Shown here: positions 1 to 32,000 of the stretch, one piece after another
Position numbering within the stretch: the first letter of the stretch is position 1
Layout of the letters: the number at the start of each line of letters is the position of its first letter
Made by a program: the position numbers and the translations under genes
The notes under the pieces: generated by a model
What the model saw: the letters and a program-made list of their open reading frames with translations, nothing else
Told to the model about the DNA's origin: nothing
Databases searched by the model: none
Origin: Promethearchaeum syntrophicum
Lineage (GTDB): Archaea > Asgardarchaeota > Lokiarchaeia > Sigyniarchaeales > Promethearchaeaceae
DNA length: 32,000 nucleotides
Assembly: GCF_008000775.2 (NCBI RefSeq)
Contig: NZ_CP042905.2
Location: forward strand, 600,001 to 632,000
Reading direction: 5' to 3'

Positions 1-363
1 CATCCCTACATAAGAACTTGTAGCTTTATACTGTCCTACCCAAATGGGATAGAATTTCAATTCTCGGCTTGTGATTATTGCTGAAGTTTCAAAATCCTGA
101 GGGGCTCCCGGAACTTTTTTAATCCAATCTTCCATTATAGATTGAGCTTCTTGACCATTGTAATGACAACGTATAATGTAATGATCTTTGATTATGTATG
201 TGCTTTTTGCTTCTTCGGTCAAATTTTCACCAGTAATATTGGAACCATCGGGACCGACCATCAGAGAAACTTGAATGGCGGTTCCACAGAAGTCACAAGT
301 ATGGATGGGGCTAGGGGGAACTTCAAGATCAGCTGCACAATTTGGACATACTATTTTTACCAT
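1..363 (-). CDS. Zinc-ribbon protein, N-terminal 121 aa (gene runs off the left edge); paralog of the 365..1456 product
   Basis: Not in the ORF track because it is open-ended. Hand translation of the minus strand from ATG 363..361 (GGAGGT 8 nt upstream) gives MVKIVCPNCAADLEVPPSPIHTCDFCGTAIQV...LKFYPIWVGQYKATSSYVGM with no stop down to position 1. The CPNC..CDFCG ribbon and FYPIW motif mirror CTNC..CEYCG and YLPYW in the neighbouring gene. Confidence 0.6.
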   Translation of the reverse strand, partial: MVKIVCPNCAADLEVPPSPIHTCDFCGTAIQVSLMVGPDGSNITGENLTEEAKSTYIIKDHYIIRCHYNGQEAQSIMEDWIKKVPGAPQDFETSAIITSRELKFYPIWVGQYKATSSYVGM

Positions 364-364
364 C

Positions 365-1456
365 TTATTTACCTCCTCTTAACGCCTTTTTTGCGGCTTT
401 TAATGATATACGACGTTCCTTTTTAATTTCTTTCATGGATGATTTTTCCAGCTGCATTTTAAACGCTTTTCGGATGGGAATGGCACTACAACTGATACCC
501 ACCACTCCCAATATTATCAAAATTATTCCTATCACAGCAGTGTCTTCTATAGCTGACATTTGAATTCCGAAATTTCCTAAGATCGCTGAAACCAAAATCA
601 ATACCGTCCCCAAAACATAATTTATAATCCTTTGTTTCGTGGTGATGGGAACTTCACCCTTAACCACCTTTCCGGAATCTCCAGCTACCGAGACCTTATA
701 GATTTTATCCTCAAGTCGATAGCGGACCGACCATAAGGGTGAATGCACGTAAAGTGGATTTTCCACGGTGATTTCCGAGTCACAACGAACCAATTTATGG
801 AGATTTGAAGCGGCCATTGACCGATTTTTATTTTCAATATCGCCATATGCTTCCATTTGAGCTTCATTGGGCTCCACTTCCGCATTTATAAATTCTGAAT
901 TGGCATCTTTGACTTTCTCAAAATCAAAATCAACCACATTATCAAGAAACAAAGTTGAATTAAATTCTGAAAACCCATAAAAAGCAGTATGTTTGCGGGC
1001 AATAATATTCTGTTTACCATTTCTGGAAAAATTTCCTTTCGTATCTTTCCAGACGGTCACTTGATATGCTTCTTGGTAAGTTTCCGTCCTTTTTTTACCA
1101 TTGGAGTCTGTTACAGTTCTAGTCTTAGTACGATGTCTTGTAACAGACCCTCGCTGCACTCCATAATACTCCGTATGCGATTTAAACGGGACTATCCAAT
1201 ATGGCAAGTAATTAGCTTTGACTTCATCAATGGAAATTGAATTTATATCGGTTTTATTTTTTTTTAAAAATTCAGTAACGTTTGCGCGAATTTCTTTCTG
1301 AGATTTTGTGGGAATCATTTTATGACCAGCCACTTTATTAAAATCCACATCATATGTTTCTCCACAGTATTCGCAAGTAATCACGATATTTTCTGGAGAA
1401 AGTTTTAAGGTTGCACCACAATTAGTGCAAGGTTTTGTAAGCTTACTTTCTGTCAA
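365..1456 (-). CDS. Zinc-ribbon membrane protein of unknown function (N-terminal CxxC..CxxC ribbon, C-terminal two hydrophobic helices)
   Basis: 363-aa ORF. N-terminus has CTNCGATLKLSPENIVITCEYCG. C-terminus has INYVLGTVLILVSAILGNF and AVIGIILIILGVVGISCSAI hydrophobic stretches. Its stop is 1 nt from the next start, so it looks operonic with the SPFH gene upstream. Confidence 0.7.
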   Translation of the reverse strand: MTESKLTKPCTNCGATLKLSPENIVITCEYCGETYDVDFNKVAGHKMIPTKSQKEIRANVTEFLKKNKTDINSISIDEVKANYLPYWIVPFKSHTEYYGVQRGSVTRHRTKTRTVTDSNGKKRTETYQEAYQVTVWKDTKGNFSRNGKQNIIARKHTAFYGFSEFNSTLFLDNVVDFDFEKVKDANSEFINAEVEPNEAQMEAYGDIENKNRSMAASNLHKLVRCDSEITVENPLYVHSPLWSVRYRLEDKIYKVSVAGDSGKVVKGEVPITTKQRIINYVLGTVLILVSAILGNFGIQMSAIEDTAVIGIILIILGVVGISCSAIPIRKAFKMQLEKSSMKEIKKERRISLKAAKKALRGGK

Positions 1457-1539
1457 TATTTTTCACCTGTAATGCTTCATACATAAAATGAAAGTTATTT
1501 AATAGTAAATTTGTAAAAAAAAAAAAAGGTAGAAAAAAT

Positions 1540-2667
1540 TTATTGTTTTGCCCCACATTTCTCGCAAAATCGCTGACCAGGATCCAACGGGTCTCCACAC
1601 TTATAACATTTTAAAGGACCAGCAGGATGACCACATTGTTCACAGAATTTTTGTCCTTCATCAAGCGGGTCTCCACAATTTTTGCAAAGATCTTCTGAAG
1701 CGGGTGTACCACATTTATCACAGAATTTCTCATCTTTATCAAGTGGATCTCCACATTTTTTGCATTTACCACCTTCACCAGTTGATTTGGGTACTGCTGG
1801 GGGGTGGGGATCCTTTCCACAATTAGAACATGCTTTGGCATCTAATTTTAATTGAGTGCCACAATGAGCGCAAGTCATAAAATCGCCTCCACCACCAGCA
1901 ACTGCCCCAGTTTTCATTCCTCCGCTCATAATATAAGCTGATGCTGCTCCTCCTGTAGATTTACCCAATTCCTTCGCTACATCCTTTTGGGTTTCCGCAG
2001 CCATAACTGAACCTGCACCAACACCACCAGTCTGCATGAAGAATAATCTGTCGCGATATTTCTCTTCTGTATCGATTTTTAAGAATTTTACATCGATTAA
2101 TTCCAAACCAATTTTAGTAAATGCAGTTTGAATTTCTGCTTTCACAGCTGTGGAAGTTTCTTTCAATTTCCCATAAACTTGCCGCAAAGTGTATTGAGAG
2201 AGCGCTCCAATCAAATTCTCATTGAAATATCCCCGAATATAGTTGTTAACTGCCATTGTTGTAAATAGGTTATTGTTTCCACAAATTTCAAGCACAAATT
2301 TTTGAGGATCTGCAATTTTAAACCAATATTGTCCGTTGAACATTAACGGGGCTAATTCTTGCGTTTGGGTACGCCCACCGAATTTTCCATCAAATTGCGA
2401 TTTACTTACAAAAATACAAGAGGCTTCAAAAACATCGCCTACAAATAGTTTGATTAAACCGCCTAACAATGGGAGATCCATTGTTTTTATCATATGTCTA
2501 CCAGGACCAAATAAATCAAGGGCTTTTCCATCTTTAAAGAACATTCCCCATTGACTTTCTGTCACAATTATGGTAGAACCCCAATTGAGTCGATTACTGG
2601 GAAAACGCCAGACAATATCTCCGGGTCGGGCATCTTTCCATTCGACTACCATTCCGCCGAGTGCCAT
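1540..2667 (-). CDS. SPFH/Band-7-like (stomatin/prohibitin superfamily) protein with C-terminal array of four double zinc ribbons
   Basis: 375-aa ORF. The N-terminal ~230 aa (IVWRFPSN...GSTIIVTESQWGMFFKDGK...FGPGRH) resembles the SPFH family with a C-terminal Zn-ribbon. The tail holds CAHCG..CSNCG, CKKCGDPLDKDEKFCDKCG, CKNCGDPLDEGQKFCEQCG and CYKCGDPLDPGQRFCEKCG. Confidence 0.8.
   Translation of the reverse strand: MALGGMVVEWKDARPGDIVWRFPSNRLNWGSTIIVTESQWGMFFKDGKALDLFGPGRHMIKTMDLPLLGGLIKLFVGDVFEASCIFVSKSQFDGKFGGRTQTQELAPLMFNGQYWFKIADPQKFVLEICGNNNLFTTMAVNNYIRGYFNENLIGALSQYTLRQVYGKLKETSTAVKAEIQTAFTKIGLELIDVKFLKIDTEEKYRDRLFFMQTGGVGAGSVMAAETQKDVAKELGKSTGGAASAYIMSGGMKTGAVAGGGGDFMTCAHCGTQLKLDAKACSNCGKDPHPPAVPKSTGEGGKCKKCGDPLDKDEKFCDKCGTPASEDLCKNCGDPLDEGQKFCEQCGHPAGPLKCYKCGDPLDPGQRFCEKCGAKQ
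1543..1905 (-). repeat. Intragenic tandem repeat encoding the CxxCGDPLDxxxxFCxxCG double zinc-ribbon units
   Basis: Three near-regular 19-aa units plus one divergent unit are visible in the C-terminus of the 1540..2667 product. Confidence 0.7.
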
Positions 2668-3020
2668 AAAAGTTCACATTGTTTTTATTTCATATTGCTA
2701 AAGATTAGAACGATTTCTTGGGAAAAAATAACTTTAGCACATCCCTAAAATAATTAAGAAGATCGGACTTAAAAGATGATCTCGAGAATATCGAATTTCT
2801 TAATTTTGAATGCTAATGAAATATTTTAAAATGGTTTTTTCCAGAAATTTAATGAACTCCTGATGCAGTGAGAAATTTTAATTAAAGGCATCCGTTTGCA
2901 ATGTATTTTCAGAAAATATGGAATGAAATACATCTACAAATAAGAATAAGGATAATGGGAACAATGATCCTTAATTTAATCGTTAAGATTGAGAAAAAAA
3001 AAGATAAAAAAAAATTAAAT

Positions 3021-3503
3021 TTAATCTCGGTGAAGATGATGATCCCACAATCCATCTTTTTTGCCTTGTAATTCATAGGTCGCCATTAACTCATTGGATT
3101 GCGATTCTTCTTCAATTTGTTCGTGAACAAACCATTGTAACATTTCTATAGCTTCATATTCTTTCTTTTCATATGCAAGTTCTAATAACCCTCGAATCTT
3201 CTTTGTAATGAATTCTTCATGTTCGATGGTTGCTTTAATGGTAGCTTCGGTGTTTGGATATTCAGTCGGGACTTCTCCGATTGTATTCAATTTTACATGC
3301 CCGCCAGTTTCAATAATATAATTCATAAAGCGTTCTGCATGTTCATATTCTTCTTTAAATTGTTTTTTCATCCACGCTGCATAATTATGCAGAGAACGCT
3401 CTTCTGCCCAAAGAGAGATGCCTAAATATATATAACCAGATTTTAATTCTTCGGTTATTTGAGCGTTAATTGCATCATTCATTTCTTTACTAATTAATGT
3501 CAT
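3021..3503 (-). CDS. ftn: Ferritin-like iron-storage protein
   Basis: 160 aa. MNDAINAQITEELKSGYIYLGISLWAEERSLHNYAAWMKKQFKEEYEHAERFMNYI matches the ferritin four-helix-bundle diiron ligand pattern (E..E..H, E..E). Confidence 0.85.
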   Translation of the reverse strand: MTLISKEMNDAINAQITEELKSGYIYLGISLWAEERSLHNYAAWMKKQFKEEYEHAERFMNYIIETGGHVKLNTIGEVPTEYPNTEATIKATIEHEEFITKKIRGLLELAYEKKEYEAIEMLQWFVHEQIEEESQSNELMATYELQGKKDGLWDHHLHRD

Positions 3504-3694
3504 TTGTAATCAAATATGGATAAGAAAATGTCTTAATTAAAACTGATTATTTATACTATAAATCGATTTTGCTAGTTTAATTATAATTTGTAAAGGAAAA
3601 ATGAATTGTCTTTCATTTATTAAAACCCATTTTATATTTTCTTTCTTTTTTATTAGAAGTAGTCTTTTTTATCCTAGCTCTCAGTAATTATTTA

Positions 3695-3937
3695 ATGTCA
3701 AACGAAGAAAAACCAAAAATTTCTCTTGATTGCATTGGATTATTTTGCCCCGAGCCGTTATTTGAAACACGTGAGAAGATAGATTCTATTGATGTTGGCG
3801 ATGTTCTAGAAGTATTTGCAGATGATCCCGCAGCTGAAGAAGATTTGAAGCGATTTTGTAAAAGAACTGGCCACTCTCTTCTTAAATTTGAGAATAATAA
3901 TGGTGAATTTCGATTTTTAATTAAAAAAGAAAAATAA
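3695..3937 (+). CDS. tusA: TusA/SirA-family sulfurtransferase
   Basis: 80 aa. LDCIGLFCPEPLFETREKI contains the family CPxP active-site motif. The size is typical. Confidence 0.85.
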   Translation: MSNEEKPKISLDCIGLFCPEPLFETREKIDSIDVGDVLEVFADDPAAEEDLKRFCKRTGHSLLKFENNNGEFRFLIKKEK

Positions 3938-3944
3938 ATTAGAG

Positions 3945-4316
3945 ATGAAAAAAATGAAAAATGAAAACTCAATTTTATATGTACAGACAAGTGATGATGC
4001 GGAACGTCAATATTCTCCCCTAGTTTTGGCTCAATCTGCAAAAGCGATGGATATTGATGCAAAAGTCTATTATCTTGGCCAAGGTTTACGAACTCTCAAA
4101 CCTGAAACTGCAAAAAACATTAAACTCGGAAATTTCCCGAGTATTGAAGAAATGATTCAAAAAACTCTAGATATGGGTATAGAAATTTTTGTGTGTGAAG
4201 CATCTAAACAAATGCTCGGTTGGGACAAAGTTACATTAGTTCCTGGTTGTAAAATTGTTGGAGCTGCAACCTTGAATGATTTAGTTCTAGATGCTGGCGC
4301 AACAATGTGGTTTTAA
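3945..4316 (+). CDS. dsrE: DsrE/DsrF-like sulfur-relay family protein
   Basis: 123 aa, starting 8 nt after tusA. ILYVQTSDDAERQYSPLVLAQSA...VYYLGQGLRTL...FVCEASKQMLGW fits the DsrE-fold pattern with a conserved Cys. Confidence 0.7.
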   Translation: MKKMKNENSILYVQTSDDAERQYSPLVLAQSAKAMDIDAKVYYLGQGLRTLKPETAKNIKLGNFPSIEEMIQKTLDMGIEIFVCEASKQMLGWDKVTLVPGCKIVGAATLNDLVLDAGATMWF

Positions 4317-4422
4317 TTATAATTAAGCCCTTTTTTCTTACTTGTTAATTACAAAAAAAAATATAGAAAAATGAGAATAGGGTTAGAAAATAAAAGAAAT
4401 ATCAAATAAAAGGAAAAAAAAA

Positions 4423-5610
4423 ATGTTAGAAACAAATAAGAAACAAATATACTTGGATTACCAATCATCAAAACCAGTAGATCCCCGAGTAATTGATGCA
4501 ATGATTCCCATTTTTAATGAAAAATATGGAAATCCCTCATCCCTTCATGGAATCGGTGATCAAGCAACTGATCTCCTCGAAAAAAACCGTGAAATCATCG
4601 GAAAATTCATTAATGCGGACTCAAACGAAATTCTATTTACAAGTAGTGCCACCGAATCGATTAACCTCGGCATTTTGGGTTATGCACTACGAAATAAAAG
4701 AAATGGTAACCACATTATTATCTCGGAAGTCGAGCATATTTCATTACATAATATCGCAAAATATCTTGAAAAAAACGGTTTTCGAGTCTCAAAAGTGCCT
4801 GTTGATCAATATGGTCGTGTTAAAATAAACAAAATTAAATCTCGCATTACCGACCAAACTATTCTGATCTCAGTTCAGATGGCAAATAATGAAATCGGAA
4901 CTATTCAACCAATTAAAGAAATCGGAGAAATCGCATCCGAACATAATATTCCCTTTCACACTGATGCTGTTGCTGCTGAAGGGCAAATCCCGATTGACGT
5001 AAAAAAAAATAACATCAATATGTTAACTTTAAGTAGCAATGATATCTATGGTCCAAAAGGAGTGGGTGTATTGTATTTGAAGAAAGGTATTCGAGTTCAA
5101 CCTCAAATTATAGGAGGAGGACAAGAACGTGGATTTCGTTCTAGTACAGAAAACATATCTGGAATTGTTGGAATGGGAAAAGCGGTGGAAATTGCACAGC
5201 AAGAAATGGAAAGTGAATCCAAACGATTAATTGGTTTTAGAGAAAAAATAATTAAGGAAATTATAGAAGGAATTCCACAAACATATCTAAATGGCCATCC
5301 AACAGATAGACTACCAAACAATTCACATTTCAGATTTGAAGCAATAGAAGGGGAATCCATTCTTCTATCTTTTAAAGATCTGGGAATTGCAGTATCTACT
5401 GGATCAGCATGCAGCTCGAAAACATTGGAACCGTCTCACACATTAATTGCTACGGGACTTTTACATGAAGAAGCTCACGGGTCTCTTGAAATTACCACAG
5501 GAAGATTTACAACTCCTAATGATGTTGAGAAAATGATTGAAGTAACTCCCGGGATTGTCAAAAGATTACGGGATTTATCACCTCTCTACAAGGAAAAACC
5601 CGAAAATTAA
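4423..5610 (+). CDS. iscS: IscS/NifS-family cysteine desulfurase homolog lacking the PLP-binding lysine
   Basis: 395 aa. Class V aminotransferase motifs are present: FTSSATESINL, ANNEIGTIQP, HTDAVAAEG and the Cys loop STGSACSS (Cys codon 5410-5412). The canonical SGHK(I/L)YGPKG reads SSNDIYGPKG (Asp codon 5041-5043). Confidence 0.9.
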   Translation: MLETNKKQIYLDYQSSKPVDPRVIDAMIPIFNEKYGNPSSLHGIGDQATDLLEKNREIIGKFINADSNEILFTSSATESINLGILGYALRNKRNGNHIIISEVEHISLHNIAKYLEKNGFRVSKVPVDQYGRVKINKIKSRITDQTILISVQMANNEIGTIQPIKEIGEIASEHNIPFHTDAVAAEGQIPIDVKKNNINMLTLSSNDIYGPKGVGVLYLKKGIRVQPQIIGGGQERGFRSSTENISGIVGMGKAVEIAQQEMESESKRLIGFREKIIKEIIEGIPQTYLNGHPTDRLPNNSHFRFEAIEGESILLSFKDLGIAVSTGSACSSKTLEPSHTLIATGLLHEEAHGSLEITTGRFTTPNDVEKMIEVTPGIVKRLRDLSPLYKEKPEN

Positions 5611-5671
5611 GCTTACTAAAAAATAAAAAAATAAAAAAATAAAAAAATATTCAAAACAGGAAGAGAAAAAA

Positions 5672-6499
5672 ATGAAATCAACAAATTACTCAGAAAAAGT
5701 TTTAGACCACTTCAAAAACCCTAGAAATGTTGGGACTTTAGATGGTGGCGATGTTGCCAGTGGTAGGGTTGGAAACCCGACATGTGGTGATATCATGGAA
5801 ATGTATATTGAAGTGAAGGATGATATCATAAAAGATATCCGATTTCAAACCTTTGGTTGTGGATCTGCTGTTGCTACTTCTTCGATGACAACTGAAATGG
5901 TTAAGGGAATGTCTCTCGATCAAGCATTGAAAGTAACCCGAAAGGATGTTGCAAACGAATTAGATGGTTTACCTCCAATTAAAATGCATTGCAGTAATCT
6001 CGCAGCGGATGCTCTTCATGAAGCGATCCGCAATTACCGCGCAGGAAATTATAATAAAGAACCCACAGGAATAGCGGAAATTAAACCCCAAACTAACGTT
6101 ATTAAAGGTGAAATCGATTATATTGGTAAAGGAGTCTCTTATCAAGTTAAAAATTATGCTGATTATAAAGATCAACGGGTTTTAGTTCTATTTAAAGGAG
6201 ATATTTCAATCGAAATTGCTCTAGAATTAACGAAGCATACTGGTAGGGTAATTTTATTAACCCTTGAAAAAGAAATAAAGAGTGATAATGATTTAAGAAA
6301 GAAACTTCTACGGTCTGATGTTAAACTTTTGTACGAAGCAAAACTCCTGGAAATTCTCGGAGAAGGTGAAGTGGAAAAAGTTAAGATTTTAGACTTAGAT
6401 GAGGAAGATAAATATGATCTTTTTGTAGATTCAGTTATTATTCCCGAACATTTAACTATCCCAAGCACAACTGAATGTTCGGATGATATTCCTCTTTGA
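5672..6499 (+). CDS. iscU: IscU Fe-S scaffold fused to a degenerate thioredoxin-reductase-like NAD(P)H-domain
   Basis: 275 aa. Residues 1-125 are IscU, with GNPTCGD, FGCGS and KMHCSNLA carrying the three ligand Cys. Residues ~145-260 (GKGVSYQVKNYADYKDQRVLVLFKGDISIEIALELTKHTGRVILLT...VEKVKILD...DLFVDSVII) align by eye with the TrxB NADPH domain. Confidence 0.85.
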   Translation: MKSTNYSEKVLDHFKNPRNVGTLDGGDVASGRVGNPTCGDIMEMYIEVKDDIIKDIRFQTFGCGSAVATSSMTTEMVKGMSLDQALKVTRKDVANELDGLPPIKMHCSNLAADALHEAIRNYRAGNYNKEPTGIAEIKPQTNVIKGEIDYIGKGVSYQVKNYADYKDQRVLVLFKGDISIEIALELTKHTGRVILLTLEKEIKSDNDLRKKLLRSDVKLLYEAKLLEILGEGEVEKVKILDLDEEDKYDLFVDSVIIPEHLTIPSTTECSDDIPL

Positions 6500-6706
6500 T
6501 ATTTTTGCTTTTTTTTTCATTTATTTCTATTATTAGAGTTTGACTAATAATTTTATTAATCCCCGAGTATTTCCTTAAAAACTCAATTTAACAGCATATA
6601 AACATTTAATAATGCTTATTTTGATCTAATATGTGACAATTTAGATGAAATTTTGTGAAAATGTAGATATTGTATAAATAGTTCAACTATCTCGGAAAAG
6701 AAAAAA

Positions 6707-9469
6707 ATGAGCAATGAAGAAAATAAGAAAGCTGATATCAAACTTAAGAAAAGTCACGTAATGATTGCAATATTAATAGGAACAATTGTACTTGGTATTG
6801 GTGCTTTGCGCCTACTTCACCATGATTTCAATATTGTAAGTCTGTATAACGATGATGAAATCGAATTTGATGTTTATGTTTCAGGATCGTATGCGTATGT
6901 AACGATATATCAGGATGGTTTAAAGGTTCTAGATATTTCCGATCCGACCAATCTGGTGGAAGTGGGACATTTTGATGATGGTGATGGTGGTGCAGAAAAG
7001 GTTTTTGTTTCGGAATCGTATGCGTATGTGGCGACAGATGAGGATGGTTTAAAGGTTATTGATATATCCGATCCCACCAATCCGGTGAAAGTGGGACATT
7101 TTGATGATGGTGATTATCCAGAAAGTGTTTATGTTTCTGGTTCATATGCTTATGTAGGGTATAATTATGATGCTGAAGGTTTGAAGATTATCGACATTTC
7201 CAATCCAACATCCCCCACGAAGGTTGGATTCTTTGACGATGGCAGTGATTATGCGCAAAATATTTATGTTTCCGGATCGTATGCTTACATAGCGGAAGCT
7301 GGGGATGGTTTGGCGATTCTCAACATTTCCAATCCAACAACTCCCACGAAAGTGGGACATTTTGATGATGGATTTGTACAGGATGTTTATGTTTCGGGAT
7401 CGTATGCGTATATTGTGGTAGGTAGTGATGGGTTAGCAATACTTAACATTTCTGATCCGACCGATCCAGTGGAAGTGGGGTATTTTGATGGTAGTGGTGG
7501 TGCAGAAAGTGTTTATGTTTCGGGATTGTATGCGTATGTGGCGACAGATGAGGAAGGTTTAAAGGTTATTGATATTTCCGATCCGACCAATCCAGTGGAA
7601 GTAGGACATTTTGATGATGGGGGAAATCTTAAAGAAGTGTTTGTGATCGGAGGTTATGCCTACGTTATCGATTGGAGAGATGGTTTGGAAATCATTGATC
7701 TTTGGAGCCCAAAAGAAAAAATTTCAAATAATATTCTATGGGGAATTATGGGTATTCTCATTTTTCTCACTCTGGTTGATCTCCGGGGCCTTATCAAGGA
7801 AGCTCTACCAATCTGGGAAGATTATCGAGATTTCAAGGATGAAGGGAAGAGAATAAAAATATTGGGTATATGTAAGGGTTTTTTCTTGACAATAGGAATA
7901 CATTTGGTTAATTTAATTATCCTTCTTCTATTTTGGAAACATCCCGATCCATATACATATCAAGTTATTCTAAAGTTCCTTATATTACCACTATTTATAA
8001 TATCCGTAGTAATTAACATTAAAATAATAACTCGAACTCTCAGACGAAATCGTATATACTTTTTCCTTGGATTGATATTTCCGTATTTAATGGCATTGCT
8101 TATTGGAATTTTCTTAATAATAAATTATATCATTATAAATGTTAGTCCAGGAACACTTCTTGTGAAAAATCCACAAGTTCACATAATTGTTCTTGGGTCA
8201 CTTAGCCTATCCCTTGGTATTCTATTGTTATTAATGTTAAAGATATATTCTAAAGAACAAGGGGATGGTCATCTAAAAGGAGAAAAAATGAAAGATGAAG
8301 AAAGAGAAAAAGAAGAAAAAAAGAAAATCGATACCAAACTCAAGAAAAGTCAGATTAATGCTGTGATATTATTAATCGGGTTAGTAGGACTTATTATTGG
8401 AGCAAGTTTTCTTCTTTATCATAATTTCAATATTATCGGGTATGTTGATAATGGTGGATTGGCAAATGATATTTATATTTCGGGGTCGTATGCGTACGTA
8501 GCGGATGGTCGTGATGGTTTAGAGATCATTGACATTTCTGAACCGACCGATCCAGTACAAGTGGGACAAATCTATGATGGTAGTGGAAATGCAAATAGTG
8601 TTGCTATTTCGGGGTCGTATGCGTACGTGGCGGATGGAACCGATGGTTTAGAGATTATTAACATTTCCGACCCGACCGCCCCCGTAAAAGTGGGAGAATT
8701 TTATGATGATAGTGGGGAGGCACTTGGCGTTGCTGTTTCGGGATCGTATGCGTACGTGGCGGATGGTCGTGATGGTTTAGAGATCATTGACATTTCCAAT
8801 CCGACCGATCCAGTACAAGTGGGTCAATTTGGACATTTCTATGATTATGGATATAGACGGGATGTTGCTGTTTCGGGGTCGTATGCGTACGTAGCGGATG
8901 GTCTTAATGGTTTAGAGATCATTGATATTTCCGATCCCACCACTCCTGTGGAAGTGGGACAAATTTATGATGGTGGAGATTCATATGGTGTTTCTGTTTC
9001 GGGATCGTATGCGTACGTGGCGGATGGTCGTGAAGGCTTAGAGATCATTGATATTTCCGATCCCACCACTCCCGTGGAAGTGGGACAAATCTATGCTGAT
9101 AAAGGATCTGCACGCGGTGTTTATATTTCGGGTTCGTATGCTTATGTCGCCCATAGTGAACATGGCTTAGAGATCGTTGACATTTCCGATCCGGCCAATC
9201 CGGTTGAAGTGGGAAACATCAATAGTTATAGTGGAAATGCACGTGGTGTTTCTGTTTCGGGTTCGTATGCTTACGTGGCGGATGGTCGTGGTGGTTTAGA
9301 GATTATCGATCCTTGGAGCTCAATAGAAATAATATCCAATATCATTCTTGGAATTCTAATCTTTCTGGTATTGGTGTTGATCTTCATTACATATTTAAAG
9401 AATTTTTACCACTCTAACGAGGATGTATCCAAAAAGATGGAGTATCAAAAATTGAATAATGATTATTGA
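6707..9469 (+). CDS. Membrane protein with two seven-repeat LVIVD (beta-propeller) modules separated by a polytopic TM region
   Basis: 920 aa with 7+7 repeats of SGSYAYVA..DGL.IIDISDPT.PV.VG. Both modules start with a basic segment plus TM helix (KKADIKLKKSHVMIAILIG.. and KKIDTKLKKSQINAVILLIG..) and end with D(L/P)WS plus a TM helix. Confidence 0.85.
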   Translation: MSNEENKKADIKLKKSHVMIAILIGTIVLGIGALRLLHHDFNIVSLYNDDEIEFDVYVSGSYAYVTIYQDGLKVLDISDPTNLVEVGHFDDGDGGAEKVFVSESYAYVATDEDGLKVIDISDPTNPVKVGHFDDGDYPESVYVSGSYAYVGYNYDAEGLKIIDISNPTSPTKVGFFDDGSDYAQNIYVSGSYAYIAEAGDGLAILNISNPTTPTKVGHFDDGFVQDVYVSGSYAYIVVGSDGLAILNISDPTDPVEVGYFDGSGGAESVYVSGLYAYVATDEEGLKVIDISDPTNPVEVGHFDDGGNLKEVFVIGGYAYVIDWRDGLEIIDLWSPKEKISNNILWGIMGILIFLTLVDLRGLIKEALPIWEDYRDFKDEGKRIKILGICKGFFLTIGIHLVNLIILLLFWKHPDPYTYQVILKFLILPLFIISVVINIKIITRTLRRNRIYFFLGLIFPYLMALLIGIFLIINYIIINVSPGTLLVKNPQVHIIVLGSLSLSLGILLLLMLKIYSKEQGDGHLKGEKMKDEEREKEEKKKIDTKLKKSQINAVILLIGLVGLIIGASFLLYHNFNIIGYVDNGGLANDIYISGSYAYVADGRDGLEIIDISEPTDPVQVGQIYDGSGNANSVAISGSYAYVADGTDGLEIINISDPTAPVKVGEFYDDSGEALGVAVSGSYAYVADGRDGLEIIDISNPTDPVQVGQFGHFYDYGYRRDVAVSGSYAYVADGLNGLEIIDISDPTTPVEVGQIYDGGDSYGVSVSGSYAYVADGREGLEIIDISDPTTPVEVGQIYADKGSARGVYISGSYAYVAHSEHGLEIVDISDPANPVEVGNINSYSGNARGVSVSGSYAYVADGRGGLEIIDPWSSIEIISNIILGILIFLVLVLIFITYLKNFYHSNEDVSKKMEYQKLNNDY
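8440..9300 (+). repeat. Highly similar ~126-140-nt intragenic tandem repeats (LVIVD units of module B)
   Basis: Strings such as tcggggtcgtatgcgtacgt(a/g)gcggatggtcgtgatggtttagagatcattga(c/t)atttcc recur at about 8471, 8611, 8740, 8875, 9001, 9129 and 9257. Confidence 0.85.
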
Positions 9470-9470
9470 C

Positions 9471-9602
9471 AATTCCAACCCGACCACCCCTCTAAAAGTG
9501 GGACAGTTCGATCATGAAGAGTATGCACACAGTGTCTATGTAGTCGGAAACTTTGCTTACTTAATTGATTATTTTAATGTGTTTTTTTGTTTTTTTATTT
9601 AA
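9471..9602 (+). pseudogene. Orphan LVIVD repeat fragment directly after the stop of the 920-aa gene, in another frame
   Basis: Hand translation from 9471 gives NSNPTTPLKVGQFDHEEYAHSVYVVGNFAYLIDYFNVFFCFFI*. This is one LVIVD unit with no start codon, shifted +1 relative to the upstream ORF. Confidence 0.5.
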
Positions 9603-9722
9603 TTTTTAATGATAAAGTTTTTTTTAAAGCGAAATTTATCTTATTTAAGTAAAGTTATGAATTAAGTGAAAATTTAATTTTTAACCTTATTTGAAAATTA
9701 ATAAAAAACGGTTTGAAATAAA

Positions 9723-9974
9723 ATGGCTAACGGTACAGTTAAATGGTTTAATGGTCGTAAAGGTTTTGGTTTTATCACTCCTGCTGAAGGAGAAAAAGAC
9801 GTTTTCGTTCATTACAGTGCTATTCAAGTTGCAGAGAATGAATTTGCAACCTTAAACGAGAACGATGAAGTAGAGTACGAAGTAGTTGAGGGAGAAAAAG
9901 GCTTAGAAGCAAAGAACGTCACAATTACAAAGAAAGCACCTTATCAACCTCGAAATAGAAGAAATAACTATTAA
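9723..9974 (+). CDS. csp: Cold-shock domain protein (CspA family) with basic C-terminal tail
   Basis: 83 aa. [17 protein letters not shown] (RNP1-like KGFGFI) and DVFVHYSAI (RNP2-like VFVH). The tail is [14 protein letters not shown]. Confidence 0.9.
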
Positions 9975-10103
9975 GATTTAAGTATTTAGATTTAGTAATA
10001 AAATAAAATATTTATGCTGAAATTTTTGATTGAATGTATGGCATTACAATGCCCCTGAGATTTACCCTGTTGGGGTGGATTTATTTTTAGTTTTTTCCTA
10101 TAA
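9971..10103. repeat. Direct repeat R1 (left boundary of island); csp downstream/terminator region
   Basis: ttaagatttaagtatttag..tttatgctgaaatttttgattgaatgtatggcattacaatgcccctgagatttaccct..ggggtggatttattttt recurs at 22311-22434. By eye there are about 6 substitutions plus a 6-nt and a 5-nt indel. Confidence 0.9.
10040..10096 (+). terminator. Putative csp terminator: two short hairpins followed by T-runs
   Basis: ggcat-taca-atgcc (10040-10053), then accc-tgttg-gggt (10064-10076), then ttatttttagtttttt. Oligo-T tracts are known archaeal termination signals. The stems are short. Confidence 0.35.
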
Positions 10104-10105
10104 TC

Positions 10106-10168
10106 TTACTTATAATTTAAATTGAGTTGGTAGATTCTCCCAGTAGATGCCCAGAGCGACCTGTTTTT
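10106..10168 (-). pseudogene. Scrap homologous to the 3' end of the GNAT gene at 22438..22980
   Basis: ataatttaaattgagttggtagattctcccagtagatgcccagagcgacc aligns by eye with agaatttaatctgtgagtgaatattctcccagaagaaacccaaagcatcc (22440-22490). Similarity decays after about 60 nt. Confidence 0.5.
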
Positions 10169-10202
10169 AATTATTGGTTATGCTACACTTTACATGTAAA
10201 CA

Positions 10203-10271
10203 GAGGTAGAGTACGAAGTCGTTGAGGGAGAGAATGGTCTTTATCAATTTTGGAATAGAAAATTTATTTAG
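10203..10271 (+). pseudogene. Detached 3'-end fragment of a divergent csp allele
   Basis: It reads [22 protein letters not shown], against the intact csp [34 protein letters not shown]. Nucleotide identity is obvious (gtagagtacgaagt.gttgagggaga). It is 36 nt shorter, in frame, and has its own stop at 10269-10271. Confidence 0.7.
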
Positions 10272-10295
10272 GTAGAGAAAAAATTTAATAATGAG

Positions 10296-11921
10296 ATGCA
10301 ATTAAATGCACTACATTTCTCGGACTTACATTTTGGGCAATATAATTTAAAAGAAGAAGAAAAGAAGAGAGGAGATTTTGATAATTTCTTTTCCAATTTG
10401 CTACTTCAGTTGAAGAAAATTATTGTATCAGAGAAAATAAACCTAATCATCATATCTGGGGATTTTTGTTCAAGAAATCAATTTGAGGAGGATATCTTGA
10501 TTTCTTCAAACAAATATCTCGATGAATTTATAAACGTTTTCAAAGAAAAAGACATTTCAGTATTAATTTGTATAGGTAATCATGAAATTTCTCGTTCAAT
10601 GGATCATTCAAAAAGACAGAAATTATACTTTGAATTAATAAATCACATAAAAAAAGATCTAAATATCAATTTTTCAAAAAATTTTAATCGAAATATAATA
10701 TCATATAAGATTTTCAAACAACAACAAAAAATTTTCTTTAGCATGGATAGTACCTTCAGTTTGACAAAAGAAGGGGAATGGGAAAATTCAAGTTTAAATC
10801 TGAAGGATATAGATGAATTTCTTAATGAAATAAATTCCCAAATAAATCTAACAAATTATGATAAATACATTATATCTCATCATGGACTTTTAGACATGCC
10901 CAATAATCAAGATATAATCGAAGGTTTACATGCTCGAAAAATCTATTACATATTTTCAGGACACAAACATGATAAATATTACATACCTTTTCATATTCCT
11001 GGAGAAAAACTACCTATTAATAATTATATTGCTGGGTCAATTCTTCTTTCTCAAAAACGGAGAGCAGAATCAAAATCTTGGATTCCCGCAGATCTTCAAT
11101 TTAATCAATATTCTTTTGAAAAAAGTTATAGTAAAGATATTGTTAATGCTTGGTATTGGCGTTATAATTCAAATGCACGATGGGTTAAAGAAGAATTAAA
11201 AATAAATCGAGAAGATAATGGTACTAAATGCGGAATTTTTTCTCAAATGGTTCCAAATTATAAAGAATCTTTTGATTTCCTTCTTGATATTAATCAAAAA
11301 TTTGATGAAAATTCTCAATGTATTACCAGTTGGGAAGATATAAACAAAGATATTCTGAATTTTTCTCAAAAAATTCATAATAATAATAAATTAAAAAAGA
11401 TTTTATTTGATGGGAATACGCACCTCTCAATAGGGTTCTCATTCGGGTATCAATTTAGACAAACAACTGGATATAAAATTTCGTACAAAAATCAATTAAC
11501 TAATCAAACATGGAATCTTGAAGAATTGAATTTTTCGGAAATAGGTCCAGATTTGGAAATAGATGTTGATATCGGCGATGAAGATAATAAATATTCAGTT
11601 ATAATAATTAATATTGGAAGTCGTGATGTAGTAAATCCAACTAAAGAATATCTTCTGAATAAAAAAATCAAATTTGAGAAATTGTTAAGTTTCAAATATT
11701 CACCAACCCTAACTACTCAAATAATTACTCCACTAATAAATTCCATAATTGATACAATTTCAAATGAGATTTCGAATTATAAAAAATATTATTTGTTTAT
11801 TGCTGGTCCACTTGCATTTTTTGGATTGTTGGCTACAAAATTTAATATGATAACACCATTACAATTACATGAATTTAGCCGAACAGAGAAAAATTATTTT
11901 CCAAGCATGTTGTTAATTTAA
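10296..11921 (+). CDS. CBASS effector candidate: calcineurin-like metallophosphoesterase fused to a C-terminal SAVED-like sensor domain
   Basis: 541 aa. The MPE motifs occur in order: FSDLHFG (DxH), IISGDF (GD), CIGNHE (GNHE), ISHHG, FSGHKHD (GHxH). The C-terminal ~200 aa end in KKYYLFIAGPLAFFGLLATKFN..LQLHEF, the hallmark SAVED ending. The gene lies directly upstream of the CD-NTase. Confidence 0.7.
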   Translation: MQLNALHFSDLHFGQYNLKEEEKKRGDFDNFFSNLLLQLKKIIVSEKINLIIISGDFCSRNQFEEDILISSNKYLDEFINVFKEKDISVLICIGNHEISRSMDHSKRQKLYFELINHIKKDLNINFSKNFNRNIISYKIFKQQQKIFFSMDSTFSLTKEGEWENSSLNLKDIDEFLNEINSQINLTNYDKYIISHHGLLDMPNNQDIIEGLHARKIYYIFSGHKHDKYYIPFHIPGEKLPINNYIAGSILLSQKRRAESKSWIPADLQFNQYSFEKSYSKDIVNAWYWRYNSNARWVKEELKINREDNGTKCGIFSQMVPNYKESFDFLLDINQKFDENSQCITSWEDINKDILNFSQKIHNNNKLKKILFDGNTHLSIGFSFGYQFRQTTGYKISYKNQLTNQTWNLEELNFSEIGPDLEIDVDIGDEDNKYSVIIINIGSRDVVNPTKEYLLNKKIKFEKLLSFKYSPTLTTQIITPLINSIIDTISNEISNYKKYYLFIAGPLAFFGLLATKFNMITPLQLHEFSRTEKNYFPSMLLI

Positions 11922-11990
11922 ATTAATAAACCACAAAACCACATTTTTATAAATTCAAGTTTTATTTTGAATAATAAGGGGTAAAAAAAA

Positions 11991-12977
11991 ATGGCAAAAA
12001 CTGTATCTGCTGCTTTTGAAGAATTTAAAACTTTAATTGAGCCATCTCCAGAAGAAAGGAAAAAAATTATTACTCGACATGAATATATTCGCAATAATAT
12101 ATCAGAATTCATTACTCTTGATAAGAACAATAGTAGTTTTCTATCAGGTTCTTATATTAGATCTACTCAGATAACACCCGTAAATGATGTTGACATAGTA
12201 TTGGTTTTAGACAAAGATACTTATTATGATAAATATAAAACTGAAATTGTAAAACTATTAGAACATATAAAACGAATGTTGAAAAAACTTGGAAATTATC
12301 AGACAACAGAAATGCGAAAACAAACTCATTCTATTGGGATGTTGTTAAGACATGGAGCGAAAGTAGATATTGTTCCTGCATTTTTAAAGAATTCGGAAGA
12401 AAACATATATGAAATACTTGATAAGGATAAGAATTGCTATATCGAAACCGCTCCACAGAATCATAAAGAATTGATTTCAAATTATAATAAAGAAATCAAT
12501 AACTTCATTCCAGTAGTCAAAATGTTAAAAAATTGGAAAAATACTATAAATAATCAACTAATTAATGATAAGTTCAAGATAAAATCTTTTCATTTAGAAT
12601 TGTTAGCGATAAATGCAATTAATAATAGTTTCAGTGGATACCGTGATGGAATAATTCAATTTTTCCAAAATGCAGAACAATTAACCCTAAAAAAGTTAGA
12701 AGATCCATTAGGTATTAGTGGAGATATTTCTTCATATTTATCATCTGAACAAAAAAAAACTTTAAATGAAAAAATAGAAGCAATTAACGAAAAAATCAAT
12801 AAATTACGTGATTATGAATCAAAGGGAGAACATCAAAAAGCAATTTCTGGGTGGAGACAGATTCTCGGTCACCCATTCCCAGATAAAGAAAAATCAACAT
12901 CCCAGAATAATCAAACTCAAGAAAAAAGAGAGACAAAACATCCAAAACATGGGAAGAATTATATATTTGGGAAATAA
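11991..12977 (+). CDS. cdn: cGAS/DncV-like nucleotidyltransferase (CD-NTase, SMODS-type)
   Basis: 328 aa. Pol-beta NTase core LSGSYIRSTQITPVNDVDIVLVLD (GS...DxD; Asp codons 12186-12188 and 12192-12194) with the third acidic residue in GAKVDIVPAF. Followed by Cap2 and Cap3. Long polar C-terminal tail ending ..NYIFGK. Confidence 0.85.
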   Translation: MAKTVSAAFEEFKTLIEPSPEERKKIITRHEYIRNNISEFITLDKNNSSFLSGSYIRSTQITPVNDVDIVLVLDKDTYYDKYKTEIVKLLEHIKRMLKKLGNYQTTEMRKQTHSIGMLLRHGAKVDIVPAFLKNSEENIYEILDKDKNCYIETAPQNHKELISNYNKEINNFIPVVKMLKNWKNTINNQLINDKFKIKSFHLELLAINAINNSFSGYRDGIIQFFQNAEQLTLKKLEDPLGISGDISSYLSSEQKKTLNEKIEAINEKINKLRDYESKGEHQKAISGWRQILGHPFPDKEKSTSQNNQTQEKRETKHPKHGKNYIFGK

Positions 12978-12986
12978 AATATTAAA

Positions 12987-14792
12987 ATGAATCGAACTCA
13001 ATATTTGAAATTATTAAATAATCTATCTACATTGAAAGATGGGTATAATATTAAACAAATTTCATATGGAAAGAATAAAATAATTAGCGCTCGGTTTAGA
13101 TATGGGGAAAATGATATTAAATATGCCAAAATATTTATATCAGACGAATTTCCTCTAATTCCTCCAAAGGTATGGTTGTTTGATGATATAAGATTAGAAA
13201 AAATATCAGATTTTCAATGGACTACTCATAAGAATTCTGACGATTCAATTTGTTTATTTACTGGATCGTTAAGTGATAATAGCTGGCGTTATCAAGATTC
13301 AATTTTTAAAATCTTTTTAAAAATCGAAGCTTTTCTCACTCAATGCCTTTCCAATACGATATCAGACGATCATTCAACTATATTCTATCCTGTACCAGGA
13401 AGACCTCAAGATCCTGTAGTTTTTATGTTTTATGAGGACTTTCATGAAGCTAAGAAAAATTCTGAAAATGAATTATTTCTATATTCGTTTTTAGACAATA
13501 GACCTGCGTTTTTACTTACATTAAAAAAAAATAAAAATGATTTTGATGTGATTAAAGAAAAATATGGATGGATTATTAATCCATATTATCAAAAAGCGTA
13601 TATTGTATTTTTAAATACAAATATATTAGATTTTAGAAGAAATTTAAAAGGTGAAATTAATTTTGAGAAAATTGTATCAGAATATTTAGAAGAGAATATC
13701 AATCTCTCAAATTATGATTATTTTGCCTTTTTTTTTAAAGATAGTGTCATTTCCGATGAACTCATTATAAAAACTTCCCAATTCAATCCTCTTTTATCCT
13801 ATCTATATGATTTAAAAGGAAAGAAGTTTGAAAATATTAATAAAATTCCTCATTTTAAAATAATCGGATTTAACCCTACTTATGATCTTTATCAAAGAAC
13901 TTATGGAGTTTTAGAAAAAATGATTGATTCAATTGAAGAAAAATCTTTATTAATTATAGGACTTGGTTCTATGGGCTCAACAATTGCGCTTGAATTGGCT
14001 AAATCAGGATTCAGGAAATTTAGTTTAGTAGATCCAGATATCCTAAATCCAGTGAACGTTTGCAGACATATTGGATTTTTATCAGATATTGGGAAACACA
14101 AAGTAGAGATTGTTAGAGAACAGATTATGCAAAAAAATCCATATGCAGATGTTGTTCCCTATCCAAATGATTTATTTTTGAACAAAAACTTGCCAATCTT
14201 AGCACATCTTATCAAAGAATCCGATATAATTATTGATACGACCGCAGTTGAATCTGTTGGTATGCTGATAAATAAATTTGCATTAGAGTTAAATAAAGTA
14301 GCTATTTATTGTTATTGTTATCGTAATGCTATTCTTGGAAGAATTTTTAAAGTAATTCCAAAAAGAACTCCTTGTTATAGTTGTGTTCAACAGAGTTTAA
14401 TGAAAGACGAAGGTTATTTTTCTAGTTTGGGAAAAAATTCTTCCGAGGATGATGATTTGAATGGAAATGTATATTTCGAAGGATATTCTGAACCAGGGAT
14501 ACCTGGAATAAGTATCGATATTAATTTTGTAAATTTATTTGTATGCAAATTCATTATTGAAACGTTAAAAAAAGAATTACATCAAATTCCGATGTTAAAA
14601 GCAGATCATTATTTGTGGCAAAATTCCCCAACTAAGTATGGAAATGAGCAGGTTGGTTTTATTCCTATTGGTGACGAAATTCAAAAGGATCGAAACTGTA
14701 AGTTTTGTGGATCTTCTTTAAAATTACAGAATTCTGGAAAACATCGTAAAACCGAACAAAAGATCCAAAAACTCGAAAAAAAACTTAAATAA
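12987..14792 (+). CDS. cap2: Cap2: fused E2-like (UBC) and E1-like (ThiF/MoeB adenylation) enzyme
   Basis: 601 aa. E2 signatures: FPLIPPKVWLF (compare eukaryotic YPxxPPKVxF) and TTHKNSDDSICLF (HxN...C). E1 Rossmann: LLIIGLGSMGSTIALELAKSGFRKFSLVDPDILNPVNVCRHIG. Cys pairs: CYSC and CKFCG. Confidence 0.9.
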   Translation: MNRTQYLKLLNNLSTLKDGYNIKQISYGKNKIISARFRYGENDIKYAKIFISDEFPLIPPKVWLFDDIRLEKISDFQWTTHKNSDDSICLFTGSLSDNSWRYQDSIFKIFLKIEAFLTQCLSNTISDDHSTIFYPVPGRPQDPVVFMFYEDFHEAKKNSENELFLYSFLDNRPAFLLTLKKNKNDFDVIKEKYGWIINPYYQKAYIVFLNTNILDFRRNLKGEINFEKIVSEYLEENINLSNYDYFAFFFKDSVISDELIIKTSQFNPLLSYLYDLKGKKFENINKIPHFKIIGFNPTYDLYQRTYGVLEKMIDSIEEKSLLIIGLGSMGSTIALELAKSGFRKFSLVDPDILNPVNVCRHIGFLSDIGKHKVEIVREQIMQKNPYADVVPYPNDLFLNKNLPILAHLIKESDIIIDTTAVESVGMLINKFALELNKVAIYCYCYRNAILGRIFKVIPKRTPCYSCVQQSLMKDEGYFSSLGKNSSEDDDLNGNVYFEGYSEPGIPGISIDINFVNLFVCKFIIETLKKELHQIPMLKADHYLWQNSPTKYGNEQVGFIPIGDEIQKDRNCKFCGSSLKLQNSGKHRKTEQKIQKLEKKLK

Positions 14793-14812
14793 TTTAATAT
14801 GGGTGCTTTGAA

Positions 14813-15271
14813 ATGAAAAGAAAGAAACTTCAATTTTCAACAGAAATTATTCATCAGCTATTTGCTGAAATAAAAAATGAAAGAGTTGAGAATTGTGGTG
14901 CTTTAATAGGAAAGCAAATAGATAGCACTTTGTTTAGAGTGACTAATTATGTTAAAGATGATAAACCAATATTTCAATCAAGATTCAACATTCAACGGAA
15001 TACGAATAATTTATATCATTTGATTAATGAAATTGTTAAAAAAAAAGAAGAAGAAGTTGATTATATAGGTGAGTGGCACTCACACCCAAATTCTTCATGT
15101 ATTTATAGTCAAATCGATTTTCTAACCATGAATATGATGATTAATGACCCTGATTACTCCTTTTTAAATGAGATCATACTATTTATTGTAGGAAAAAACC
15201 GTTGTATGAATGCTTTTCTTTTTAGTAAGTCTCGAAATCGACCTATTTCATTAAAAATAATTGTAAAATAA
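14813..15271 (+). CDS. cap3: Cap3: JAB/JAMM (MPN+) isopeptidase
   Basis: 152 aa. Upstream Glu in VENCGALIG, and the JAMM motif GEWHSHPNSSCIYSQIDFLT (HxHx7Sx2D). Confidence 0.9.
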   Translation: MKRKKLQFSTEIIHQLFAEIKNERVENCGALIGKQIDSTLFRVTNYVKDDKPIFQSRFNIQRNTNNLYHLINEIVKKKEEEVDYIGEWHSHPNSSCIYSQIDFLTMNMMINDPDYSFLNEIILFIVGKNRCMNAFLFSKSRNRPISLKIIVK

Positions 15272-15352
15272 TATCAGATTTTTCAATTATGAGAAAAATT
15301 TCTTACTCTTGATTCATAGGGAAGGTAATTTTTATATTACAATGAATAAACA

Positions 15353-17260
15353 ATGAATATGAGTTTCATTCTTAAAAAGATAAAAATAGAAAATTATAGA
15401 TGTTTTAAGGAATTCGAGTTCGATTTATGTGAGTTTAATACAATTGTTGGGAAAAATGCAACAGGAAAATCTTCTTTACTCTATGCTATTAATGAAATTA
15501 ATAATGAAAAGCTTTCTAAAGAGACAATTTATAATGATTATAAAGAAAATGAAATCCAAAGAATTTCTTTCTTTTTTTCAGGAATTATAGAAAATTCCTC
15601 TATAAAAATTCGAGATCCAATTCTGATTTTAACTGACGAGGGTTATAAAATAACGTATTTCGAACTGTTTCTAAAAATATCAGAAGTTAAAATGATAAGT
15701 CCCAAAGAAAATTTTCGGTATAATGGAACAAATGAGAGTTTAAAACAAGTAAAACTACAAAATCTTTTGGAAATTAAAAATAAAAAGGAATTTATTTTTC
15801 AATCAAAAGATTGGAATCCAATTCATGAAGTTAAGTCCAAATTTAATTTTATATTGAAAAATTGGACTCTCCCAAGTCTAATTTTTTTTATTGACAGCAA
15901 AGCTATACTACAAACTCATGATTTTAGTAAAATTGAAAGCTCTTCTAATTTCAAAGAAATTCTAATTGATTTAGCCAGACCAAAGGTAATTTTCTTTAGT
16001 GAAAATATTTTGAATCAAAATATTAATTCAAGTTATAATTTTTTATCGTTTAATGAAAACTTCAACTTTACACTGAAACTTCTGAAATTAGGAGAAATTG
16101 ATCGAGAAAAGTTTCAGAAATTAAGTGAAAGTGCAAAAGAAAATATGATTGAGAACATTGAAGCAAAATTTAATGAAATTTTTCTTAATCAACCATATCC
16201 AGTATCTATGATCCAATTTTCATTTCAATTCATTAAAGATAACTTTAGTTTCAAACCTAGATTGAAGAATGGTAAAAAAATTGAATTTGAAAACCTTAGT
16301 GCAGGTCTTCGATGGTTATATACGTTTATCTTGGTTTTCTTTGATCCGTTGATTCATGATGATATAATTGAAAAATTTGATCATAGAATTATTTTGATAG
16401 ATGAACCGGGGAAAAACATCCATCCAGAGGCACAAATGGAAGTGCTAGAATATTTAAAACTCATGAATAAAAACAACCAAATAATTTATTCTACACATAT
16501 GCCCTTTTTAATTGATTATTCCAACCCAAATAGTGTTCAATGTATTTCCTATGTTCAAAATACTCAAAAGCACGAAATTTCTAATGGAAAAGCGTCGGAT
16601 TTAAAAATACGAATTGCAGATGCAATTGGATTACCTAAAGAAAGATTTCTAACATTTCCAGAAAAGATTCTCCTTGTGGAAGGTCCAAGTGATAGAGTAT
16701 TTATTGAAAGAATAAATGAGTATTTTCATGAAATAAATAACAAATTAGCACAATCATCGGAAATTGAGATTTGGTTTTACCATGGTCTTTCTGAAATTAA
16801 TCATCTTTGCAAACTTTTTGATAGTTGGAAAAGAAGGAATTTTCTTCTTCTATATGATGATGATACTGATCTATTTTCCAAAGGAAAGGTAAAAGATCCA
16901 AAAGATGAACCTGAAGTACAGAAATTTCGCCGTAATATTGTGAAATTAACACACCCCGCTATAAAAAAGAATATTGCAATAGAAGATTTTATTCCACGAA
17001 CTTTATTTAATTCAACGTTAAAAAAATGGTTAAAGAGTTATGGGTATGAGAAAGATTTTCTCAAAGATGTGCAAAACGATATTAAAGATCCACAAGTAAA
17101 TCAAAGTCAAATTATTTCCAGATTAGAAAAAGAAGAACAATTGAGTAAGTTAGAATTCATTAAACTCATATTTGAAACTGAAAATCAGAAATTATTTACT
17201 GAAAATTTGAAAATAGTATATCTATTTCAATTAATTACTGAAAAATTTAGAAAAATATAG
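15353..17260 (+). CDS. OLD-family nuclease: N-terminal ABC-type ATPase plus C-terminal Toprim domain
   Basis: 635 aa. KIKIENYRCFKEFEFDL..NTIVGKNATGKSSLLYAI (Walker A), LSAGLRWLYTFIL (signature-like), RIILIDEPGKNIHPEAQ (Walker B), IIYSTHMPFLI (H-loop). Toprim: KILLVEGPSDRVFIE, then FLLLYDDDTD, then IEDFIP. Confidence 0.8.
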   Translation: MNMSFILKKIKIENYRCFKEFEFDLCEFNTIVGKNATGKSSLLYAINEINNEKLSKETIYNDYKENEIQRISFFFSGIIENSSIKIRDPILILTDEGYKITYFELFLKISEVKMISPKENFRYNGTNESLKQVKLQNLLEIKNKKEFIFQSKDWNPIHEVKSKFNFILKNWTLPSLIFFIDSKAILQTHDFSKIESSSNFKEILIDLARPKVIFFSENILNQNINSSYNFLSFNENFNFTLKLLKLGEIDREKFQKLSESAKENMIENIEAKFNEIFLNQPYPVSMIQFSFQFIKDNFSFKPRLKNGKKIEFENLSAGLRWLYTFILVFFDPLIHDDIIEKFDHRIILIDEPGKNIHPEAQMEVLEYLKLMNKNNQIIYSTHMPFLIDYSNPNSVQCISYVQNTQKHEISNGKASDLKIRIADAIGLPKERFLTFPEKILLVEGPSDRVFIERINEYFHEINNKLAQSSEIEIWFYHGLSEINHLCKLFDSWKRRNFLLLYDDDTDLFSKGKVKDPKDEPEVQKFRRNIVKLTHPAIKKNIAIEDFIPRTLFNSTLKKWLKSYGYEKDFLKDVQNDIKDPQVNQSQIISRLEKEEQLSKLEFIKLIFETENQKLFTENLKIVYLFQLITEKFRKI

Positions 17261-17575
17261 TTTAATGATCAGAATATATAAGAAACCAACCTTTTTTATC
17301 CATTTACTAAATTTAGTGATGAAAGTCTTTATCAATTTTATTACAGATTATATTGTTTACAAAATTAGTAAGTGAAAAATAGAATCCCAATCTTCCAAAA
17401 ATTCATTAAACAAAATTATATTTTTAATAACGATTAAATAATAATTCGGTTTCGGAATTTGGTTTCAAACTACTCATTTTTTTGAAGAAACATTAAAAAG
17501 AATTAGGTTTGAAAGAATATATTTTAGTAAAATCATAGTAATATTTTTTTATAATAAATATAACTTGTATATAAA

Positions 17576-18742
17576 ATGGATCAAAATAAAAATAGAGATG
17601 CTAATATCATTGAAGCGTTTATGTGCAAGTGTATCAAAAGTAATCCTAAAAATTATAATTTATTCTGGCTTTGTGATGATGATGGTCTTTCAGCGAAGAA
17701 TGATATTATTACAATAATAAAATCTATGCTTGGTGAAAATAATATTCTTTTTATTTCACTCAATGATATTAATTCGGATTATATTCTGCATGATAATAAT
17801 TCTCTATTTTCACTTTTTGTAAGGATTCCCCAACCTCATGAAAATCATTCACTTGAATTAAGTGGCCTTATGAAAATTATCGATAATATGAATATTAAGT
17901 TTAAATTGAATAATGGAAATTTAATTGATACAAAGATCTATTTTCAGATAACATTAATATCAGATTTTGATCCTTTCATATATATAAAGAAAAAAGACTA
18001 CAGTTGGGTAATTTCAAATATTATTTTCATCAAGATTTTTAAAAGAATGGAATTTGGCATCACAAATAAAATCATTAAAAAGGAATTAGATGGTATTTTT
18101 TCATATTTAATTAATTCAGTGTTTCATGAAGCAGATAATATTATTTCTGATCAAAAACAATTCCAGATTTTATTTTCAAACTATTTAACAGAAATTCTTC
18201 CTGATATAAATCTTGAATCTCATATTGAAAATATTAAAAACGAAATAATGAACAGAATCAACTTAAATGAAATCATTCAGAATCACCTGATGGAACGGGT
18301 ATTGAACTGTATTCTCTCTTTTTATAGTGCTCATCAAGTAGAACCATTATTTGAATCTGGAAAAAAAGTATTTGAGAAAGAATTTCACAAAAGAGTTTAC
18401 TCTCATCTCTATCCTCTCTTAGGAACAAATATTGAAAATCATAAGAAAGTGGGCAAAGGAGATATTGATTTTTTAATATATAATTATCCTCTAGATGTTA
18501 AAGTTGAAGAAAAAGATCAGAAATTGGAGGAGATATATTTAAATCATAAAGATCAAATAATCCAATATTGTTATTACCGAAAGGAAAGAGTAGGTTTTCT
18601 TTTAGTATACGAAAATACGATAAAGAAACCAAATTTTGAGAAAAAAGATTACAAGGTATTCCAAGAAGATGGAATTTATGTAATAATCATTCTTTTGCGT
18701 GGTAATTTTCCATATCCAAGTAAAATGAAATCTCAAAAATGA
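17576..18742 (+). CDS. Uncharacterised protein with C-terminal PD-(D/E)xK nuclease-like motif set; N-terminus weakly resembles a degenerate P-loop NTPase
   Basis: 388 aa. C-terminus: EKEFHKRVYSHLYPLLG..GKGDIDFLIYNYPLDVKVEEK..DQIIQYCYY, which gives E, D, DxK and QxxxY in canonical order. N-terminus: NLFWLCDDDGLSAKNDIITIIKSMLGENN sits where P4/D5-type NTPases carry GxGxNGKST...LxG. Preceded by a 315-nt AT-rich gap. Confidence 0.5.
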   Translation: MDQNKNRDANIIEAFMCKCIKSNPKNYNLFWLCDDDGLSAKNDIITIIKSMLGENNILFISLNDINSDYILHDNNSLFSLFVRIPQPHENHSLELSGLMKIIDNMNIKFKLNNGNLIDTKIYFQITLISDFDPFIYIKKKDYSWVISNIIFIKIFKRMEFGITNKIIKKELDGIFSYLINSVFHEADNIISDQKQFQILFSNYLTEILPDINLESHIENIKNEIMNRINLNEIIQNHLMERVLNCILSFYSAHQVEPLFESGKKVFEKEFHKRVYSHLYPLLGTNIENHKKVGKGDIDFLIYNYPLDVKVEEKDQKLEEIYLNHKDQIIQYCYYRKERVGFLLVYENTIKKPNFEKKDYKVFQEDGIYVIIILLRGNFPYPSKMKSQK

Positions 18743-19125
18743 ATGAAAAAACTATTTAAATTGTTGATCTTGTTATGAATGTTAGAAAATAATTCATTAT
18801 GTAATGGTTTGAATGAGAACCTTTTTAAAAAACATGTCAAATCATTTCTATTTAAAGAAAACTATAGTATTAGTTTAGAAAATTACTTGAAATTGGTAAT
18901 AGAAATTAAAGATATATCAATCGTTTTTAATTGATTGAAATTTCGTTTAAATCAAAAAATTATAATATCTCAATATTTTTCAAGAATTTTTCATGATTTT
19001 CTTTTTCATACAACGAATTCCTTTCAGTTTTATTCTAAATGCCTCTTATTTCCGTATATTGATGATACATTGAATGAAAAAACGTTTTTAGAAAATTTAA
19101 AAAAAAGAAAAAATTCCTATAGAAT

Positions 19126-22100
19126 ATGAGTAATGAAAATCCATTTGAAGTTTATGATTTAAATGAAATATTGAAATCAGATATTCCGCATATAATACAA
19201 AAGAATAATAGTGAATTATTAGAAAATAATTTCAAATTAAATCCTCAAAATTATTCTACATATCAAATTAATATAATTCAGAATATACAAGAAAAATTGA
19301 AAAAACAAGAATTAGATATTGGAGATAAAATATTTGCATTGGAATTAATTCTAATTTCCATAGAATTAGATTTTGATATAGATAATTCAACCAAAGATTT
19401 AATATGGGAATTTATGATTAATCATATTCTTCCAACAGGTGCATTAAATTGGGAAAAGTATAAAATTCTTTTAAAAATTGTTAAAGTTGAAGATATCAGC
19501 AATATAATTGAAAAAAATCCTGCATTAAGTGAATTATTTTTTGATGCTTATCCCGAAAGAAATGCTGAATTTTTTAAAATATGCATTAAATATGAGAAAT
19601 GGGCGATAGCTCGAAAAATTTTAGAAAATTATAATAATTTGATACCCGAAAATTTAGAAGATGTAAAAAAATTGTTTGAAAATTATTATATCAATCATTC
19701 AACACTAAAGAAAATGCAAAATAATCTTGATCCATCGATTCTAAATGAATTAAATGGTATTAGAATCAAAAGAAAAGAAAATTGGATTGAACAATTACAG
19801 ATAAAATTAAAAATTATTGAGGAAGAAGGTATCAATCCGAAAAAAGATATGTATCAGTTACAATATAATTTATCATTTATAATAGACACTTTTTCAGGAT
19901 TAGAACTTGAAAAAATTTCTATAGATTGTCTTAATGCTTTAAAAAATCCATCAAATGATAGGTGGGTCAATATGATTTTATTAGAAATTATATTTTTTAA
20001 TAGTAAGATTATCTCTTCCTTAATCCCTCGCATTGAGGAGTATGGTTTTGAAAATCTTCTTTTTTTTTATTATTACAATAATCCTGATTTACTTCTAGGT
20101 AAACAAACTTCTTGGTTCGTTAAATACAAAGATCGAGGATTAGATATTGCAAAAATTTACCTAAGTCGGTTAGGATACGAAAATAGACCTACTATGCATT
20201 TATTTTCATTATTTATTTCTAATGATTTTCAACCAATTGAAGCTCTTCTAGAATTATGTTTGACAAATTCTTCCACTAAATCAGAAATCCAAGAAATAAT
20301 AATGGAAAAAATAATATCCATAGATTTTTCAAGAATTAAAGAAATTCCTAATGGGATCTCTTATTTGACTATTCTACTTAATAATCATGGCTTTTCCGAA
20401 TGGTACTTTAAATTTCCGATAGACTTTTCTATAAAGAAAATATTAGAATTAAAAGACAATTGCGAAGAACTACATGAATTTCTCAATGGGACAACATTTT
20501 GGGATATTGTAAGCAGAATGGAGTCCAAATTCCATCAATTTTTTATTAACCTTCTTATTGATAAGAACCAAAAGTCTATTTTATATTTAATTGATTCATA
20601 TCCTGAAATATTTATGGCAAATATTGATATTTTTATCACTAAAATCTCTGAAAGAGATAATATGACTTCAAGTGATTTGAAAATTATTAATTTACTTTTA
20701 AAAAAGAAATCAATTTCATTTACTATAGGAAAAGATTTGAATAAATTTATTGAAATGAAACAACTAAATTATCAAAAAGTAAGATTGTTGCACACATTGG
20801 GAAAATATTCTGAATTAATTGATTTAATTATAGAATTGATGAATCTTCCTTACATTAATCCAAAATTCAAGATAATATTGTGGTTGGATTATATTTCATT
20901 ATGCCTAGAATATTCATTAGAAGATCTAAACGAAGAATTTGTTAAACAATTAATATTTTCCATTAATAATTGTTATGAAAAGAGTAAATCCGCTTTTTCT
21001 CATAATGATTGGGATTTTTTTCTCAAATATTATTATATAATTGGTAGATTATATCTTGTGCAATATCAAAAAAATCCAGATGAAGATAAAAATCATTTAC
21101 TTGAAAAATCAAAACAATTATTTATTGAAGGATTAAAATATTCTACTGATATTGAAACAAACTCTCTTCTTTCAGAATTAATTATTGTAACAGAAATCGA
21201 TCTCAGTGCAAAATCTCTAAAAAAAGATATTACAAAGTTTACACATTTATCATTATTAAATGATTTTTTGATTAGAACTAATCCTCCTCTTTTTTCAATA
21301 GAAAGAAATATATTGACTGCTTGCTTCCATCTTGAAATTGCAGAAAAAAATAGCAAAAATCCTCTATTTAGCTGGGATAAAAATAAAAAACTTATATACA
21401 CATGGGATTATTTACCTCCTTTTGATGAAAAATCTCCTCTTTTTAGGTTAATGATACATAAATCAATAATAACTGAAAAATTACAAAATTATTCTCTATT
21501 AATTAGAAGTAAATTGAAGATTAACGAAGAAAATGAAATTCCCATTTCGATGGGAGTGCAATCAGATTGGTATGTTGCAGAATTTAAATTAAATTTATTC
21601 GATGTTGATTCTTTATCTGCATTTGAACTATTTTTCAAAAAAAAGGATGATTTTCCTTCTTATGAAGCAAATCTTCCTTTAATAGGTAAAATTATTCCAA
21701 AAGAAATGCATTTAATGGAACTAATCGAAAGAGAAATTGTATTATGCTGTGAAATAATTCAAAATAGGCATATTATATTAAAAAAAAATTTAGAAATTCC
21801 TTTAAATGATTTATTGACTGATTTTTTAAGACAAGGACTTAAAACATACAATATTGATGTTAATCAAGAACAGAGAGGTGGAAAATCTAAAAAGATTGAA
21901 GGAGAAATAGATATATCTTTCTATTATCAAGGAGGGCATCGTATTACTATTTTAGAAGCATTATTATATAACAACACTCATGTAGAACATTATGAGAAAT
22001 TGGTCAAAAATTATGATGCTATTGGTCGATTAAGAAATTTCATTTTAATTTATTATATTGGTGATAGTTTCTACCAATTTGTTGAAAACTACAAAGAAAA

Positions 22101-22248
22101 TATATCTAAATCTAAAATATTTGAAAGATTTGAACCATATAGGCGAACTTTTGATTCCACAGAAATACGAATTTTAAAATCAATTCAGAAGAATTTTAAT
22201 TCTAAATTTAATGTCATTCATTTTATTGTACACTTAAGAAATCCTTGA
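19126..22248 (+). CDS. Large (1040 aa) uncharacterised, apparently all-helical protein with C-terminal nuclease-like domain related to that of the 388-aa neighbour
   Basis: Long uninterrupted ORF with no P-loop or other catalytic motif in the first ~900 aa. The C-terminus IEGEIDISFYYQGGHRITILEALLYNN..HYEKLVKNY..FILIYYIGD parallels GKGDIDFLIYNYPLDVKVEEK..QIIQY..GFLLVYENT in the neighbour. Confidence 0.5.
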   Translation: MSNENPFEVYDLNEILKSDIPHIIQKNNSELLENNFKLNPQNYSTYQINIIQNIQEKLKKQELDIGDKIFALELILISIELDFDIDNSTKDLIWEFMINHILPTGALNWEKYKILLKIVKVEDISNIIEKNPALSELFFDAYPERNAEFFKICIKYEKWAIARKILENYNNLIPENLEDVKKLFENYYINHSTLKKMQNNLDPSILNELNGIRIKRKENWIEQLQIKLKIIEEEGINPKKDMYQLQYNLSFIIDTFSGLELEKISIDCLNALKNPSNDRWVNMILLEIIFFNSKIISSLIPRIEEYGFENLLFFYYYNNPDLLLGKQTSWFVKYKDRGLDIAKIYLSRLGYENRPTMHLFSLFISNDFQPIEALLELCLTNSSTKSEIQEIIMEKIISIDFSRIKEIPNGISYLTILLNNHGFSEWYFKFPIDFSIKKILELKDNCEELHEFLNGTTFWDIVSRMESKFHQFFINLLIDKNQKSILYLIDSYPEIFMANIDIFITKISERDNMTSSDLKIINLLLKKKSISFTIGKDLNKFIEMKQLNYQKVRLLHTLGKYSELIDLIIELMNLPYINPKFKIILWLDYISLCLEYSLEDLNEEFVKQLIFSINNCYEKSKSAFSHNDWDFFLKYYYIIGRLYLVQYQKNPDEDKNHLLEKSKQLFIEGLKYSTDIETNSLLSELIIVTEIDLSAKSLKKDITKFTHLSLLNDFLIRTNPPLFSIERNILTACFHLEIAEKNSKNPLFSWDKNKKLIYTWDYLPPFDEKSPLFRLMIHKSIITEKLQNYSLLIRSKLKINEENEIPISMGVQSDWYVAEFKLNLFDVDSLSAFELFFKKKDDFPSYEANLPLIGKIIPKEMHLMELIEREIVLCCEIIQNRHIILKKNLEIPLNDLLTDFLRQGLKTYNIDVNQEQRGGKSKKIEGEIDISFYYQGGHRITILEALLYNNTHVEHYEKLVKNYDAIGRLRNFILIYYIGDSFYQFVENYKENISKSKIFERFEPYRRTFDSTEIRILKSIQKNFNSKFNVIHFIVHLRNP

Positions 22249-22310
22249 AACTTTCATATATTTATAATAATAAATTTTCTCACATTTTTTTGCTTTTATC
22301 ATTTCATTTT

Positions 22311-22434
22311 TTAAGATTTAAGTATTTAGTAATAAAATATTTATGCTGAAATTTTTGATTGAATGTATGGCATTACAATGCCCCTGAGATTTACCCTACT
22401 GGGGTGGATTTATTTTTCGCTTTTTCCTATTATA
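22311..22434. repeat. Direct repeat R2 (right boundary of island); intergenic region upstream of the GNAT stop
   Basis: Copy of 9971-10103. It contains the same hairpins (ggcattacaatgcc at 22369-22382) and T-runs, and ends 3 nt before the GNAT stop codon (22438-22440). Confidence 0.9.
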
Positions 22435-22437
22435 TAA

Positions 22438-22980
22438 CTAGAATTTAATCTGTGAGTGAATATTCTCCCAGAAGAAACCCAAAGCATCCAATTTCTTTCC
22501 TCCATAAGTGAGAGTTTTATGAAATTTTGGAATACCCCCCATTTTGAGATAGAAATTACATGCAGAATTATCCTTCAACGCCCAAATAACCATTGTTTTA
22601 TAATTCATATCTAAGAAAGATTTAACTATTGCATTGAAAAGTAATGTGCCTATTCCTTGTTTCCAGTATTTAGGAAGAATATAAATCGCGTTTAGGTCAC
22701 CGTCGATATCATAATCATCATAAGAACTCCGACCACCCATGGAAAACCCGACAATATCAGTTCTATATTGAGAAGAAATTTCTGCCACAAACATTTCCTT
22801 CTTGTTTTTACCCAAATTTCTAATTCTTTGTGACCATGCCGGAATTTTATCAACTATAGAACGAGAATCTAGATAATCTTGAGGAATTATGCCTTTATAC
22901 GCTACTTTCCACGTGTTAATATTGATAGATGCAATAGCTGAGGCATCAGAAACAACTGCTTTTCTAATCGATACATTCAT
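22438..22980 (-). CDS. GNAT-family N-acetyltransferase
   Basis: 180 aa. IVGFSMGG.. and ILPKYWKQGIGTLLFNAIV (the Q/RxxGxG/A acetyl-CoA motif). Confidence 0.85.
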   Translation of the reverse strand: MNVSIRKAVVSDASAIASININTWKVAYKGIIPQDYLDSRSIVDKIPAWSQRIRNLGKNKKEMFVAEISSQYRTDIVGFSMGGRSSYDDYDIDGDLNAIYILPKYWKQGIGTLLFNAIVKSFLDMNYKTMVIWALKDNSACNFYLKMGGIPKFHKTLTYGGKKLDALGFFWENIHSQIKF

Positions 22981-23020
22981 TAAAATAAAAAATAGAGAAA
23001 AGAAGAAAAAACTTTCTCAA

Positions 23021-23533
23021 TTATTCAATTAAAATAAAAGTTTCACCTTTGGCACCACAAATAGGACATACTTCAGGGATTTCACCTTCAACAGTAAATC
23101 CACATACAGGACAAACAGACATTTCTTTTGCAGGTAAATCTTCACCCTTTTCTGCAGCGACTAAAACATCATTATATAACTTATGATGAATTTTCTCCAC
23201 TTCGTTTGCATAATTGAATGAAATTTCAGCTTTCTTATTACCATCTTGTTTGGCGTGTTCTAGCATCTCAGGGTACATTTTAGAAAATTCGTAATGCTCC
23301 CCTTCGATTGCTTCCTTTACATTTTCAACAGTGGTTTTTATTCCACCCCAAGCGCGGAGATGATTATGTGCATGAACGGTCTCTGCAGCGGCGGCAGCTC
23401 TAAAAACTCTAGCAATTTGTTTTAAACCTTCATTATCTGCTTTTTTTGCGAATGCTAAATATCTTCTATTTGCTTGACTTTCCCCTGCAAATGCAGCCAT
23501 TAGATCGTCTTCAGATTTTGTCATTTTTTTCAC
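23021..23533 (-). CDS. rbr: Rubrerythrin
   Basis: 170 aa. Diiron four-helix bundle (FAGESQANRRY, ETVHAHNH, EGEHYE..MYPE, EKIHHKLY) plus C-terminal rubredoxin-like CPVCG...CPICG. Confidence 0.9.
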   Translation of the reverse strand: MKKMTKSEDDLMAAFAGESQANRRYLAFAKKADNEGLKQIARVFRAAAAAETVHAHNHLRAWGGIKTTVENVKEAIEGEHYEFSKMYPEMLEHAKQDGNKKAEISFNYANEVEKIHHKLYNDVLVAAEKGEDLPAKEMSVCPVCGFTVEGEIPEVCPICGAKGETFILIE

Positions 23534-23537
23534 GTTA

Positions 23538-23912
23538 TTATTGATTGGCCCAAAGACCGTGTTTATTACAATATTCTCGGGCTTTTACATTGACATTATG
23601 GATTGGAAATTCAGCTTCGGGTGCATCACCGGGATTTAAGTATTTTCGATATACCATACTTCCATCAATAACTTCAATCATGGTAATCCAATGATCGGTC
23701 ACCATTGGGTGTAATGCTGCTTTACCTACAATAACTTTGATACCATTTTCAGATTTCTCCACAAACGGTACGTGTTTTTCATTTTTAAAATCGGCGGTTT
23801 TTTCTTCGAGTTGGGTCATATCTTCGCAAGCGCAACCGGCTTCTTCACAAGCGGTTCCTTCAAAAATTTTATCCCATGCCTCGTCACAATGTTTACATTT
23901 ATATATATCCAT
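23538..23912 (-). CDS. dfx: Desulfoferrodoxin-type superoxide reductase with variant N-terminal Cys pattern
   Basis: 124 aa. Centre II motifs NEKHVPFVEK, ALHPMVTDHWI and YCNKHGLW. The N-terminal domain reads YKCKHC...TACEEAGCACEDM instead of the canonical CxxC...CC. Confidence 0.85.
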   Translation of the reverse strand: MDIYKCKHCDEAWDKIFEGTACEEAGCACEDMTQLEEKTADFKNEKHVPFVEKSENGIKVIVGKAALHPMVTDHWITMIEVIDGSMVYRKYLNPGDAPEAEFPIHNVNVKAREYCNKHGLWANQ

Positions 23913-24149
23913 TTTTAATTCACATCTTATATTTTTAATAGAGTTTGCGCAAATTTAACGCAATATTCAGTAAAATTAAATTTATTCTATAAAAAAATAA
24001 TCAAATAATAGTTAATTAAAAATGCACTTAAATGTCATTCTTTATTATTAAAATATTTTCTTAAGATTTGCTTAAACAATATAAATTGAATTGAATCACA
24101 TATCTAATATTAACATTGAAAGAGAGATTTTTTAAATATCCGCTTAAAT

Positions 24150-25385
24150 TTGAATAGAATGATGATTGAAGTAACCTCGAACCGATTGAATTTAATACCT
24201 TATATTTCTGAATTATTAGAATATAATTTTATAATATATTCGATATTTGAAGGAACAATTCCGGGGAAAGTATATGTTGATAAGCTACCTACTCCTAACG
24301 TAGTACTTGTGTGGGACGGGACTAGCGATTCTGGAATTTATATAGAAGGGCAATATTCCCCCCAACTTGCTAAAGATATTAATCGAATAATTCTCCAAGA
24401 GATTTTTAAAGAATCAGAGACTTACGAAAAATGTCTCGATTTCACTTGCTGTTGGGCACCTCATGCTGAATGGGAAGAACATTTAGATGATGAAATATTT
24501 AAAAGCATTTTAATTCAGCGAAATAGACGATCTTTCTACATATTTAATAGACATCAAGAAAAAGGATACAATTGGAAGATTCTTTTACCCAAACATTTAA
24601 CCATGATTTTGTATGAACGAAACACTCAAAATTCAAGTAGTTCAAAGTTTTCTAACCTAAATAATAAGCTTTCTGATAGAACAATTGATATACAGAAGTT
24701 TGAATTTTTTTCCAAACTCAACGAAACTCTCCAGCATTCAAAAGATCCTTTTGCTTGTGTAATTGCTGACATTAAAAATCAAAAACTCATCACTCGTGTC
24801 TTTTCGGATTGGAATTCTGAAAAACATATCGAAATTGGTATTTTTACAGATCCGAAGTATCGAAAGCAAGGATTAGGATCTATTACGGTAGGAGCAATGA
24901 TTGAAATTGCATTGGAACGTGGATATGATCATATTGGTTGGCATTGTTGGATAGAAAATGAAGCTTCCGCAAAAACAGCATTAAAAGCTGGATTCAAATT
25001 TGATCGAACTCATCCTATTCGACATGCCTGGTATAATCAATTTGATAATTTAATGGTTCATGACGACTATCTAATCGAGAATCAACAGTTTGAAGAATCC
25101 ATTTTGATATTTAATGATTTGTTGGAACATATTGAGAATCAAACTTTAGCATATAAAACATCTTATTTTCGGCAGCAAACTTATTATTCTCGATGGCTTC
25201 AATTTTTACAAATTATTAATTATGCAAATACCCCAAACGAAGATAGTGCAATAAAAGCTCTTTTAAACCGGATTAAAGGGGGAATTGATAATCCACAAGC
25301 CTTTATTGAGGAGTTACATTCAAAAATCTTAACAAAAAGCATCTGGCAAAATACAGAATGGCAGAATTTGATTGAAAATTTATAA
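24150..25385 (+). CDS. GNAT-domain protein with N- and C-terminal extensions
   Basis: 411-aa ORF. The track start is TTG; the first ATG is at 24159. GNAT core: IEIGIFTDPKYRKQGLGSITVGAMIEIALERGYDHIGWHCWIENEASAKTALKAGFKF. Confidence 0.75.
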   Translation: MNRMMIEVTSNRLNLIPYISELLEYNFIIYSIFEGTIPGKVYVDKLPTPNVVLVWDGTSDSGIYIEGQYSPQLAKDINRIILQEIFKESETYEKCLDFTCCWAPHAEWEEHLDDEIFKSILIQRNRRSFYIFNRHQEKGYNWKILLPKHLTMILYERNTQNSSSSKFSNLNNKLSDRTIDIQKFEFFSKLNETLQHSKDPFACVIADIKNQKLITRVFSDWNSEKHIEIGIFTDPKYRKQGLGSITVGAMIEIALERGYDHIGWHCWIENEASAKTALKAGFKFDRTHPIRHAWYNQFDNLMVHDDYLIENQQFEESILIFNDLLEHIENQTLAYKTSYFRQQTYYSRWLQFLQIINYANTPNEDSAIKALLNRIKGGIDNPQAFIEELHSKILTKSIWQNTEWQNLIENL

Positions 25386-25537
25386 GTTAAGATTAGAATT
25401 ACTCGGTAAAAAAAAAAAATCTAACAGAAAGTAAAAGTAGTAAATATCGTAAAGCGATTTTAATGGGGAAAAAGTAAATTATGATGATAAAGGATTTCTT
25501 AGATAAATTTTTTCTTTAGTAAGTTCATCTTATTGTT

Positions 25538-26002
25538 ATGAAGTTTTCAAAACTTATTCAAAAAAAGCAGAAAAAACCATCTAAAAAGTTCAAAAAACCT
25601 AAAGGAGCAATTTGGATTTTCTTCAGCTACACCACAAAAGATCTCAAAGAATTTCATATTAAAGGACTGGCAAAGGCTCTTGAGAAATATGATGAGTATG
25701 ATCAAGTTCTGATTTTGAAAGAAAAAACCACAGATAGTATTATTGAAAACATGGATTTTTATATTAAAAATGTAAATGCTTTGGTGCTCTTTTGTAGTAA
25801 AAGTTCAAAAATATCTGAAGCGGTTCAAAACGAATGGGAATCGGCAGAAGCTATAGGGATACCAATTATTCCAGTATTTAAAACTACTAATCACGTACCC
25901 GCACTTCTAAGGGCGAAAAATGGAGTTAATTTCACAAAAAATCCCCTACAAAATACAATAAATAAATTACATGAAAATCTCCAGCGAAAAATAATAAAAT
26001 AA
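25538..26002 (+). CDS. Small TIR-like domain protein with polybasic N-terminus
   Basis: 154 aa. KKQKKPSKKFKKPKG is followed by IWIFFSYTTKD, ALVLFCSKSSKISEAVQNEWESA and IPIIPVF. This is the TIR_2-type pattern (FxSYxxxD ... S.W...E ... iiPV). Confidence 0.6.
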   Translation: MKFSKLIQKKQKKPSKKFKKPKGAIWIFFSYTTKDLKEFHIKGLAKALEKYDEYDQVLILKEKTTDSIIENMDFYIKNVNALVLFCSKSSKISEAVQNEWESAEAIGIPIIPVFKTTNHVPALLRAKNGVNFTKNPLQNTINKLHENLQRKIIK

Positions 26003-26091
26003 CCTCTTACAACCGAAAAACTTGGTTATAAGTCTTAAATGCTCTGGTTGATGAGTTCGATAAATAGTTATCTTCCGGAGCCTCAAGTGGA

Positions 26092-27051
26092 TTAATTTTT
26101 TATACGACACCCATTTGATTTTAATTCTTCCATCCATGAATTTATTTCTGGTTTAAATTCTTTCCAATTATTTTCTTCTAACCAGAAAGTTCTTAGATTT
26201 TTTAATTTAATTATGGAAACAGGTAATTCTGATAGATTATTTTTCGAAATTATCAAATTAGAAAGTTTACTAAGATTTCCTATCCATTCCGGCAATATTG
26301 ACAGCTTATTTCCGAAAATATTTAAATCTTGCAAATTAATTAAATTTTTATAAGAATCTGGGAGATTTGAAAGGTTATTTCGATATAATGACAGTTCAAT
26401 TAAATTGCGCAAATTTCCAATTTCATCAGGTAATTCAGAAATAAGGTTGTCTCCAAGAGTTAGTTCCCGTAAATTTTTTAATTCAGAGATCCATGATGGA
26501 ATTTCTGTGAGAAGATTTTTATAGAGAACTAAACGGGTTAAAAGTGTCATTAATTTAACCCATTCTGGAATTTCCTGTAAATTCAACCCGAATAGATATA
26601 AGTATTCTAAGGTTTTGATCTCTGAAATCCATGACGGAATTTCTTCTAAAGGATTTCCTCCAATATTTAGGGCTTTCAACATTGTAAAATCTTTAAACCA
26701 TTCTGGAACGATCGTAAATCCATTGTATTGAATATGCAACTGCGAAAATGCTGTTAACTGAGTTAGATTTTGGGGAAGGTTTGTTAATTTATTATTCGCT
26801 ACCCAAAGATAGTTAAGTGATTTTAAATCACCTATACTCTCGGGAATGACTTCCAACGCTTGTCCTTGTAAAGCTAAAGCTAAAATTCTCCCCTTTTGGG
26901 CAATAAATCCATACATATTCCGATTTAAGTTTTGAAGGGAGGGAATTTGGGAACCAGTAAGCACTTCAAGAGATAGTAAAAATTCATATTCCTCTTTATG
27001 AAGCGCAGTTCCGTAATAATCTTTCAACTGATTTTCATTAGGTTCTGTCAT
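26092..27051 (-). CDS. Leucine-rich repeat (LRR) protein
   Basis: 319 aa with about 10 consecutive ~23-aa LxxLPxxIxxLxxLxxLxLxxNxL units (e.g. LSELPDEIGNLRNLIELSLYRNNLSNLPDSYKNLINLQDLNIFGNKL). Its start is 2 nt after the OFOR beta stop. Confidence 0.9.
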   Translation of the reverse strand: MTEPNENQLKDYYGTALHKEEYEFLLSLEVLTGSQIPSLQNLNRNMYGFIAQKGRILALALQGQALEVIPESIGDLKSLNYLWVANNKLTNLPQNLTQLTAFSQLHIQYNGFTIVPEWFKDFTMLKALNIGGNPLEEIPSWISEIKTLEYLYLFGLNLQEIPEWVKLMTLLTRLVLYKNLLTEIPSWISELKNLRELTLGDNLISELPDEIGNLRNLIELSLYRNNLSNLPDSYKNLINLQDLNIFGNKLSILPEWIGNLSKLSNLIISKNNLSELPVSIIKLKNLRTFWLEENNWKEFKPEINSWMEELKSNGCRIKN

Positions 27052-27053
27052 TT

Positions 27054-27932
27054 TTACCGCTTTCTCTTTGAAATTATGAGCTTTTCAAGCTTGTTCATAT
27101 CCAGATTCCGGGTATATAAAGGTGATTTATCTGTTTTATAAGCAACAGATGCTTCTGAAAATGTAGGTCTATCCTCGACTTTATAAAAAATACCTGTCGG
27201 ATATTTCCCAGTCTCAAGAGCTTTTGCAAAAGCAGCCTTTTGATCATGGATATCGTGAGATTCATCAAGTTCGTATGTGTTTTCTTTATACCATTTAAAA
27301 GTATTTAGTTTATTCATCGAAACGCACTGAACTAATGTATCAACCAATGCATAGCCCTTATGTTGGATCGCTTGTTTAATTATTTCTCTGGCTTGAGTCT
27401 TATTTCCCGCAAATATTCTGGCAATAAAAGTAGCACCCATCGCGATTGCAACCGCAAGTGGATTAAATGGTTCGTTAGTTACACCAGAAACTTGCACAGG
27501 AGTTTTCATCCCTTTTAGACTGGTAGGAGATGCTTGCCCTTTAGTTAATCCATAAATCATATTGTTGTGAACCATTTGTGTTATATTGACGTTTCTGGCA
27601 ATTTGAGCTAGAAAATGGTTTCCTCCTTCACCGTATGAACAACCATCACCCGAATTTACAATTACTGTTAATTTTGGATTGCACGCCTTAATGGCCATAG
27701 CAGCAGGAAGCGCACGTCCATGAAGTCCATTAAACATATGTCCTTTTGTATATTGTGGTAATTTTGCAGCTTGTCCAATTCCCGAAACAAATACAAGTTG
27801 CTCATTTGGAATTTTTAATTCAGCCAATGCTTGCCGGAGTAATTTTTGCGCTGTGAAATGTCCACATCCTGGACACCAAGCTTTCTCACAAGCCATATCA
27901 TAAGAATTCTCATCAATTTTATTAATCTCCAT
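27054..27932 (-). CDS. 2-oxoacid:ferredoxin oxidoreductase, beta (TPP-binding) subunit
   Basis: 292 aa. WCPGCGHF and the TPP motif [14 protein letters not shown]. Substrate specificity is not assignable from the sequence alone. Confidence 0.9.
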
Positions 27933-27933
27933 T

Positions 27934-29661
27934 TTAATTAACCTCCTTTTGTAAAATAGCTATTATATCTTCTACAGCAAATGGCTTACCCGAATAATTC
28001 AAATATTTCTGTTTTTCTGGGATATCAAAATCACCATATAATTTTAATACATTAGCAAACTGACCAGATGCATTGCTTTCTATTAATATTACTTTTTTCG
28101 CTTTATTGAGAATTTCTTTGGTATTGGAATGAAGTGGGAAAAGTTGATGAAAATGCCCCATTGCAATTTCCTTATTTCCGAATTCCTCAATTGCTTCTTT
28201 TACAACTGTATAATTCGATCCCCAACAGACAATCAATGTTGAATAATCTGTGGCACCGACTATTTTTGGTTCATCAGCGACCTCTTCAAGTAATTTTAAG
28301 CGTTTATAATACCTTTTTTTAACCATCTCAGGTCGGATATATTCCATATCCTCGGTAATTTGTCCCGCTTCTGTATGTTCATCAGAGTCTGCGCGAACTA
28401 ATCCTTCTCCATATCCCGGAATTCCCCGAGGAGAAATACCGTTTTCAGTGAATTTATACCTTAAATAGTCTTTCTCCGTTTTAATGAAAGAATTATCTAC
28501 TTTAATTCTCGAAAGATCGAATTGAGGGATATTATAATACCCATCTACGAAATTTTGATCGGTTAGGACAAATACCGGAATTTGATATTTATCAGCTAAA
28601 TTAAAGGCTTTTTGCGTTAAATAAAATGCTTGTTCAATCGTGCCGGGTGCAAAAATTATACGAGCAAATTCTCCATGTCCTGCGTAAAGAGCCAAATTTA
28701 AATCTTCTTGGGCAGTTCTAGTTGGCAATCCTGTTGCTGGACCTGGTCGTTGAGCAATATGAATCACAATCGGATTTTCCATGATACCCGCTAATGAAAC
28801 ACCCTCTGTCATTAAGGCAAACCCTCCCCCAGAAGTTGAAGCTAGTGCCCTGGCTCCTGCATACCATGCTGCGACATTTTTATTTATTGCAGCGATTTCA
28901 TCCTCTGCTTGATCAATTATAATTCCAAATTCTTCTGAATTTGCTGCCAGAAATTGTAATGCTCCTGTGCTAGGAGACATAGGATAGGCAGAAATAAAAT
29001 TGCATCCGCCAGCAATCGCTCCTAATCCGACCGCTTCATTACCATTCAGTAAAATTTCATCAACAATTTTATCATTCTTACTCAAATTTATGGTAAATTT
29101 CCCATTTTCAATAACATTCTTACCCAATTCATAACCTTTTTGAAATGCAGTGAAATTTTTATTAATTATTTTAGAACCCTTAGATGAAAACCTATTAGTA
29201 AGGACAATTTTTGCGATGTTTGGATCTGTTATAAACATTCCAGCGATTGCTCCTACAGCTACAACATTTGCATAGATTTTACTTCCCACTTCACTAGCAA
29301 TTTTTGAAAACGGAAATGAGATTATTTGTTTTTCATTTAAATCGTGAACACCATCCAATAATGAAGGATCTGATAATATCATCGAATTCTCTGATAGTCT
29401 TGATTTGACATGCAAAAGTGCAGCTGGATTTAACGGGATTAAAAGATCGATACGATTAACAAAAGTGGTTACTCGATTAGATGAAACTCGAATTTCCGTT
29501 GAGTTTGATCCCCCTCGAACACGAGATTCGTATTCTTTAGTTGCAAAAATGTTGTATCCACTCATTTTTAGGATACCTACTAAGAGTTCCTCAACCGTTT
29601 GAACTCCCTGTCCCGCAGCCCCCGCGATAACAATTGAAAGATCGCTGATTTTTTTATTCAT
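27934..29661 (-). CDS. 2-oxoacid:ferredoxin oxidoreductase, alpha subunit (gamma-alpha fusion type)
   Basis: N-terminal gamma-like [13 protein letters not shown] and alpha-like [26 protein letters not shown]. The track ORF extends to a TTG at 29697; the first ATG (MNKKISDL) is at 29661 and is used here. Confidence 0.9.
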
Positions 29662-29842
29662 TATTTTCGACTCACGTAAATTTTGAGTGCGCTTCAAATA
29701 AATTATGTGATTATAATTGATTGAATTTACATGTTTAAACTTAAATTTTTAAAATATGAAATTTAAAAGGGACAAAAATAAATAATAAAAAGAGGTTTAG
29801 AAAACCTATTTATAAAAATAAAAAAATTGAGGAATACTAAAA

Positions 29843-30001
29843 ATGGCAATTTGGGTATGTTCTGTATGCGGTTGGGAGTATAATGAAGACGAAGGTCTCC
29901 CGGATGATGGCTTTGATCCTGGCACAAAATTTGAAGCTTTGCCAGACGACTTCGAGTGTCCTGTATGTGGGGCAGGAAAAGAAGATTTTAATAAACAATA
30001 G
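29843..30001 (+). CDS. rub: Rubredoxin
   Basis: Below the ORF-track size cutoff. Hand translation gives [52 protein letters not shown] (52 aa), with both CxxCG knuckles. GAGG lies about 10 nt upstream. Confidence 0.9.
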
Positions 30002-30283
30002 AATCAAAAGGATAAATTTCCTTCATTTTTTCTAATTTTTTTTACTAATTCACTAAATTTTTAAACCATGATATGCACAAAAGTGTGCATCTTCAGTAGA
30101 ACTTGGATTTGAAGAGCGTAAATTACTTGAAGAAAATGTGAAAATCTATCATCCTATCTTCACTAAAATTTCCCAAAATGATAAAATTAAAATCATAAAT
30201 GAATTGAAAATAATGAAATAAATCATTATATACATGAAAATTAAATATATAAAAGATAATAGACAATTCATAGAATTATTGGA

Positions 30284-32000
30284 ATGAGAAAAATGGCAAT
30301 TATAAATATTGTTGAAGAAGAAAAAAAACTATTAAAAGAACTCTCTACTGAAACGGGAATTCAAAATATTGAAAATAAAAAATACATTAAATTGAAAGAG
30401 GGTCGGGTTGTTTCTCTTTCTTTAAATAACTTGGATTTAAAGTCAATTCCTTCCTCTGTATTTAAATTTCGTTATTTGGAAGACTTATATCTTGATCATA
30501 ATAAATTGATTACGATATCAAACGAAATTTGTAATCTGAAAAACCTACAATTATTATCCTTTTCTCATAACTTTTTTGAGAAATTGCCTGATATTTTAAG
30601 AGAGTTATATTCACTGAGTGTATTAGTTTTTTCAGATAACCCTTTATATGAAATTCCTGATTGGATTGAAAGTTTATTTCAATTAGTTGAAATTCACATG
30701 GGACCTTTGAAAAAATACAATAATCTTCCAGAAATAATGAAAAAATTAAAAAATATAATATATCTTGATACCGATGATGAAATCTGGGAAGAAAATTCAG
30801 TTATAAACAATTTTTTTAAAGGAGTAAAATTTTTACCAAGTGAAATTGAAGGAATAAAAATCCTTGAAGAAATTACTAATGAGAAAATGAACGAATTATA
30901 TGAATGGGATGAATTAAAATCAGAAAAAAAGCATTTGGGATTGATCTGTTATAGAGATAAAATTATTGCTTTAAAGGCAATGAATTTGTCGTATTCTGAA
31001 CTACCCCCAGAAGTTGATTCATTTTATGCTTTAAATTATTTAAAATGTAAAGGTGATTGGGATATATCTCATCTTCCGAGATTATCGAATCTTTTTAATT
31101 ATGGGATTCGTTTGGAATCCGAAGAAACTAAAGCTTTATTAGAACTGGAATCATTTCTGGGTAAAAAAATTCCTTATCGAGATATGGCATTGATTAATAA
31201 TTGGGGGAATATTCATGGTGACCATGTAGATTTAGGATTTGATATTCGAGCAAATCATGTAGTATGTTTAAGTTTGGAGAATCTAAATCTTTCAGAAATA
31301 CCTAAGATTATCATAAAATTTCCTTATTTGCGAATACTAAACCTCACGAATAATAATATCAGAGAATTACCCGAATGGTTAGCAGAATTAAAACTCTTAA
31401 CAACAATTTTTCTGTATTTTGACGAAACTGATGAGGAAGAAGGAATTATTAAAATTGAACCCGATTTTTTAGATGGTATCAAAGAAAATAATGAACTACA
31501 ATCATGGTATCAGGTGCAACATCTTCAAGACATTTCCTTTGAAAATAAAATTACCTTTCAAGATTGGATCGATCAAGCAGATGAATATGTTGCATCAGAT
31601 TCAAATTTTGCAGATTTTTATATTTCAGAAGAAGATTGGCATAAATTATATTTGGCATATATCCCGTTAGCAGAATTAATCGAAGCCCCAATTTTTTGTC
31701 CTCAAAAATGTGATTCGAAGATCATTTTAATACATGTAAATTTAAACGCGTTTAAAGATCATATTTATGATTTCTATTCAATTATTTACCAGAAATTAGC
31801 ACAGCATGTATGGGCTTATTATTACAATTCAATTTCCCCTCTTTTTGGAGACCAAAAAGCCACTGTCTGGGATTTTCATAAGCAAAATTCTGAGTTGATT
31901 TATGCATTGATTGAACCAGAATCTAATACGAAAGTTTGGGCGTTTGCATCACCTTCATTTGAAACTTGTTTTGCTTTCCAAGAATATTGCATGTCAAATA
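30284..32000 (+). CDS. LRR-containing protein, N-terminal 572 aa (runs off the right edge)
   Basis: Open-ended, so absent from the track. I translated every codon from ATG 30284 (alternative ATG 30293) to 32000 without a stop. It contains LRR units (LEDLYLDHNKLITISNEICNLKNLQLLSFSHNFFEKLPDIL..; LRILNLTNNNIRELPEWLAELKLL). Confidence 0.8.
   Translation, partial: MRKMAIINIVEEEKKLLKELSTETGIQNIENKKYIKLKEGRVVSLSLNNLDLKSIPSSVFKFRYLEDLYLDHNKLITISNEICNLKNLQLLSFSHNFFEKLPDILRELYSLSVLVFSDNPLYEIPDWIESLFQLVEIHMGPLKKYNNLPEIMKKLKNIIYLDTDDEIWEENSVINNFFKGVKFLPSEIEGIKILEEITNEKMNELYEWDELKSEKKHLGLICYRDKIIALKAMNLSYSELPPEVDSFYALNYLKCKGDWDISHLPRLSNLFNYGIRLESEETKALLELESFLGKKIPYRDMALINNWGNIHGDHVDLGFDIRANHVVCLSLENLNLSEIPKIIIKFPYLRILNLTNNNIRELPEWLAELKLLTTIFLYFDETDEEEGIIKIEPDFLDGIKENNELQSWYQVQHLQDISFENKITFQDWIDQADEYVASDSNFADFYISEEDWHKLYLAYIPLAELIEAPIFCPQKCDSKIILIHVNLNAFKDHIYDFYSIIYQKLAQHVWAYYYNSISPLFGDQKATVWDFHKQNSELIYALIEPESNTKVWAFASPSFETCFAFQEYCMSN

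Follow-up and report, generated by a model that had tools for sequence, protein, structure and literature searches.

A thioredoxin-reductase-type NADPH-domain remnant fused to IscU in a lysine-less IscS cassette of Promethearchaeum syntrophicum

Described relatives and the sulfur-transfer cassette

The 'minimal' MIS system, which consists of IscS and IscU only, is considered ancestral. In a 2026 review, the electron donors of MIS are given as unknown and no MisU of the form described below is listed (PMC13066941). The closest solved relative of the IscS studied here belongs to the Archaeoglobus fulgidus (IscS-IscU)2 complex (PDB 4EB5/4EB7; Marinoni 2012, Yamanaka 2013 and Pagnier 2014, as cited in PMC7585200), in which IscU is a plain single domain of 138 residues in the crystal. 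Three-domain NifU is a described case of an IscU-type N-terminal domain that is extended by accessory domains serving cluster assembly. TrxR-type 'NADPH domains' that do not bind pyridine nucleotides and are still functional occur in Gloeobacter DTR and in the clostridial ferredoxin-dependent FFTR; both proteins keep FAD and CxxC and remain disulfide reductases. The TrxR-like ferredoxin/flavodoxin-NADP+ reductases (TRLF; Thermus thermophilus 2ZBW, Bacillus subtilis YumC 3LZW and Chlorobaculum FNR 3AB1) are homodimers and complete FAD enzymes, with functional NADPH sites and a CxxC-less motif after the first Gly-rich turn.

We analysed a locus in a 32,000-nucleotide stretch of the P. syntrophicum genome (the window, to which all positions refer; Table 1). 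Its iscS and iscU genes are predicted to encode an Archaeoglobus-type 'minimal' Lys-less Fe-S assembly pair, with TusA and DsrE encoded upstream. Among solved structures, the IscS homologue is closest to A. fulgidus IscS2 (4EB5_A, E 5e-135); in both proteins SSND replaces the PLP lysine, at the canonical SGHK site, and the Cys loop (here GSACSS) is kept. The preliminary description of this DNA had therefore been right to call the neighbouring IscS Lys-less. The IscU part is 62% identical to A. fulgidus IscU (4EB5_C, rmsd 1.2 A by Foldseek) and has the same ligands. In contrast to the Promethearchaeum protein, A. fulgidus IscU has no TrxR-like domain and no Cys arm. The cassette comprises four genes only, with no HscAB, Fdx, IscA or CyaY gene in the Promethearchaeum operon, and it is flanked by a ferritin gene and an LVIVD-repeat gene. 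A promoter and terminator scan of positions 3400-6800 gave nothing above shuffled controls, the patterns being bacterial consensus sequences that are not relevant to an archaeon.

Table 1. Features of the cassette and of the IscU-fusion protein, in window positions
Feature	Position	Strand	Evidence
tusA, sulfur carrier, Cys in CPEP motif, cassette gene 1	3695..3937	+	Pfam TusA E 5e-25, synteny
dsrE-family sulfur-transferase gene, cassette gene 2	3945..4316	+	Pfam DsrE E 2e-14, synteny
IscS/MisS homologue without PLP lysine	4423..5610	+	Aminotran_5 E 2e-70
Whole iscU-fusion ORF	5672..6499	+	single unbroken frame, 275 aa
IscU (NifU_N) scaffold domain, residues 6-125	5687..6046	+	NifU_N, TIGR03419, Foldseek
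Flexible linker, residues 126-142 (17 aa)	6047..6097	+	low pLDDT, raised dN/dS
TrxR-like NADPH-domain remnant, residues 143-258 (~116 aa)	6098..6445	+	profiles, AlphaFold, Foldseek, tree
Degenerate dinucleotide loop FKGDIS (consensus x-x-G-x-x-S), replacing GxGxxA	6191..6208	+	alignment
Family-specific invariant loop T190-G191-R192, helix A to strand 2	6239..6247	+	alignment
Invariant motif S215-D216-V-K218, start of strand 3	6314..6325	+	alignment
Flexible acidic tail, residues 259-275 (17 aa)	6446..6496	+	pLDDT < 50

The phyletic distribution of the fusion, which the preliminary description had proposed to check, proved to be wide. The short fusion was found in 143 of the 301 sampled Asgard genomes, at one copy per genome, including 64 of the 68 genomes of one family (f2) and 69 of the 76 of another (f9). 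Archaeal loci come from Promethearchaeum, Lokiarchaeum, Sigynarchaeum, Thorarchaeota, MAGs of Methanobacteriota and Halobacteriota, and Bathyarchaeia, and bacterial loci from Syntrophobacterales and Thermodesulfobacteriota. In Lokiarchaeia-type archaea, a second large Asgard family and several other anaerobe lineages, the scaffold of the Lys-less, TusA/DsrE-linked form of the MIS system always bears a domain derived from a flavoprotein reductase. A further locus retrieved by motif (L036) was rejected as an ordinary TrxR with CxxC. A phmmer search of 1.8 billion representative proteins with the C-terminal domain revealed no stand-alone copy and no different fusion partner; the matches were fragments of the same fusion, followed by ordinary TrxR-like proteins.

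Of the 22 loci whose upstream sequence is long enough, 21 have the gene order tusA-dsrE-iscS-iscU-fusion; the exception (L013) has no DsrE match. The Lys-less IscS partners of the short fusion carry SSND or, in one case, SAND. In genomes with both kinds of IscU, the fused form adjoins the Lys-less IscS, and the unfused form adjoins an S[GA]HK IscS with no tusA or dsrE. The extra domain accompanies the Lys-less IscS only, and not the canonical IscS of the same genomes. Three Lys-less IscS cassettes (L061, L062 and L063) and the A. fulgidus system (4EB5) have a plain IscU, so the extra domain is not essential to the Lys-less system.

Identity of the C-terminal domain and loss of its catalytic parts

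The 275-aa protein is a predicted Fe-S scaffold (IscU/MisU), a complete IscU with an extra C-terminal domain. The NifU_N profile of Pfam matched the IscU part at E 9e-48 (162 bits against a cut-off of 22), and NCBIfam TIGR03419 scored 189.1 bits, above its cut-off of 187.9. The ligand set is complete (C38, D40, C63, H106 and C107), and these columns are invariant in all 24 aligned members. The three-domain NifU profile TIGR02000 matched only over its positions 3-125 of 290, with 146 bits against a cut-off of 273; the accessory domains of NifU differ from the one found here, being a [2Fe-2S] BFD-like domain and an Nfu domain.

The preliminary description had placed a TrxR-type NADPH-like region at 6104-6451, which corresponds to residues 145-260 of the ORF at 5672-6499, and profile searches substantiated it. 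With the C-terminal piece as the sole query, TIGR01292 (thioredoxin-disulfide reductase) matched at E 6e-15 over positions 112-232 of the 300 in the profile, a stretch confined to the NADPH domain. Pfam Pyr_redox_3 matched residues 138-237 at E 7e-6, under its gathering score. A phmmer search of the PDB returned 35 chains of TrxR, AhpF or TrxR-like FNR, 3LZW and 3AB1 among them. The best was 2ZBW (E 1e-6) and the second best 5J60, the Gloeobacter DTR, an NADPH-independent relative of TrxR.

Structure prediction gave the same identity. In the AlphaFold model, a Rossmann core with a three-stranded beta meander has a mean pLDDT of 87-95 in 10-residue blocks across most of the domain. Block 141-150 has a mean of 77 because it takes in part of the linker, where segment 130-141 falls below 50 and block 131-140 averages 33. 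Foldseek superposed the model on the NADPH domains of 2ZBW, 3F8P and 2Q7V with E values of 3e-11 to 1e-10 and an rmsd of 1.3-2.5 A over ~120 residues; 2ZBW was the top match by fold (E 3e-11) as well as by sequence. The C-terminal ~116 residues are thus the NADPH domain of a low-Mr TrxR-type flavoprotein. AlphaFold runs on one member with a tail Cys and one with a linker Cys gave confident domains with a pTM of 0.50-0.51, and neither model showed confident packing between the IscU and NADPH-like domains.

The domain has kept the fold of the TrxB NADPH domain and lost the FAD domain, the NADPH site and the CxxC, in keeping with the earlier view that the fold outlasted the catalytic features. 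The two-part FAD domain, with its N-terminal GxGxxG and C-terminal GD, is absent from the 275-aa ORF; none could be accommodated, since the linker and the tail are too short and TIGR01292 covers only its positions 112-232. The degenerate loop stands where the preliminary description had expected GGGNTA and TrxB has GGGNSA. T-L-E-K occupies the site of the HRR 2'-phosphate motif of TrxB. At the site of the TrxB CATC is Y-Q-V-K, in a column that is variable among short-fusion members, and the domain has no redox-active CxxC. Sequence and fold both show that, with FAD domain, GxGxxA loop and 2'-phosphate site all missing, it has lost the ability to work as a reductase. It lacks the FAD domain, dinucleotide loop and HRR of the TRLF reductases, and it differs also from the Gloeobacter DTR and the FFTR with their retained FAD and CxxC.

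Relation to full-length IscU-flavoprotein fusions

Methanoperedens and Jordarchaeaceae-type Asgard archaea encode full-length IscU-flavoprotein fusions of about 444 aa, which are named 'NifU', 'IscU 2' or 'thioredoxin reductase' in databases and are uncharacterised. Their N-terminal IscU is 68% identical to that of Promethearchaeum, and their reductase part is CxxC-less and of the 'GVYY.V' type. In contrast to the Promethearchaeum protein, where just the inserted NADPH domain is left and its loop is dead, they retain both halves of the FAD domain (GGGPAG ... GD) and the GxGxxA loop. The full-length fusions also adjoin an SSND IscS with DsrE or TusA; these sister systems have the reductase in complete form and, in Methanoperedens, a flavodoxin gene after it. 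Neither the short nor the full-length form was described in the searched literature, and the preliminary description, too, knew of no described IscU-TrxR-like fusion.

The preliminary description had aligned the domain with TrxB; the source was probably a full-length IscU-flavoprotein fusion rather than TrxB. Short and full-length fusions have the NADPH-domain motifs RSD and VEKV..HDLDEDE..EL.VD in common, and 100% of the full-length fusions have R169, K218, E235 and E244. A profile of the short family ranked full-length fusions of the Jordarchaeaceae type at the top, with 92 and 91 bits. In the domain tree, the short family nests with 99/99 support in a clade of TrxR-like proteins that lack CxxC and are of the 'GVYY.V' type; this clade contains the full-length fusions, stand-alone proteins and also the TRLF reductases. 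The loss of CATC reported in the preliminary description was correct as regards the missing CxxC, but it probably did not occur in the lineage of the short family: the relationships in this clade suggest that its ancestor already had none. Under this explanation, an ancestral IscU-flavoprotein fusion would have lost both halves of its FAD domain by deletion, leaving the NAD(P)H-binding domain.

A possible but distinctly less probable origin is independent capture, by which the NADPH domain was cut from a stand-alone TrxR-like ferredoxin or flavodoxin reductase and fused to IscU, its non-redox role being unchanged. In the maximum-likelihood tree, the short family and the full-length fusions are not sisters, and the stand-alone proteins P0123 and P0128 are equally close to the short family. 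The sister grouping was neither established nor rejected (AU p 0.26-0.37, with 0.37 for the constraint that unites short and full-length fusions). The IscU-domain tree likewise yields no clade of short and full-length fusions, and four short-form members group with unfused IscUs; the branches of this tree are very short, and two of its 'unfused' rows are partial or frameshifted fusions. Against capture, the NADPH domain is an insert within the FAD domain, so two precise breakpoints are needed on either account. In addition, the family profile gives the full-length fusions 14 bits more than the best stand-alone protein (78 bits), and the unusual operon type, an SSND IscS with DsrE or TusA, is common to both forms.

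Candidate roles of the domain and of a mobile cysteine

With moderate confidence, we read the domain as the remnant of a CxxC-less flavoprotein fusion that now serves as a non-redox docking module with a mobile Cys; the docking or regulatory function put forward in the preliminary description is plausible. As a protein-docking module on the IscS-IscU complex, it could bind the TusA/DsrE relay, ferredoxin or flavodoxin in the reduced state, or the basic groove of IscS, which serves frataxin and ferredoxin in canonical ISC. The Gloeobacter DTR and the FFTR set a precedent for a functional 'NADPH domain' that lacks nucleotide binding. The remnant is unusually acidic. It carries an invariant patch specific to the short-fusion family (R169, T-G-R and S-D-x-K), which would, by Rossmann topology, lie on the side that faces away from the former nucleotide crevice. 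An adjacent ferredoxin was rejected as an obvious partner, as the short-form cassettes inspected have no neighbouring Fer4 or flavodoxin gene.

A Cys was found in the linker only in 43 members, in the tail only in 33, in neither in 7 and in both in none. Its positions are narrow: 9-12 residues upstream of G146 in the linker (-9 to -12), or +9, +14 or +16 in the tail. The Promethearchaeum protein has the tail Cys C269 (codon 6476-6478, context E-C-S-D-D). The Cys-less entries are six sequences from two small clades and one partial sequence. Both Cys positions lie inside low-confidence segments of the AlphaFold models. About five state changes suffice on the tree, so the mutual exclusion of linker and tail Cys is based on few independent events. 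The remnant may place this single mobile Cys close to the assembly site, where it would provide an additional ligand for the cluster or relay persulfide.

More speculatively, and in our estimate rather improbably, the dead domain and the tethered Cys could together form a dedicated entry port of the scaffold, at which the acidic remnant docks the TusA/DsrE persulfide relay, or ferredoxin/flavodoxin in the reduced state, to the Lys-less IscS-IscU complex and the Cys carries sulfane sulfur or completes the ligation of the cluster at the assembly site. If true, this would be a new PLP-independent route for sulfur and electrons into Fe-S biogenesis, and with the full-length relatives it would give a stepwise series from a built-in reductase through an NADPH-blind reductase to a docking stub. 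The fusions are concrete, clonable candidates for the missing sulfur/electron interface of archaeal Fe-S assembly, and the short and full-length forms are a natural series with which to test its requirements. The short form is a degenerate domain of putative function, and only the finding of a partner would make it more than moderately important.

A metabolic or redox sensor, in which the remodelled Rossmann site binds a nucleotide-like ligand (NAD(P)H, ADP, CoA or a flavin) and gates Fe-S assembly, is less likely still. The Rossmann core is intact and modelled with high pLDDT, 88% of members retain the middle Gly of the loop, and the small residue S179 is present in 92% of the short-fusion family compared with 0% of other TrxR-like proteins. 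However, family members have K, D, N, T or R in place of the first Gly of GxGxxA, and the Asp, common in bacterial members, would repel pyrophosphate. The HRR/HRK 2'-phosphate site has become T-x-x-K, the end of strand 2 has no conserved acidic residue, and the invariant residues that mark this family are located away from the crevice, on the N-terminal edges of strands 1-3.

That the domain is a functionless relic tolerated at the end of IscU is very improbable, although every recognisable catalytic feature is gone and Lys-less cassettes function elsewhere with a plain IscU (including that of A. fulgidus). The dN/dS of the remnant domain (0.021 and 0.037) is the same as that of the IscU part (0.043 and 0.030), and that of the linker is 0.22-0.29; the domain is therefore no neutral fossil. 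Archaeal and bacterial short-fusion members are 45-55% identical with > 15 invariant residues, and the single copy is retained throughout two large Asgard families. The word 'fossil' in the preliminary description understates the domain, as selection is as strong as on IscU and some invariant motifs are peculiar to it.

An assembly or frameshift artefact joining iscU to a separate gene, which the preliminary description had named as a refuting outcome, is refuted: the frame is continuous within a closed 4.3-Mb contig, and the identical architecture recurs in dozens of independent assemblies, with 78 independent protein clusters and > 20 independently assembled loci. Some public 190-aa 'IscU' entries are frameshifted, but these represent fusions that have been broken and no separate genes. 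On long contigs, IscU proteins of 190-217 aa were considered as a third architecture and rejected as frameshifted or truncated calls of the same fusion. One of these entries, P0380 (WOR-3), is without strand 1 and the loop and is a possible exception.

IscU and a reductase-like NADPH domain in one frame

The preliminary description held that a complete IscU is followed by about 115 C-terminal residues of the thioredoxin reductase (TrxB) NADPH type, and both parts of that reading were borne out. Residues 6-125 are a textbook IscU, in which the assembly-site ligands C38, D40, C63, H106 and C107 are all present and invariant among relatives in the alignment. Foldseek superposed the predicted fold on A. 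fulgidus IscU (4EB5_C) at 1.2 Å with 62% identity. With the C-terminal piece as sole query, TIGR01292 (thioredoxin-disulfide reductase) was matched at E 6e-15, the match being confined to the NADPH domain (profile positions 112-232 of 300). Matches to Pfam Pyr_redox_3, Pyr_redox and Pyr_redox_2 were weaker and all sub-threshold. A phmmer search of the PDB returned TrxR, AhpF and TrxR-like FNR chains only (top 2ZBW, E 1e-6). In the AlphaFold model, a Rossmann core and a three-stranded meander make up residues 143-258, with pLDDT averaging 87-95 per 10-residue block across most of the domain and 77 in the first block. In Foldseek, the NADPH domains of 2ZBW, 3F8P and 2Q7V all aligned with this model over about 120 residues (E 3e-11 to 1e-10, rmsd 1.3-2.5 Å). 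Since profile, PDB and structural evidence agree, the combination of IscU and a TrxR-like NADPH domain is confirmed far beyond chance.

Features of the iscU-fusion gene and the ferritin-like gene in the window
Feature	Position	Strand	Remarks
iscU-fusion ORF	5672-6499	+	single uninterrupted frame, 275 codons
IscU domain	residues 6-125	+	Pfam NifU_N E 9e-48; NCBIfam TIGR03419 score above curated cut-off
TrxB-like interval first described	6104-6451	+	residues 145-260
Degenerate dinucleotide loop F-K-G-D-I-S	6191-6208	+	occupies the GxGxxA position
Ferritin-like gene	3021-3503	-	Pfam Ferritin E 2e-29

The FAD domain is absent, and the linker and tail on either side of the NADPH domain are just 17 residues long each. 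The redox motif CATC and the loop GGGNTA of TrxB had both been described as lost. This holds for the loop, whose family consensus is x-x-G-x-x-S with K, D, N, T or R replacing the first glycine, and the 2'-phosphate site reads T-L-E-K instead of H-R-R. The CxxC position is occupied by Y-Q-V-K, but here loss is likely to be the wrong word, as the direct ancestor probably never had a CxxC under either origin considered below. None of the defining catalytic features of TrxB and TrxR-like FNRs was found, and the single-domain fold alone is retained. Judged by its sequence and model, the domain is incapable of reductase activity.

Distribution, constraint and the flanking cysteine

A search with residues 135-275 recovered 78 protein clusters of 257-299 aa with an identical two-domain build. 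The domain occurs in 143 of the 301 Asgard genomes sampled, in single copy every time, as well as in other archaea and in bacteria. Within Asgard it was found in 5/7 genomes of the window's own family, 64/68 of a sister family in the same order and 69/76 of a third family, and it is all but absent from the rest; about 88 of the best 150 IscU matches in this sample were open frames of 257-317 aa. Species-representative loci came from Promethearchaeum (93-98% identical to the window), Lokiarchaeum ossiferum, Sigynarchaeum, Thorarchaeota, Bathyarchaeia, Syntrophobacterales and Thermodesulfobacteriota, and also from peat-bog MAGs of Methanobacteriota and Halobacteriota. No stand-alone copy or different fusion partner was found by phmmer among 1.8 billion representative proteins. 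Because the same architecture recurs in this way, a frameshift or assembly error joining two genes is ruled out. Public records name these proteins 'NifU-like' or 'scaffold protein', and the Lokiarchaeum entry reads 'Ferredoxin--NADP reductase'.

Some relatives are irregular. In the candidate division WOR-3 protein P0380 (213 aa), IscU is fused straight to the domain from helix A on, with strand 1 and the entire former dinucleotide loop missing; the protein is either reduced further or the product of a faulty gene call or assembly. Four high-GC bacterial 'IscU' proteins from long contigs (P0348, P0361, P0370 and P0377, 187-213 aa) run into Arg/Pro-rich nonsense past the linker and seem to be copies of the fusion gene frameshifted by long-read assembly error.

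Substitution rates show the domain to be maintained by selection. Against two Promethearchaeum relatives, dN/dS was 0.021 and 0.037 for the domain, 0.043 and 0.030 for the IscU domain and 0.22-0.29 for the linker, and archaeal and bacterial members share 45-55% identity across the domain. Residues G154, R169, L186, G191, R192, S215, D216, K218, G230, V234, E235, V237, E244, L250 and D253 are invariant. S179, T187, T190, G191, R192, D216 and F251 are near-universal in the family and occur in 10% or less of other TrxR-like proteins. The domain is also far more acidic than these (mean net charge -7.5 versus -2.0). From Rossmann topology, R169, T-G-R and S-D-x-K would be placed where strands 1-3 begin, on the side facing away from the old nucleotide crevice.

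A single cysteine lies in the linker only in 43 of 83 distinct family sequences, mostly 9-12 residues before G146, and in the tail only in 33, at +14, +16 or +9 after D253; in the window it is C269 (E-C-S-D-D). Seven sequences, one of them partial, have neither, and none has both. On a tree built without the linker and tail segments, the pattern amounts to five changes, two of them switches from tail to linker within the tail-Cys clade; with so few independent events, the evidence is suggestive, not strong. Both positions fall in low-confidence segments of two AlphaFold models, and these segments are presumably flexible. In TrxR NADPH domains the chain enters and leaves on adjacent strands, so both tethers would originate at the same spot. 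At L062 (6919-8490), an Asgard locus where neither tusA nor dsrE is seen, a plain IscU beside an SSND IscS ends in a His-rich, acidic tail with a C-terminal Cys (…DEDHHDHACEP), which may be a pared-down form of the tail cysteine.

The Lys-less IscS cassette

The gene order tusA, dsrE, iscS, iscU-fusion was found in 21 of the 22 loci having sufficient upstream sequence; the sole exception, L013, gave no match for DsrE. The partner IscS reads S-S-N-D throughout, with one S-A-N-D, where canonical enzymes have S-G-H-K. The window's IscS is nearest to A. fulgidus IscS2 (4EB5_A, E 5e-135), which shares SSND and is reported to lack desulfurase activity and to contribute a Cys ligand to the IscU-bound cluster (PMC7585200). 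The A. fulgidus cassette contains a plain IscU, whereas that of the window has IscU fused to the extra domain. In multi-IscU Lokiarchaeia-type genomes, the fused IscU is located in the Lys-less cassette, and the plain IscU adjoins a normal S[GA]HK IscS without tusA or dsrE. The two stand 2.3 kb apart on one Lokiarchaeia-type contig (L069, 2112-8636). The domain is thus confined to the TusA/DsrE/Lys-less-IscS system. Since Lys-less cassettes of other Asgard lineages (L061, L062 and L063) and of A. fulgidus carry a plain IscU, it is specific to that system, not obligatory for it.

The window's genome elsewhere encodes a SufB-like protein, another class-V aminotransferase and a divergent IscU-like protein (G000 contig 1, 3944074-3944433, minus strand; L002, 1498-2052; 184 aa, NifU_N E 1e-20). 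The latter has a 60-residue N-terminal extension and neighbours a glycosidase-like gene, with no IscS alongside. A divergently oriented ferritin-like gene lies 190 bp upstream of tusA, so that iron storage adjoins the Fe-S assembly cassette in the window. At two bacterial loci (L003, 6478-7995; L005, 7979-9691), a class-I pyridine-nucleotide disulfide oxidoreductase follows 1-1.2 kb downstream of the cassette; it is absent from the archaeal loci, and that of L005 bears a rhodanese domain, as in CoA-persulfide reductases.

Origin and possible role of the domain

An entire CxxC-less TrxR-like flavoprotein follows IscU in full-length fusions of about 444 aa, which abound in Methanoperedens and occur also in a Jordarchaeaceae-type Asgard group; IscU lies in open frames of 449-475 aa in five Asgard genomes of one family. 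The full-length fusions too adjoin an SSND IscS with DsrE or TusA. The Methanoperedens order (L057, 4263-8023; L008, 592-2356) is dsrE, iscS(SSND), full-length fusion and flavodoxin, which looks like a complete unit of scaffold, reductase and carrier. At Jordarchaeaceae-type loci (L055/L056, 1076-7347; L068, 4421-8131), two or three unrelated genes separate tusA-iscS(SSND) from the fusion, and an FmdE/zinc-finger gene follows it.

On balance, we lean towards derivation of the short family from a full-length fusion. Jordarchaeaceae-type proteins keep GxGxxA (G-N-G-E-Q-A) and the FAD motifs and have lost HRR (Y-K-E-K), an NADPH site that in sequence is an intermediate state of decay, and they have RSD and VEKV..HDLDEDE..EL.VD in common with the short family. 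They score 92 and 91 bits against the short-family profile, other fusions 84-75 and the best stand-alone protein 78. The main rival is independent capture of the NADPH domain from such a stand-alone enzyme. In the NADPH-domain tree, the short family is monophyletic (100/100) inside a CxxC-less clade (99/99) that holds all full-length fusions and no true CxxC TrxRs; the tree singles out no exact sister to it, and constraining it together with the full-length fusions was not rejected (AU p 0.26 and 0.37). The NADPH domain interrupts the FAD domain, which makes shortening of a full-length fusion the parsimonious direction: the C-terminal FAD half would be cut off by a stop codon and the N-terminal half lost through an in-frame deletion.

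The family tree is at odds with organism phylogeny: a Promethearchaeia MAG joins bacterial-type sequences, and Sigynarchaeum groups with the peat-bog Methanobacteriota/Halobacteriota MAGs. Although the C-domain is monophyletic, the tree of the IscU domain puts four short-form members with unfused IscUs. This discordance suggests lateral transfer and perhaps domain recombination.

The preliminary description knew of no IscU-TrxR-like fusion, and the literature searched contained no account of the short or the full-length form. A 2026 review of the 'minimal' Fe-S assembly system (MIS) lists only IscU-like and three-domain NifU-like forms of its scaffold MisU and states that the MIS electron donors are unknown (PMC13066941). 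The TrxR-like domain is a real, widespread and undescribed accessory domain on a known scaffold. We propose that this remnant may serve as a non-redox docking module. It could bind reduced ferredoxin or flavodoxin and so carry on what the lost flavin part did; other candidate partners are the TusA/DsrE relay and the basic IscS groove, where frataxin/CyaY and ferredoxin, both acidic, dock in the canonical E. coli ISC system. DsrE-family proteins serve flexible Cys arms on DsrC/TusE, and by analogy the flanking cysteine could shuttle persulfide or provide the cluster with a fourth ligand.

Follow-up and report, generated by a model that had tools for sequence, protein, structure and literature searches.

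A defence island encoding no recombinase within a csp/GNAT recombination hotspot of Promethearchaeum syntrophicum MK-D1

In E. coli, Pseudomonas and Vibrio, defence-island hotspots lie between conserved core genes and are devoid of mobility genes; these hotspots contain no integrase, and flanking recombination is taken to drive their turnover. Some integrative elements insert at a gene's 3' end and supply a substitute for it; cis-mobilisable elements that lack an integrase stack at att sites. In Campbell-type ('pop-in') integration the insert comes to lie between direct repeats of the target segment without the help of a dedicated recombinase, and later recombination of these repeats could pop it out again. 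Homology-facilitated illegitimate recombination, giving 'C-terminal displacement' arrays, has been described for Rhs loci and for the Vibrio T6SS effector-immunity arrays (PMC5361080), and the latter are a published analogue in which one-ended homologous insertion has left 3' fragments orphaned (PMC5361080).

Here, we describe a 12 kb island that occupies the gap between the convergent genes csp (cold-shock protein) and GNAT (acetyltransferase) on the chromosome of P. syntrophicum MK-D1. In the window, i.e. the whole stretch of 32,000 nt that was analysed, the order is csp-R1-(GNAT 3' scrap)-(csp 3' scrap)-[island]-R2-GNAT, in which R1 and R2 are copies of an element R, and this layout, proposed in a first-pass annotation, is real. 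The low-GC cargo (10272-22310) has defence genes but none for a recombinase and lies within a csp/GNAT recombination hotspot. The features are as follows:

9723-9974, + strand: csp, cold-shock protein, 83 aa, left conserved flank (Pfam CSD, E 1.6e-27)
9971-10110, + strand: R1, first copy of R (csp 3' region), hyper-conserved and non-coding (alignments)
10110-10164, - strand: GNAT 3' end scrap, 'type T', TTATAATTT... (nhmmer and shuffles)
10165-10186, no strand: unassigned junction between the scraps, common to relatives, AATTATTG..GCTAC
10187-10271, + strand: csp 3' half scrap (nhmmer and shuffles)
10296-15271, + strand: type II CBASS operon (Pfam, PADLOC)
10296-11921, + strand: metallophosphoesterase-SAVED effector (Pfam Metallophos and SAVED)
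11991-12977, + strand: CD-NTase (Pfam SMODS; PADLOC cyclase, E 9e-66)
12987-14792, + strand: Cap2 E1/E2 (Pfam ThiF; PADLOC E1-E2, E 5e-27)
14813-15271, + strand: Cap3 JAB (Pfam Prok-JAB; PADLOC JAB, E 5e-23)
15353-17260, + strand: OLD-family ATPase and TOPRIM nuclease, 635 aa (Pfam AAA_15, AAA_21, OLD-like_TOPRIM)
17576-18742, + strand: orphan protein, 388 aa (no significant database match)
19126-22248, + strand: orphan protein, 1040 aa (weak C-terminal HMMER matches)
22311-22437, + strand: R2, second copy of R, chimeric (alignments)
22438-22980, - strand: GNAT acetyltransferase, 180 aa, right conserved flank (Pfam Acetyltransf_1/7)

The first cargo ATG, at 10296, lies 24 nt past the stop codon of the csp scrap and opens an operon (GC 0.26-0.28) that resembles type II CBASS in combining a CD-NTase, Cap2 E1/E2, Cap3 JAB and a SAVED-domain effector. 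It differs from type II CBASS in that the enzymatic domain of the effector is a calcineurin-like metallophosphoesterase: the PADLOC CBASS-effector and SAVED models match the SAVED half only, and the N-terminal phosphoesterase half is matched only by the candidate-system model PDC-S60 of PADLOC. The OLD-family nuclease (PADLOC 'Old', E 1e-24) stands alone, without a helicase partner. The 388-aa orphan has no significant match in Pfam, PADLOC, NCBIfam or PHROGs, and its single-sequence AF2 model (pLDDT 33) is unusable. The 1040-aa orphan is no recognisable recombinase: a word-index search gave no homologue, and its 45 weak HMMER matches (E >= 1e-8) are all limited to the C-terminal domain (~830-1040), which also occurs in proteins with LRR or pentapeptide repeats and whose AF2 model (pLDDT 73) has no significant PDB match. 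As stated earlier for integrases, transposases and tRNAs, none was found at the island, and neither was an inverted terminal repeat or a dif-like site; nor did Pfam annotations and scans of the inserts examined (ORFs of L001, L005, L018 and L025 and the MK-D1 cargo) give an integrase domain.

R is a terminator-like element of ~115-135 nt located 3' of csp. R1 forms hairpins at 10040-10053 and 10058-10082 followed by a T run, together looking like a + strand terminator, and R2, which begins 62 nt after the last cargo gene, could serve that gene as a terminator. Only ~12 of ~115 columns vary among 12 copies of R, compared to 52 of 84 csp third positions, and the variable dinucleotide 10069-10070 sits within the hairpin loop of R1. 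That R1 and R2 are near-identical direct repeats is confirmed (~94% identity): a local alignment pairs 9971-10158 with 22311-22486 (score 221), the ungapped core (10002-10110 versus 22331-22439) is 94% identical, the longest exact tract covers 67 nt (10002-10068 = 22331-22397), and the window contains exactly two copies of a 30-nt core of R where chance predicts 0. R1 had been placed at the csp stop codon, which it indeed adjoins, its first base being the last base before that codon (9972-9974); R2 had been thought to end 3 nt short of the GNAT stop codon (22438-22440), but similarity continues through it. Both copies share a private 1-nt (T) insertion, and R1 carries 6-nt and 5-nt duplications.

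The GNAT scrap adjoins R1 exactly as GNAT does in empty sites. The GNAT 3' match past R1 stands well above the AT-rich background, with an nhmmer hit at 10111-10164 (E 3e-9) that covers positions 489-542 of the 543 in the GNAT profile, and with 0 of 2000 shuffles attaining the observed score. The csp scrap combines a conserved core (10203-10237) with a degenerate tail, has lost 36 nt internally and ends in a TAG stop codon (10269-10271); an in-frame TAA lies just upstream of the core. Its core is 89% identical to 9867-9901 (0 of 2000 shuffles attained the score) and its distal part, 10238-10271, is also significant (3 of 2000). The scrap is thus well above background and has its own stop codon, as noted before, but starts further left than 10203, at ~10187: nhmmer matches 10187-10239 to csp profile positions 127-181 (E 1.7e-5), and in relatives the csp scrap spans positions 118-183. 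Consequently, 10169-10202, formerly read as a clean circle junction, is partly degenerate csp, and only ~10165-10186, which is not significant against csp in shuffle tests within the window, is unassigned. Four of the five differences between scrap core and csp are synonymous third-position changes (p=0.045), which fits the idea that the scrap derives from a different csp allele; on our reading, the missing 36 nt (12 residues) encode the last beta-strand of the cold-shock domain, so that the scrap is not the tail of an intact allele.

We compared the csp/GNAT gap in ~15 related lineages, represented mostly by short metagenome contigs from different species rather than a population sample, and found at least seven configurations, with that of MK-D1 counted as one, among them:

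empty csp-R-GNAT sites, n=5: L010, L013, L017, L021, L026
single-gene inserts: L001, L004, L005, L006
short filler: L002
scraps without cargo: L003, L007, L008, L009
ICMT-like gene and 779-aa gene, with two GNAT 3' remnants: L018-L020
metallophosphoesterase gene flanked by two full R copies: L025

The gap qualifies as a true hotspot, as the first-pass annotation had held, and the empty sites that it called for exist in five lineages. The donor configuration that it also predicted, csp-cargo-R-GNAT, was not found among the relatives, where cargo lies on the right-hand side of R or the scraps. Direct repeats, which vary in extent from ~35 to 190 nt, enclose every insert and always overlap the point at which the R 3' end meets the GNAT stop. 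Stacked cassettes separated by repeat copies are present in L025 and L018, the latter having two GNAT scraps and a GNAT body remnant. The second R copies of MK-D1 and L025 both begin at the csp stop codon (TTAAG / TATTAAG), and three GNAT remnants end near profile position 484-489; this regularity, which random breakpoints do not predict, hints at a site-specific or selection-defined boundary. Judged from the relatives, the contents of the hotspot appear to have been exchanged repeatedly without any recombinase gene. Two further observations concern these contigs: in L003 and L005 a 167-nt NifU 3' scrap follows a neighbouring LVIVD insert, and small tandem duplications occur in L009 (12 nt), L021 (8 nt) and L026 (37 nt, within csp).

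The four loci with scraps and without cargo lack a second R, and R2 remnants are statistically undetectable in them. Their scrap block has the same GNAT-scrap/csp-scrap junction and is 84-85% identical to that of MK-D1; conservation of the junction sequence in L003, L007 and L009 indicates a single origin. Because the same junction is present in island-free species, the comparison shows that the frame of repeats and scraps predates, or is separable from, the cargo and was not made on the island's arrival in MK-D1, contrary to the earlier proposal that the scraps are the footprint of this cargo entering a naive site. The scrap block is more conserved than the neutral proxies used; selection is therefore possible and would blur dating.

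The MK-D1 csp, which encodes a protein identical to that read on 21 contigs, nests among the alleles of other lineages, and its phylogeny is incongruent with the flanks. Its third-position identity is 87-89% to L002, L007, L010 and L026 (p=2e-5 to 2e-4 versus a 70% baseline) and 62% to L017. For six of the seven other genes compared, including NifS, NifU, GNAT, Rbr and POR, third-position identity to other lineages is 61-75%, and for NifU, Rbr, Dfx and GNAT the MK-D1 gene is the outgroup to all other alleles. The region upstream of csp is 85-88% identical to L010 and L018. On the right, GNAT is 100% identical to the NCBI P. syntrophicum protein and its allele looks native. R2 is almost canonical in its left part, 22311-22417, and lineage-specific from 22418 onward, where it is continuous with native GNAT (1 difference in ~106 nt versus 24 in 78 columns, the latter taking in the real GNAT tail as well; Fisher p=2e-9). 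R1-right with the GNAT scrap (78 alignment columns) differs from the empty-site consensus at 7 positions versus 24 for R2-right with the real GNAT tail (Fisher p=0.001). In total, these comparisons show the MK-D1 locus to be a chimera, in which csp, R1, the scraps and R2-left are 'others-like' and R2-right and GNAT are native. Given the strong constraint on R, a canonical R2-left could be native, and codon selection, or a short patch converted separately, could account for part of the high csp similarity.

The topology of the frame is that of a duplicative, homology-anchored insertion and could have arisen by Campbell-type single crossover of a circle, by tandem duplication or by a one-ended homology-facilitated illegitimate join. 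The nesting of csp among other lineages, the insertion shared by R1 and R2 and the cargo-free junctions together point to import of the duplicated locus by double crossover, and we favor, at roughly even odds, a history in which a pre-formed duplicated frame, perhaps with cargo, was imported by means of R homology. In this model, (i) the scraps would be left over from duplicative insertions that occurred earlier at this site, (ii) the locus, by then duplicated and probably carrying cargo between csp scrap and R2, would have come from a related species through ordinary homologous recombination, i.e. a double crossover rather than a fresh single crossover, with the left crossover between NifU and csp and the right crossover inside hyper-conserved R, left of 22418, where near-identity of R across species would provide the homology, and (iii) later loss, replacement or stacking of cargo would yield the other configurations. 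Exact look-ups gave no second copy of the cargo, only MK-D1's own reads matching, and the closest CD-NTase (50% identical) is situated at another locus; arrival of the cargo can therefore not be linked to the imported block.

The one-step model of the first-pass annotation, in which a circle [csp tail-cargo-R-GNAT tail] from a csp-cargo-R-GNAT donor entered a naive MK-D1 site by one crossover within R and thereby made scraps and repeats, now seems unlikely. It accounts exactly for the layout, and the existence of empty sites, R2 being canonical on the left and native on the right, the donor-like R1-right and GNAT scrap, the mostly synonymous csp-scrap differences and the failure to find a recombinase all agree with it. 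However, the same junction is present at 84-85% identity in four cargo-free loci, csp and R1-left should be native whereas csp nests among other lineages, a private insertion is common to R1 and R2, no donor configuration was observed, and the supposed junction filler is partly csp. Compared to Campbell-type integration, which the locus resembles in its target-derived repeats, dispensable recombinase and potential for later excision, it differs in that the frame pre-dates the present cargo and is common to cargo-free species, and in that csp and R1-left, the outer left arm, look unlike native recipient sequence and no circle or donor was observed.

We consider equally doubtful a vertical history without import, in which a tandem duplication of ~320 bp, taking in the csp 3' half, R and the GNAT 3' end, arose in situ long ago and the island was later inserted separately, by an illegitimate event, exactly where the csp-scrap stop meets R2. 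This would be the simplest way to the topology, the scrap junction is common to several species, and small tandem duplications are common here (R1, L009, L021, L026); but R1-right with the GNAT scrap is far closer to other lineages than is the MK-D1 GNAT tail, and a neutral relic of such age should not show this 7 versus 24 pattern, nor are the incongruent csp phylogeny and the lack of statistically detectable R2 remnants in cargo-free loci expected.

Somewhat less probable still is site-specific integration or accretion, with a recombinase encoded elsewhere or lost, R and the GNAT 3' end as att, and integrase-less cassettes mobilised in trans. As for 3'-end integrative and cis-mobilisable elements, the direct repeats include the GNAT 3' end, all overlapping one core at the R 3' end/GNAT stop boundary, and cassettes are stacked between repeat copies in L025 and L018; second R copies starting at the csp stop in two lineages and the NifU 3' scrap beyond the LVIVD insert in L003 and L005 also speak for it. 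In contrast to such elements, the inserts examined have no integrase domain, the repeats are long, of unequal extent and without a short identical or fixed core, and scraps of the far-side gene, csp, are also present and left unexplained; moreover, R was not found in the viral contigs or plasmids searched, and there is no dif-like palindrome.

An assembly artefact, whether a misjoin caused by repeats or an episome wrongly merged into the chromosome, is most improbable and the assembly is sound at the island: short-read graphs do break at R, but R1 and R2 differ on either side of the 67-nt exact tract, which ordinary reads span, the locus lies within a 4.32-Mb NCBI contig (4,324,194 nt), and independent Logan contigs of run DRR199588 are 100% identical to window positions 10039-22360 and 22368-25388, breaking only within that tract as expected for k=31 graphs.

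The csp/GNAT locus resembles C-terminal displacement arrays in that incoming modules, attaching through a single conserved flank, leave behind series of orphaned 3' fragments of the conserved gene, here the GNAT scraps of MK-D1, L003, L007 and L009 and the two scraps plus body remnant of L018. It differs in that the displaced gene is an ordinary GNAT and no toxin, in that both flanking genes are represented by fragments and the terminator element is duplicated, and in its host archaeon, for which we know of no DNA-uptake route. With the bacterial defence hotspots it shares variable, mostly defence-type content between the same two core genes in relatives; unlike them, it has in its flank a non-coding element that exceeds the genes in conservation. 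As far as the literature searched shows, csp/GNAT is the first such hotspot worked out in an Asgard archaeon.

The duplicated layout at the csp/GNAT gap of Promethearchaeum syntrophicum MK-D1 consists of the following features, in which R is a non-coding element 3' of csp and R1 and R2 are its direct-repeat copies.

9723-9974, plus strand: csp
9971-10110: R1
10111-10164: 3' scrap of GNAT (profile search E 3e-9; positions 489-542 of 543 in the GNAT profile)
10187-10239: scrap of csp (profile search E 1.7e-5; positions 127-181 of 252 in the csp profile)
10296-15271: type II CBASS, with a Metallophos-SAVED effector, a SMODS CD-NTase, a ThiF/E1-E2 Cap2 and a Prok-JAB Cap3
15353-17260: OLD-family ATPase-TOPRIM protein (best PADLOC model 'Old')
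17576-18742: gene for an orphan protein of 388 aa
19126-22248: gene for an orphan protein of 1040 aa
22311-22437: R2
22438-22980, minus strand: GNAT

Local alignment within the window pairs 9971-10158 with 22311-22486, and the ungapped repeat core (10002-10110 versus 22331-22439) is 94% identical and encloses a 67-nt exact tract; the 30-nt core of the repeat has two exact copies in the window and none in shuffles. R and the GNAT tail are duplicated across ~190 nt, and the cargo is flanked by direct repeats homologous to its target. The scrap profiles drew on 11 alleles each of GNAT and csp, and in shuffle tests the scores of the GNAT scrap and of the csp-scrap core were each reached by 0/2000 shuffles and that of the distal csp tail, TAG stop included, by 3/2000. 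In total, alignment, profile searches and shuffle tests bear out the order csp, R1, GNAT scrap, csp scrap, cargo, R2, GNAT described in the first-pass annotation. Logan contigs from run DRR199588 match 10039-22360 and 22368-25388 perfectly and break only within the exact tract; the assembly of the locus is sound and not in doubt. The GNAT and CD-NTase proteins have 100% identity to P. syntrophicum proteins that NCBI places on a contig of 4,324,194 nt.

The csp/GNAT gap is a true hotspot. Among ~15 lineages gathered by exact-protein look-ups and pattern scans, at least seven configurations lie between the same conserved flanks, and the naive csp-R-GNAT site presupposed by the earlier reading is present in five relatives.

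Configurations of the csp/GNAT gap in MK-D1 and related lineages or contigs (L-numbers)
Class 0, csp-R-GNAT, empty: L010, L013, L017, L021, L026
Class I, csp-R-(9-14 nt of GNAT end)-one large ORF-(partial R 3' end)-GNAT: L001, L004, L006
Class I-like, GNAT lost: L005
Filler only: L002
csp-R-metallophosphoesterase gene-R-class I ORF-(R remnant)-GNAT: L025
Class II, csp-R-GNAT scrap-csp scrap, then only ~60 nt: L003, L007, L008, L009
Class II, then an ICMT-like gene, a second GNAT remnant and a 779-aa gene: L018-L020
Class II, then the 12-kb island and R2: MK-D1

Direct repeats of varying extent (~35-190 nt) border each insert, all of them overlapping the boundary between the R 3' end and the GNAT stop, and no recombinase domain was seen in the inserts examined. 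Small tandem duplications cluster at the locus: 6-nt and 5-nt ones in R1 (9990-10010), a 12-nt one at the csp stop in L009 (284-300) and an 8-nt one in the R of L021. A 37-nt duplication within csp of L026 (L026rc:1681-1754) could reflect misassembly or a frameshift.

The first-pass annotation explained the MK-D1 layout in one step, by a single crossover in R between a naive site and a circle carrying csp tail, cargo, R and GNAT tail. The scrap junction of MK-D1 is the same as that of L003, L007 and L009 (84-85% identity over 131 nt), and these three loci have neither the cargo nor R2. Scar and cargo can thus be separated, whereas the one-step model requires the scar to record the arrival of this cargo. 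Candidate R2 remnants in the cargo-free scrap loci and L018 came down to short matches (CTATTAAG, ATTAGTAA, AAGATTTAA), and their alignment to a csp-R-GNAT template was matched by 1356/2000 and 293/2000 shuffles, i.e. not above the shuffled background. In L018 the scrap junction is only 66-69% identical, the linker differs, the csp part begins earlier, and the csp scrap is closer to the csp of other lineages than to that of L018; this junction probably arose on its own, in a similar type of event. L018 also carries a second GNAT remnant in mid-cargo (L018:13033-13157 of JAUWOE010000003.1), consisting of the 3' 60 nt and a weak gene-body piece, which suggests that an entire older GNAT copy was displaced and then eroded.

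The csp scrap lacks 36 bases encoding 12 residues and is thus not the tail of an intact allele, and because the scrap in relatives starts at csp position 118, most of the supposed circle junction at 10169-10202 is decayed csp. A reading of 10165-10202 as pure csp is non-significant by the window alone, and csp homology reaching ~10187 or position 118 comes from the profile and the relatives only. A 35-nt core of the scrap (10203-10237) is at least 90% conserved across species (scraps of L003, L007 and L009) with flanks down to ~68%, and four of its five differences from csp are synonymous; either this core is constrained, perhaps as a promoter or as csp-antisense RNA, or it descends from a separate, functional csp allele. 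At its degenerate end (10255-10271, AGAAAATTTATTTAG), 25-40 nt before the first cargo ATG, the scrap resembles an archaeal BRE/TATA element, and it may have been co-opted as a putative island promoter.

As the first-pass annotation had noted, there is no sign of an integrase, transposase or tRNA target. Searches with Pfam (20 of the longer ORFs across the window) and with PADLOC, NCBIfam and PHROGs (cargo proteins) returned no integrase or recombinase, and neither a transposase domain nor a tRNA gene was found in the window. The repeats, 125-190 nt long, 94% identical and of varying extent among loci, contain no short identical att core. The junctions have no dif-like imperfect palindrome (about 11-6-11), the only hit being a low-complexity 8-6-8 A/T match in R; terminal inverted repeats at the ends score at shuffle level (740/1000 shuffles), and the TATTTAG/TTTTAAG likeness at the ends is within chance by estimate. 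IntI is missing from the window, and R forms two small hairpins rather than a long imperfect palindrome of the attC type.

Three routes to the founding event would produce this topology: single crossover of the Campbell type, tandem duplication in situ, or one-ended homology-facilitated illegitimate recombination (HFIR). One-ended HFIR is the published account of how Rhs and T6SS loci came to hold strings of orphaned 3' fragments (PMC5361080), and in such arrays, generated by HFIR or C-terminal displacement, orphaned 3' fragments of a flanking gene lie by a variable module, as they do here. GNAT 3' scraps are found in MK-D1, L003, L007 and L009, with two scraps and a weak body remnant in L018; they are always of one type (type T), contiguous with R as in empty sites, whereas most intact GNATs that lie right of an insert belong to another (type G). 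This contrast leans toward displacement; the intact GNAT of MK-D1, which looks native, does not. An unlikely alternative is that a site-specific recombinase acts in trans at this site: the repeat core is common to the inserts, cassettes are stacked, and the second R copies of MK-D1 and L025 alike start at the csp stop. R as a repeat, mobile element or viral or plasmid att site is dismissed, with two copies in the window and none in viral contigs or plasmids.

The flanks have different histories. For NifU, rubrerythrin, desulfoferrodoxin and GNAT, MK-D1 is the outgroup, and its third-codon identity to other lineages is 61-75% for NifS, NifU, GNAT, Rbr and POR. For csp this identity is 87-89% to L002, L007, L010 and L026 (p=2e-5 to 2e-4) and only 62% to L017, which is nearest to MK-D1 for Dfx and among the nearest for GNAT; the region upstream of csp shares 85-88% identity with L010 and L018, and 68-76% with the others. 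Relative to the class 0 consensus, the right end of R1 with the GNAT scrap has 7 differences versus 24 for the right end of R2 with the real GNAT tail (p=0.001), and in R2 a single difference falls in the left 107 nt versus 24 in the right part (p=2e-9). The left of R2 is thus canonical and its right native, which fits the right side of the single-crossover model. On the left that model needs a native csp and R1; csp and the left of R1 resemble those of the other lineages, and R1 shares a private T insertion with R2. Judged by these affinities, the MK-D1 locus is a chimera. In the simplest reading, an already duplicated locus, perhaps with the island in it, would have been imported into MK-D1 by double crossover, the left crossover falling between NifU and csp and the right one within R, left of 22418. 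R homology between species is near-perfect; R would be a plausible crossover site, and pop-out by recombination between R1 and R2 would be feasible.

R spans ~115 nt (9975-10105; 22316-22417) and on the csp strand shows two hairpins plus a T run; a TATA-like AAAATATTTATG lies close to its start. Across 12 copies ~12 of ~115 columns vary, versus 52 of 84 third positions in csp, implying strong constraint on R; the genomes of the species compared are ~84% identical. Only one variable dinucleotide recurs, and it lies in a loop; the R of L017 has a U-G to C-G change in a stem, and the variation is too scant for covariation tests. R did not correspond to a known RNA in Rfam at gathering or permissive thresholds, and its fold z-scores are unremarkable. 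Matches to its core occur in two "Promethearchaeum sp." MAGs, with one exact core match reported per contig. R could serve as a 3'-UTR element or be a gene for a small RNA.

Neighboring gaps are variable as well. A 920-aa LVIVD-repeat gene (6530-9580) is a variable insert between NifU and csp, missing in L001, L002, L004, L010, L012 and L013, and in L003 and L005 a 167-nt copy of the NifU 3' end (L003:3407-3573; L005:1075-1241) comes after it, a flank-duplication scar like that at csp/GNAT. Between GNAT and rubrerythrin, L002, L007 and L026 have an MFS transporter and L001 has a 70-aa ORF; in L005 (3702-3724), where GNAT is lost, the cargo ORF abuts rubrerythrin. A third variable spot encodes a 154-aa TIR-domain protein in MK-D1 (25538-26002; TIR_2 E 1e-11; ThsB-like) and a VapBC pair in L001, with a TIR_2 gene in a nearby intergenic position in L026.

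A broader reading, which we regard as unlikely (roughly one chance in eight), is that R goes beyond a terminator and is the conserved non-coding landing pad, possibly also encoding a small RNA, of an integrase-free cassette system in Promethearchaeum-type Asgard archaea, with R-bearing cassettes that would pop out and in by host homologous recombination. It would account for the second R copies, whose start coincides exactly with the csp stop in two lineages, for the cassettes stacked between R copies and for the like 3'-end duplication at the NifU/csp gap, and it would give the near-identity of R across species the role that attC/attI sites have in integrons.

The cargo combines recognizable defense genes with two orphan candidates. 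Its CBASS has the CD-NTase, E1/E2 (Cap2), JAB (Cap3) and effector with nucleotide sensor of type II systems, and a 2026 preprint lists CBASS II among the defenses of P. syntrophicum and suggests a bacterial origin. The effector (10296-11921) is a calcineurin-like metallophosphoesterase fused to SAVED; PADLOC CBASS-effector and SAVED models cover its SAVED half only, and the sole match of the N-terminal phosphoesterase half is the candidate-system model PDC-S60. This effector type looks uncommon. Gabija, which pairs GajA (OLD-like ATPase-TOPRIM) with a UvrD-type helicase (GajB), was rejected: there is an OLD-like protein, but the adjoining 388-aa protein has no helicase domain. The C-terminal domain of the 1040-aa orphan (21526-22245), the only part it has in common with LRR- or pentapeptide-repeat proteins, is a confident fold (AF2 pLDDT 73) that matched no solved structure in the PDB; its invariant residues (G-E-x-D ... 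E ... H..K ... Y-D) form a putative motif that looks nuclease-like by eye. GC is lower in the cargo (0.24-0.28) than in the core (0.31-0.40), as is GC3, but the tetranucleotide signature is similar to that of the flanks (correlation 0.96-0.98), so that composition is suggestive of foreign origin and not proof of it. Profile searches found no GNAT, csp or R scraps inside the cargo, and no motifs are shared at its boundaries or between its modules.

By exact look-up the cargo proteins occur in MK-D1 reads only, and the predicted donor configuration, csp-cargo-R-GNAT, is not found among the loci of the relatives. The nearest CBASS is 50% identical and in a different island, no close homolog of the 1040-aa protein was found, a metagenome pattern scan returned one short contig, and the L025 metallophosphoesterase cassette, considered as kin of the CBASS effector, is unrelated to it.

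In total, the observations of the first-pass annotation hold, and its interpretation is supported only in part. The MK-D1 defense island has no integrase and occupies a recombination hotspot in the genome of this model Asgard archaeon. Layered scars and a hyper-conserved R are the moderately interesting twist on a known kind of island, and literature searches found no published description of the architecture of this locus. P. syntrophicum MK-D1 is among the very few cultured Asgard archaea. The locus provides a sequence-level example of a hotspot with dated layers of insertion scars, of inter-species homologous recombination extending into a defense island, and of a hyper-conserved non-coding element able to serve as shared homology. 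It leads to predictions that can be tested (circles formed by pop-out, and R acting as a terminator or small RNA), and it adds an uncommon CBASS effector and two orphan defense candidates in an organism relevant to the origin of eukaryotic immunity.

Follow-up and report, generated by a model that had tools for sequence, protein, structure and literature searches.

The chromosome of Promethearchaeum syntrophicum MK-D1 carries, at positions 10296-15271 of the 32,000-nt stretch analysed here (the window), four plus-strand ORFs with the layout of a CBASS operon. They raise two questions: whether such an operon is likely to work in an Asgard archaeon, and what the metallophosphoesterase (MPE) head of its effector would attack. 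The operon itself is already catalogued. A 2026 preprint credits P. syntrophicum with a type II CBASS of inferred bacterial origin, and surveys find CBASS to be present and enriched in Asgard archaea, so that the view taken in a first-pass annotation of this DNA, that CBASS is rare in archaea and in Asgard lineages, is outdated. What is new concerns the effector, the tail of the CD-NTase and the E2 domain of Cap2.

An intact type II CBASS operon

From the first gene to the fourth, the intergenic gaps are 69, 9 and 20 nt, and the four co-directional ORFs lie as first described. All four proteins match P. syntrophicum entries QEE15273-QEE15276 exactly, confirming the host that had been guessed to be archaeal and Asgard-like. 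Each motif quoted in the first-pass annotation was re-read from the DNA, and all catalytic motifs are intact. Its type II CBASS call and its four gene identities are upheld by Pfam and PADLOC profile matches far beyond chance, and every model that it had proposed for a profile check (SAVED, SMODS, Metallophos, ThiF and Prok-JAB) was matched. We conclude that the MK-D1 operon is an intact type II CBASS, consisting of a CD-NTase, a SAVED effector, Cap2 and Cap3 (Table 1). No tRNA genes were found across the 32,000-nt window.

Table 1. Features of the CBASS locus and its surroundings, in window positions.
Feature	Positions	Strand	Description
AT-rich island	10000..22300	.	GC 25.6% vs 33.7% in flanks; home to the CBASS, the OLD gene and two large genes without annotation
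Effector gene (541 aa, QEE15273)	10296..11921	+	N-terminal metallophosphoesterase head and C-terminal SAVED
MPE head, residues 1 to about 305	10296..11210	+	Five metal-binding motifs intact
SAVED sensor, residues about 300-541	11193..11921	+	Predicted cyclic-oligonucleotide receptor (Pfam, PADLOC, NCBIfam, 6VM6)
CD-NTase (328 aa, QEE15274)	11991..12977	+	SMODS E 2.7e-25; PADLOC cyclase E 9.4e-66
CD-NTase polar C-terminal tail, residues 299-328	12885..12977	+	Ends F326-G327, K328, stop codon
Cap2 (601 aa, QEE15275)	12987..14792	+	N-terminal E2, linker, C-terminal ThiF-type E1
Cap2 E2 domain, residues 1 to about 140	12987..13406	+	PLIPPKVW 56-63, H81-K-N83, C89, W100
Cap3 JAMM isopeptidase (152 aa, QEE15276)	14813..15271	+	Prok-JAB E 3.7e-9; JAB; PADLOC JAB E 4.7e-23
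OLD-family ATPase/TOPRIM nuclease	15353..17260	+	AAA_15 and OLD TOPRIM; PADLOC Old E 1e-24

The effector and the probable chemistry of its head

Pfam assigns residues 6-226 of the effector to Metallophos (E 2.7e-12) and residues 356-538 to SAVED (E 3.2e-11). The SAVED half is also recognised by NCBIfam SAVED (2.7e-12) and by PADLOC SAVED effector models (down to 3.7e-16, for SAVED_PDDEXK); it matched >100 SAVED proteins in an exhaustive search and aligns to A. baumannii Cap4 (AbCap4, 6VM6; E 6e-4), the nearest solved SAVED. The metal-binding motifs of the head read D10-L-H12, G55-D56, G94-N-H-E97, H195-H196 and G222-H-K-H225. Among 28 homologues of the head, G55, D56, G94, N95, H96, H195, G222, H223 and H225 are invariant, and D10, H12 and H196 nearly so. 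The AF2 model of the head has a pLDDT of 87.5 and a pTM of 0.89, and a fold search gave 170 PDB matches at E <= 1e-3; among the matches listed, 50/50 were MPE-superfamily enzymes. These five motifs and the modelled alpha/beta sandwich place the head in the calcineurin-like metallophosphoesterase superfamily.

Full-length matches to the effector numbered two in 1.84 billion representative proteins, one of them the window protein itself, and a third was obtained from a separate search. The MPE-SAVED effector is rare and mostly Asgard-linked. The searchable literature holds no report of its characterisation beyond a listed fusion, in agreement with the first-pass remark that a SAVED-coupled metallophosphoesterase is uncharacterised, and no report there of MPE-SAVED in a CBASS or type III CRISPR context was found.

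One full-length relative (P0030, E 2.4e-119) sits between a cmr1-6 operon (type III-B), whose locus encodes a Cas10 that has kept GGDD, and a CRISPR array of >130 repeats. The marks of a type III CRISPR accessory effector, a SAVED gene in the locus and an intact Cas10 cyclase motif, are present for P0030 and not for the window gene. This position makes cyclic oligoadenylate the likely ligand. A second effector relative (P0028) has Cap2 at its locus, and one effector family serves both CD-NTase (in MK-D1 and at the P0028 locus) and Cas10 (with P0030).

In orthologous operons the gene order (effector, CD-NTase, Cap2, Cap3) is preserved and the SAVED domains are closely related, but HNH (Cap5-like) replaces the head in L004 and a Cap4-like endonuclease replaces it in L022. 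The MPE head itself is found again at the N-terminus of Asgard NLR-like MPE-STAND-LRR proteins, including a Helarchaeota protein in L005 (P0037; head match E 1.6e-33), and in two further fusions, LRR-MPE (P0032) and MPE-nSTAND3 (P0050). Its presence on STAND-LRR proteins speaks for a toxic effector and against an enzyme that degrades the signal. The effector is the only gene in the operon to bear a sensor; this, the exchangeable head slot, the P0030 context and the NLR-like use suggest that it is the output module of the CBASS.

All matches of the head to named families fall below curated cut-offs. The best match for 28/28 members of the MPE-head family was DS9_1 (1e-13), an NCBIfam model named 'anti-phage phosphoesterase', against which the window protein scores 41 bits, with a cut-off of 420. 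The SbcD model was matched by 24/28 members (best 1.9e-10; a score of 20.9 bits, the cut-off being 77.65), and the archaeal Mre11 and PdeM models by several. Compared with solved structures, the family profile aligned best with Lmo2642, a cyclic-nucleotide phosphodiesterase (residues 29-257, E 6e-14); Mre11/SbcD chains followed at about 1e-8. Foldseek placed YydB, SMPDL3A/B and Lmo2642 (TM 0.55-0.65) above Mre11 (0.43-0.51), although a TM of 0.6-0.65 shows a generic MPE core only.

The SbcD, Mre11 and PdeM matches could indicate that the same CBASS and sensor drive an Mre11/SbcD-like nuclease, degrading host and viral DNA (or RNA) in the manner of Cap4, Cap5 and NucC. SAVED is most often joined to a nuclease head, and HNH or Cap4-like DNA nucleases fill the same slot in the orthologous operons. 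However, the Mre11/SbcD likeness is largely confined to the ~100 N-terminal residues, where metal motifs I-III are found; the structural similarity to Mre11 ranks below that to nucleotide or lipid phosphodiesterases; and the best defence-family match is to a phosphoesterase model, not a nuclease. Membership of the Mre11/SbcD family itself was rejected on the bit score and TM values given above, with neither a capping domain nor a Rad50/SbcC partner found, and no Rad50-like neighbour of the effector gene was detected. We regard a nuclease head as a serious but rather unlikely alternative. In the PUA-Cal-HAD system (bioRxiv 2026), the calcineurin-like effector Calcineurin-CE turns dNDP into dNMP and cleaves NAD+. 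The effector position in immune systems fits this comparison, and the profile score, with DS9_1 as proxy, is 41 against 420 bits. We lean towards nucleotides over DNA as the probable substrate of the head, with SbcD/Mre11 as the second-best sequence relative.

The first-pass annotation had also considered that MPE-SAVED might degrade the signal, as a ring-nuclease-like off switch, and leave the killing to another protein such as the OLD nuclease. It is true that Lmo2642, the best solved relative, acts on cyclic nucleotides, that SMPDL3A-like folds rank high, and that OLD lies on the same strand 81 nt downstream of the CBASS; the P0028 effector, too, is flanked by a remote OLD-like gene (25% identity, E 9e-7). 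Yet such an arrangement would deprive the operon of its effector, and OLD lacks a cyclic-nucleotide sensor. Neither the L004 and L022 operons nor the type III-B locus of P0030 contains an OLD gene. Moreover, the MPE head takes the place of nucleases in orthologous operons and forms the output module of STAND-LRR proteins, which have no cyclic-nucleotide signal. The P0030 locus without OLD and the head on NLR-like proteins in particular make this alternative improbable. The OLD neighbour is probably a separate defence gene rather than a demonstrated member of the CBASS.

The CD-NTase tail and its proposed conjugation partners

The CD-NTase finds its best PDB match in P. aeruginosa CdnD (6P82; E 1.4e-20), and its active-site residues G53-S54, D66xD68 (here D-V-D) and D126 are invariant in four orthologues. 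The nearest solved CD-NTases, Pa CdnD and Ec CdnC, and AbCap4 all come from cyclic-trinucleotide systems; clade and product are provisionally assigned through these nearest structures, at about 25% identity. Since Cas10 enzymes produce cyclic oligoadenylates only, and the nearest CD-NTases and SAVED belong to cyclic-trinucleotide systems, we infer an oligoadenylate signal.

The polar tail extends past the core that aligns with Pa CdnD, and the protein ends in NYIFGK. Jenson et al. (2023) report that type II CD-NTases terminate in Gly or Ala. The MK-D1 enzyme departs from this rule: its Gly is penultimate and Lys comes last. In bacteria, the terminal Gly of the CD-NTase is needed for Cap2 thioester formation, and Cap3 cuts a linear cGAS-GFP fusion exactly behind the last cGAS residue. 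Among four relatives, T..P..G.N..FG is invariant and is followed by 0, 1 or 4 residues (FG, FGK, FGYKKW). This pattern suggests that the tail is a candidate conjugation handle made as a pro-form that Cap3 must trim. The proposal that the -IFGK tail serves as a handle therefore survives as to the tail, but not as to the Lys end, the conserved part being the FG ahead of the Lys.

In Cap2, ThiF covers residues 310-470 (E 2.7e-27); PADLOC E1-E2 models match down to 4.6e-27, one of them (PDLC00834) spanning residues 20-473, and the PDB matches include the Cap2 E1 of 7TO3/7TSQ. The E1 retains GxGxxG, NVCRH and two CxxC motifs. Across three Cap2 orthologues, the E1 crossover region (residues 467-499) shows no invariant Cys, which leaves room for a different E1 thioester step. 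The E2 motifs are invariant in those three orthologues, and an hhalign comparison with human UBE2D2 (probability 93%, 33% identity over 61 columns) pairs C89 with C85, W100 with W93 and PPKV with PPKV. The best Pfam models are Prok-E2_B (E 1e-3) and Prok-E2_A, both below cut-offs; UQ_con gave no match to the domain, profile-to-PDB E-values reach only 0.01-1, and the AF2 model of Cap2 is too poor to inform the E2 assignment. The 'eukaryote-like E2 signature' noted at first is thus real at the level of motifs, whereas by profile the domain is a prokaryotic E2 (Prok-E2_B, no UQ_con). Cap3 matches NCBIfam Cap3 at E 5.6e-10, below cut-off, and carries E26, H89-S-H91, x7, S99, xx and D102.

A CD-NTase without terminal Gly or Ala, an island AT-richer than its flanks and the bacterial donor inferred in the preprint might all be expected of a recently acquired, non-functional passenger, with bacterial-type machinery idle in an archaeal cell. 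We give this reading the least credence of all. None of the four ORFs is broken and no catalytic motif is lost, and the residues after FG recur in relatives, so they are no lesion. For the MPE head, the closest relatives occur in other Asgard MAGs (Lokiarchaeota, Helarchaeota, Promethearchaeota), which points to a long history in the lineage.

Proposed scheme and comparison with known systems

We favour, with a probability of roughly 60%, a type II CBASS that looks functional, sits on an AT-rich defence island and would act in five steps, ending in a toxic, nucleotide-hydrolysing MPE head. The CD-NTase would be made as a short pro-form ending in FG-K, from which Cap3 would clip off Lys328 and so leave Gly327 at the end. 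If bacterial type II CBASS is a guide, the ThiF-type E1 of Cap2 would then adenylate Gly327 and the CD-NTase would pass to Cys89 of the E2; Cap2 would conjugate it to targets, priming the enzyme, and Cap3 would also reverse the conjugation. Upon infection, the CD-NTase would make a cyclic oligonucleotide, most likely an oligoadenylate such as cA3. SAVED would bind this signal, probably oligomerise as other SAVED effectors do, and switch on the MPE head, whose toxic output would lead to growth arrest. The chemistry that we prefer for the head is phosphodiester or pyrophosphate hydrolysis in free nucleotides or dinucleotides ((d)NDP/(d)NTP, NAD+); cleavage of DNA or RNA would be a close second for the toxic step.

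The four-part logic is common to MK-D1 and bacterial type II CBASS (V. cholerae DncV-CapV-Cap2-Cap3; E. cloacae CdnD-Cap4-Cap2-Cap3), as is a CD-NTase with a disordered tail and a Gly handle. MK-D1 differs in its Asgard host, its metallophosphoesterase head and the one residue past the CD-NTase Gly. Its Cap2 E2 also has the HxN, PxxPPK and Trp features that are reportedly absent from the E2 of E. cloacae Cap2. Set against canonical UBC-fold E2s of the UBE2D2 type, the MK-D1 domain lines up at PPKV, at the catalytic Cys and at the Trp that follows it; the HxN of MK-D1 starts 8 residues ahead of the Cys, and the HxN-to-Cys spacing is 2 residues shorter than in canonical E2s. Unlike these, the MK-D1 E2 is fused to an E1, and by analogy its substrate would be the CD-NTase, not a ubiquitin-like protein.

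Cap4 (DUF4297 nuclease-SAVED) and Cap5 (HNH-SAVED) carry a homologous SAVED, C-terminal to the catalytic head as in MK-D1, but their heads are PD-(D/E)xK or HNH nucleases rather than a calcineurin-like dimetal phosphoesterase. NucC, TIR-SAVED and the Lon-SAVED CalpL are, like the MPE-SAVED family, common to CBASS and type III CRISPR, with different catalytic heads. Calcineurin-CE was reportedly named as a conflict effector by Nicastro et al. in 2023. Like the MK-D1 effector, Calcineurin-CE of PUA-Cal-HAD places a calcineurin-like phosphoesterase in the effector position of an immune system; the MK-D1 protein has neither the PUA sensor nor the HAD partner, and its DS9_1 match is far below cut-off. 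The PADLOC candidate PDC-S60 (E 5.5e-8) and the Asgard MPE-STAND-LRR proteins have an N-terminal MPE head homologous to that of the MK-D1 effector. There, a STAND NTPase and LRRs form the sensor with no second messenger, whereas in MK-D1 the sensor is SAVED.

Operon identity, host and genomic neighbourhood

The ORF listing and profile searches (domain assignments at E 1e-9 to 1e-66) placed four co-directional genes, separated by 69, 9 and 20 nt, in one operon: an effector in which a metallophosphoesterase (MPE) head is joined to SAVED, the predicted cyclic-oligonucleotide sensor domain, followed by a CD-NTase, Cap2 and Cap3. This is the type II CBASS that the first-pass annotation had read from the DNA, and the catalytic motifs it quoted were all intact on re-reading, as was the complete JAMM motif of Cap3. 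Its guess of an Asgard host was also right: the four proteins are identical to QEE15273-QEE15276 of Promethearchaeum (Prometheoarchaeum) syntrophicum, lineage Promethearchaeota, encoded on a 4.32-Mb chromosome. The type II CBASS of MK-D1, a cultured member of the Asgard archaea, is real and intact.

Both this system and its host had been recorded before. Surveys list CBASS among Asgard defence systems and show it to be enriched there, contrary to the earlier suggestion of rarity. CBASS phylogenies indicate several transfers from bacteria to archaea, and a 2026 preprint carries a P. syntrophicum entry, "CBASS type II", with an inferred bacterial donor. New here are the effector, the CD-NTase tail and the details of the Cap2 E2 domain. 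None of these alters the basic picture of CBASS; MK-D1 is one of few cultured Asgard archaea, so that a complete CBASS is open to study in its real host.

Coordinates of features in the window and in the loci of relatives
Locus	Feature	Positions	Strand	Length (aa)	Assignment
Window	LVIVD-repeat protein	6707-9469	+	920	14 LVIVD repeats in two blocks
Window	AT-rich stretch	~10000-22300			GC 25.6% vs 33.7% in flanks
Window	Effector (QEE15273)	10296-11921	+	541	Metallophos and SAVED
Window	CD-NTase (QEE15274)	11991-12977	+	328	SMODS
Window	Cap2 (QEE15275)	12987-14792	+	601	ThiF, PADLOC E1-E2 models
Window	Cap3 (QEE15276)	14813-15271	+	152	Prok-JAB
Window	OLD-family ATPase/TOPRIM nuclease	15353-17260	+	635	PADLOC Old, E 1e-24
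Window	DSAG12_01103	17576-18742	+	388	
Window	DSAG12_01105	19126-22248	+	1040	
Window	TIR_2-domain protein	25538-26002	+		TIR_2, E 1.4e-11
Window	LRR protein	26092-27051	-		LRR
Window	OFOR alpha subunit	27934-29697		587	
L005	P0037	5944-9072		1042	MPE-STAND-LRR
L019	CRISPR array after P0030	12053-21661			>130 copies of a 37-nt repeat
L022	Cap2/CD-NTase operon beside type III CRISPR genes	5223-12478			Cas6, RAMP, Csm4, Csm2, Cas10
L003	Cap2/CD-NTase operon beside type III CRISPR genes	3560-7257			Cas6, RAMP, Csm4

The operon lies in an AT-rich island flanked by housekeeping genes (IscS, NifU, ferritin, rubrerythrin, OFOR and a cold-shock protein); neither a tRNA nor an integrase was found in the window. 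The OLD gene, 81 nt downstream of Cap3, was considered as a CBASS component and rejected: the adjacency recurs once, where a distant OLD-like ATPase (25% identity, E 9e-7) flanks the gene for P0028, a relative of the whole effector, in locus L002, and the gene is missing from three other related loci. Its position beside CBASS probably reflects co-location in a defence island. Two large genes in the island, DSAG12_01103 and DSAG12_01105, had no match in Pfam, NCBIfam or PADLOC and are candidates for unknown defence genes or OLD partners.

Just beyond the island, a gene for a small TIR_2-domain protein converges with an adjoining LRR gene. Neither product was matched in PADLOC, and the two may form a further immune pair; in Asgard NLR-like proteins the MPE head, too, comes with LRRs. 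On the other side of the operon, the LVIVD-repeat protein looks like an internal duplication, with a similar charged, Lys-rich leader in front of each block and a multi-pass hydrophobic segment between the two; the exact sequence of this ORF was absent from the protein collection. Start-codon choice alone makes the mechanical ORFs of OLD and of the OFOR alpha subunit exceed their GenBank counterparts (633 and 575 aa), by 2 and 12 residues respectively.

Distribution of the MPE-SAVED effector

When 1.84 billion representative proteins were searched exhaustively with HMMER, a profile of the effector and its one close relative P0028 returned two full-length matches only, the effector itself and P0030; counting P0028, the known full-length members number three. 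Otherwise the two halves matched separate sets of proteins. Word-indexed searches yielded two relatives each for the effector and Cap2, and a profile repeat for Cap2 added none; AT-rich, low-complexity composition probably limits the shared words in such searches. A scan of the genome collection for MPE (6 sequences) gave matches but missed MK-D1 itself, and the metagenome scan returned MPE proteins without SAVED only. The viral collection contained no match to the effector, so there is no sign that it is virus-borne. Close MPE relatives with a named source came from Asgard MAGs (Lokiarchaeota, Helarchaeota and Promethearchaeota), and bacterial matches were weak.

The SAVED half matched more than 100 proteins bearing other heads. 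In those checked, the head was a Cap4-like endonuclease in P0038 and an HNH domain in L004; it matched protease/LmuA models in P0036 and PDC-M58A in P0035, and had no PADLOC model match in P0045. The MPE half (residues 1 to ~305) forms the N-terminal module of MPE-STAND-LRR proteins (P0037, from Helarchaeota), occurs in LRR-MPE (P0032) and MPE-nSTAND3 (P0050) proteins, and is also found alone or in unknown fusions. The Helarchaeota protein (MAG JAHPZH010000008) corresponds to PADLOC candidate PDC-S60 and is built like an NLR, but headed by a phosphoesterase; a separate LRR protein is encoded upstream of it. A review names calcineurin-like phosphoesterases among the domains seen fused to SAVED; we found no paper characterising such an effector in the searchable literature, in agreement with the earlier remark that the combination is uncharacterised.

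The genomic contexts of the full-length members bear on their signal. A complete cmr1-6 operon (type III-B), whose Cas10 retains GGDD, ends 126 nt upstream of the P0030 gene, which is directly followed by a CRISPR array (repeat ATTTCAATTCCCTTGATGGGATTTAGAGTGTTTCTGG) that extends past the end of the locus. P0028 is flanked by a convergent Cap2 orthologue (38% identity). The MPE-SAVED effector is rare, Asgard-linked and shared by type III-B CRISPR and CBASS. Because P0030 follows a Cas10 operon and both P0028 and the MK-D1 effector adjoin CBASS genes, the family would work downstream of Cas10 and of CD-NTase alike, which suggests that its ligand is a cyclic oligoadenylate. Among solved structures, the CD-NTase comes closest to P. 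aeruginosa CdnD (E 1.4e-20) and E. coli CdnC, and the SAVED domain to that of A. baumannii Cap4; all three come from cyclic-trinucleotide systems, and a cA3-type signal in MK-D1 is thus consistent with these matches.

The nearest Cap2 and CD-NTase relatives (L004 and L022) retain the order effector, CD-NTase, Cap2, Cap3, with HNH or Cap4-like effector heads; these orthologous operons show module swapping on a conserved backbone. In L022 and L003 the closest Cap2/CD-NTase operons and type III CRISPR loci stand back to back, and in L022 the row of csm genes is interrupted by one for a 573-aa LRR protein. The pairing of CBASS with type III CRISPR recurs in this lineage.

The CD-NTase tail and the Cap2 E2 domain

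The catalytic core of the CD-NTase ends at about residue 298 and is followed by a 30-residue polar tail, whose terminal -IFGK had been put forward as a conjugation handle. In an alignment of four relatives, T..P..G.N..FG is invariant and is followed by nothing, K or YKKW. The FG part of the proposed handle is conserved; the terminal K does not fit the bacterial rule, drawn from 1,583 type II CD-NTases that end in Gly or Ala. In bacterial type II systems, deleting or replacing the terminal Gly abolishes the Cap2 thioester, and Cap3 cuts a linear cGAS-GFP fusion immediately behind the final residue of cGAS. The simplest reading is that this subfamily would be made as a pro-CD-NTase, which Cap3 would trim before Cap2 can conjugate it, much as ubiquitin and Atg8 precursors require trimming. 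To our knowledge, Cap3 has so far been described only as an antagonist; trimming, if true, would give it an activating role.

The E1 half of Cap2 is a standard ThiF-type adenylation domain (GxGxxG, NVCRH and two CxxC pairs). No invariant Cys was seen in the crossover region among three orthologues, and the thioester step of this E1 may be different. The E2 half carries PLIPPKVW (56-63), H81-K-N83, C89 and W100, of which P56, P59-K61, W63, H81, N83, C89 and W100 are invariant in the three orthologues. Against human UBE2D2, hhalign gave a probability of 93%, with PPKV, the catalytic Cys and the Trp aligned; profile-to-PDB E-values were weak. An AF2 model of Cap2 from the 3-sequence alignment (pLDDT 49.7, pTM 0.43) was too poor for a fold search.

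The description of this domain as eukaryote-like therefore holds for its motifs but not for its family, since the nearest Pfam models are Prok-E2_B and Prok-E2_A rather than UQ_con. We rejected the E2 as a mark of archaeal-eukaryotic ancestry on this ground; its canonical-E2 resemblance is real at the motif level only and shows no such link. The Cap2 structure paper describes an E. cloacae E2 that resembles ATG3/ATG10 and has neither an HPN motif nor a Trp following the Cys, nor a Pro-rich β3-β4 motif. With its HxN, PxxPPK and Trp, the MK-D1 subfamily differs from that characterised Cap2, which bears on whether the kinship of Cap2-type E1-E2 fusions lies with the ATG3/ATG10 branch only or with canonical E2s too.

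Candidate activity of the phosphoesterase head

A full-length effector alignment built from domain fragments misplaced 20-60 residues per SAVED fragment in the MPE half and was dropped; the head was modelled alone. Foldseek searches of the PDB with the AF2 model (residues 1-320; pLDDT 87.5, pTM 0.89) gave generic MPE-superfamily matches only: B. subtilis YydB (an integrative model; TM 0.65), SMPDL3A/B and acid sphingomyelinase (0.60-0.65), Lmo2642 (0.55), purple acid phosphatases (~0.52) and Mre11/SbcD (0.43-0.51). Nothing informative was found in the literature on YydB, the top match. In the family-profile search, the cyclic-nucleotide phosphodiesterase Lmo2642 came out as the closest solved relative (E 6e-14, residues 29-257), and the NCBIfam 'anti-phage phosphoesterase' DS9_1 was the best model for 28/28 family members, all scores being far under the cut-offs. 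Calcineurin-CE, a defence-associated calcineurin-like family, is predicted to target nucleotides, and in PUA-Cal-HAD it acts on dNDP, yielding dNMP, and also cleaves NAD+.

Within the overall model, these comparisons lead us to favour, at somewhat under even odds, a nucleotide-directed hydrolase over a DNA or RNA nuclease. Nuclease activity is suggested by the SbcD model, which 24 of the 28 members match far under its cut-off, and by Mre11/SbcD, next in the profile search at E ~1e-8; this similarity, however, falls mainly in the first ~100 residues and the structural scores are lower than those to nucleotide or lipid phosphodiesterases, and we rank a nuclease as a close second. The first-pass annotation had also allowed that the head degrades the signal and that killing lies elsewhere, for example in OLD. 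A purely signal-degrading head is unlikely because STAND-LRR proteins use the same head with no such signal, and because the operon would be left without an effector.

The reading that joins these strands, to which we give a probability of roughly 0.3, is that MPE-SAVED constitutes a new class of cyclic-oligoadenylate-activated effector, one that Asgard-lineage archaea use in both type III CRISPR-Cas and CBASS. It would kill or arrest the cell by depleting nucleotides or NAD+ through phosphoester or pyrophosphate hydrolysis, a chemistry new downstream of cyclic oligonucleotides, alongside a pro-CD-NTase trimmed by Cap3 before Cap2 conjugation, in the manner of ubiquitin precursors, and a Cap2 E2 with canonical UBC features. 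Cyclic oligonucleotides have so far been found to trigger nucleases, NADases, proteases and pores. If the reading is true, MPE-SAVED would add a dimetal phosphoesterase to these outputs, and one MPE head would link three immune architectures: CBASS, type III CRISPR and NLR-like STAND proteins.

Follow-up and report, generated by a model that had tools for sequence, protein, structure and literature searches.

A mobile-looking defence island in Promethearchaeum syntrophicum places an OLD-family gene and two proteins with nuclease-like C-termini beside a type II CBASS

Gene content and boundaries of the island

The window, by which we mean the whole 32,000-nt stretch of Promethearchaeum syntrophicum contig NZ_CP042905.2 that was analysed, contains a 12.3-kb low-GC block that lies downstream of a cold-shock gene and runs from a CBASS operon to the gene for a 1040-aa protein (Table 1). 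The GC content is 0.22-0.30 at 10-23 kb versus 0.32-0.39 in the 7 kb on its left, and the island is flanked by housekeeping genes. Using a repeat search and pairwise alignment we found a direct repeat of ~150 nt on both sides of the block; a 29-mer derived from this repeat occurs exactly twice, with 0 occurrences expected. Neither a tRNA nor an Rfam RNA was found at the island boundaries, an Rfam search of the window gave no match, and the repeat did not match viral contigs. The seven genes of the island all run in one direction and may have been acquired together. The block looks like an insertion, and the defence-island setting put forward in the original prediction is supported by the CBASS, the low GC content, the housekeeping flanks and the repeat.

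The first four genes encode a SAVED-fused effector, a CD-NTase, Cap2 (E1/E2) and Cap3 (JAB), the components of a type II CBASS. They are followed by an OLD-family gene and by ORFs of 388 and 1040 aa, whose sizes, shared orientation and spacing are as originally described: the gaps between cap3 and OLD, OLD and the 388-aa gene, and the 388-aa and 1040-aa genes are 81, 315 and 383 nt. An in-frame stop codon immediately 5' of every start codon rules out longer ORFs and hence shorter gaps. Both longer spacers contain T-runs and TATA-like boxes. The 315-nt spacer has a T-run behind the OLD stop codon, and its TATA-like TTTATAAT, located ~20-27 nt before the ATG of the 388-aa gene, is a candidate promoter of that gene.

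Table 1. Features of the island, in window positions.
Feature	Position	Strand	Remarks
Left direct-repeat copy	9971-10120		starts at stop codon of cold-shock gene (9723-9974)
Type II CBASS	10296-15271	+	Pfam and PADLOC matches
CBASS Metallophos-SAVED effector	10296-11921	+	Metallophos 2.7e-12, SAVED 3.2e-11
CBASS CD-NTase	11991-12977	+	SMODS 2.7e-25, PADLOC cyclase 9e-66
CBASS Cap2 E1/E2	12987-14792	+	ThiF 2.7e-27, E1-E2 5e-27
CBASS Cap3 JAB	14813-15271	+	Prok-JAB 3.7e-9, JAB 5e-23
OLD-family nuclease, ABC ATPase + Toprim	15353-17260	+	635 aa, motifs intact
Spacer OLD-388	17261-17575		315 nt, AT-rich, no convincing ORF
388-aa protein	17576-18742	+	
388-aa N-terminal region, residues 1-211	17576-18208	+	orphan
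388-aa C-terminal domain, residues 212-388	18209-18742	+	conserved, RecB/Cas4-like PD-(D/E)xK-type
Spacer 388-1040	18743-19125		383 nt, AT-rich, short low-complexity ORFs only
1040-aa protein	19126-22248	+	
1040-aa N-terminal ~850-870 residues	19126-21732	+	orphan, no NTPase motif
1040-aa C-terminal domain, residues ~870-1040	21733-22248	+	member of widespread unannotated bacterial family
Right direct-repeat copy	22311-22450		ends at 3' end of GNAT gene (22438-22980, minus strand)

The OLD-family gene and its neighbours

Assignment of the first gene after cap3 to the OLD family was confirmed by Pfam matches to AAA_15 (E = 6.5e-16) and AAA_21 (E = 1.3e-11), both above cut-off, by a match to OLD-like_TOPRIM (E = 3.2e-5; bit score 24.8, cut-off 23.2), and by the PADLOC Old model (E = 1e-24). 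The ATPase part has Walker A (GKNATGKS, 33-40), LSAGL (315-319) and Walker B (IILIDEP, 346-352) motifs, and the Toprim part has LLVEGPSD (440-447, with E443) and LLLYDDDTD (498-506, with DDDTD within). Among solved structures the best match is class 1 TsOLD (6p74; E = 2.5e-8), and PADLOC matches to GajA and AriA cover the generic ATPase part only. Like the class 1 OLDs (P2 Old; Thermus scotoductus OLD, 6P74), the protein is a single polypeptide that combines ABC ATPase and Toprim with all catalytic motifs and has no dedicated partner: no helicase, RT or DUF4435 protein was found among the proteins scanned. It differs in being archaeal and very divergent, and in its position beside CBASS in a defence island, whereas class 1 genes have been described as lying away from other defence genes (PMC10568477). 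By definition, class 1 OLDs stand alone, in neighbourhoods that vary (PMC12796447, PMC10568477), within an OLD tree of classes 1-5 plus U1-U11 (PMC12796447). Judged by its sequence, the best reading is that of a class-1-like, stand-alone nuclease, yet a gene of the 388-aa family lies 3' of OLD in two loci.

Gabija (GajA OLD and GajB UvrD-like helicase) and PARIS (AriA and AriB) likewise have an OLD-type ATPase/Toprim followed by same-strand genes. As originally noted, neither pairing fits. The neighbouring 388-aa and 1040-aa proteins match no helicase family and have no Walker A or Walker B motif, and Gabija is ruled out because helicase motifs are absent. Unlike in PARIS, one polypeptide carries both ATPase and Toprim, and the Toprim matches OLD-like_TOPRIM and not DUF4435. 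The gene also differs from retron OLDs (class 3) in that no RT domain was detected in the proteins scanned and no Rfam match in the window.

The short distance to cap3 (only 81 nt, on the same strand) could suggest that the CBASS operon uses OLD, and possibly the genes downstream of it, as an accessory or a second effector. A weak NTase-like ORF (E = 0.15, not significant) also precedes OLD in a locus of Promethearchaeia archaeon ABR02 (L003). However, the CBASS already has its SAVED-fused effector, and a cyclic-nucleotide sensor domain is absent from OLD. OLD is not known to be a component of CBASS types I-IV, and we regard this arrangement as highly improbable. The L003 ORF, of 311 aa, was rejected as a homolog of the window CD-NTase.

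Two predicted nuclease-like domains

Neither the 388-aa nor the 1040-aa protein matches a family in Pfam, PADLOC, NCBIfam or PHROG, in agreement with the original statement that they could not be assigned to a named one. Residues 1-211 of the 388-aa protein have no BLASTP-detectable homolog, phmmer extends the match of one homolog (L016) weakly to residue 81, and AF2 confidence in this region is <35. Conservation is concentrated in the C-terminal domain, where E267, H271, HKKV (289-292), G295-D296-I-D298, D307-x-K309-x-E311, K325-D-Q327, Y331 and G340-F-L are invariant. The candidate catalytic residues D296, D298, D307, K309 and E311 do not vary among 8 homologs and follow the D...(D/E)xK pattern, and Q327 and Y331 form a QxxxY motif. 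AF2 modelled an alpha-beta-beta-beta-alpha-beta core at a pLDDT of 65-90 (H267-282, a low-confidence beta1, E299-301, E304-311, H317-334 and E339-346). A Foldseek search of the PDB placed OkrAI first (E = 0.022), followed by BstYI, ThaI, McrC and NucS, none at E <= 0.001. PHROG gave a weak match of residues 294-361 to a Cas4-like family (E = 0.074), and a lenient Pfam scan of the family members returned nothing useful. The motif order GxxD...DxK...QxxxY (GDID 295-298, D307-V-K309, Q327-IIQ-Y331) is that of RecB/Cas4-type PD-(D/E)xK nucleases; unlike these, the domain lacks a significant profile match and an Fe-S cysteine cluster, and it has extra invariant HKKV and NYP motifs specific to the Asgard family. 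With a moderate AF2 model and non-significant Foldseek matches, this C-terminus looks like a PD-(D/E)xK-type nuclease-like domain.

Homologs of the 388-aa protein were retrieved from 12 distinct loci, 9 of them with enough upstream sequence, a small Asgard sample with many short contigs. All come from Asgard-type contigs or marine-sediment metagenomes, with Promethearchaeia archaeon ABR02 as the only organism named. Conservation is confined to the C-terminal ~180 aa (50-60% identity), and the N-termini are orphan, LRR or TPR-like. This apparently Asgard-restricted domain exchanges its N-termini, as would be expected of sensor-effector immune proteins.

The neighbours of the family vary. OLD lies upstream in two of the nine informative loci, the window and L003; in the latter OLD (6969-9020) precedes a 431-aa homolog (9251-10546) on the same strand after a 231-nt gap. 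OLD and the 388-aa protein could be a two-gene system, a new OLD partner class in Asgard archaea from which the 1040-aa gene would be separate: recognition of, or loading on, foreign DNA would fall to the OLD ATPase, and the PD-(D/E)xK protein would contribute cleavage or regulate it. The order, strand and spacing repeated in ABR02 are consistent with this, as are the partners that OLD proteins have in Gabija, retrons and PARIS (PMC10568477). However, OLD is missing from seven of the nine informative loci, the 231-315-nt gaps leave no translational coupling, and in three loci it is a SIR2-like gene, directly 3' of the 388-family gene, that overlaps or abuts it. The two OLDs share 24% identity and the 388-type nuclease domains beside them 50%, which argues against inheritance of OLD and the 388-aa gene as a pair, and the N-termini of the two 388-family partners are unrelated. 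We consider such a pair distinctly unlikely.

The N-terminus of the 1040-aa protein, presumed to be a sensor or regulatory region, had no homolog in protein sets of 5.8 billion and 1.84 billion and no match among PDB sequences. All 45 representatives found at E < 1e-3 match solely the C-terminal region, so that no full-length homolog was recovered. The domain retains E890, R917, G926-E-x-D929, E944-A945, H955, K958, Y963-D964, N971, Y976 and Y989. AF2 again gave an alpha-beta-beta-beta-alpha-beta topology (pLDDT 72.8), and Foldseek gave weak, non-significant matches (E = 0.007-0.09) to Mrr, PD-(D/E)XK, VRR-NUC, REase, OkrAI and BamHI. D929 (beta2) and E944 (beta3) are invariant; the motif reads E-A-L, so that the canonical Lys of ExK is missing, and its place may be taken by H955 and K958, two invariant residues of the following helix. 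A lenient Pfam scan gave two weak HSDR_N matches (E = 0.00065-0.02), below cut-off, over the core of 1040-type domains. AlbA_2, seen in the same scan, was rejected as the identity of the domain because it is a separate N-terminal domain. Profiles of the 388 and 1040 domains retrieved only chance matches from PDB sequences (ribosomal S24, dipeptidyl peptidase), and single family members did not match viral contigs. On a moderate AF2 model and non-significant Foldseek matches, this C-terminus, too, looks like a PD-(D/E)xK-like nuclease domain. The nuclease-like topology and restriction-enzyme matches obtained for both C-termini agree with the original prediction, but none of the matches is significant.

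The original prediction had both C-termini sharing one domain. All the motifs quoted for it are present, and the composite pattern spans exactly 51 residues in each protein (295-345 and 926-976); in a post hoc test, one of 20,000 shuffled versions of the 1040-aa sequence contained its 8-residue core, G[DE]ID[FI].[IF]Y. However, BLASTP gave no significant alignment of the two C-termini, and hhalign comparison of the family profiles was non-significant in three set-ups (probability 0.2-0.9%, E = 0.06-0.34; P = 0.06-0.11), with the sub-threshold alignment falling in the proposed register. The resemblance is therefore superfamily-level at most, and by sequence the two domains are unrelated families that differ in taxonomic range and partners.

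Bacteria use the 1040-type domain at the end of, or next to, LRR, Roc-COR, GHKL-ATPase and ABC-ATPase proteins. The partners to which it is fused, or behind which it is encoded, are LRR-Roc-COR proteins, Tiamat-like ATPases and an ABC ATPase in the P2 prophage old/tin hotspot. There, in P2-EC5, translational coupling joins ORF555, an OLD-like ABC ATPase, to ORF333, which carries the domain; in 6 E. coli genomes the two are found between gpA and gpQ. The P2-EC5 pair, the ROCO-plus-small-protein pairs and the Tiamat-like TmtA-plus-AlbA_2 proteins share with the 1040-aa protein the motifs E..ND, DQTRxGxS, GExD, IIEA, HxxKLxxYD and NFxxxY. In these groups the domain sits on a 200-335-aa protein beside an NTPase or is fused to LRR/Roc-COR, whereas in the 1040-aa protein it ends an orphan region of ~870 aa that has no NTPase. 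No test or name for any of these three groups was found in the libraries searched, and a literature search on ROCO anti-phage systems gave nothing relevant. The nearest architecture is that of a 1258-aa Salmonella plasmid protein, which was rejected as a full-length relative, as it matches in the C-terminal domain only. The 1036-aa upstream partner of a family member in locus L009 was rejected as a homolog of the 1040-aa N-terminus; it is TmtA-like.

By analogy with ORF555 and ORF333, OLD could cooperate with the 1040-aa protein. ORF555 matches the NsnB, HEC-03B and AriA ATPase models, and an AAA_15 gene follows P0081, a protein with the 1040-type domain, in locus L012. However, the 388-aa gene and 2 kb lie in between in the window, and ORF555 resembles the window OLD in the Walker A region only (41 aa, E = 7.6e-4). 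Roc-COR and TmtA are among the many other partners of the 1040-type domain, and AAA_15/21 ATPases are frequent in defence islands. We consider this cooperation very improbable.

Independent modules and the alternatives

The block is, we believe with slightly better than even confidence, a defence island of independent modules and not one three-gene system, with OLD and the 388-aa and 1040-aa genes making up its distal half. The four modules would be the type II CBASS, a stand-alone OLD, the 388-aa protein and the 1040-aa protein. By analogy with P2 Old and TsOLD, ATP would control a Toprim two-metal nuclease that nicks or degrades invading DNA. The 388-aa and 1040-aa proteins would work in a Shedu-like manner, the N-terminal part sensing a trigger or holding the enzyme inactive and the predicted C-terminal nuclease cutting DNA once released. 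As originally proposed, they resemble Shedu (SduA, DUF4263) in the single-gene design of a variable N-terminal region and a C-terminal PD-(D/E)xK domain, here suggested by predicted fold and acidic residues; unlike Shedu proteins, they have no Shedu/DUF4263 match at E <= 0.1 in Pfam or PADLOC and belong to two other families.

The trio of OLD, 388-aa and 1040-aa genes recurred in none of the ~30 fetched loci. The three genes are adjacent and co-directional in one island bounded by direct repeats, and two of them encode nuclease-like C-termini, as one undescribed three-gene defence system would have it. The missing recurrence, the 1040-aa N-terminus without a homolog, the different families and taxonomic ranges of the C-terminal domains and the long intergenic gaps all argue against such a system, which we regard as extremely unlikely. 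The single conserved module of the original prediction was thus not recovered, 388 homologs being mostly without OLD, and its own caveat, which allowed for independent single-gene systems, has the better support.

Several observations count against independence: a 388-family gene with OLD immediately 5' of it is seen once more, in L003; ORF555 is coupled to a 1040-type protein and an AAA_15 gene follows P0081; and the seven island genes are co-directional. Overall, a multi-gene OLD system is unlikely. In the form of a new multi-gene OLD class in Asgard archaea, comprising OLD, the 388-aa protein and possibly the 1040-aa protein, with the OLD ATPase controlling PD-(D/E)xK effectors, it is clearly so. 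A weaker link to OLD may still exist, given the L003 recurrence and the ABC-ATPase partner of the 1040-type domain in the P2 prophage. A multi-gene OLD system would parallel the pairing of ABC ATPase and 1040-type domain in the P2 old/tin hotspot, and the 1040-type domain would then be a widespread, undescribed executioner module of ROCO, Tiamat-like and OLD/ABC-ATPase sensors.

A non-immune role for the 388-aa and 1040-aa proteins is also conceivable: they might be mobile-element cargo, selfish nucleases of a toxin-like kind, or factors in DNA repair or processing. Their defence role is predicted from sequence and context, both families are absent from PADLOC, and the island looks mobile. However, their contexts are consistently defence-like, with RM, SIR2-like, TIR, Thoeris, AbiH and Tiamat-like genes, and include the P2 hotspot and Tn7-CAST cargo. 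We consider a non-immune role quite improbable, and infer a defence function for both.

In the parts of the literature surveyed, Asgard archaeal defence is catalogued by homology, and experimental tests were not found. Here, a cleanly bounded island brings two unannotated nuclease-like families together with CBASS and OLD. Of the two, the 1040-type domain may be the more important, given its bacterial spread, its absence from Pfam and PADLOC, and its recurrence behind or beside ROCO GTPases, Tiamat-like ATPases and the ABC ATPase of the P2 defence hotspot; should it be an effector nuclease, those orphan sensors would gain an output. The P2-EC5 ORF555/ORF333 pair is an easily tested system in E. 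coli, and for OLD biology the one recurring PD-(D/E)xK neighbour is a lead.

An island of seven genes bracketed by a direct repeat

The OLD-family gene and the two unannotated ORFs were confirmed on the + strand at their originally predicted positions, with gaps of 81 nt from cap3 to OLD, 315 nt from OLD to the 388-aa ORF and 383 nt from there to the 1040-aa ORF. The latter two gaps cannot shrink, because in-frame stop codons lie immediately 5' of both start codons. T-runs follow each stop in these spacers and TATA-like boxes occur ~20–27 nt 5' of each ATG, which, in DNA of 22–25% GC, is weak evidence on whether the genes belong together. A complete type II CBASS lies 5' of the OLD gene; that OLD, perhaps with the genes 3' of it, serves it in an accessory role is very unlikely.

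The entire block from CBASS through the 1040-aa gene is bracketed by a direct repeat of ~150 nt, whose 109-nt core is 94% identical; a 29-mer from this repeat has exactly two copies in the window, where none is expected. The bracketing repeat therefore places the seven genes in one insertion or cassette, and they travel together, which does not mean that they function jointly. GC content is 0.22–0.30 over 10 to 23 kb versus 0.32–0.39 in the 7 kb on the left side, and just within the left edge a 35-nt stretch of the cold-shock coding region recurs as a relic (9867–9901 and 10203–10237). Housekeeping genes lie on both sides, those to the left encoding a cold-shock protein, NifU/cysteine desulfurase and an LVIVD-repeat protein and those to the right GNAT, rubrerythrin-like and pyruvate:ferredoxin oxidoreductase proteins, and a scan of the window found no integrase, tRNA or Rfam RNA at the island, which looks like an en-bloc insertion or cassette exchange.

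The CBASS effector consists of a calcineurin-like phosphoesterase (Metallophos) domain fused to SAVED, and its PADLOC match is solely via the SAVED part of endonuclease-type effectors. Outside the island, a small stand-alone TIR-domain protein (25538–26002; TIR_2, 1.4e-11) and a convergently encoded 319-aa LRR-only protein (26092–27051) may represent further immune-type genes.

Coordinates of island features (window positions) and of gene arrangements at fetched loci (L numbers) with homologs of either C-terminal domain
Feature	Coordinates	Strand	Basis or remark
Direct repeat, left copy, ~150 nt	~9971-10120		begins at cold-shock gene stop codon
Metallophos-SAVED CBASS effector	10296-11921	+	Pfam/PADLOC
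CD-NTase	11991-12977	+	Pfam/PADLOC
Cap2 E1/E2	12987-14792	+	Pfam/PADLOC
Cap3 JAB	14813-15271	+	Pfam/PADLOC
OLD ORF, 635 aa	15353-17260	+	
388-aa ORF	17576-18742	+	
1040-aa ORF	19126-22248	+	
Direct repeat, right copy	~22311-22450		terminates at GNAT gene 3' end
SIR2_2-like gene (MNRVYILGAGASAHAGAPLG...) after 388-family gene	L002/L021 2251-3561; L019 4057 onward; L022 3647-4975		Asgard-type loci
LRR-Roc-COR (ROCO) gene, then overlapping ~220-aa 1040-type protein, or fusion	L014 5962-8654; L031 3950-6672; L027 5754-8492		
TmtA homolog, then AlbA_2 + 1040-type gene	L009 4901-8909; L012 4884-8891		PADLOC 3e-130 for L009 TmtA
1258-aa hypothetical protein and GHKL-type 'ATP-binding protein'	L029 2695-6471 and 7661-9646		Salmonella Senftenberg plasmid NZ_LN868944.1
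ORF555/ORF333 pair	L026 243-2913; L028 5001-7671		L026, AM157364.1

The OLD protein and the 388 family

Assignment of the first protein to the OLD family was borne out by Pfam matches above cut-off to AAA_15 (6.5e-16) and OLD-like_TOPRIM (3.2e-5), by PADLOC (Old, 1e-24) and by a full-length PHROG match (8e-25). All motifs are intact: Walker A, the LSAGL signature, Walker B, H-loop, Toprim Glu and the DDDTD cluster. The closest solved structure is that of the class 1 enzyme TsOLD (6p74, E = 2.5e-8). OLD classes are set by gene context, with class 1 acting alone, class 2 (Gabija) with a UvrD-like helicase, class 3 in retrons and class 4 split, as in PARIS; later additions are class 5, from Sulfolobales, and eleven clades that are uncharacterised (PMC10568477, PMC12796447). 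Unlike classes 2–4, the OLD gene of the window has none of their partners (UvrD-like helicase, retron or PARIS split) beside it.

The 388-aa protein belongs to no family in Pfam, PADLOC, NCBIfam or PHROG. Among 5.8 billion proteins searched, only 7 relatives emerged, all via the C-terminal half, and genome and metagenome scans extended this 388 family to 12 distinct loci, from Promethearchaeia archaeon ABR02, WGS contigs (prefixes SDBS-SDBV and LAZR) and JGI, ENA and Logan metagenome contigs. Residues ~212–388 form the conserved unit (50–60% identity), with invariants including E267, H271, HKKV, GDID (295–298), NYP, D307-V-K309-V-E311, KDQ (325–327), Y331-C-Y, RK, GFL, Y345 and NT. RecB/Cas4-type PD-(D/E)xK nucleases have the motif order GxxD ... 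DxK ... QxxxY, and the 388-aa C-terminus has it likewise; residues 294–361 also gave a sub-threshold PHROG match to a Cas4-like family. An AF2 model from an 8-sequence alignment (pLDDT 65–90; N-terminal 211 residues unmodelled) ordered the domain as helix, hairpin strands, helix, strand and two more strands. Its Foldseek matches in the PDB were all non-significant, with OkrAI at the top (E = 0.022, probability 0.75), followed by BstYI, ThaI, McrC, BspD6I, NucS/EndoMS, PspGI and the Avs4 nuclease.

N-termini differ across the family. That of the window protein is an orphan, with BLASTP matches beginning at residue ~213 and phmmer weakly stretching one match (L016) to residue 81; a 424–431-aa group has a ~240-aa region in common, L002 and L019 carry LRR, and L017/L018 carry >1000 aa of TPR-like sequence.

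An OLD gene lies directly 5' of, and co-directional with, the 388-family gene both in the window and in the ABR02 locus L003 (231-nt gap). However, in the other 7 loci that extend far enough upstream this arrangement is absent. The two OLD proteins share 24% identity over 337 aa versus 50% for the nuclease domains, a disparity that does not fit a co-inherited pair, and we consider a two-gene system of OLD and the 388-aa protein unlikely. The pairing with a SIR2_2-like gene is tighter: its start overlaps or abuts the 388-family stop in three distinct loci. Also found next to 388-family genes are a type IIG RM, an N6/N4 methyltransferase, a TPR-TIR protein, a deaminase, an AlbA_2 protein and SNase-CARDB. 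A role of the 388-aa and 1040-aa proteins outside defence seems quite improbable. Just 5' of the L003 OLD gene, a 311-aa ORF (5762–6697) has a nucleotidyltransferase-like GS...DxD motif, aligns weakly with the CD-NTase core of the window (E = 0.15) and has no Pfam match.

The C-terminal domain of the 1040-aa protein and its partners

A word-indexed search with the 1040-aa protein returned nothing. With exhaustive phmmer against 1.84 billion representatives, 45 proteins scored E < 1e-3; since all matches are confined to residues ~810–1040, the first ~850 residues have no detectable relative in this set, and they gave no PDB match and contain no NTPase motif. The C-terminal ~170 aa belong to a well-populated family, with no model in Pfam or PADLOC, that conserves E..ND, DQTRxGxS, GE(I/L)D, IIEA, HxxKLxxYD, NF(I/V)xxY and Y. 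The window protein retains E890, R917, G926-E-x-D929, E944-A945, H955, K958, Y963-D964, N971, Y976 and Y989, with QEQ in place of DQT.

AF2 modelling from 50 sequences (pLDDT 72.8, pTM 0.70) predicted helix, three strands, helix and strand, which in the model is the element order of the PD-(D/E)xK core, with D929 just ahead of strand 2 and strand 3 carrying E944. ExK lacks its canonical Lys here, for which the invariant H955 and K958 of the following helix might substitute. Foldseek gave mostly low-TM noise against the PDB (OkrAI and BamHI at TM ~0.3), and sub-threshold BFVD matches (E = 0.025–0.3) were enriched in an Mrr-domain protein, PD-(D/E)XK nuclease, VRR-NUC, restriction endonucleases and RPB5. 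On this modelling the domain is a plausible, though not established, nuclease.

The more promising lead is this widespread domain together with its NTPase partners. The start of ~220-aa 1040-type proteins overlaps the stop of an LRR-Roc-COR gene in two loci, with AbiH and Thoeris adjacent in one case, and the domain is also fused to Roc/COR or LRR proteins, one such fusion lying within a Tn7-type I-F CRISPR transposon (Tn7-CAST) on a Photobacterium plasmid. ROCO plus this domain may form an unrecognised sensor plus effector module. Genes of 296–302 aa combining AlbA_2 with the domain overlap a Tiamat-like TmtA gene; Tiamat itself is catalogued as single-gene. Elsewhere the domain occurs in a prophage by the repressor region (L011) and adjoins an RM-like gene and an AAA_21/DUF4276 pair (L030). 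The 1040-aa protein is most closely matched in architecture by the 1258-aa Salmonella plasmid protein, which terminates in the domain and has no NTPase motif; its gene adjoins iroBC, 1.2 kb 5' of the GHKL-type gene.

In phage P2-EC5, ORF333 carries the domain after an N-terminal ~150 aa, and its gene is coupled to ORF555, an ABC ATPase matching the NsnB, HEC-03B and AriA models. This pair lies between gpA and gpQ, the P2 old/tin hotspot (PMC9122126), in 6 of 5426 complete E. coli genomes, annotated merely as 'AAA family ATPase' and 'hypothetical protein'. An analogous pairing of OLD with the 1040-aa protein in the window is highly unlikely.

Relationship of the two C-termini and of the three genes

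The original prediction had the 388-aa and 1040-aa proteins sharing a C-terminal domain. All of its motifs are present in both, each composite pattern spanning exactly 51 residues; membership of one family did not hold, as BLASTP of the C-termini gave no match and hhalign of the family profiles gave a probability < 1% (P = 0.06–0.11), its sub-threshold alignment pairing E/E, GEID/GDID, IIEA/VKVE, helix/helix and NFILVY/GFLFVY. A fair statement from sequence comparison is that they represent different, putatively PD-(D/E)xK-like families, with a generic superfamily pattern in common because each looks like PD-(D/E)xK domains.

The original finding is real and partly right, but its main claim, a single new module of three genes with a common domain, is unsupported: OLD-388-1040 recurs in no fetched locus, and the chance that the trio forms one system is very slight. 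We modestly favour a defence island of independent modules, namely CBASS, an OLD resembling class 1 and two candidates from two undescribed families that would each combine sensor and nuclease in a single gene, a design like that of Shedu.

Follow-up and report, generated by a model that had tools for sequence, protein, structure and literature searches.

A giant Asgard archaeal island protein with a helical body and a probable nuclease-like C-terminal effector domain

The gene and its island

Within the window, the 32,000-nt stretch of DNA that was analysed, lies a low-GC island of 12.3 kb with a direct repeat of its own (R1 and R2; Table 1), and the gene series of this island is closed by P0001, a 1040-aa ORF which the original prediction had already named as the final cargo gene and which does end exactly 62 nt before R2. 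The ORF is a genuine gene, with a GC content of 24% over 1040 codons and a log10 probability of -45 (i.e., about 1e-45) that its frame would be free of stop codons by chance at that composition. It is present as one copy in its own genome. Also aboard the island are an OLD-like gene and a type II CBASS operon, the effector of which is a metallophosphoesterase-SAVED protein. LRR genes are present within the window.

Table 1. Genes, domains and predicted active-site positions, numbered from the first letter of the window.
Feature	Position	Strand	Description
R1	9971-10110		Partner repeat of R2
OLD-like ATPase	15353..17260	+	635 aa; AAA_15/AAA_21 ATPase carrying TOPRIM; upstream neighbour
P0002	17576..18742	+	388 aa; canonical RecB-like PD-(D/E)xK core in C-terminal half
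P0001 ORF	19126..22248	+	1040 aa plus stop codon; last island gene
N-terminal module, residues ~8-809	19147..21552	+	Found across a small family of giant Asgard proteins
C-terminal effector-type domain, residues ~855-1039	21688..22242	+	Unnamed family (HMMER, profile A4, AF2)
E890	21793..21795	+	Start of first core helix; acidic, invariant or near-invariant
D929 (G-E-x-D)	21910..21912	+	Opens second core strand; candidate 'PD' aspartate
E944-A945-L946	21955..21963	+	Third core strand
H955-Y-E-K958	21988..21999	+	Helix after third strand; candidate migrated catalytic lysine
R2	22311..22439	.	Right direct repeat of island

The N-terminal helical module

The original prediction described some 900 residues of P0001 as having no recognisable catalytic motif, and searches of Pfam, NCBIfam, PADLOC and PHROGs indeed matched residues 1-850 to no family and gave no credible match for the whole protein. 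In the AF2 model residues ~45-690 are all helical and form hairpin repeats, predicted with low to moderate confidence (mean pLDDT 62, residues 691-858 being poorly predicted at pLDDT <50), and the best Foldseek matches of this low-confidence model are TPR/HAT solenoids. No Pfam TPR model matched P0001 at E <= 0.1, the likeness to TPR proteins being at the level of structure only, and the label 'TPR-like' is a soft one because the N-terminal model is of low confidence. The modelled helices and the solenoid matches are in keeping with the earlier suggestion that this body plausibly acts as a sensor or scaffold.

Neither a word-indexed homologue search with the full-length protein as query nor a comparison of full-length P0001 with 40 relatives yielded a match, and the relatives of P0001 were reached first through the profile of its C-terminal domain and then through one Asgard giant, G004 L037. 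BLASTP aligned residues 131-652 of P0001 with this giant at 21% identity (E 5e-7), and in a shuffle control the pair scored 41.6 bits against 19.9 +/- 2.3 (z ~9). An HMM built from 4 giants had P0001 as its sole match among the 3939 ORFs of its own genome (E 7.5e-9); the link needs G004 L037, as a profile of three more distant giants alone fails to reach P0001. The homology is colinear over the first ~700-800 residues and makes P0001 a member of a family of Asgard giants of 1000-1200 aa, the N-terminal module of which was found, in a sparse and patchy manner, in 8 of 400 Asgard genomes. What follows the module varies: giants of two genomes (G168, G214) end in PRTase-CE, those of two others (G004, G249) in a domain of the P0001 type, and those of G178 and G255 in other, unassigned ends. 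Among the neighbours of related giants are PNP-NACHT, TPR-CHAT and DUF3800 proteins.

One could regard P0001 as a helical-repeat protein with a cytoskeletal or scaffolding role and no part in defence, carried by the island as a mere passenger, given that it matches no defence-family model, that large repeat proteins abound in Asgard genomes, and that the window itself holds LRR genes. However, exchangeable C-terminal enzymatic domains, a patchy spread, a low-GC island and conflict-type neighbours typically mark conflict systems, and a passenger role is thus very improbable.

The C-terminal domain family

HMMER found 45 relatives of P0001, all of which match only residues ~860-1040 (best E 1e-8) and carry the matched region at their own C-terminus; a profile built for the domain (A4) matches P0001 with an E-value of 2.8e-43, and a word-indexed search with the domain alignment A2 returned 2 matches only. 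Eleven columns are invariant in 23 sequences (E890, G919, G926, D929, E944, H955, K958, L959, Y963, D964 and Y989), and P0001 retains 11 of 11. With Asgard members added to the alignment, E944, H955 and K958 are still invariant and D929 is kept in at least 90% of the sequences. The family motif can be written as E...GExD...E-A-[LFM]...HxxKL...YD, and P0001 conforms to it; a loop reading D-Q-T-R-x-G-x-S is also conserved in the family, and P0001 deviates at its near-invariant D-Q, reading N-Q-E-Q-R.

As the original prediction stated, the lysine of the ExK signature is missing from P0001, where the site reads L-E944-A-L-L. To judge from the alignments, this is a trait of the whole conserved domain family and not decay, because all of the ~65 relatives read E-A-(L/F/M) at this site and none lacks H955-x-x-K958 in the helix that follows. 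The suggestion that a lysine may be supplied from the segment HYEKLVKNY gains support from the same residues, as no aligned relative departs from H955 or K958 and a PD-EXX-K precedent exists (PMC3424549).

Sequence searches of the PDB with P0001 and with profile A4 gave no match, sequence profiles linked the domain to no PD-(D/E)xK family or solved structure, and PADLOC matched no defence model on the bacterial homologues of the domain. A resemblance of three near-identical homologues to Corona_NS2A (2H phosphoesterase) was weak, below threshold, and taken as noise.

Predicted fold and active site

When the C-terminal domain was modelled by AF2 with an MSA (pLDDT 79, pTM 0.77), the predicted topology was alpha-alpha-beta-beta-beta-alpha-beta-alpha-beta-beta-beta, which contains the core order alpha-beta-beta-beta-alpha-beta. 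In this model D929 opens the strand formed by residues 929-934, E944 lies in the strand of residues 939-947, and H955 and K958 fall in the helix that follows. Of the features of PD-(D/E)xK enzymes, the domain possesses an aspartate that begins strand 2 and an acidic residue within strand 3; it lacks a lysine two positions after that acidic residue, position 946 being Leu here and L, F or M in relatives. The invariant K958 of the next helix could stand in for the canonical lysine. Migration of the lysine into the second core helix is documented in the PD-(D/E)xK superfamily under the name 'PD-EXX-K', with Pa4535 (PDB 1y0k) as an example (PMC3424549).

Structure comparison with Foldseek returned nothing at E <= 1e-3 against the PDB (best 0.034) and a best E-value of 0.0024 against a viral library, with TM-scores <=0.5 and with tyrosine phosphatases and RPB5 ranked beside restriction endonucleases. 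The weak matches of top probability include restriction enzymes (DrdV 0.85, EcoT38I 0.82, and a phage 'restriction endonuclease' 0.93). The tyrosine phosphatases were set aside as noise, having TM-scores <0.3 and no CX5R motif to share. The nuclease-like character originally proposed for the C-terminus is supported by the core order of the model, the placement of the motifs and the weak matches to restriction endonucleases; the end domain of P0001 is probably a nuclease-like module, and most likely one with the restriction-endonuclease (PD-(D/E)xK) fold and a corresponding putative nuclease activity.

An effector of another kind is unlikely, yet deserves to be weighed: the domain might be a different hydrolase, an enzyme that targets nucleotides or metabolites, or an oligomerising death-type module whose alpha/beta sandwich is coincidental. 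Such a reading would accommodate the want of a significant Foldseek match, the tyrosine phosphatases at the top by E-value, and a set of conserved residues (the invariant His-x-x-Lys, the Tyr-Asp pair and the D-Q-T-R-x-G-x-S loop) that is uncanonical for a restriction endonuclease; moreover, in related architectures the same slot is held by nucleotide-directed enzymes (PNP, PRTase-CE). It fits poorly with the order of the acidic residues, with E on helix 1, D on strand 2 and E on strand 3, which agrees exactly with the PD-(D/E)xK core, with the recurrence of restriction endonucleases as high-probability Foldseek matches in two independent libraries, and with the absence of the phosphatase motif CX5R.

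Occurrence of the domain in other architectures

At 20 bacterial loci the domain follows LRRs in 12 proteins and an LRR-Roc-COR arrangement in a further 3, and in a member of the Spirochaetota an LRR-Roc-COR ORF of 1458 aa overlaps the start of a gene that encodes the domain only. In Vibrio splendidus an AAA_15/AAA_21 ATPase gene is followed after 4 nt by a gene whose product ends in a P0001-type domain. Among Asgard archaea, one genome (G201) has a P0001-type domain placed after a Cap17-like_N/TPALS signal-binding domain, with a SMODS cyclase adjoining; TPALS (PF18178) is the sensor in the CBASS effector Cap17 (bioRxiv 10.1101/2023.01.24.525353). A defence context is not universal, because many bacterial homologues adjoin housekeeping genes such as those for MetRS, PPDK and xanthine dehydrogenase.

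Relation to the neighbouring nuclease gene

The gene upstream of P0001 encodes P0002, the core residues of which are D298, D307-x-K309 and Q327-xxx-Y331, and the last ~130 aa of P0001 had been thought to mirror this core. The comparison does not bear this out: BLASTP between the two proteins gave E-values of ~3-5 (4.9 on the relevant segments), and hhalign between the two families gave a probability of 2% (E 0.023) over the E...G(D/E)ID stretch only, so that the likeness is one of motif order only. P0001 shows neither the D...DxK...QxxxY pattern of the P0002 family nor significant similarity to it, and profile A1 finds P0002 alone in the genome. By these sequence comparisons the two proteins have no detectable homology and are not paralogues.

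The original prediction also raised the prospect of a catalytically dead domain paired with an active paralogue next door, and a broader version of it would make P0001 a subunit of a three-gene system together with the OLD-like ATPase-TOPRIM protein and P0002, in which the giant scaffolds or regulates the others and an active/inactive nuclease pair is included. The three genes are consecutive, on one strand and in one island, and the Vibrio splendidus gene pair indicates that an ATPase partnership exists somewhere in the domain family. Nevertheless, the dead-domain pairing is not supported, given the retention of all invariant residues in P0001, the lack of detectable homology with P0002, and intergenic gaps of 316 nt (OLD-like gene to P0002) and 384 nt (P0002 to P0001). 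Nor does the wider survey favour partnership, as no P0002-type or OLD-type ORF adjoins the domain or the N-terminal module at any of the 20 bacterial loci or the examined Asgard loci. Conversely, four contexts of P0002 homologues (five contigs, two of them nearly identical) hold no P0001-like protein and no recorded ATPase family, their neighbours being TPR-TIR, deaminase and methyltransferase proteins instead. The three-gene system is accordingly improbable, and the tempting reading of an active/inactive nuclease pair is corrected. Gabija consists of a GajA-type OLD nuclease followed by the UvrD-like helicase GajB; with regard to Gabija or a class 2 OLD system, P0001 and P0002 match no helicase and no PADLOC model.

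Proposed function

The explanation we favour, to which we give a somewhat better than even chance, is that P0001 is an autonomous single-chain sensor-effector protein of defence, the effector of which is an enzyme of the restriction-endonuclease fold whose lysine has migrated ('PD-ExxK'). It would belong with the prokaryotic conflict (antiviral) proteins and would most likely act alone. The first ~810 residues, with their helical TPR/HAT-like repeats, would probably serve as a recognition or regulatory surface for a presumed trigger, and the last ~180 residues would supply the effector, an exchangeable domain from an unnamed family. The predicted active site would comprise E890 on helix 1, D929 on strand 2, E944 on strand 3 and the lysine of H955-x-x-K958 in the next helix; as the lysine would have moved to that helix, the domain may be regarded as a 'PD-ExxK' variant and not as an inactivated nuclease. 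Once activated, P0001 would cleave a phosphodiester substrate (nucleic acid or some other), and this may halt the infected cell or the invader.

A broader proposal, put forward tentatively and with rather less than even confidence, is that one class of Asgard archaea possesses giant helical immune sensors that dispense with an NTPase and in which the C-terminal killing domain is swapped among at least three types. One of these would be an unnamed clade of the restriction-endonuclease fold in which the lysine has migrated, and the same clade would act as output module for bacterial ROCO/LRR proteins, for a TPALS effector of CBASS and for a pair with an AAA_15 ATPase; if so, it would be a new and widely shared immune effector domain.

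For a large 'hypothetical' Asgard archaeal protein the analysis provides a defined and testable identity, built of two unannotated modules: an effector domain found both in conflict proteins of bacteria (ROCO/LRR) and in CBASS-type effectors of archaea, and a sensor body restricted to Asgard archaea, the effectors of which are exchangeable. Should the domain prove to be a nuclease with a relocated lysine, prokaryotic immunity would gain a new effector class, and the failure of motif-based scans to detect it would be explained.

Comparison with known systems

Among the systems closest to P0001 are the Asgard giants ending in PRTase-CE (PF24390; G168 and G214), the N-terminal ~900-aa module of which is homologous to that of P0001, with ties running through G004 L037 and G249 L039; their C-terminal effector is of the phosphoribosyltransferase type, whereas that of P0001 is nuclease-like. 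The P0002 family (RecB/Cas4-like, D...DxK...QxxxY) probably shares the superfold of the P0001 domain, as well as a variable N-terminus joined to a C-terminal nuclease-type domain and an AT-rich source of Asgard type, but it has the canonical lysine and QxxxY, and the two show no conserved co-occurrence.

In bacterial LRR and LRR-Roc-COR (ROCO) conflict proteins (Kaur et al. 2020, PMC7159879) the effector position is taken, in 15 of 20 homologues, by the domain family of P0001, and sensor and effector share one polypeptide as in P0001. In contrast, P0001 lacks LRRs as well as any NTPase, GTPases included, and is built at its N-terminus from another helical module, one restricted to Asgard archaea. 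Cap17 combines TPALS (PF18178) with a PNP ATP nucleosidase (bioRxiv 10.1101/2023.01.24.525353), and the P0001-type domain of G201 sits where Cap17 has its toxic PNP; P0001 itself carries neither a TPALS nor a SAVED domain, and is encoded outside the CBASS operon of its own island.

With regard to the predicted catalytic core, PD-EXX-K (Pa4535) offers the nearest likeness: a predicted alpha-beta-beta-beta-alpha-beta core, an aspartate opening strand 2, a glutamate in strand 3 with an extra glutamate on helix 1, and an invariant lysine in the second core helix in place of the Glu+2 position. Set against the PD-(D/E)xK superfamily as a whole, the P0001 domain matches no member significantly in sequence or structure, and adds an invariant histidine and a Tyr-Asp pair, the conserved D-Q-T-R-x-G-x-S loop, and three extra C-terminal strands.

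The protein and its island

The best description of P0001, the 1040-aa protein encoded by the last gene of the island, places it in an Asgard-restricted family whose giant helical members would serve as sensors with exchangeable effectors; its own effector domain is unnamed and probably of restriction-endonuclease (REase) fold, and we infer its function, trigger and substrate. The original prediction was right about the gene itself, which has 1040 open codons (chance probability near 1e-45, a stop being expected about every 10.5 codons at 24% GC), and about its end, which lies 62 nt before the right repeat, R2. P0001 is single-copy in its own genome (one contig, 4.32 Mb, 31.1% GC; the window is G000:C1:600001-632000), as is P0002, its 388-aa neighbour, and the window also contains LRR, TIR, LVIVD, PFOR and rubrerythrin genes, a content that, together with the relatives, points to an Asgard archaeon. 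A repeat search delimited the core of the direct repeats that bound the island, and alignment takes them back to 9971 (R1, the left copy) and 22311 (R2). No integrase was found in the island. At the island's ends (window positions 9971-10245 and 22311-22500), the stop codon of a cold-shock gene marks the start of R1, which is adjoined by two fragments: a scrap (about 10111-10165) similar to the 3' end of the GNAT gene and, at 10203-10237, 35 nt that repeat csp coding sequence from 9867-9901.

Features of the window and of the loci compared; every island gene is on the + strand
Feature	Position	Strand	Content
Island, between direct repeats	10111-22330		25.6% GC
Repeat core, R1 / R2	10002-10110 / 22331-22439		94% identity
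Island genes 1-4, in order		+	metallophosphoesterase-SAVED effector, CD-NTase, E1-E2 protein, JAB protein (type II CBASS)
Island gene 5	15353-17260	+	OLD-like AAA_15/AAA_21-TOPRIM protein, 635 aa
Island gene 6	17576-18742	+	P0002, 388 aa
Island gene 7	19126-22248	+	P0001, 1040 aa
Outside island	25538-26002		stand-alone TIR_2 protein, 154 aa, between GNAT gene and convergent LRR gene
Upstream gene, Spirochaetota MAG	L013:3419-8480		1458-aa LRR-Roc-COR ORF overlapping start of 235-aa domain-only ORF
Upstream gene, Vibrio splendidus MOR1	L016:5742-8498		583-aa AAA_15/AAA_21 ATPase, 4 nt 5' of 335-aa protein ending in P0001-type domain
Upstream gene, Omnitrophota			STAND-type AAA protein
Upstream gene, one Bacteroidota MAG			reverse transcriptase
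Upstream genes, remaining bacterial loci			housekeeping
Closest full-length relative of P0001 (G004)	L037:206-3280		extra ~110-aa tail beyond domain
G249 giant	L039:4556-7891		two ORFs 10 nt apart
CBASS-like operon, minus strand (G201)	L042:4223-7589		388-aa unknown, 311-aa SMODS cyclase, 429-aa TPALS/Cap17-like_N + P0001-type domain

The neighbouring genes

The last ~130 aa of P0001 had been thought to mirror the nuclease core of P0002, the two forming an active/inactive pair. This likeness does not hold statistically: BLASTP gives the relevant segment pair an E-value of 4.9, and hhalign of both family profiles lends paralogy no support (probability 2%, E 0.023, 41 columns). The seven homologues of P0002 have only its C-terminal half in common, with the invariant residues G-D-I-D298, D307-x-K309 and Q327-x-x-x-Y331. 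This half is a RecB/Cas4-like core of canonical type, preceded in the family by N-termini that vary, LRR being one. At two homologue loci among L025-L029 (three contigs, two near-identical) an ORF of 141-147 aa lies just 5' of the homologue; the corresponding 316-nt gap that separates P0002 from the OLD-like gene in the window holds no ORF of 70 aa or more.

Nor did the predicted partnership find a counterpart elsewhere, as neither a P0002-like nor an OLD-like ORF occurs at any examined locus bearing the P0001-type domain (C-terminal residues ~855-1039) or the N-module (the helical N-terminal ~800 residues). Conversely, no P0001-like protein lies near P0002 homologues in the two contexts tested, and the neighbours in four such contexts (five contigs, two nearly identical) are TPR and TPR-TIR proteins, a deaminase, a methyltransferase and unknowns. 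P0002 and P0001 are 384 nt apart. The simplest reading is that the OLD-like protein, P0002 and P0001 are independent modules that share one island; that P0001 cooperates with the OLD-like ATPase, by analogy with an ATPase pairing in Vibrio, has a small probability.

The C-terminal domain

HMMER, run exhaustively over 1.84 billion representatives (cut-off E <= 1e-3), matched 45 proteins of 150-740 aa (best E 1e-8), only within P0001 residues ~860-1040 and in every case at the relative's own C-terminus, behind N-termini that include LRR, Roc-COR and pentapeptide repeats. Pfam has no model for the domain itself. In family alignments its signature comprises E890 opening a helix within E-D-x-x-N-D, a D-Q-T-R-x-G-x-S loop, G926-E-x-D929, h-h-E944-A-(L/F/M), and H955-x-x-K958-L followed by Y963-D964 and Y989.

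P0001 indeed lacks lysine at the (D/E)xK position, reading L-E944-A-L946-L, and had therefore been suspected of being a dead nuclease. Since no member of the family has a lysine at Glu+2, its absence is ancestral to the family; moreover, P0001 keeps all 11 residues invariant in a 23-sequence alignment and departs from the signature only in the D-Q loop (N-Q-E-Q-R), which leaves the suspicion unsupported. The alternative suggestion, that HYEK supplies the lysine, is favoured by conservation: I942, E944, H955, K958, Y963 and Y989 are still invariant once Asgard members are added.

AlphaFold2 with the family alignment (pLDDT 79, pTM 0.77) predicts, in order, a helix, a helix (890-908), a strand, two strands (929-934 and 939-947), a helix (952-961), a strand (970-977), a helix and three strands, the alpha-beta-beta-beta-alpha-beta order of the REase fold. 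In this model D929 opens strand 2, E944 lies within strand 3, and H955 and K958 are on the second core helix. No Foldseek match in PDB or BFVD reached E <= 1e-3; among the weak ones, those of highest probability include DrdV (0.85, TMt 0.43), EcoT38I (0.82) and a 'restriction endonuclease' of a phage (0.93). Because the matches are weak, and REases rank beside RPB5 and, by E-value, tyrosine phosphatases, we infer the fold rather than report it as a result. In the PD-EXX-K variant, represented by Pa4535 (PDB 1y0k), the lysine has shifted into the adjacent second core helix (Steczkiewicz et al., PMC3424549), and the P0001-type domain would be a variant of the same kind.

The N-terminal module and the Asgard giants

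The N-terminal 800 residues match no family model and gave no word-based or HMMER hit. A helical body, as predicted, is seen in the full-length model, with about 44 helices at residues 45-740, in a weak model (pLDDT 62) that has little confident structure at 691-858. Its Foldseek matches are TPR/HAT solenoids: a scaffold chain of the Campylobacter flagellar motor (PDB 9hmf_K, E 4e-5), chains of the spliceosome, one chain of the yeast Ski238 complex, and the Ctr9-Paf1-Cdc73 complex.

In G004, which belongs to the same family, the contig cuts off the 5' end of a gene whose protein has 1025 aa or more. Both parts of P0001 align colinearly with this protein (21% identity and E 5e-7 over residues 131-652; 29% identity and E 2e-5 over residues 894-1020), the N-terminal score being 41.6 bits against 19.9 +/- 2.3 for 200 shuffles. 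The protein's tail contains a strongly hydrophobic stretch (KD above 1.6 around residues 948-990), possibly a membrane anchor. With its N-terminus as query, giants were found in G178 (1145 aa), G168 and G214 (1203 aa each). An HMM of these four giants matches P0001 alone among 3939 ORFs of its own genome (E 7.5e-9, residues 10-668), and a profile built without the G004 protein, from the three more distant ones, matches nothing there; the link therefore runs through G004.

The giants end differently: with PRTase-CE (PF24390) in G168 and G214, with the P0001-type domain in G249, and with other kinds of C-termini in G178 and G255. The G249 giant is divided by one in-frame TGA into 366 and 743 aa, for which a pseudogene, sequencing error or read-through is possible. 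Profile A7 matches 12 of 400 Asgard genomes, eight of them at the N-module, all in one class. Neighbours of giants include a PNP-NACHT protein in G168 and, in G214, TPR-CHAT, DUF3800 and a second protein with the P0001-type domain. Other Asgard proteins, 596-1074 aa long (L051-L053, in G002, G192 and G188), also have PRTase-CE-like C-termini, behind different N-termini, one of these genomes being of the same genus as the window's organism.

Occurrence of the domain and comparison with known systems

A scan of one genome per species returned 21 loci, mostly from Bacteroidota, with Vibrio splendidus, Spirochaetota, Omnitrophota and a Peribacteria MAG. In all 20 with a readable frame the domain is the extreme C-terminus, in proteins of 224-925 aa, 12 of which carry LRRs and three of which are LRR-Roc-COR. 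The overlapping Spirochaetota ORFs may be a ROCO-effector that has been split or frameshifted, or else truly represent a two-gene form. In Vibrio splendidus, which can be cultivated, the ATPase and the domain protein are candidates for a two-gene ATPase-effector system.

Among the 400 Asgard genomes the domain is found in seven besides that of P0001. One, G201, belongs to the same order as the window's organism. Its 429-aa protein joins Cap17-like_N/TPALS (PF18178, residues 14-179) to the P0001-type domain (238-428) directly 3' of a SMODS cyclase, an effector type absent from Pfam and PADLOC models. The same effector domain is used by bacteria on LRR/ROCO proteins and by an Asgard CBASS-like operon on a TPALS sensor, and thus repeatedly occupies the effector slot. 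In the CBASS effector Cap17, PF18178 is predicted to bind the signal and the C-terminal domain is the toxic part (bioRxiv 10.1101/2023.01.24.525353); the G201 protein shares PF18178 at its N-terminus, and the P0001-type domain sits in Cap17's toxic C-terminal slot.
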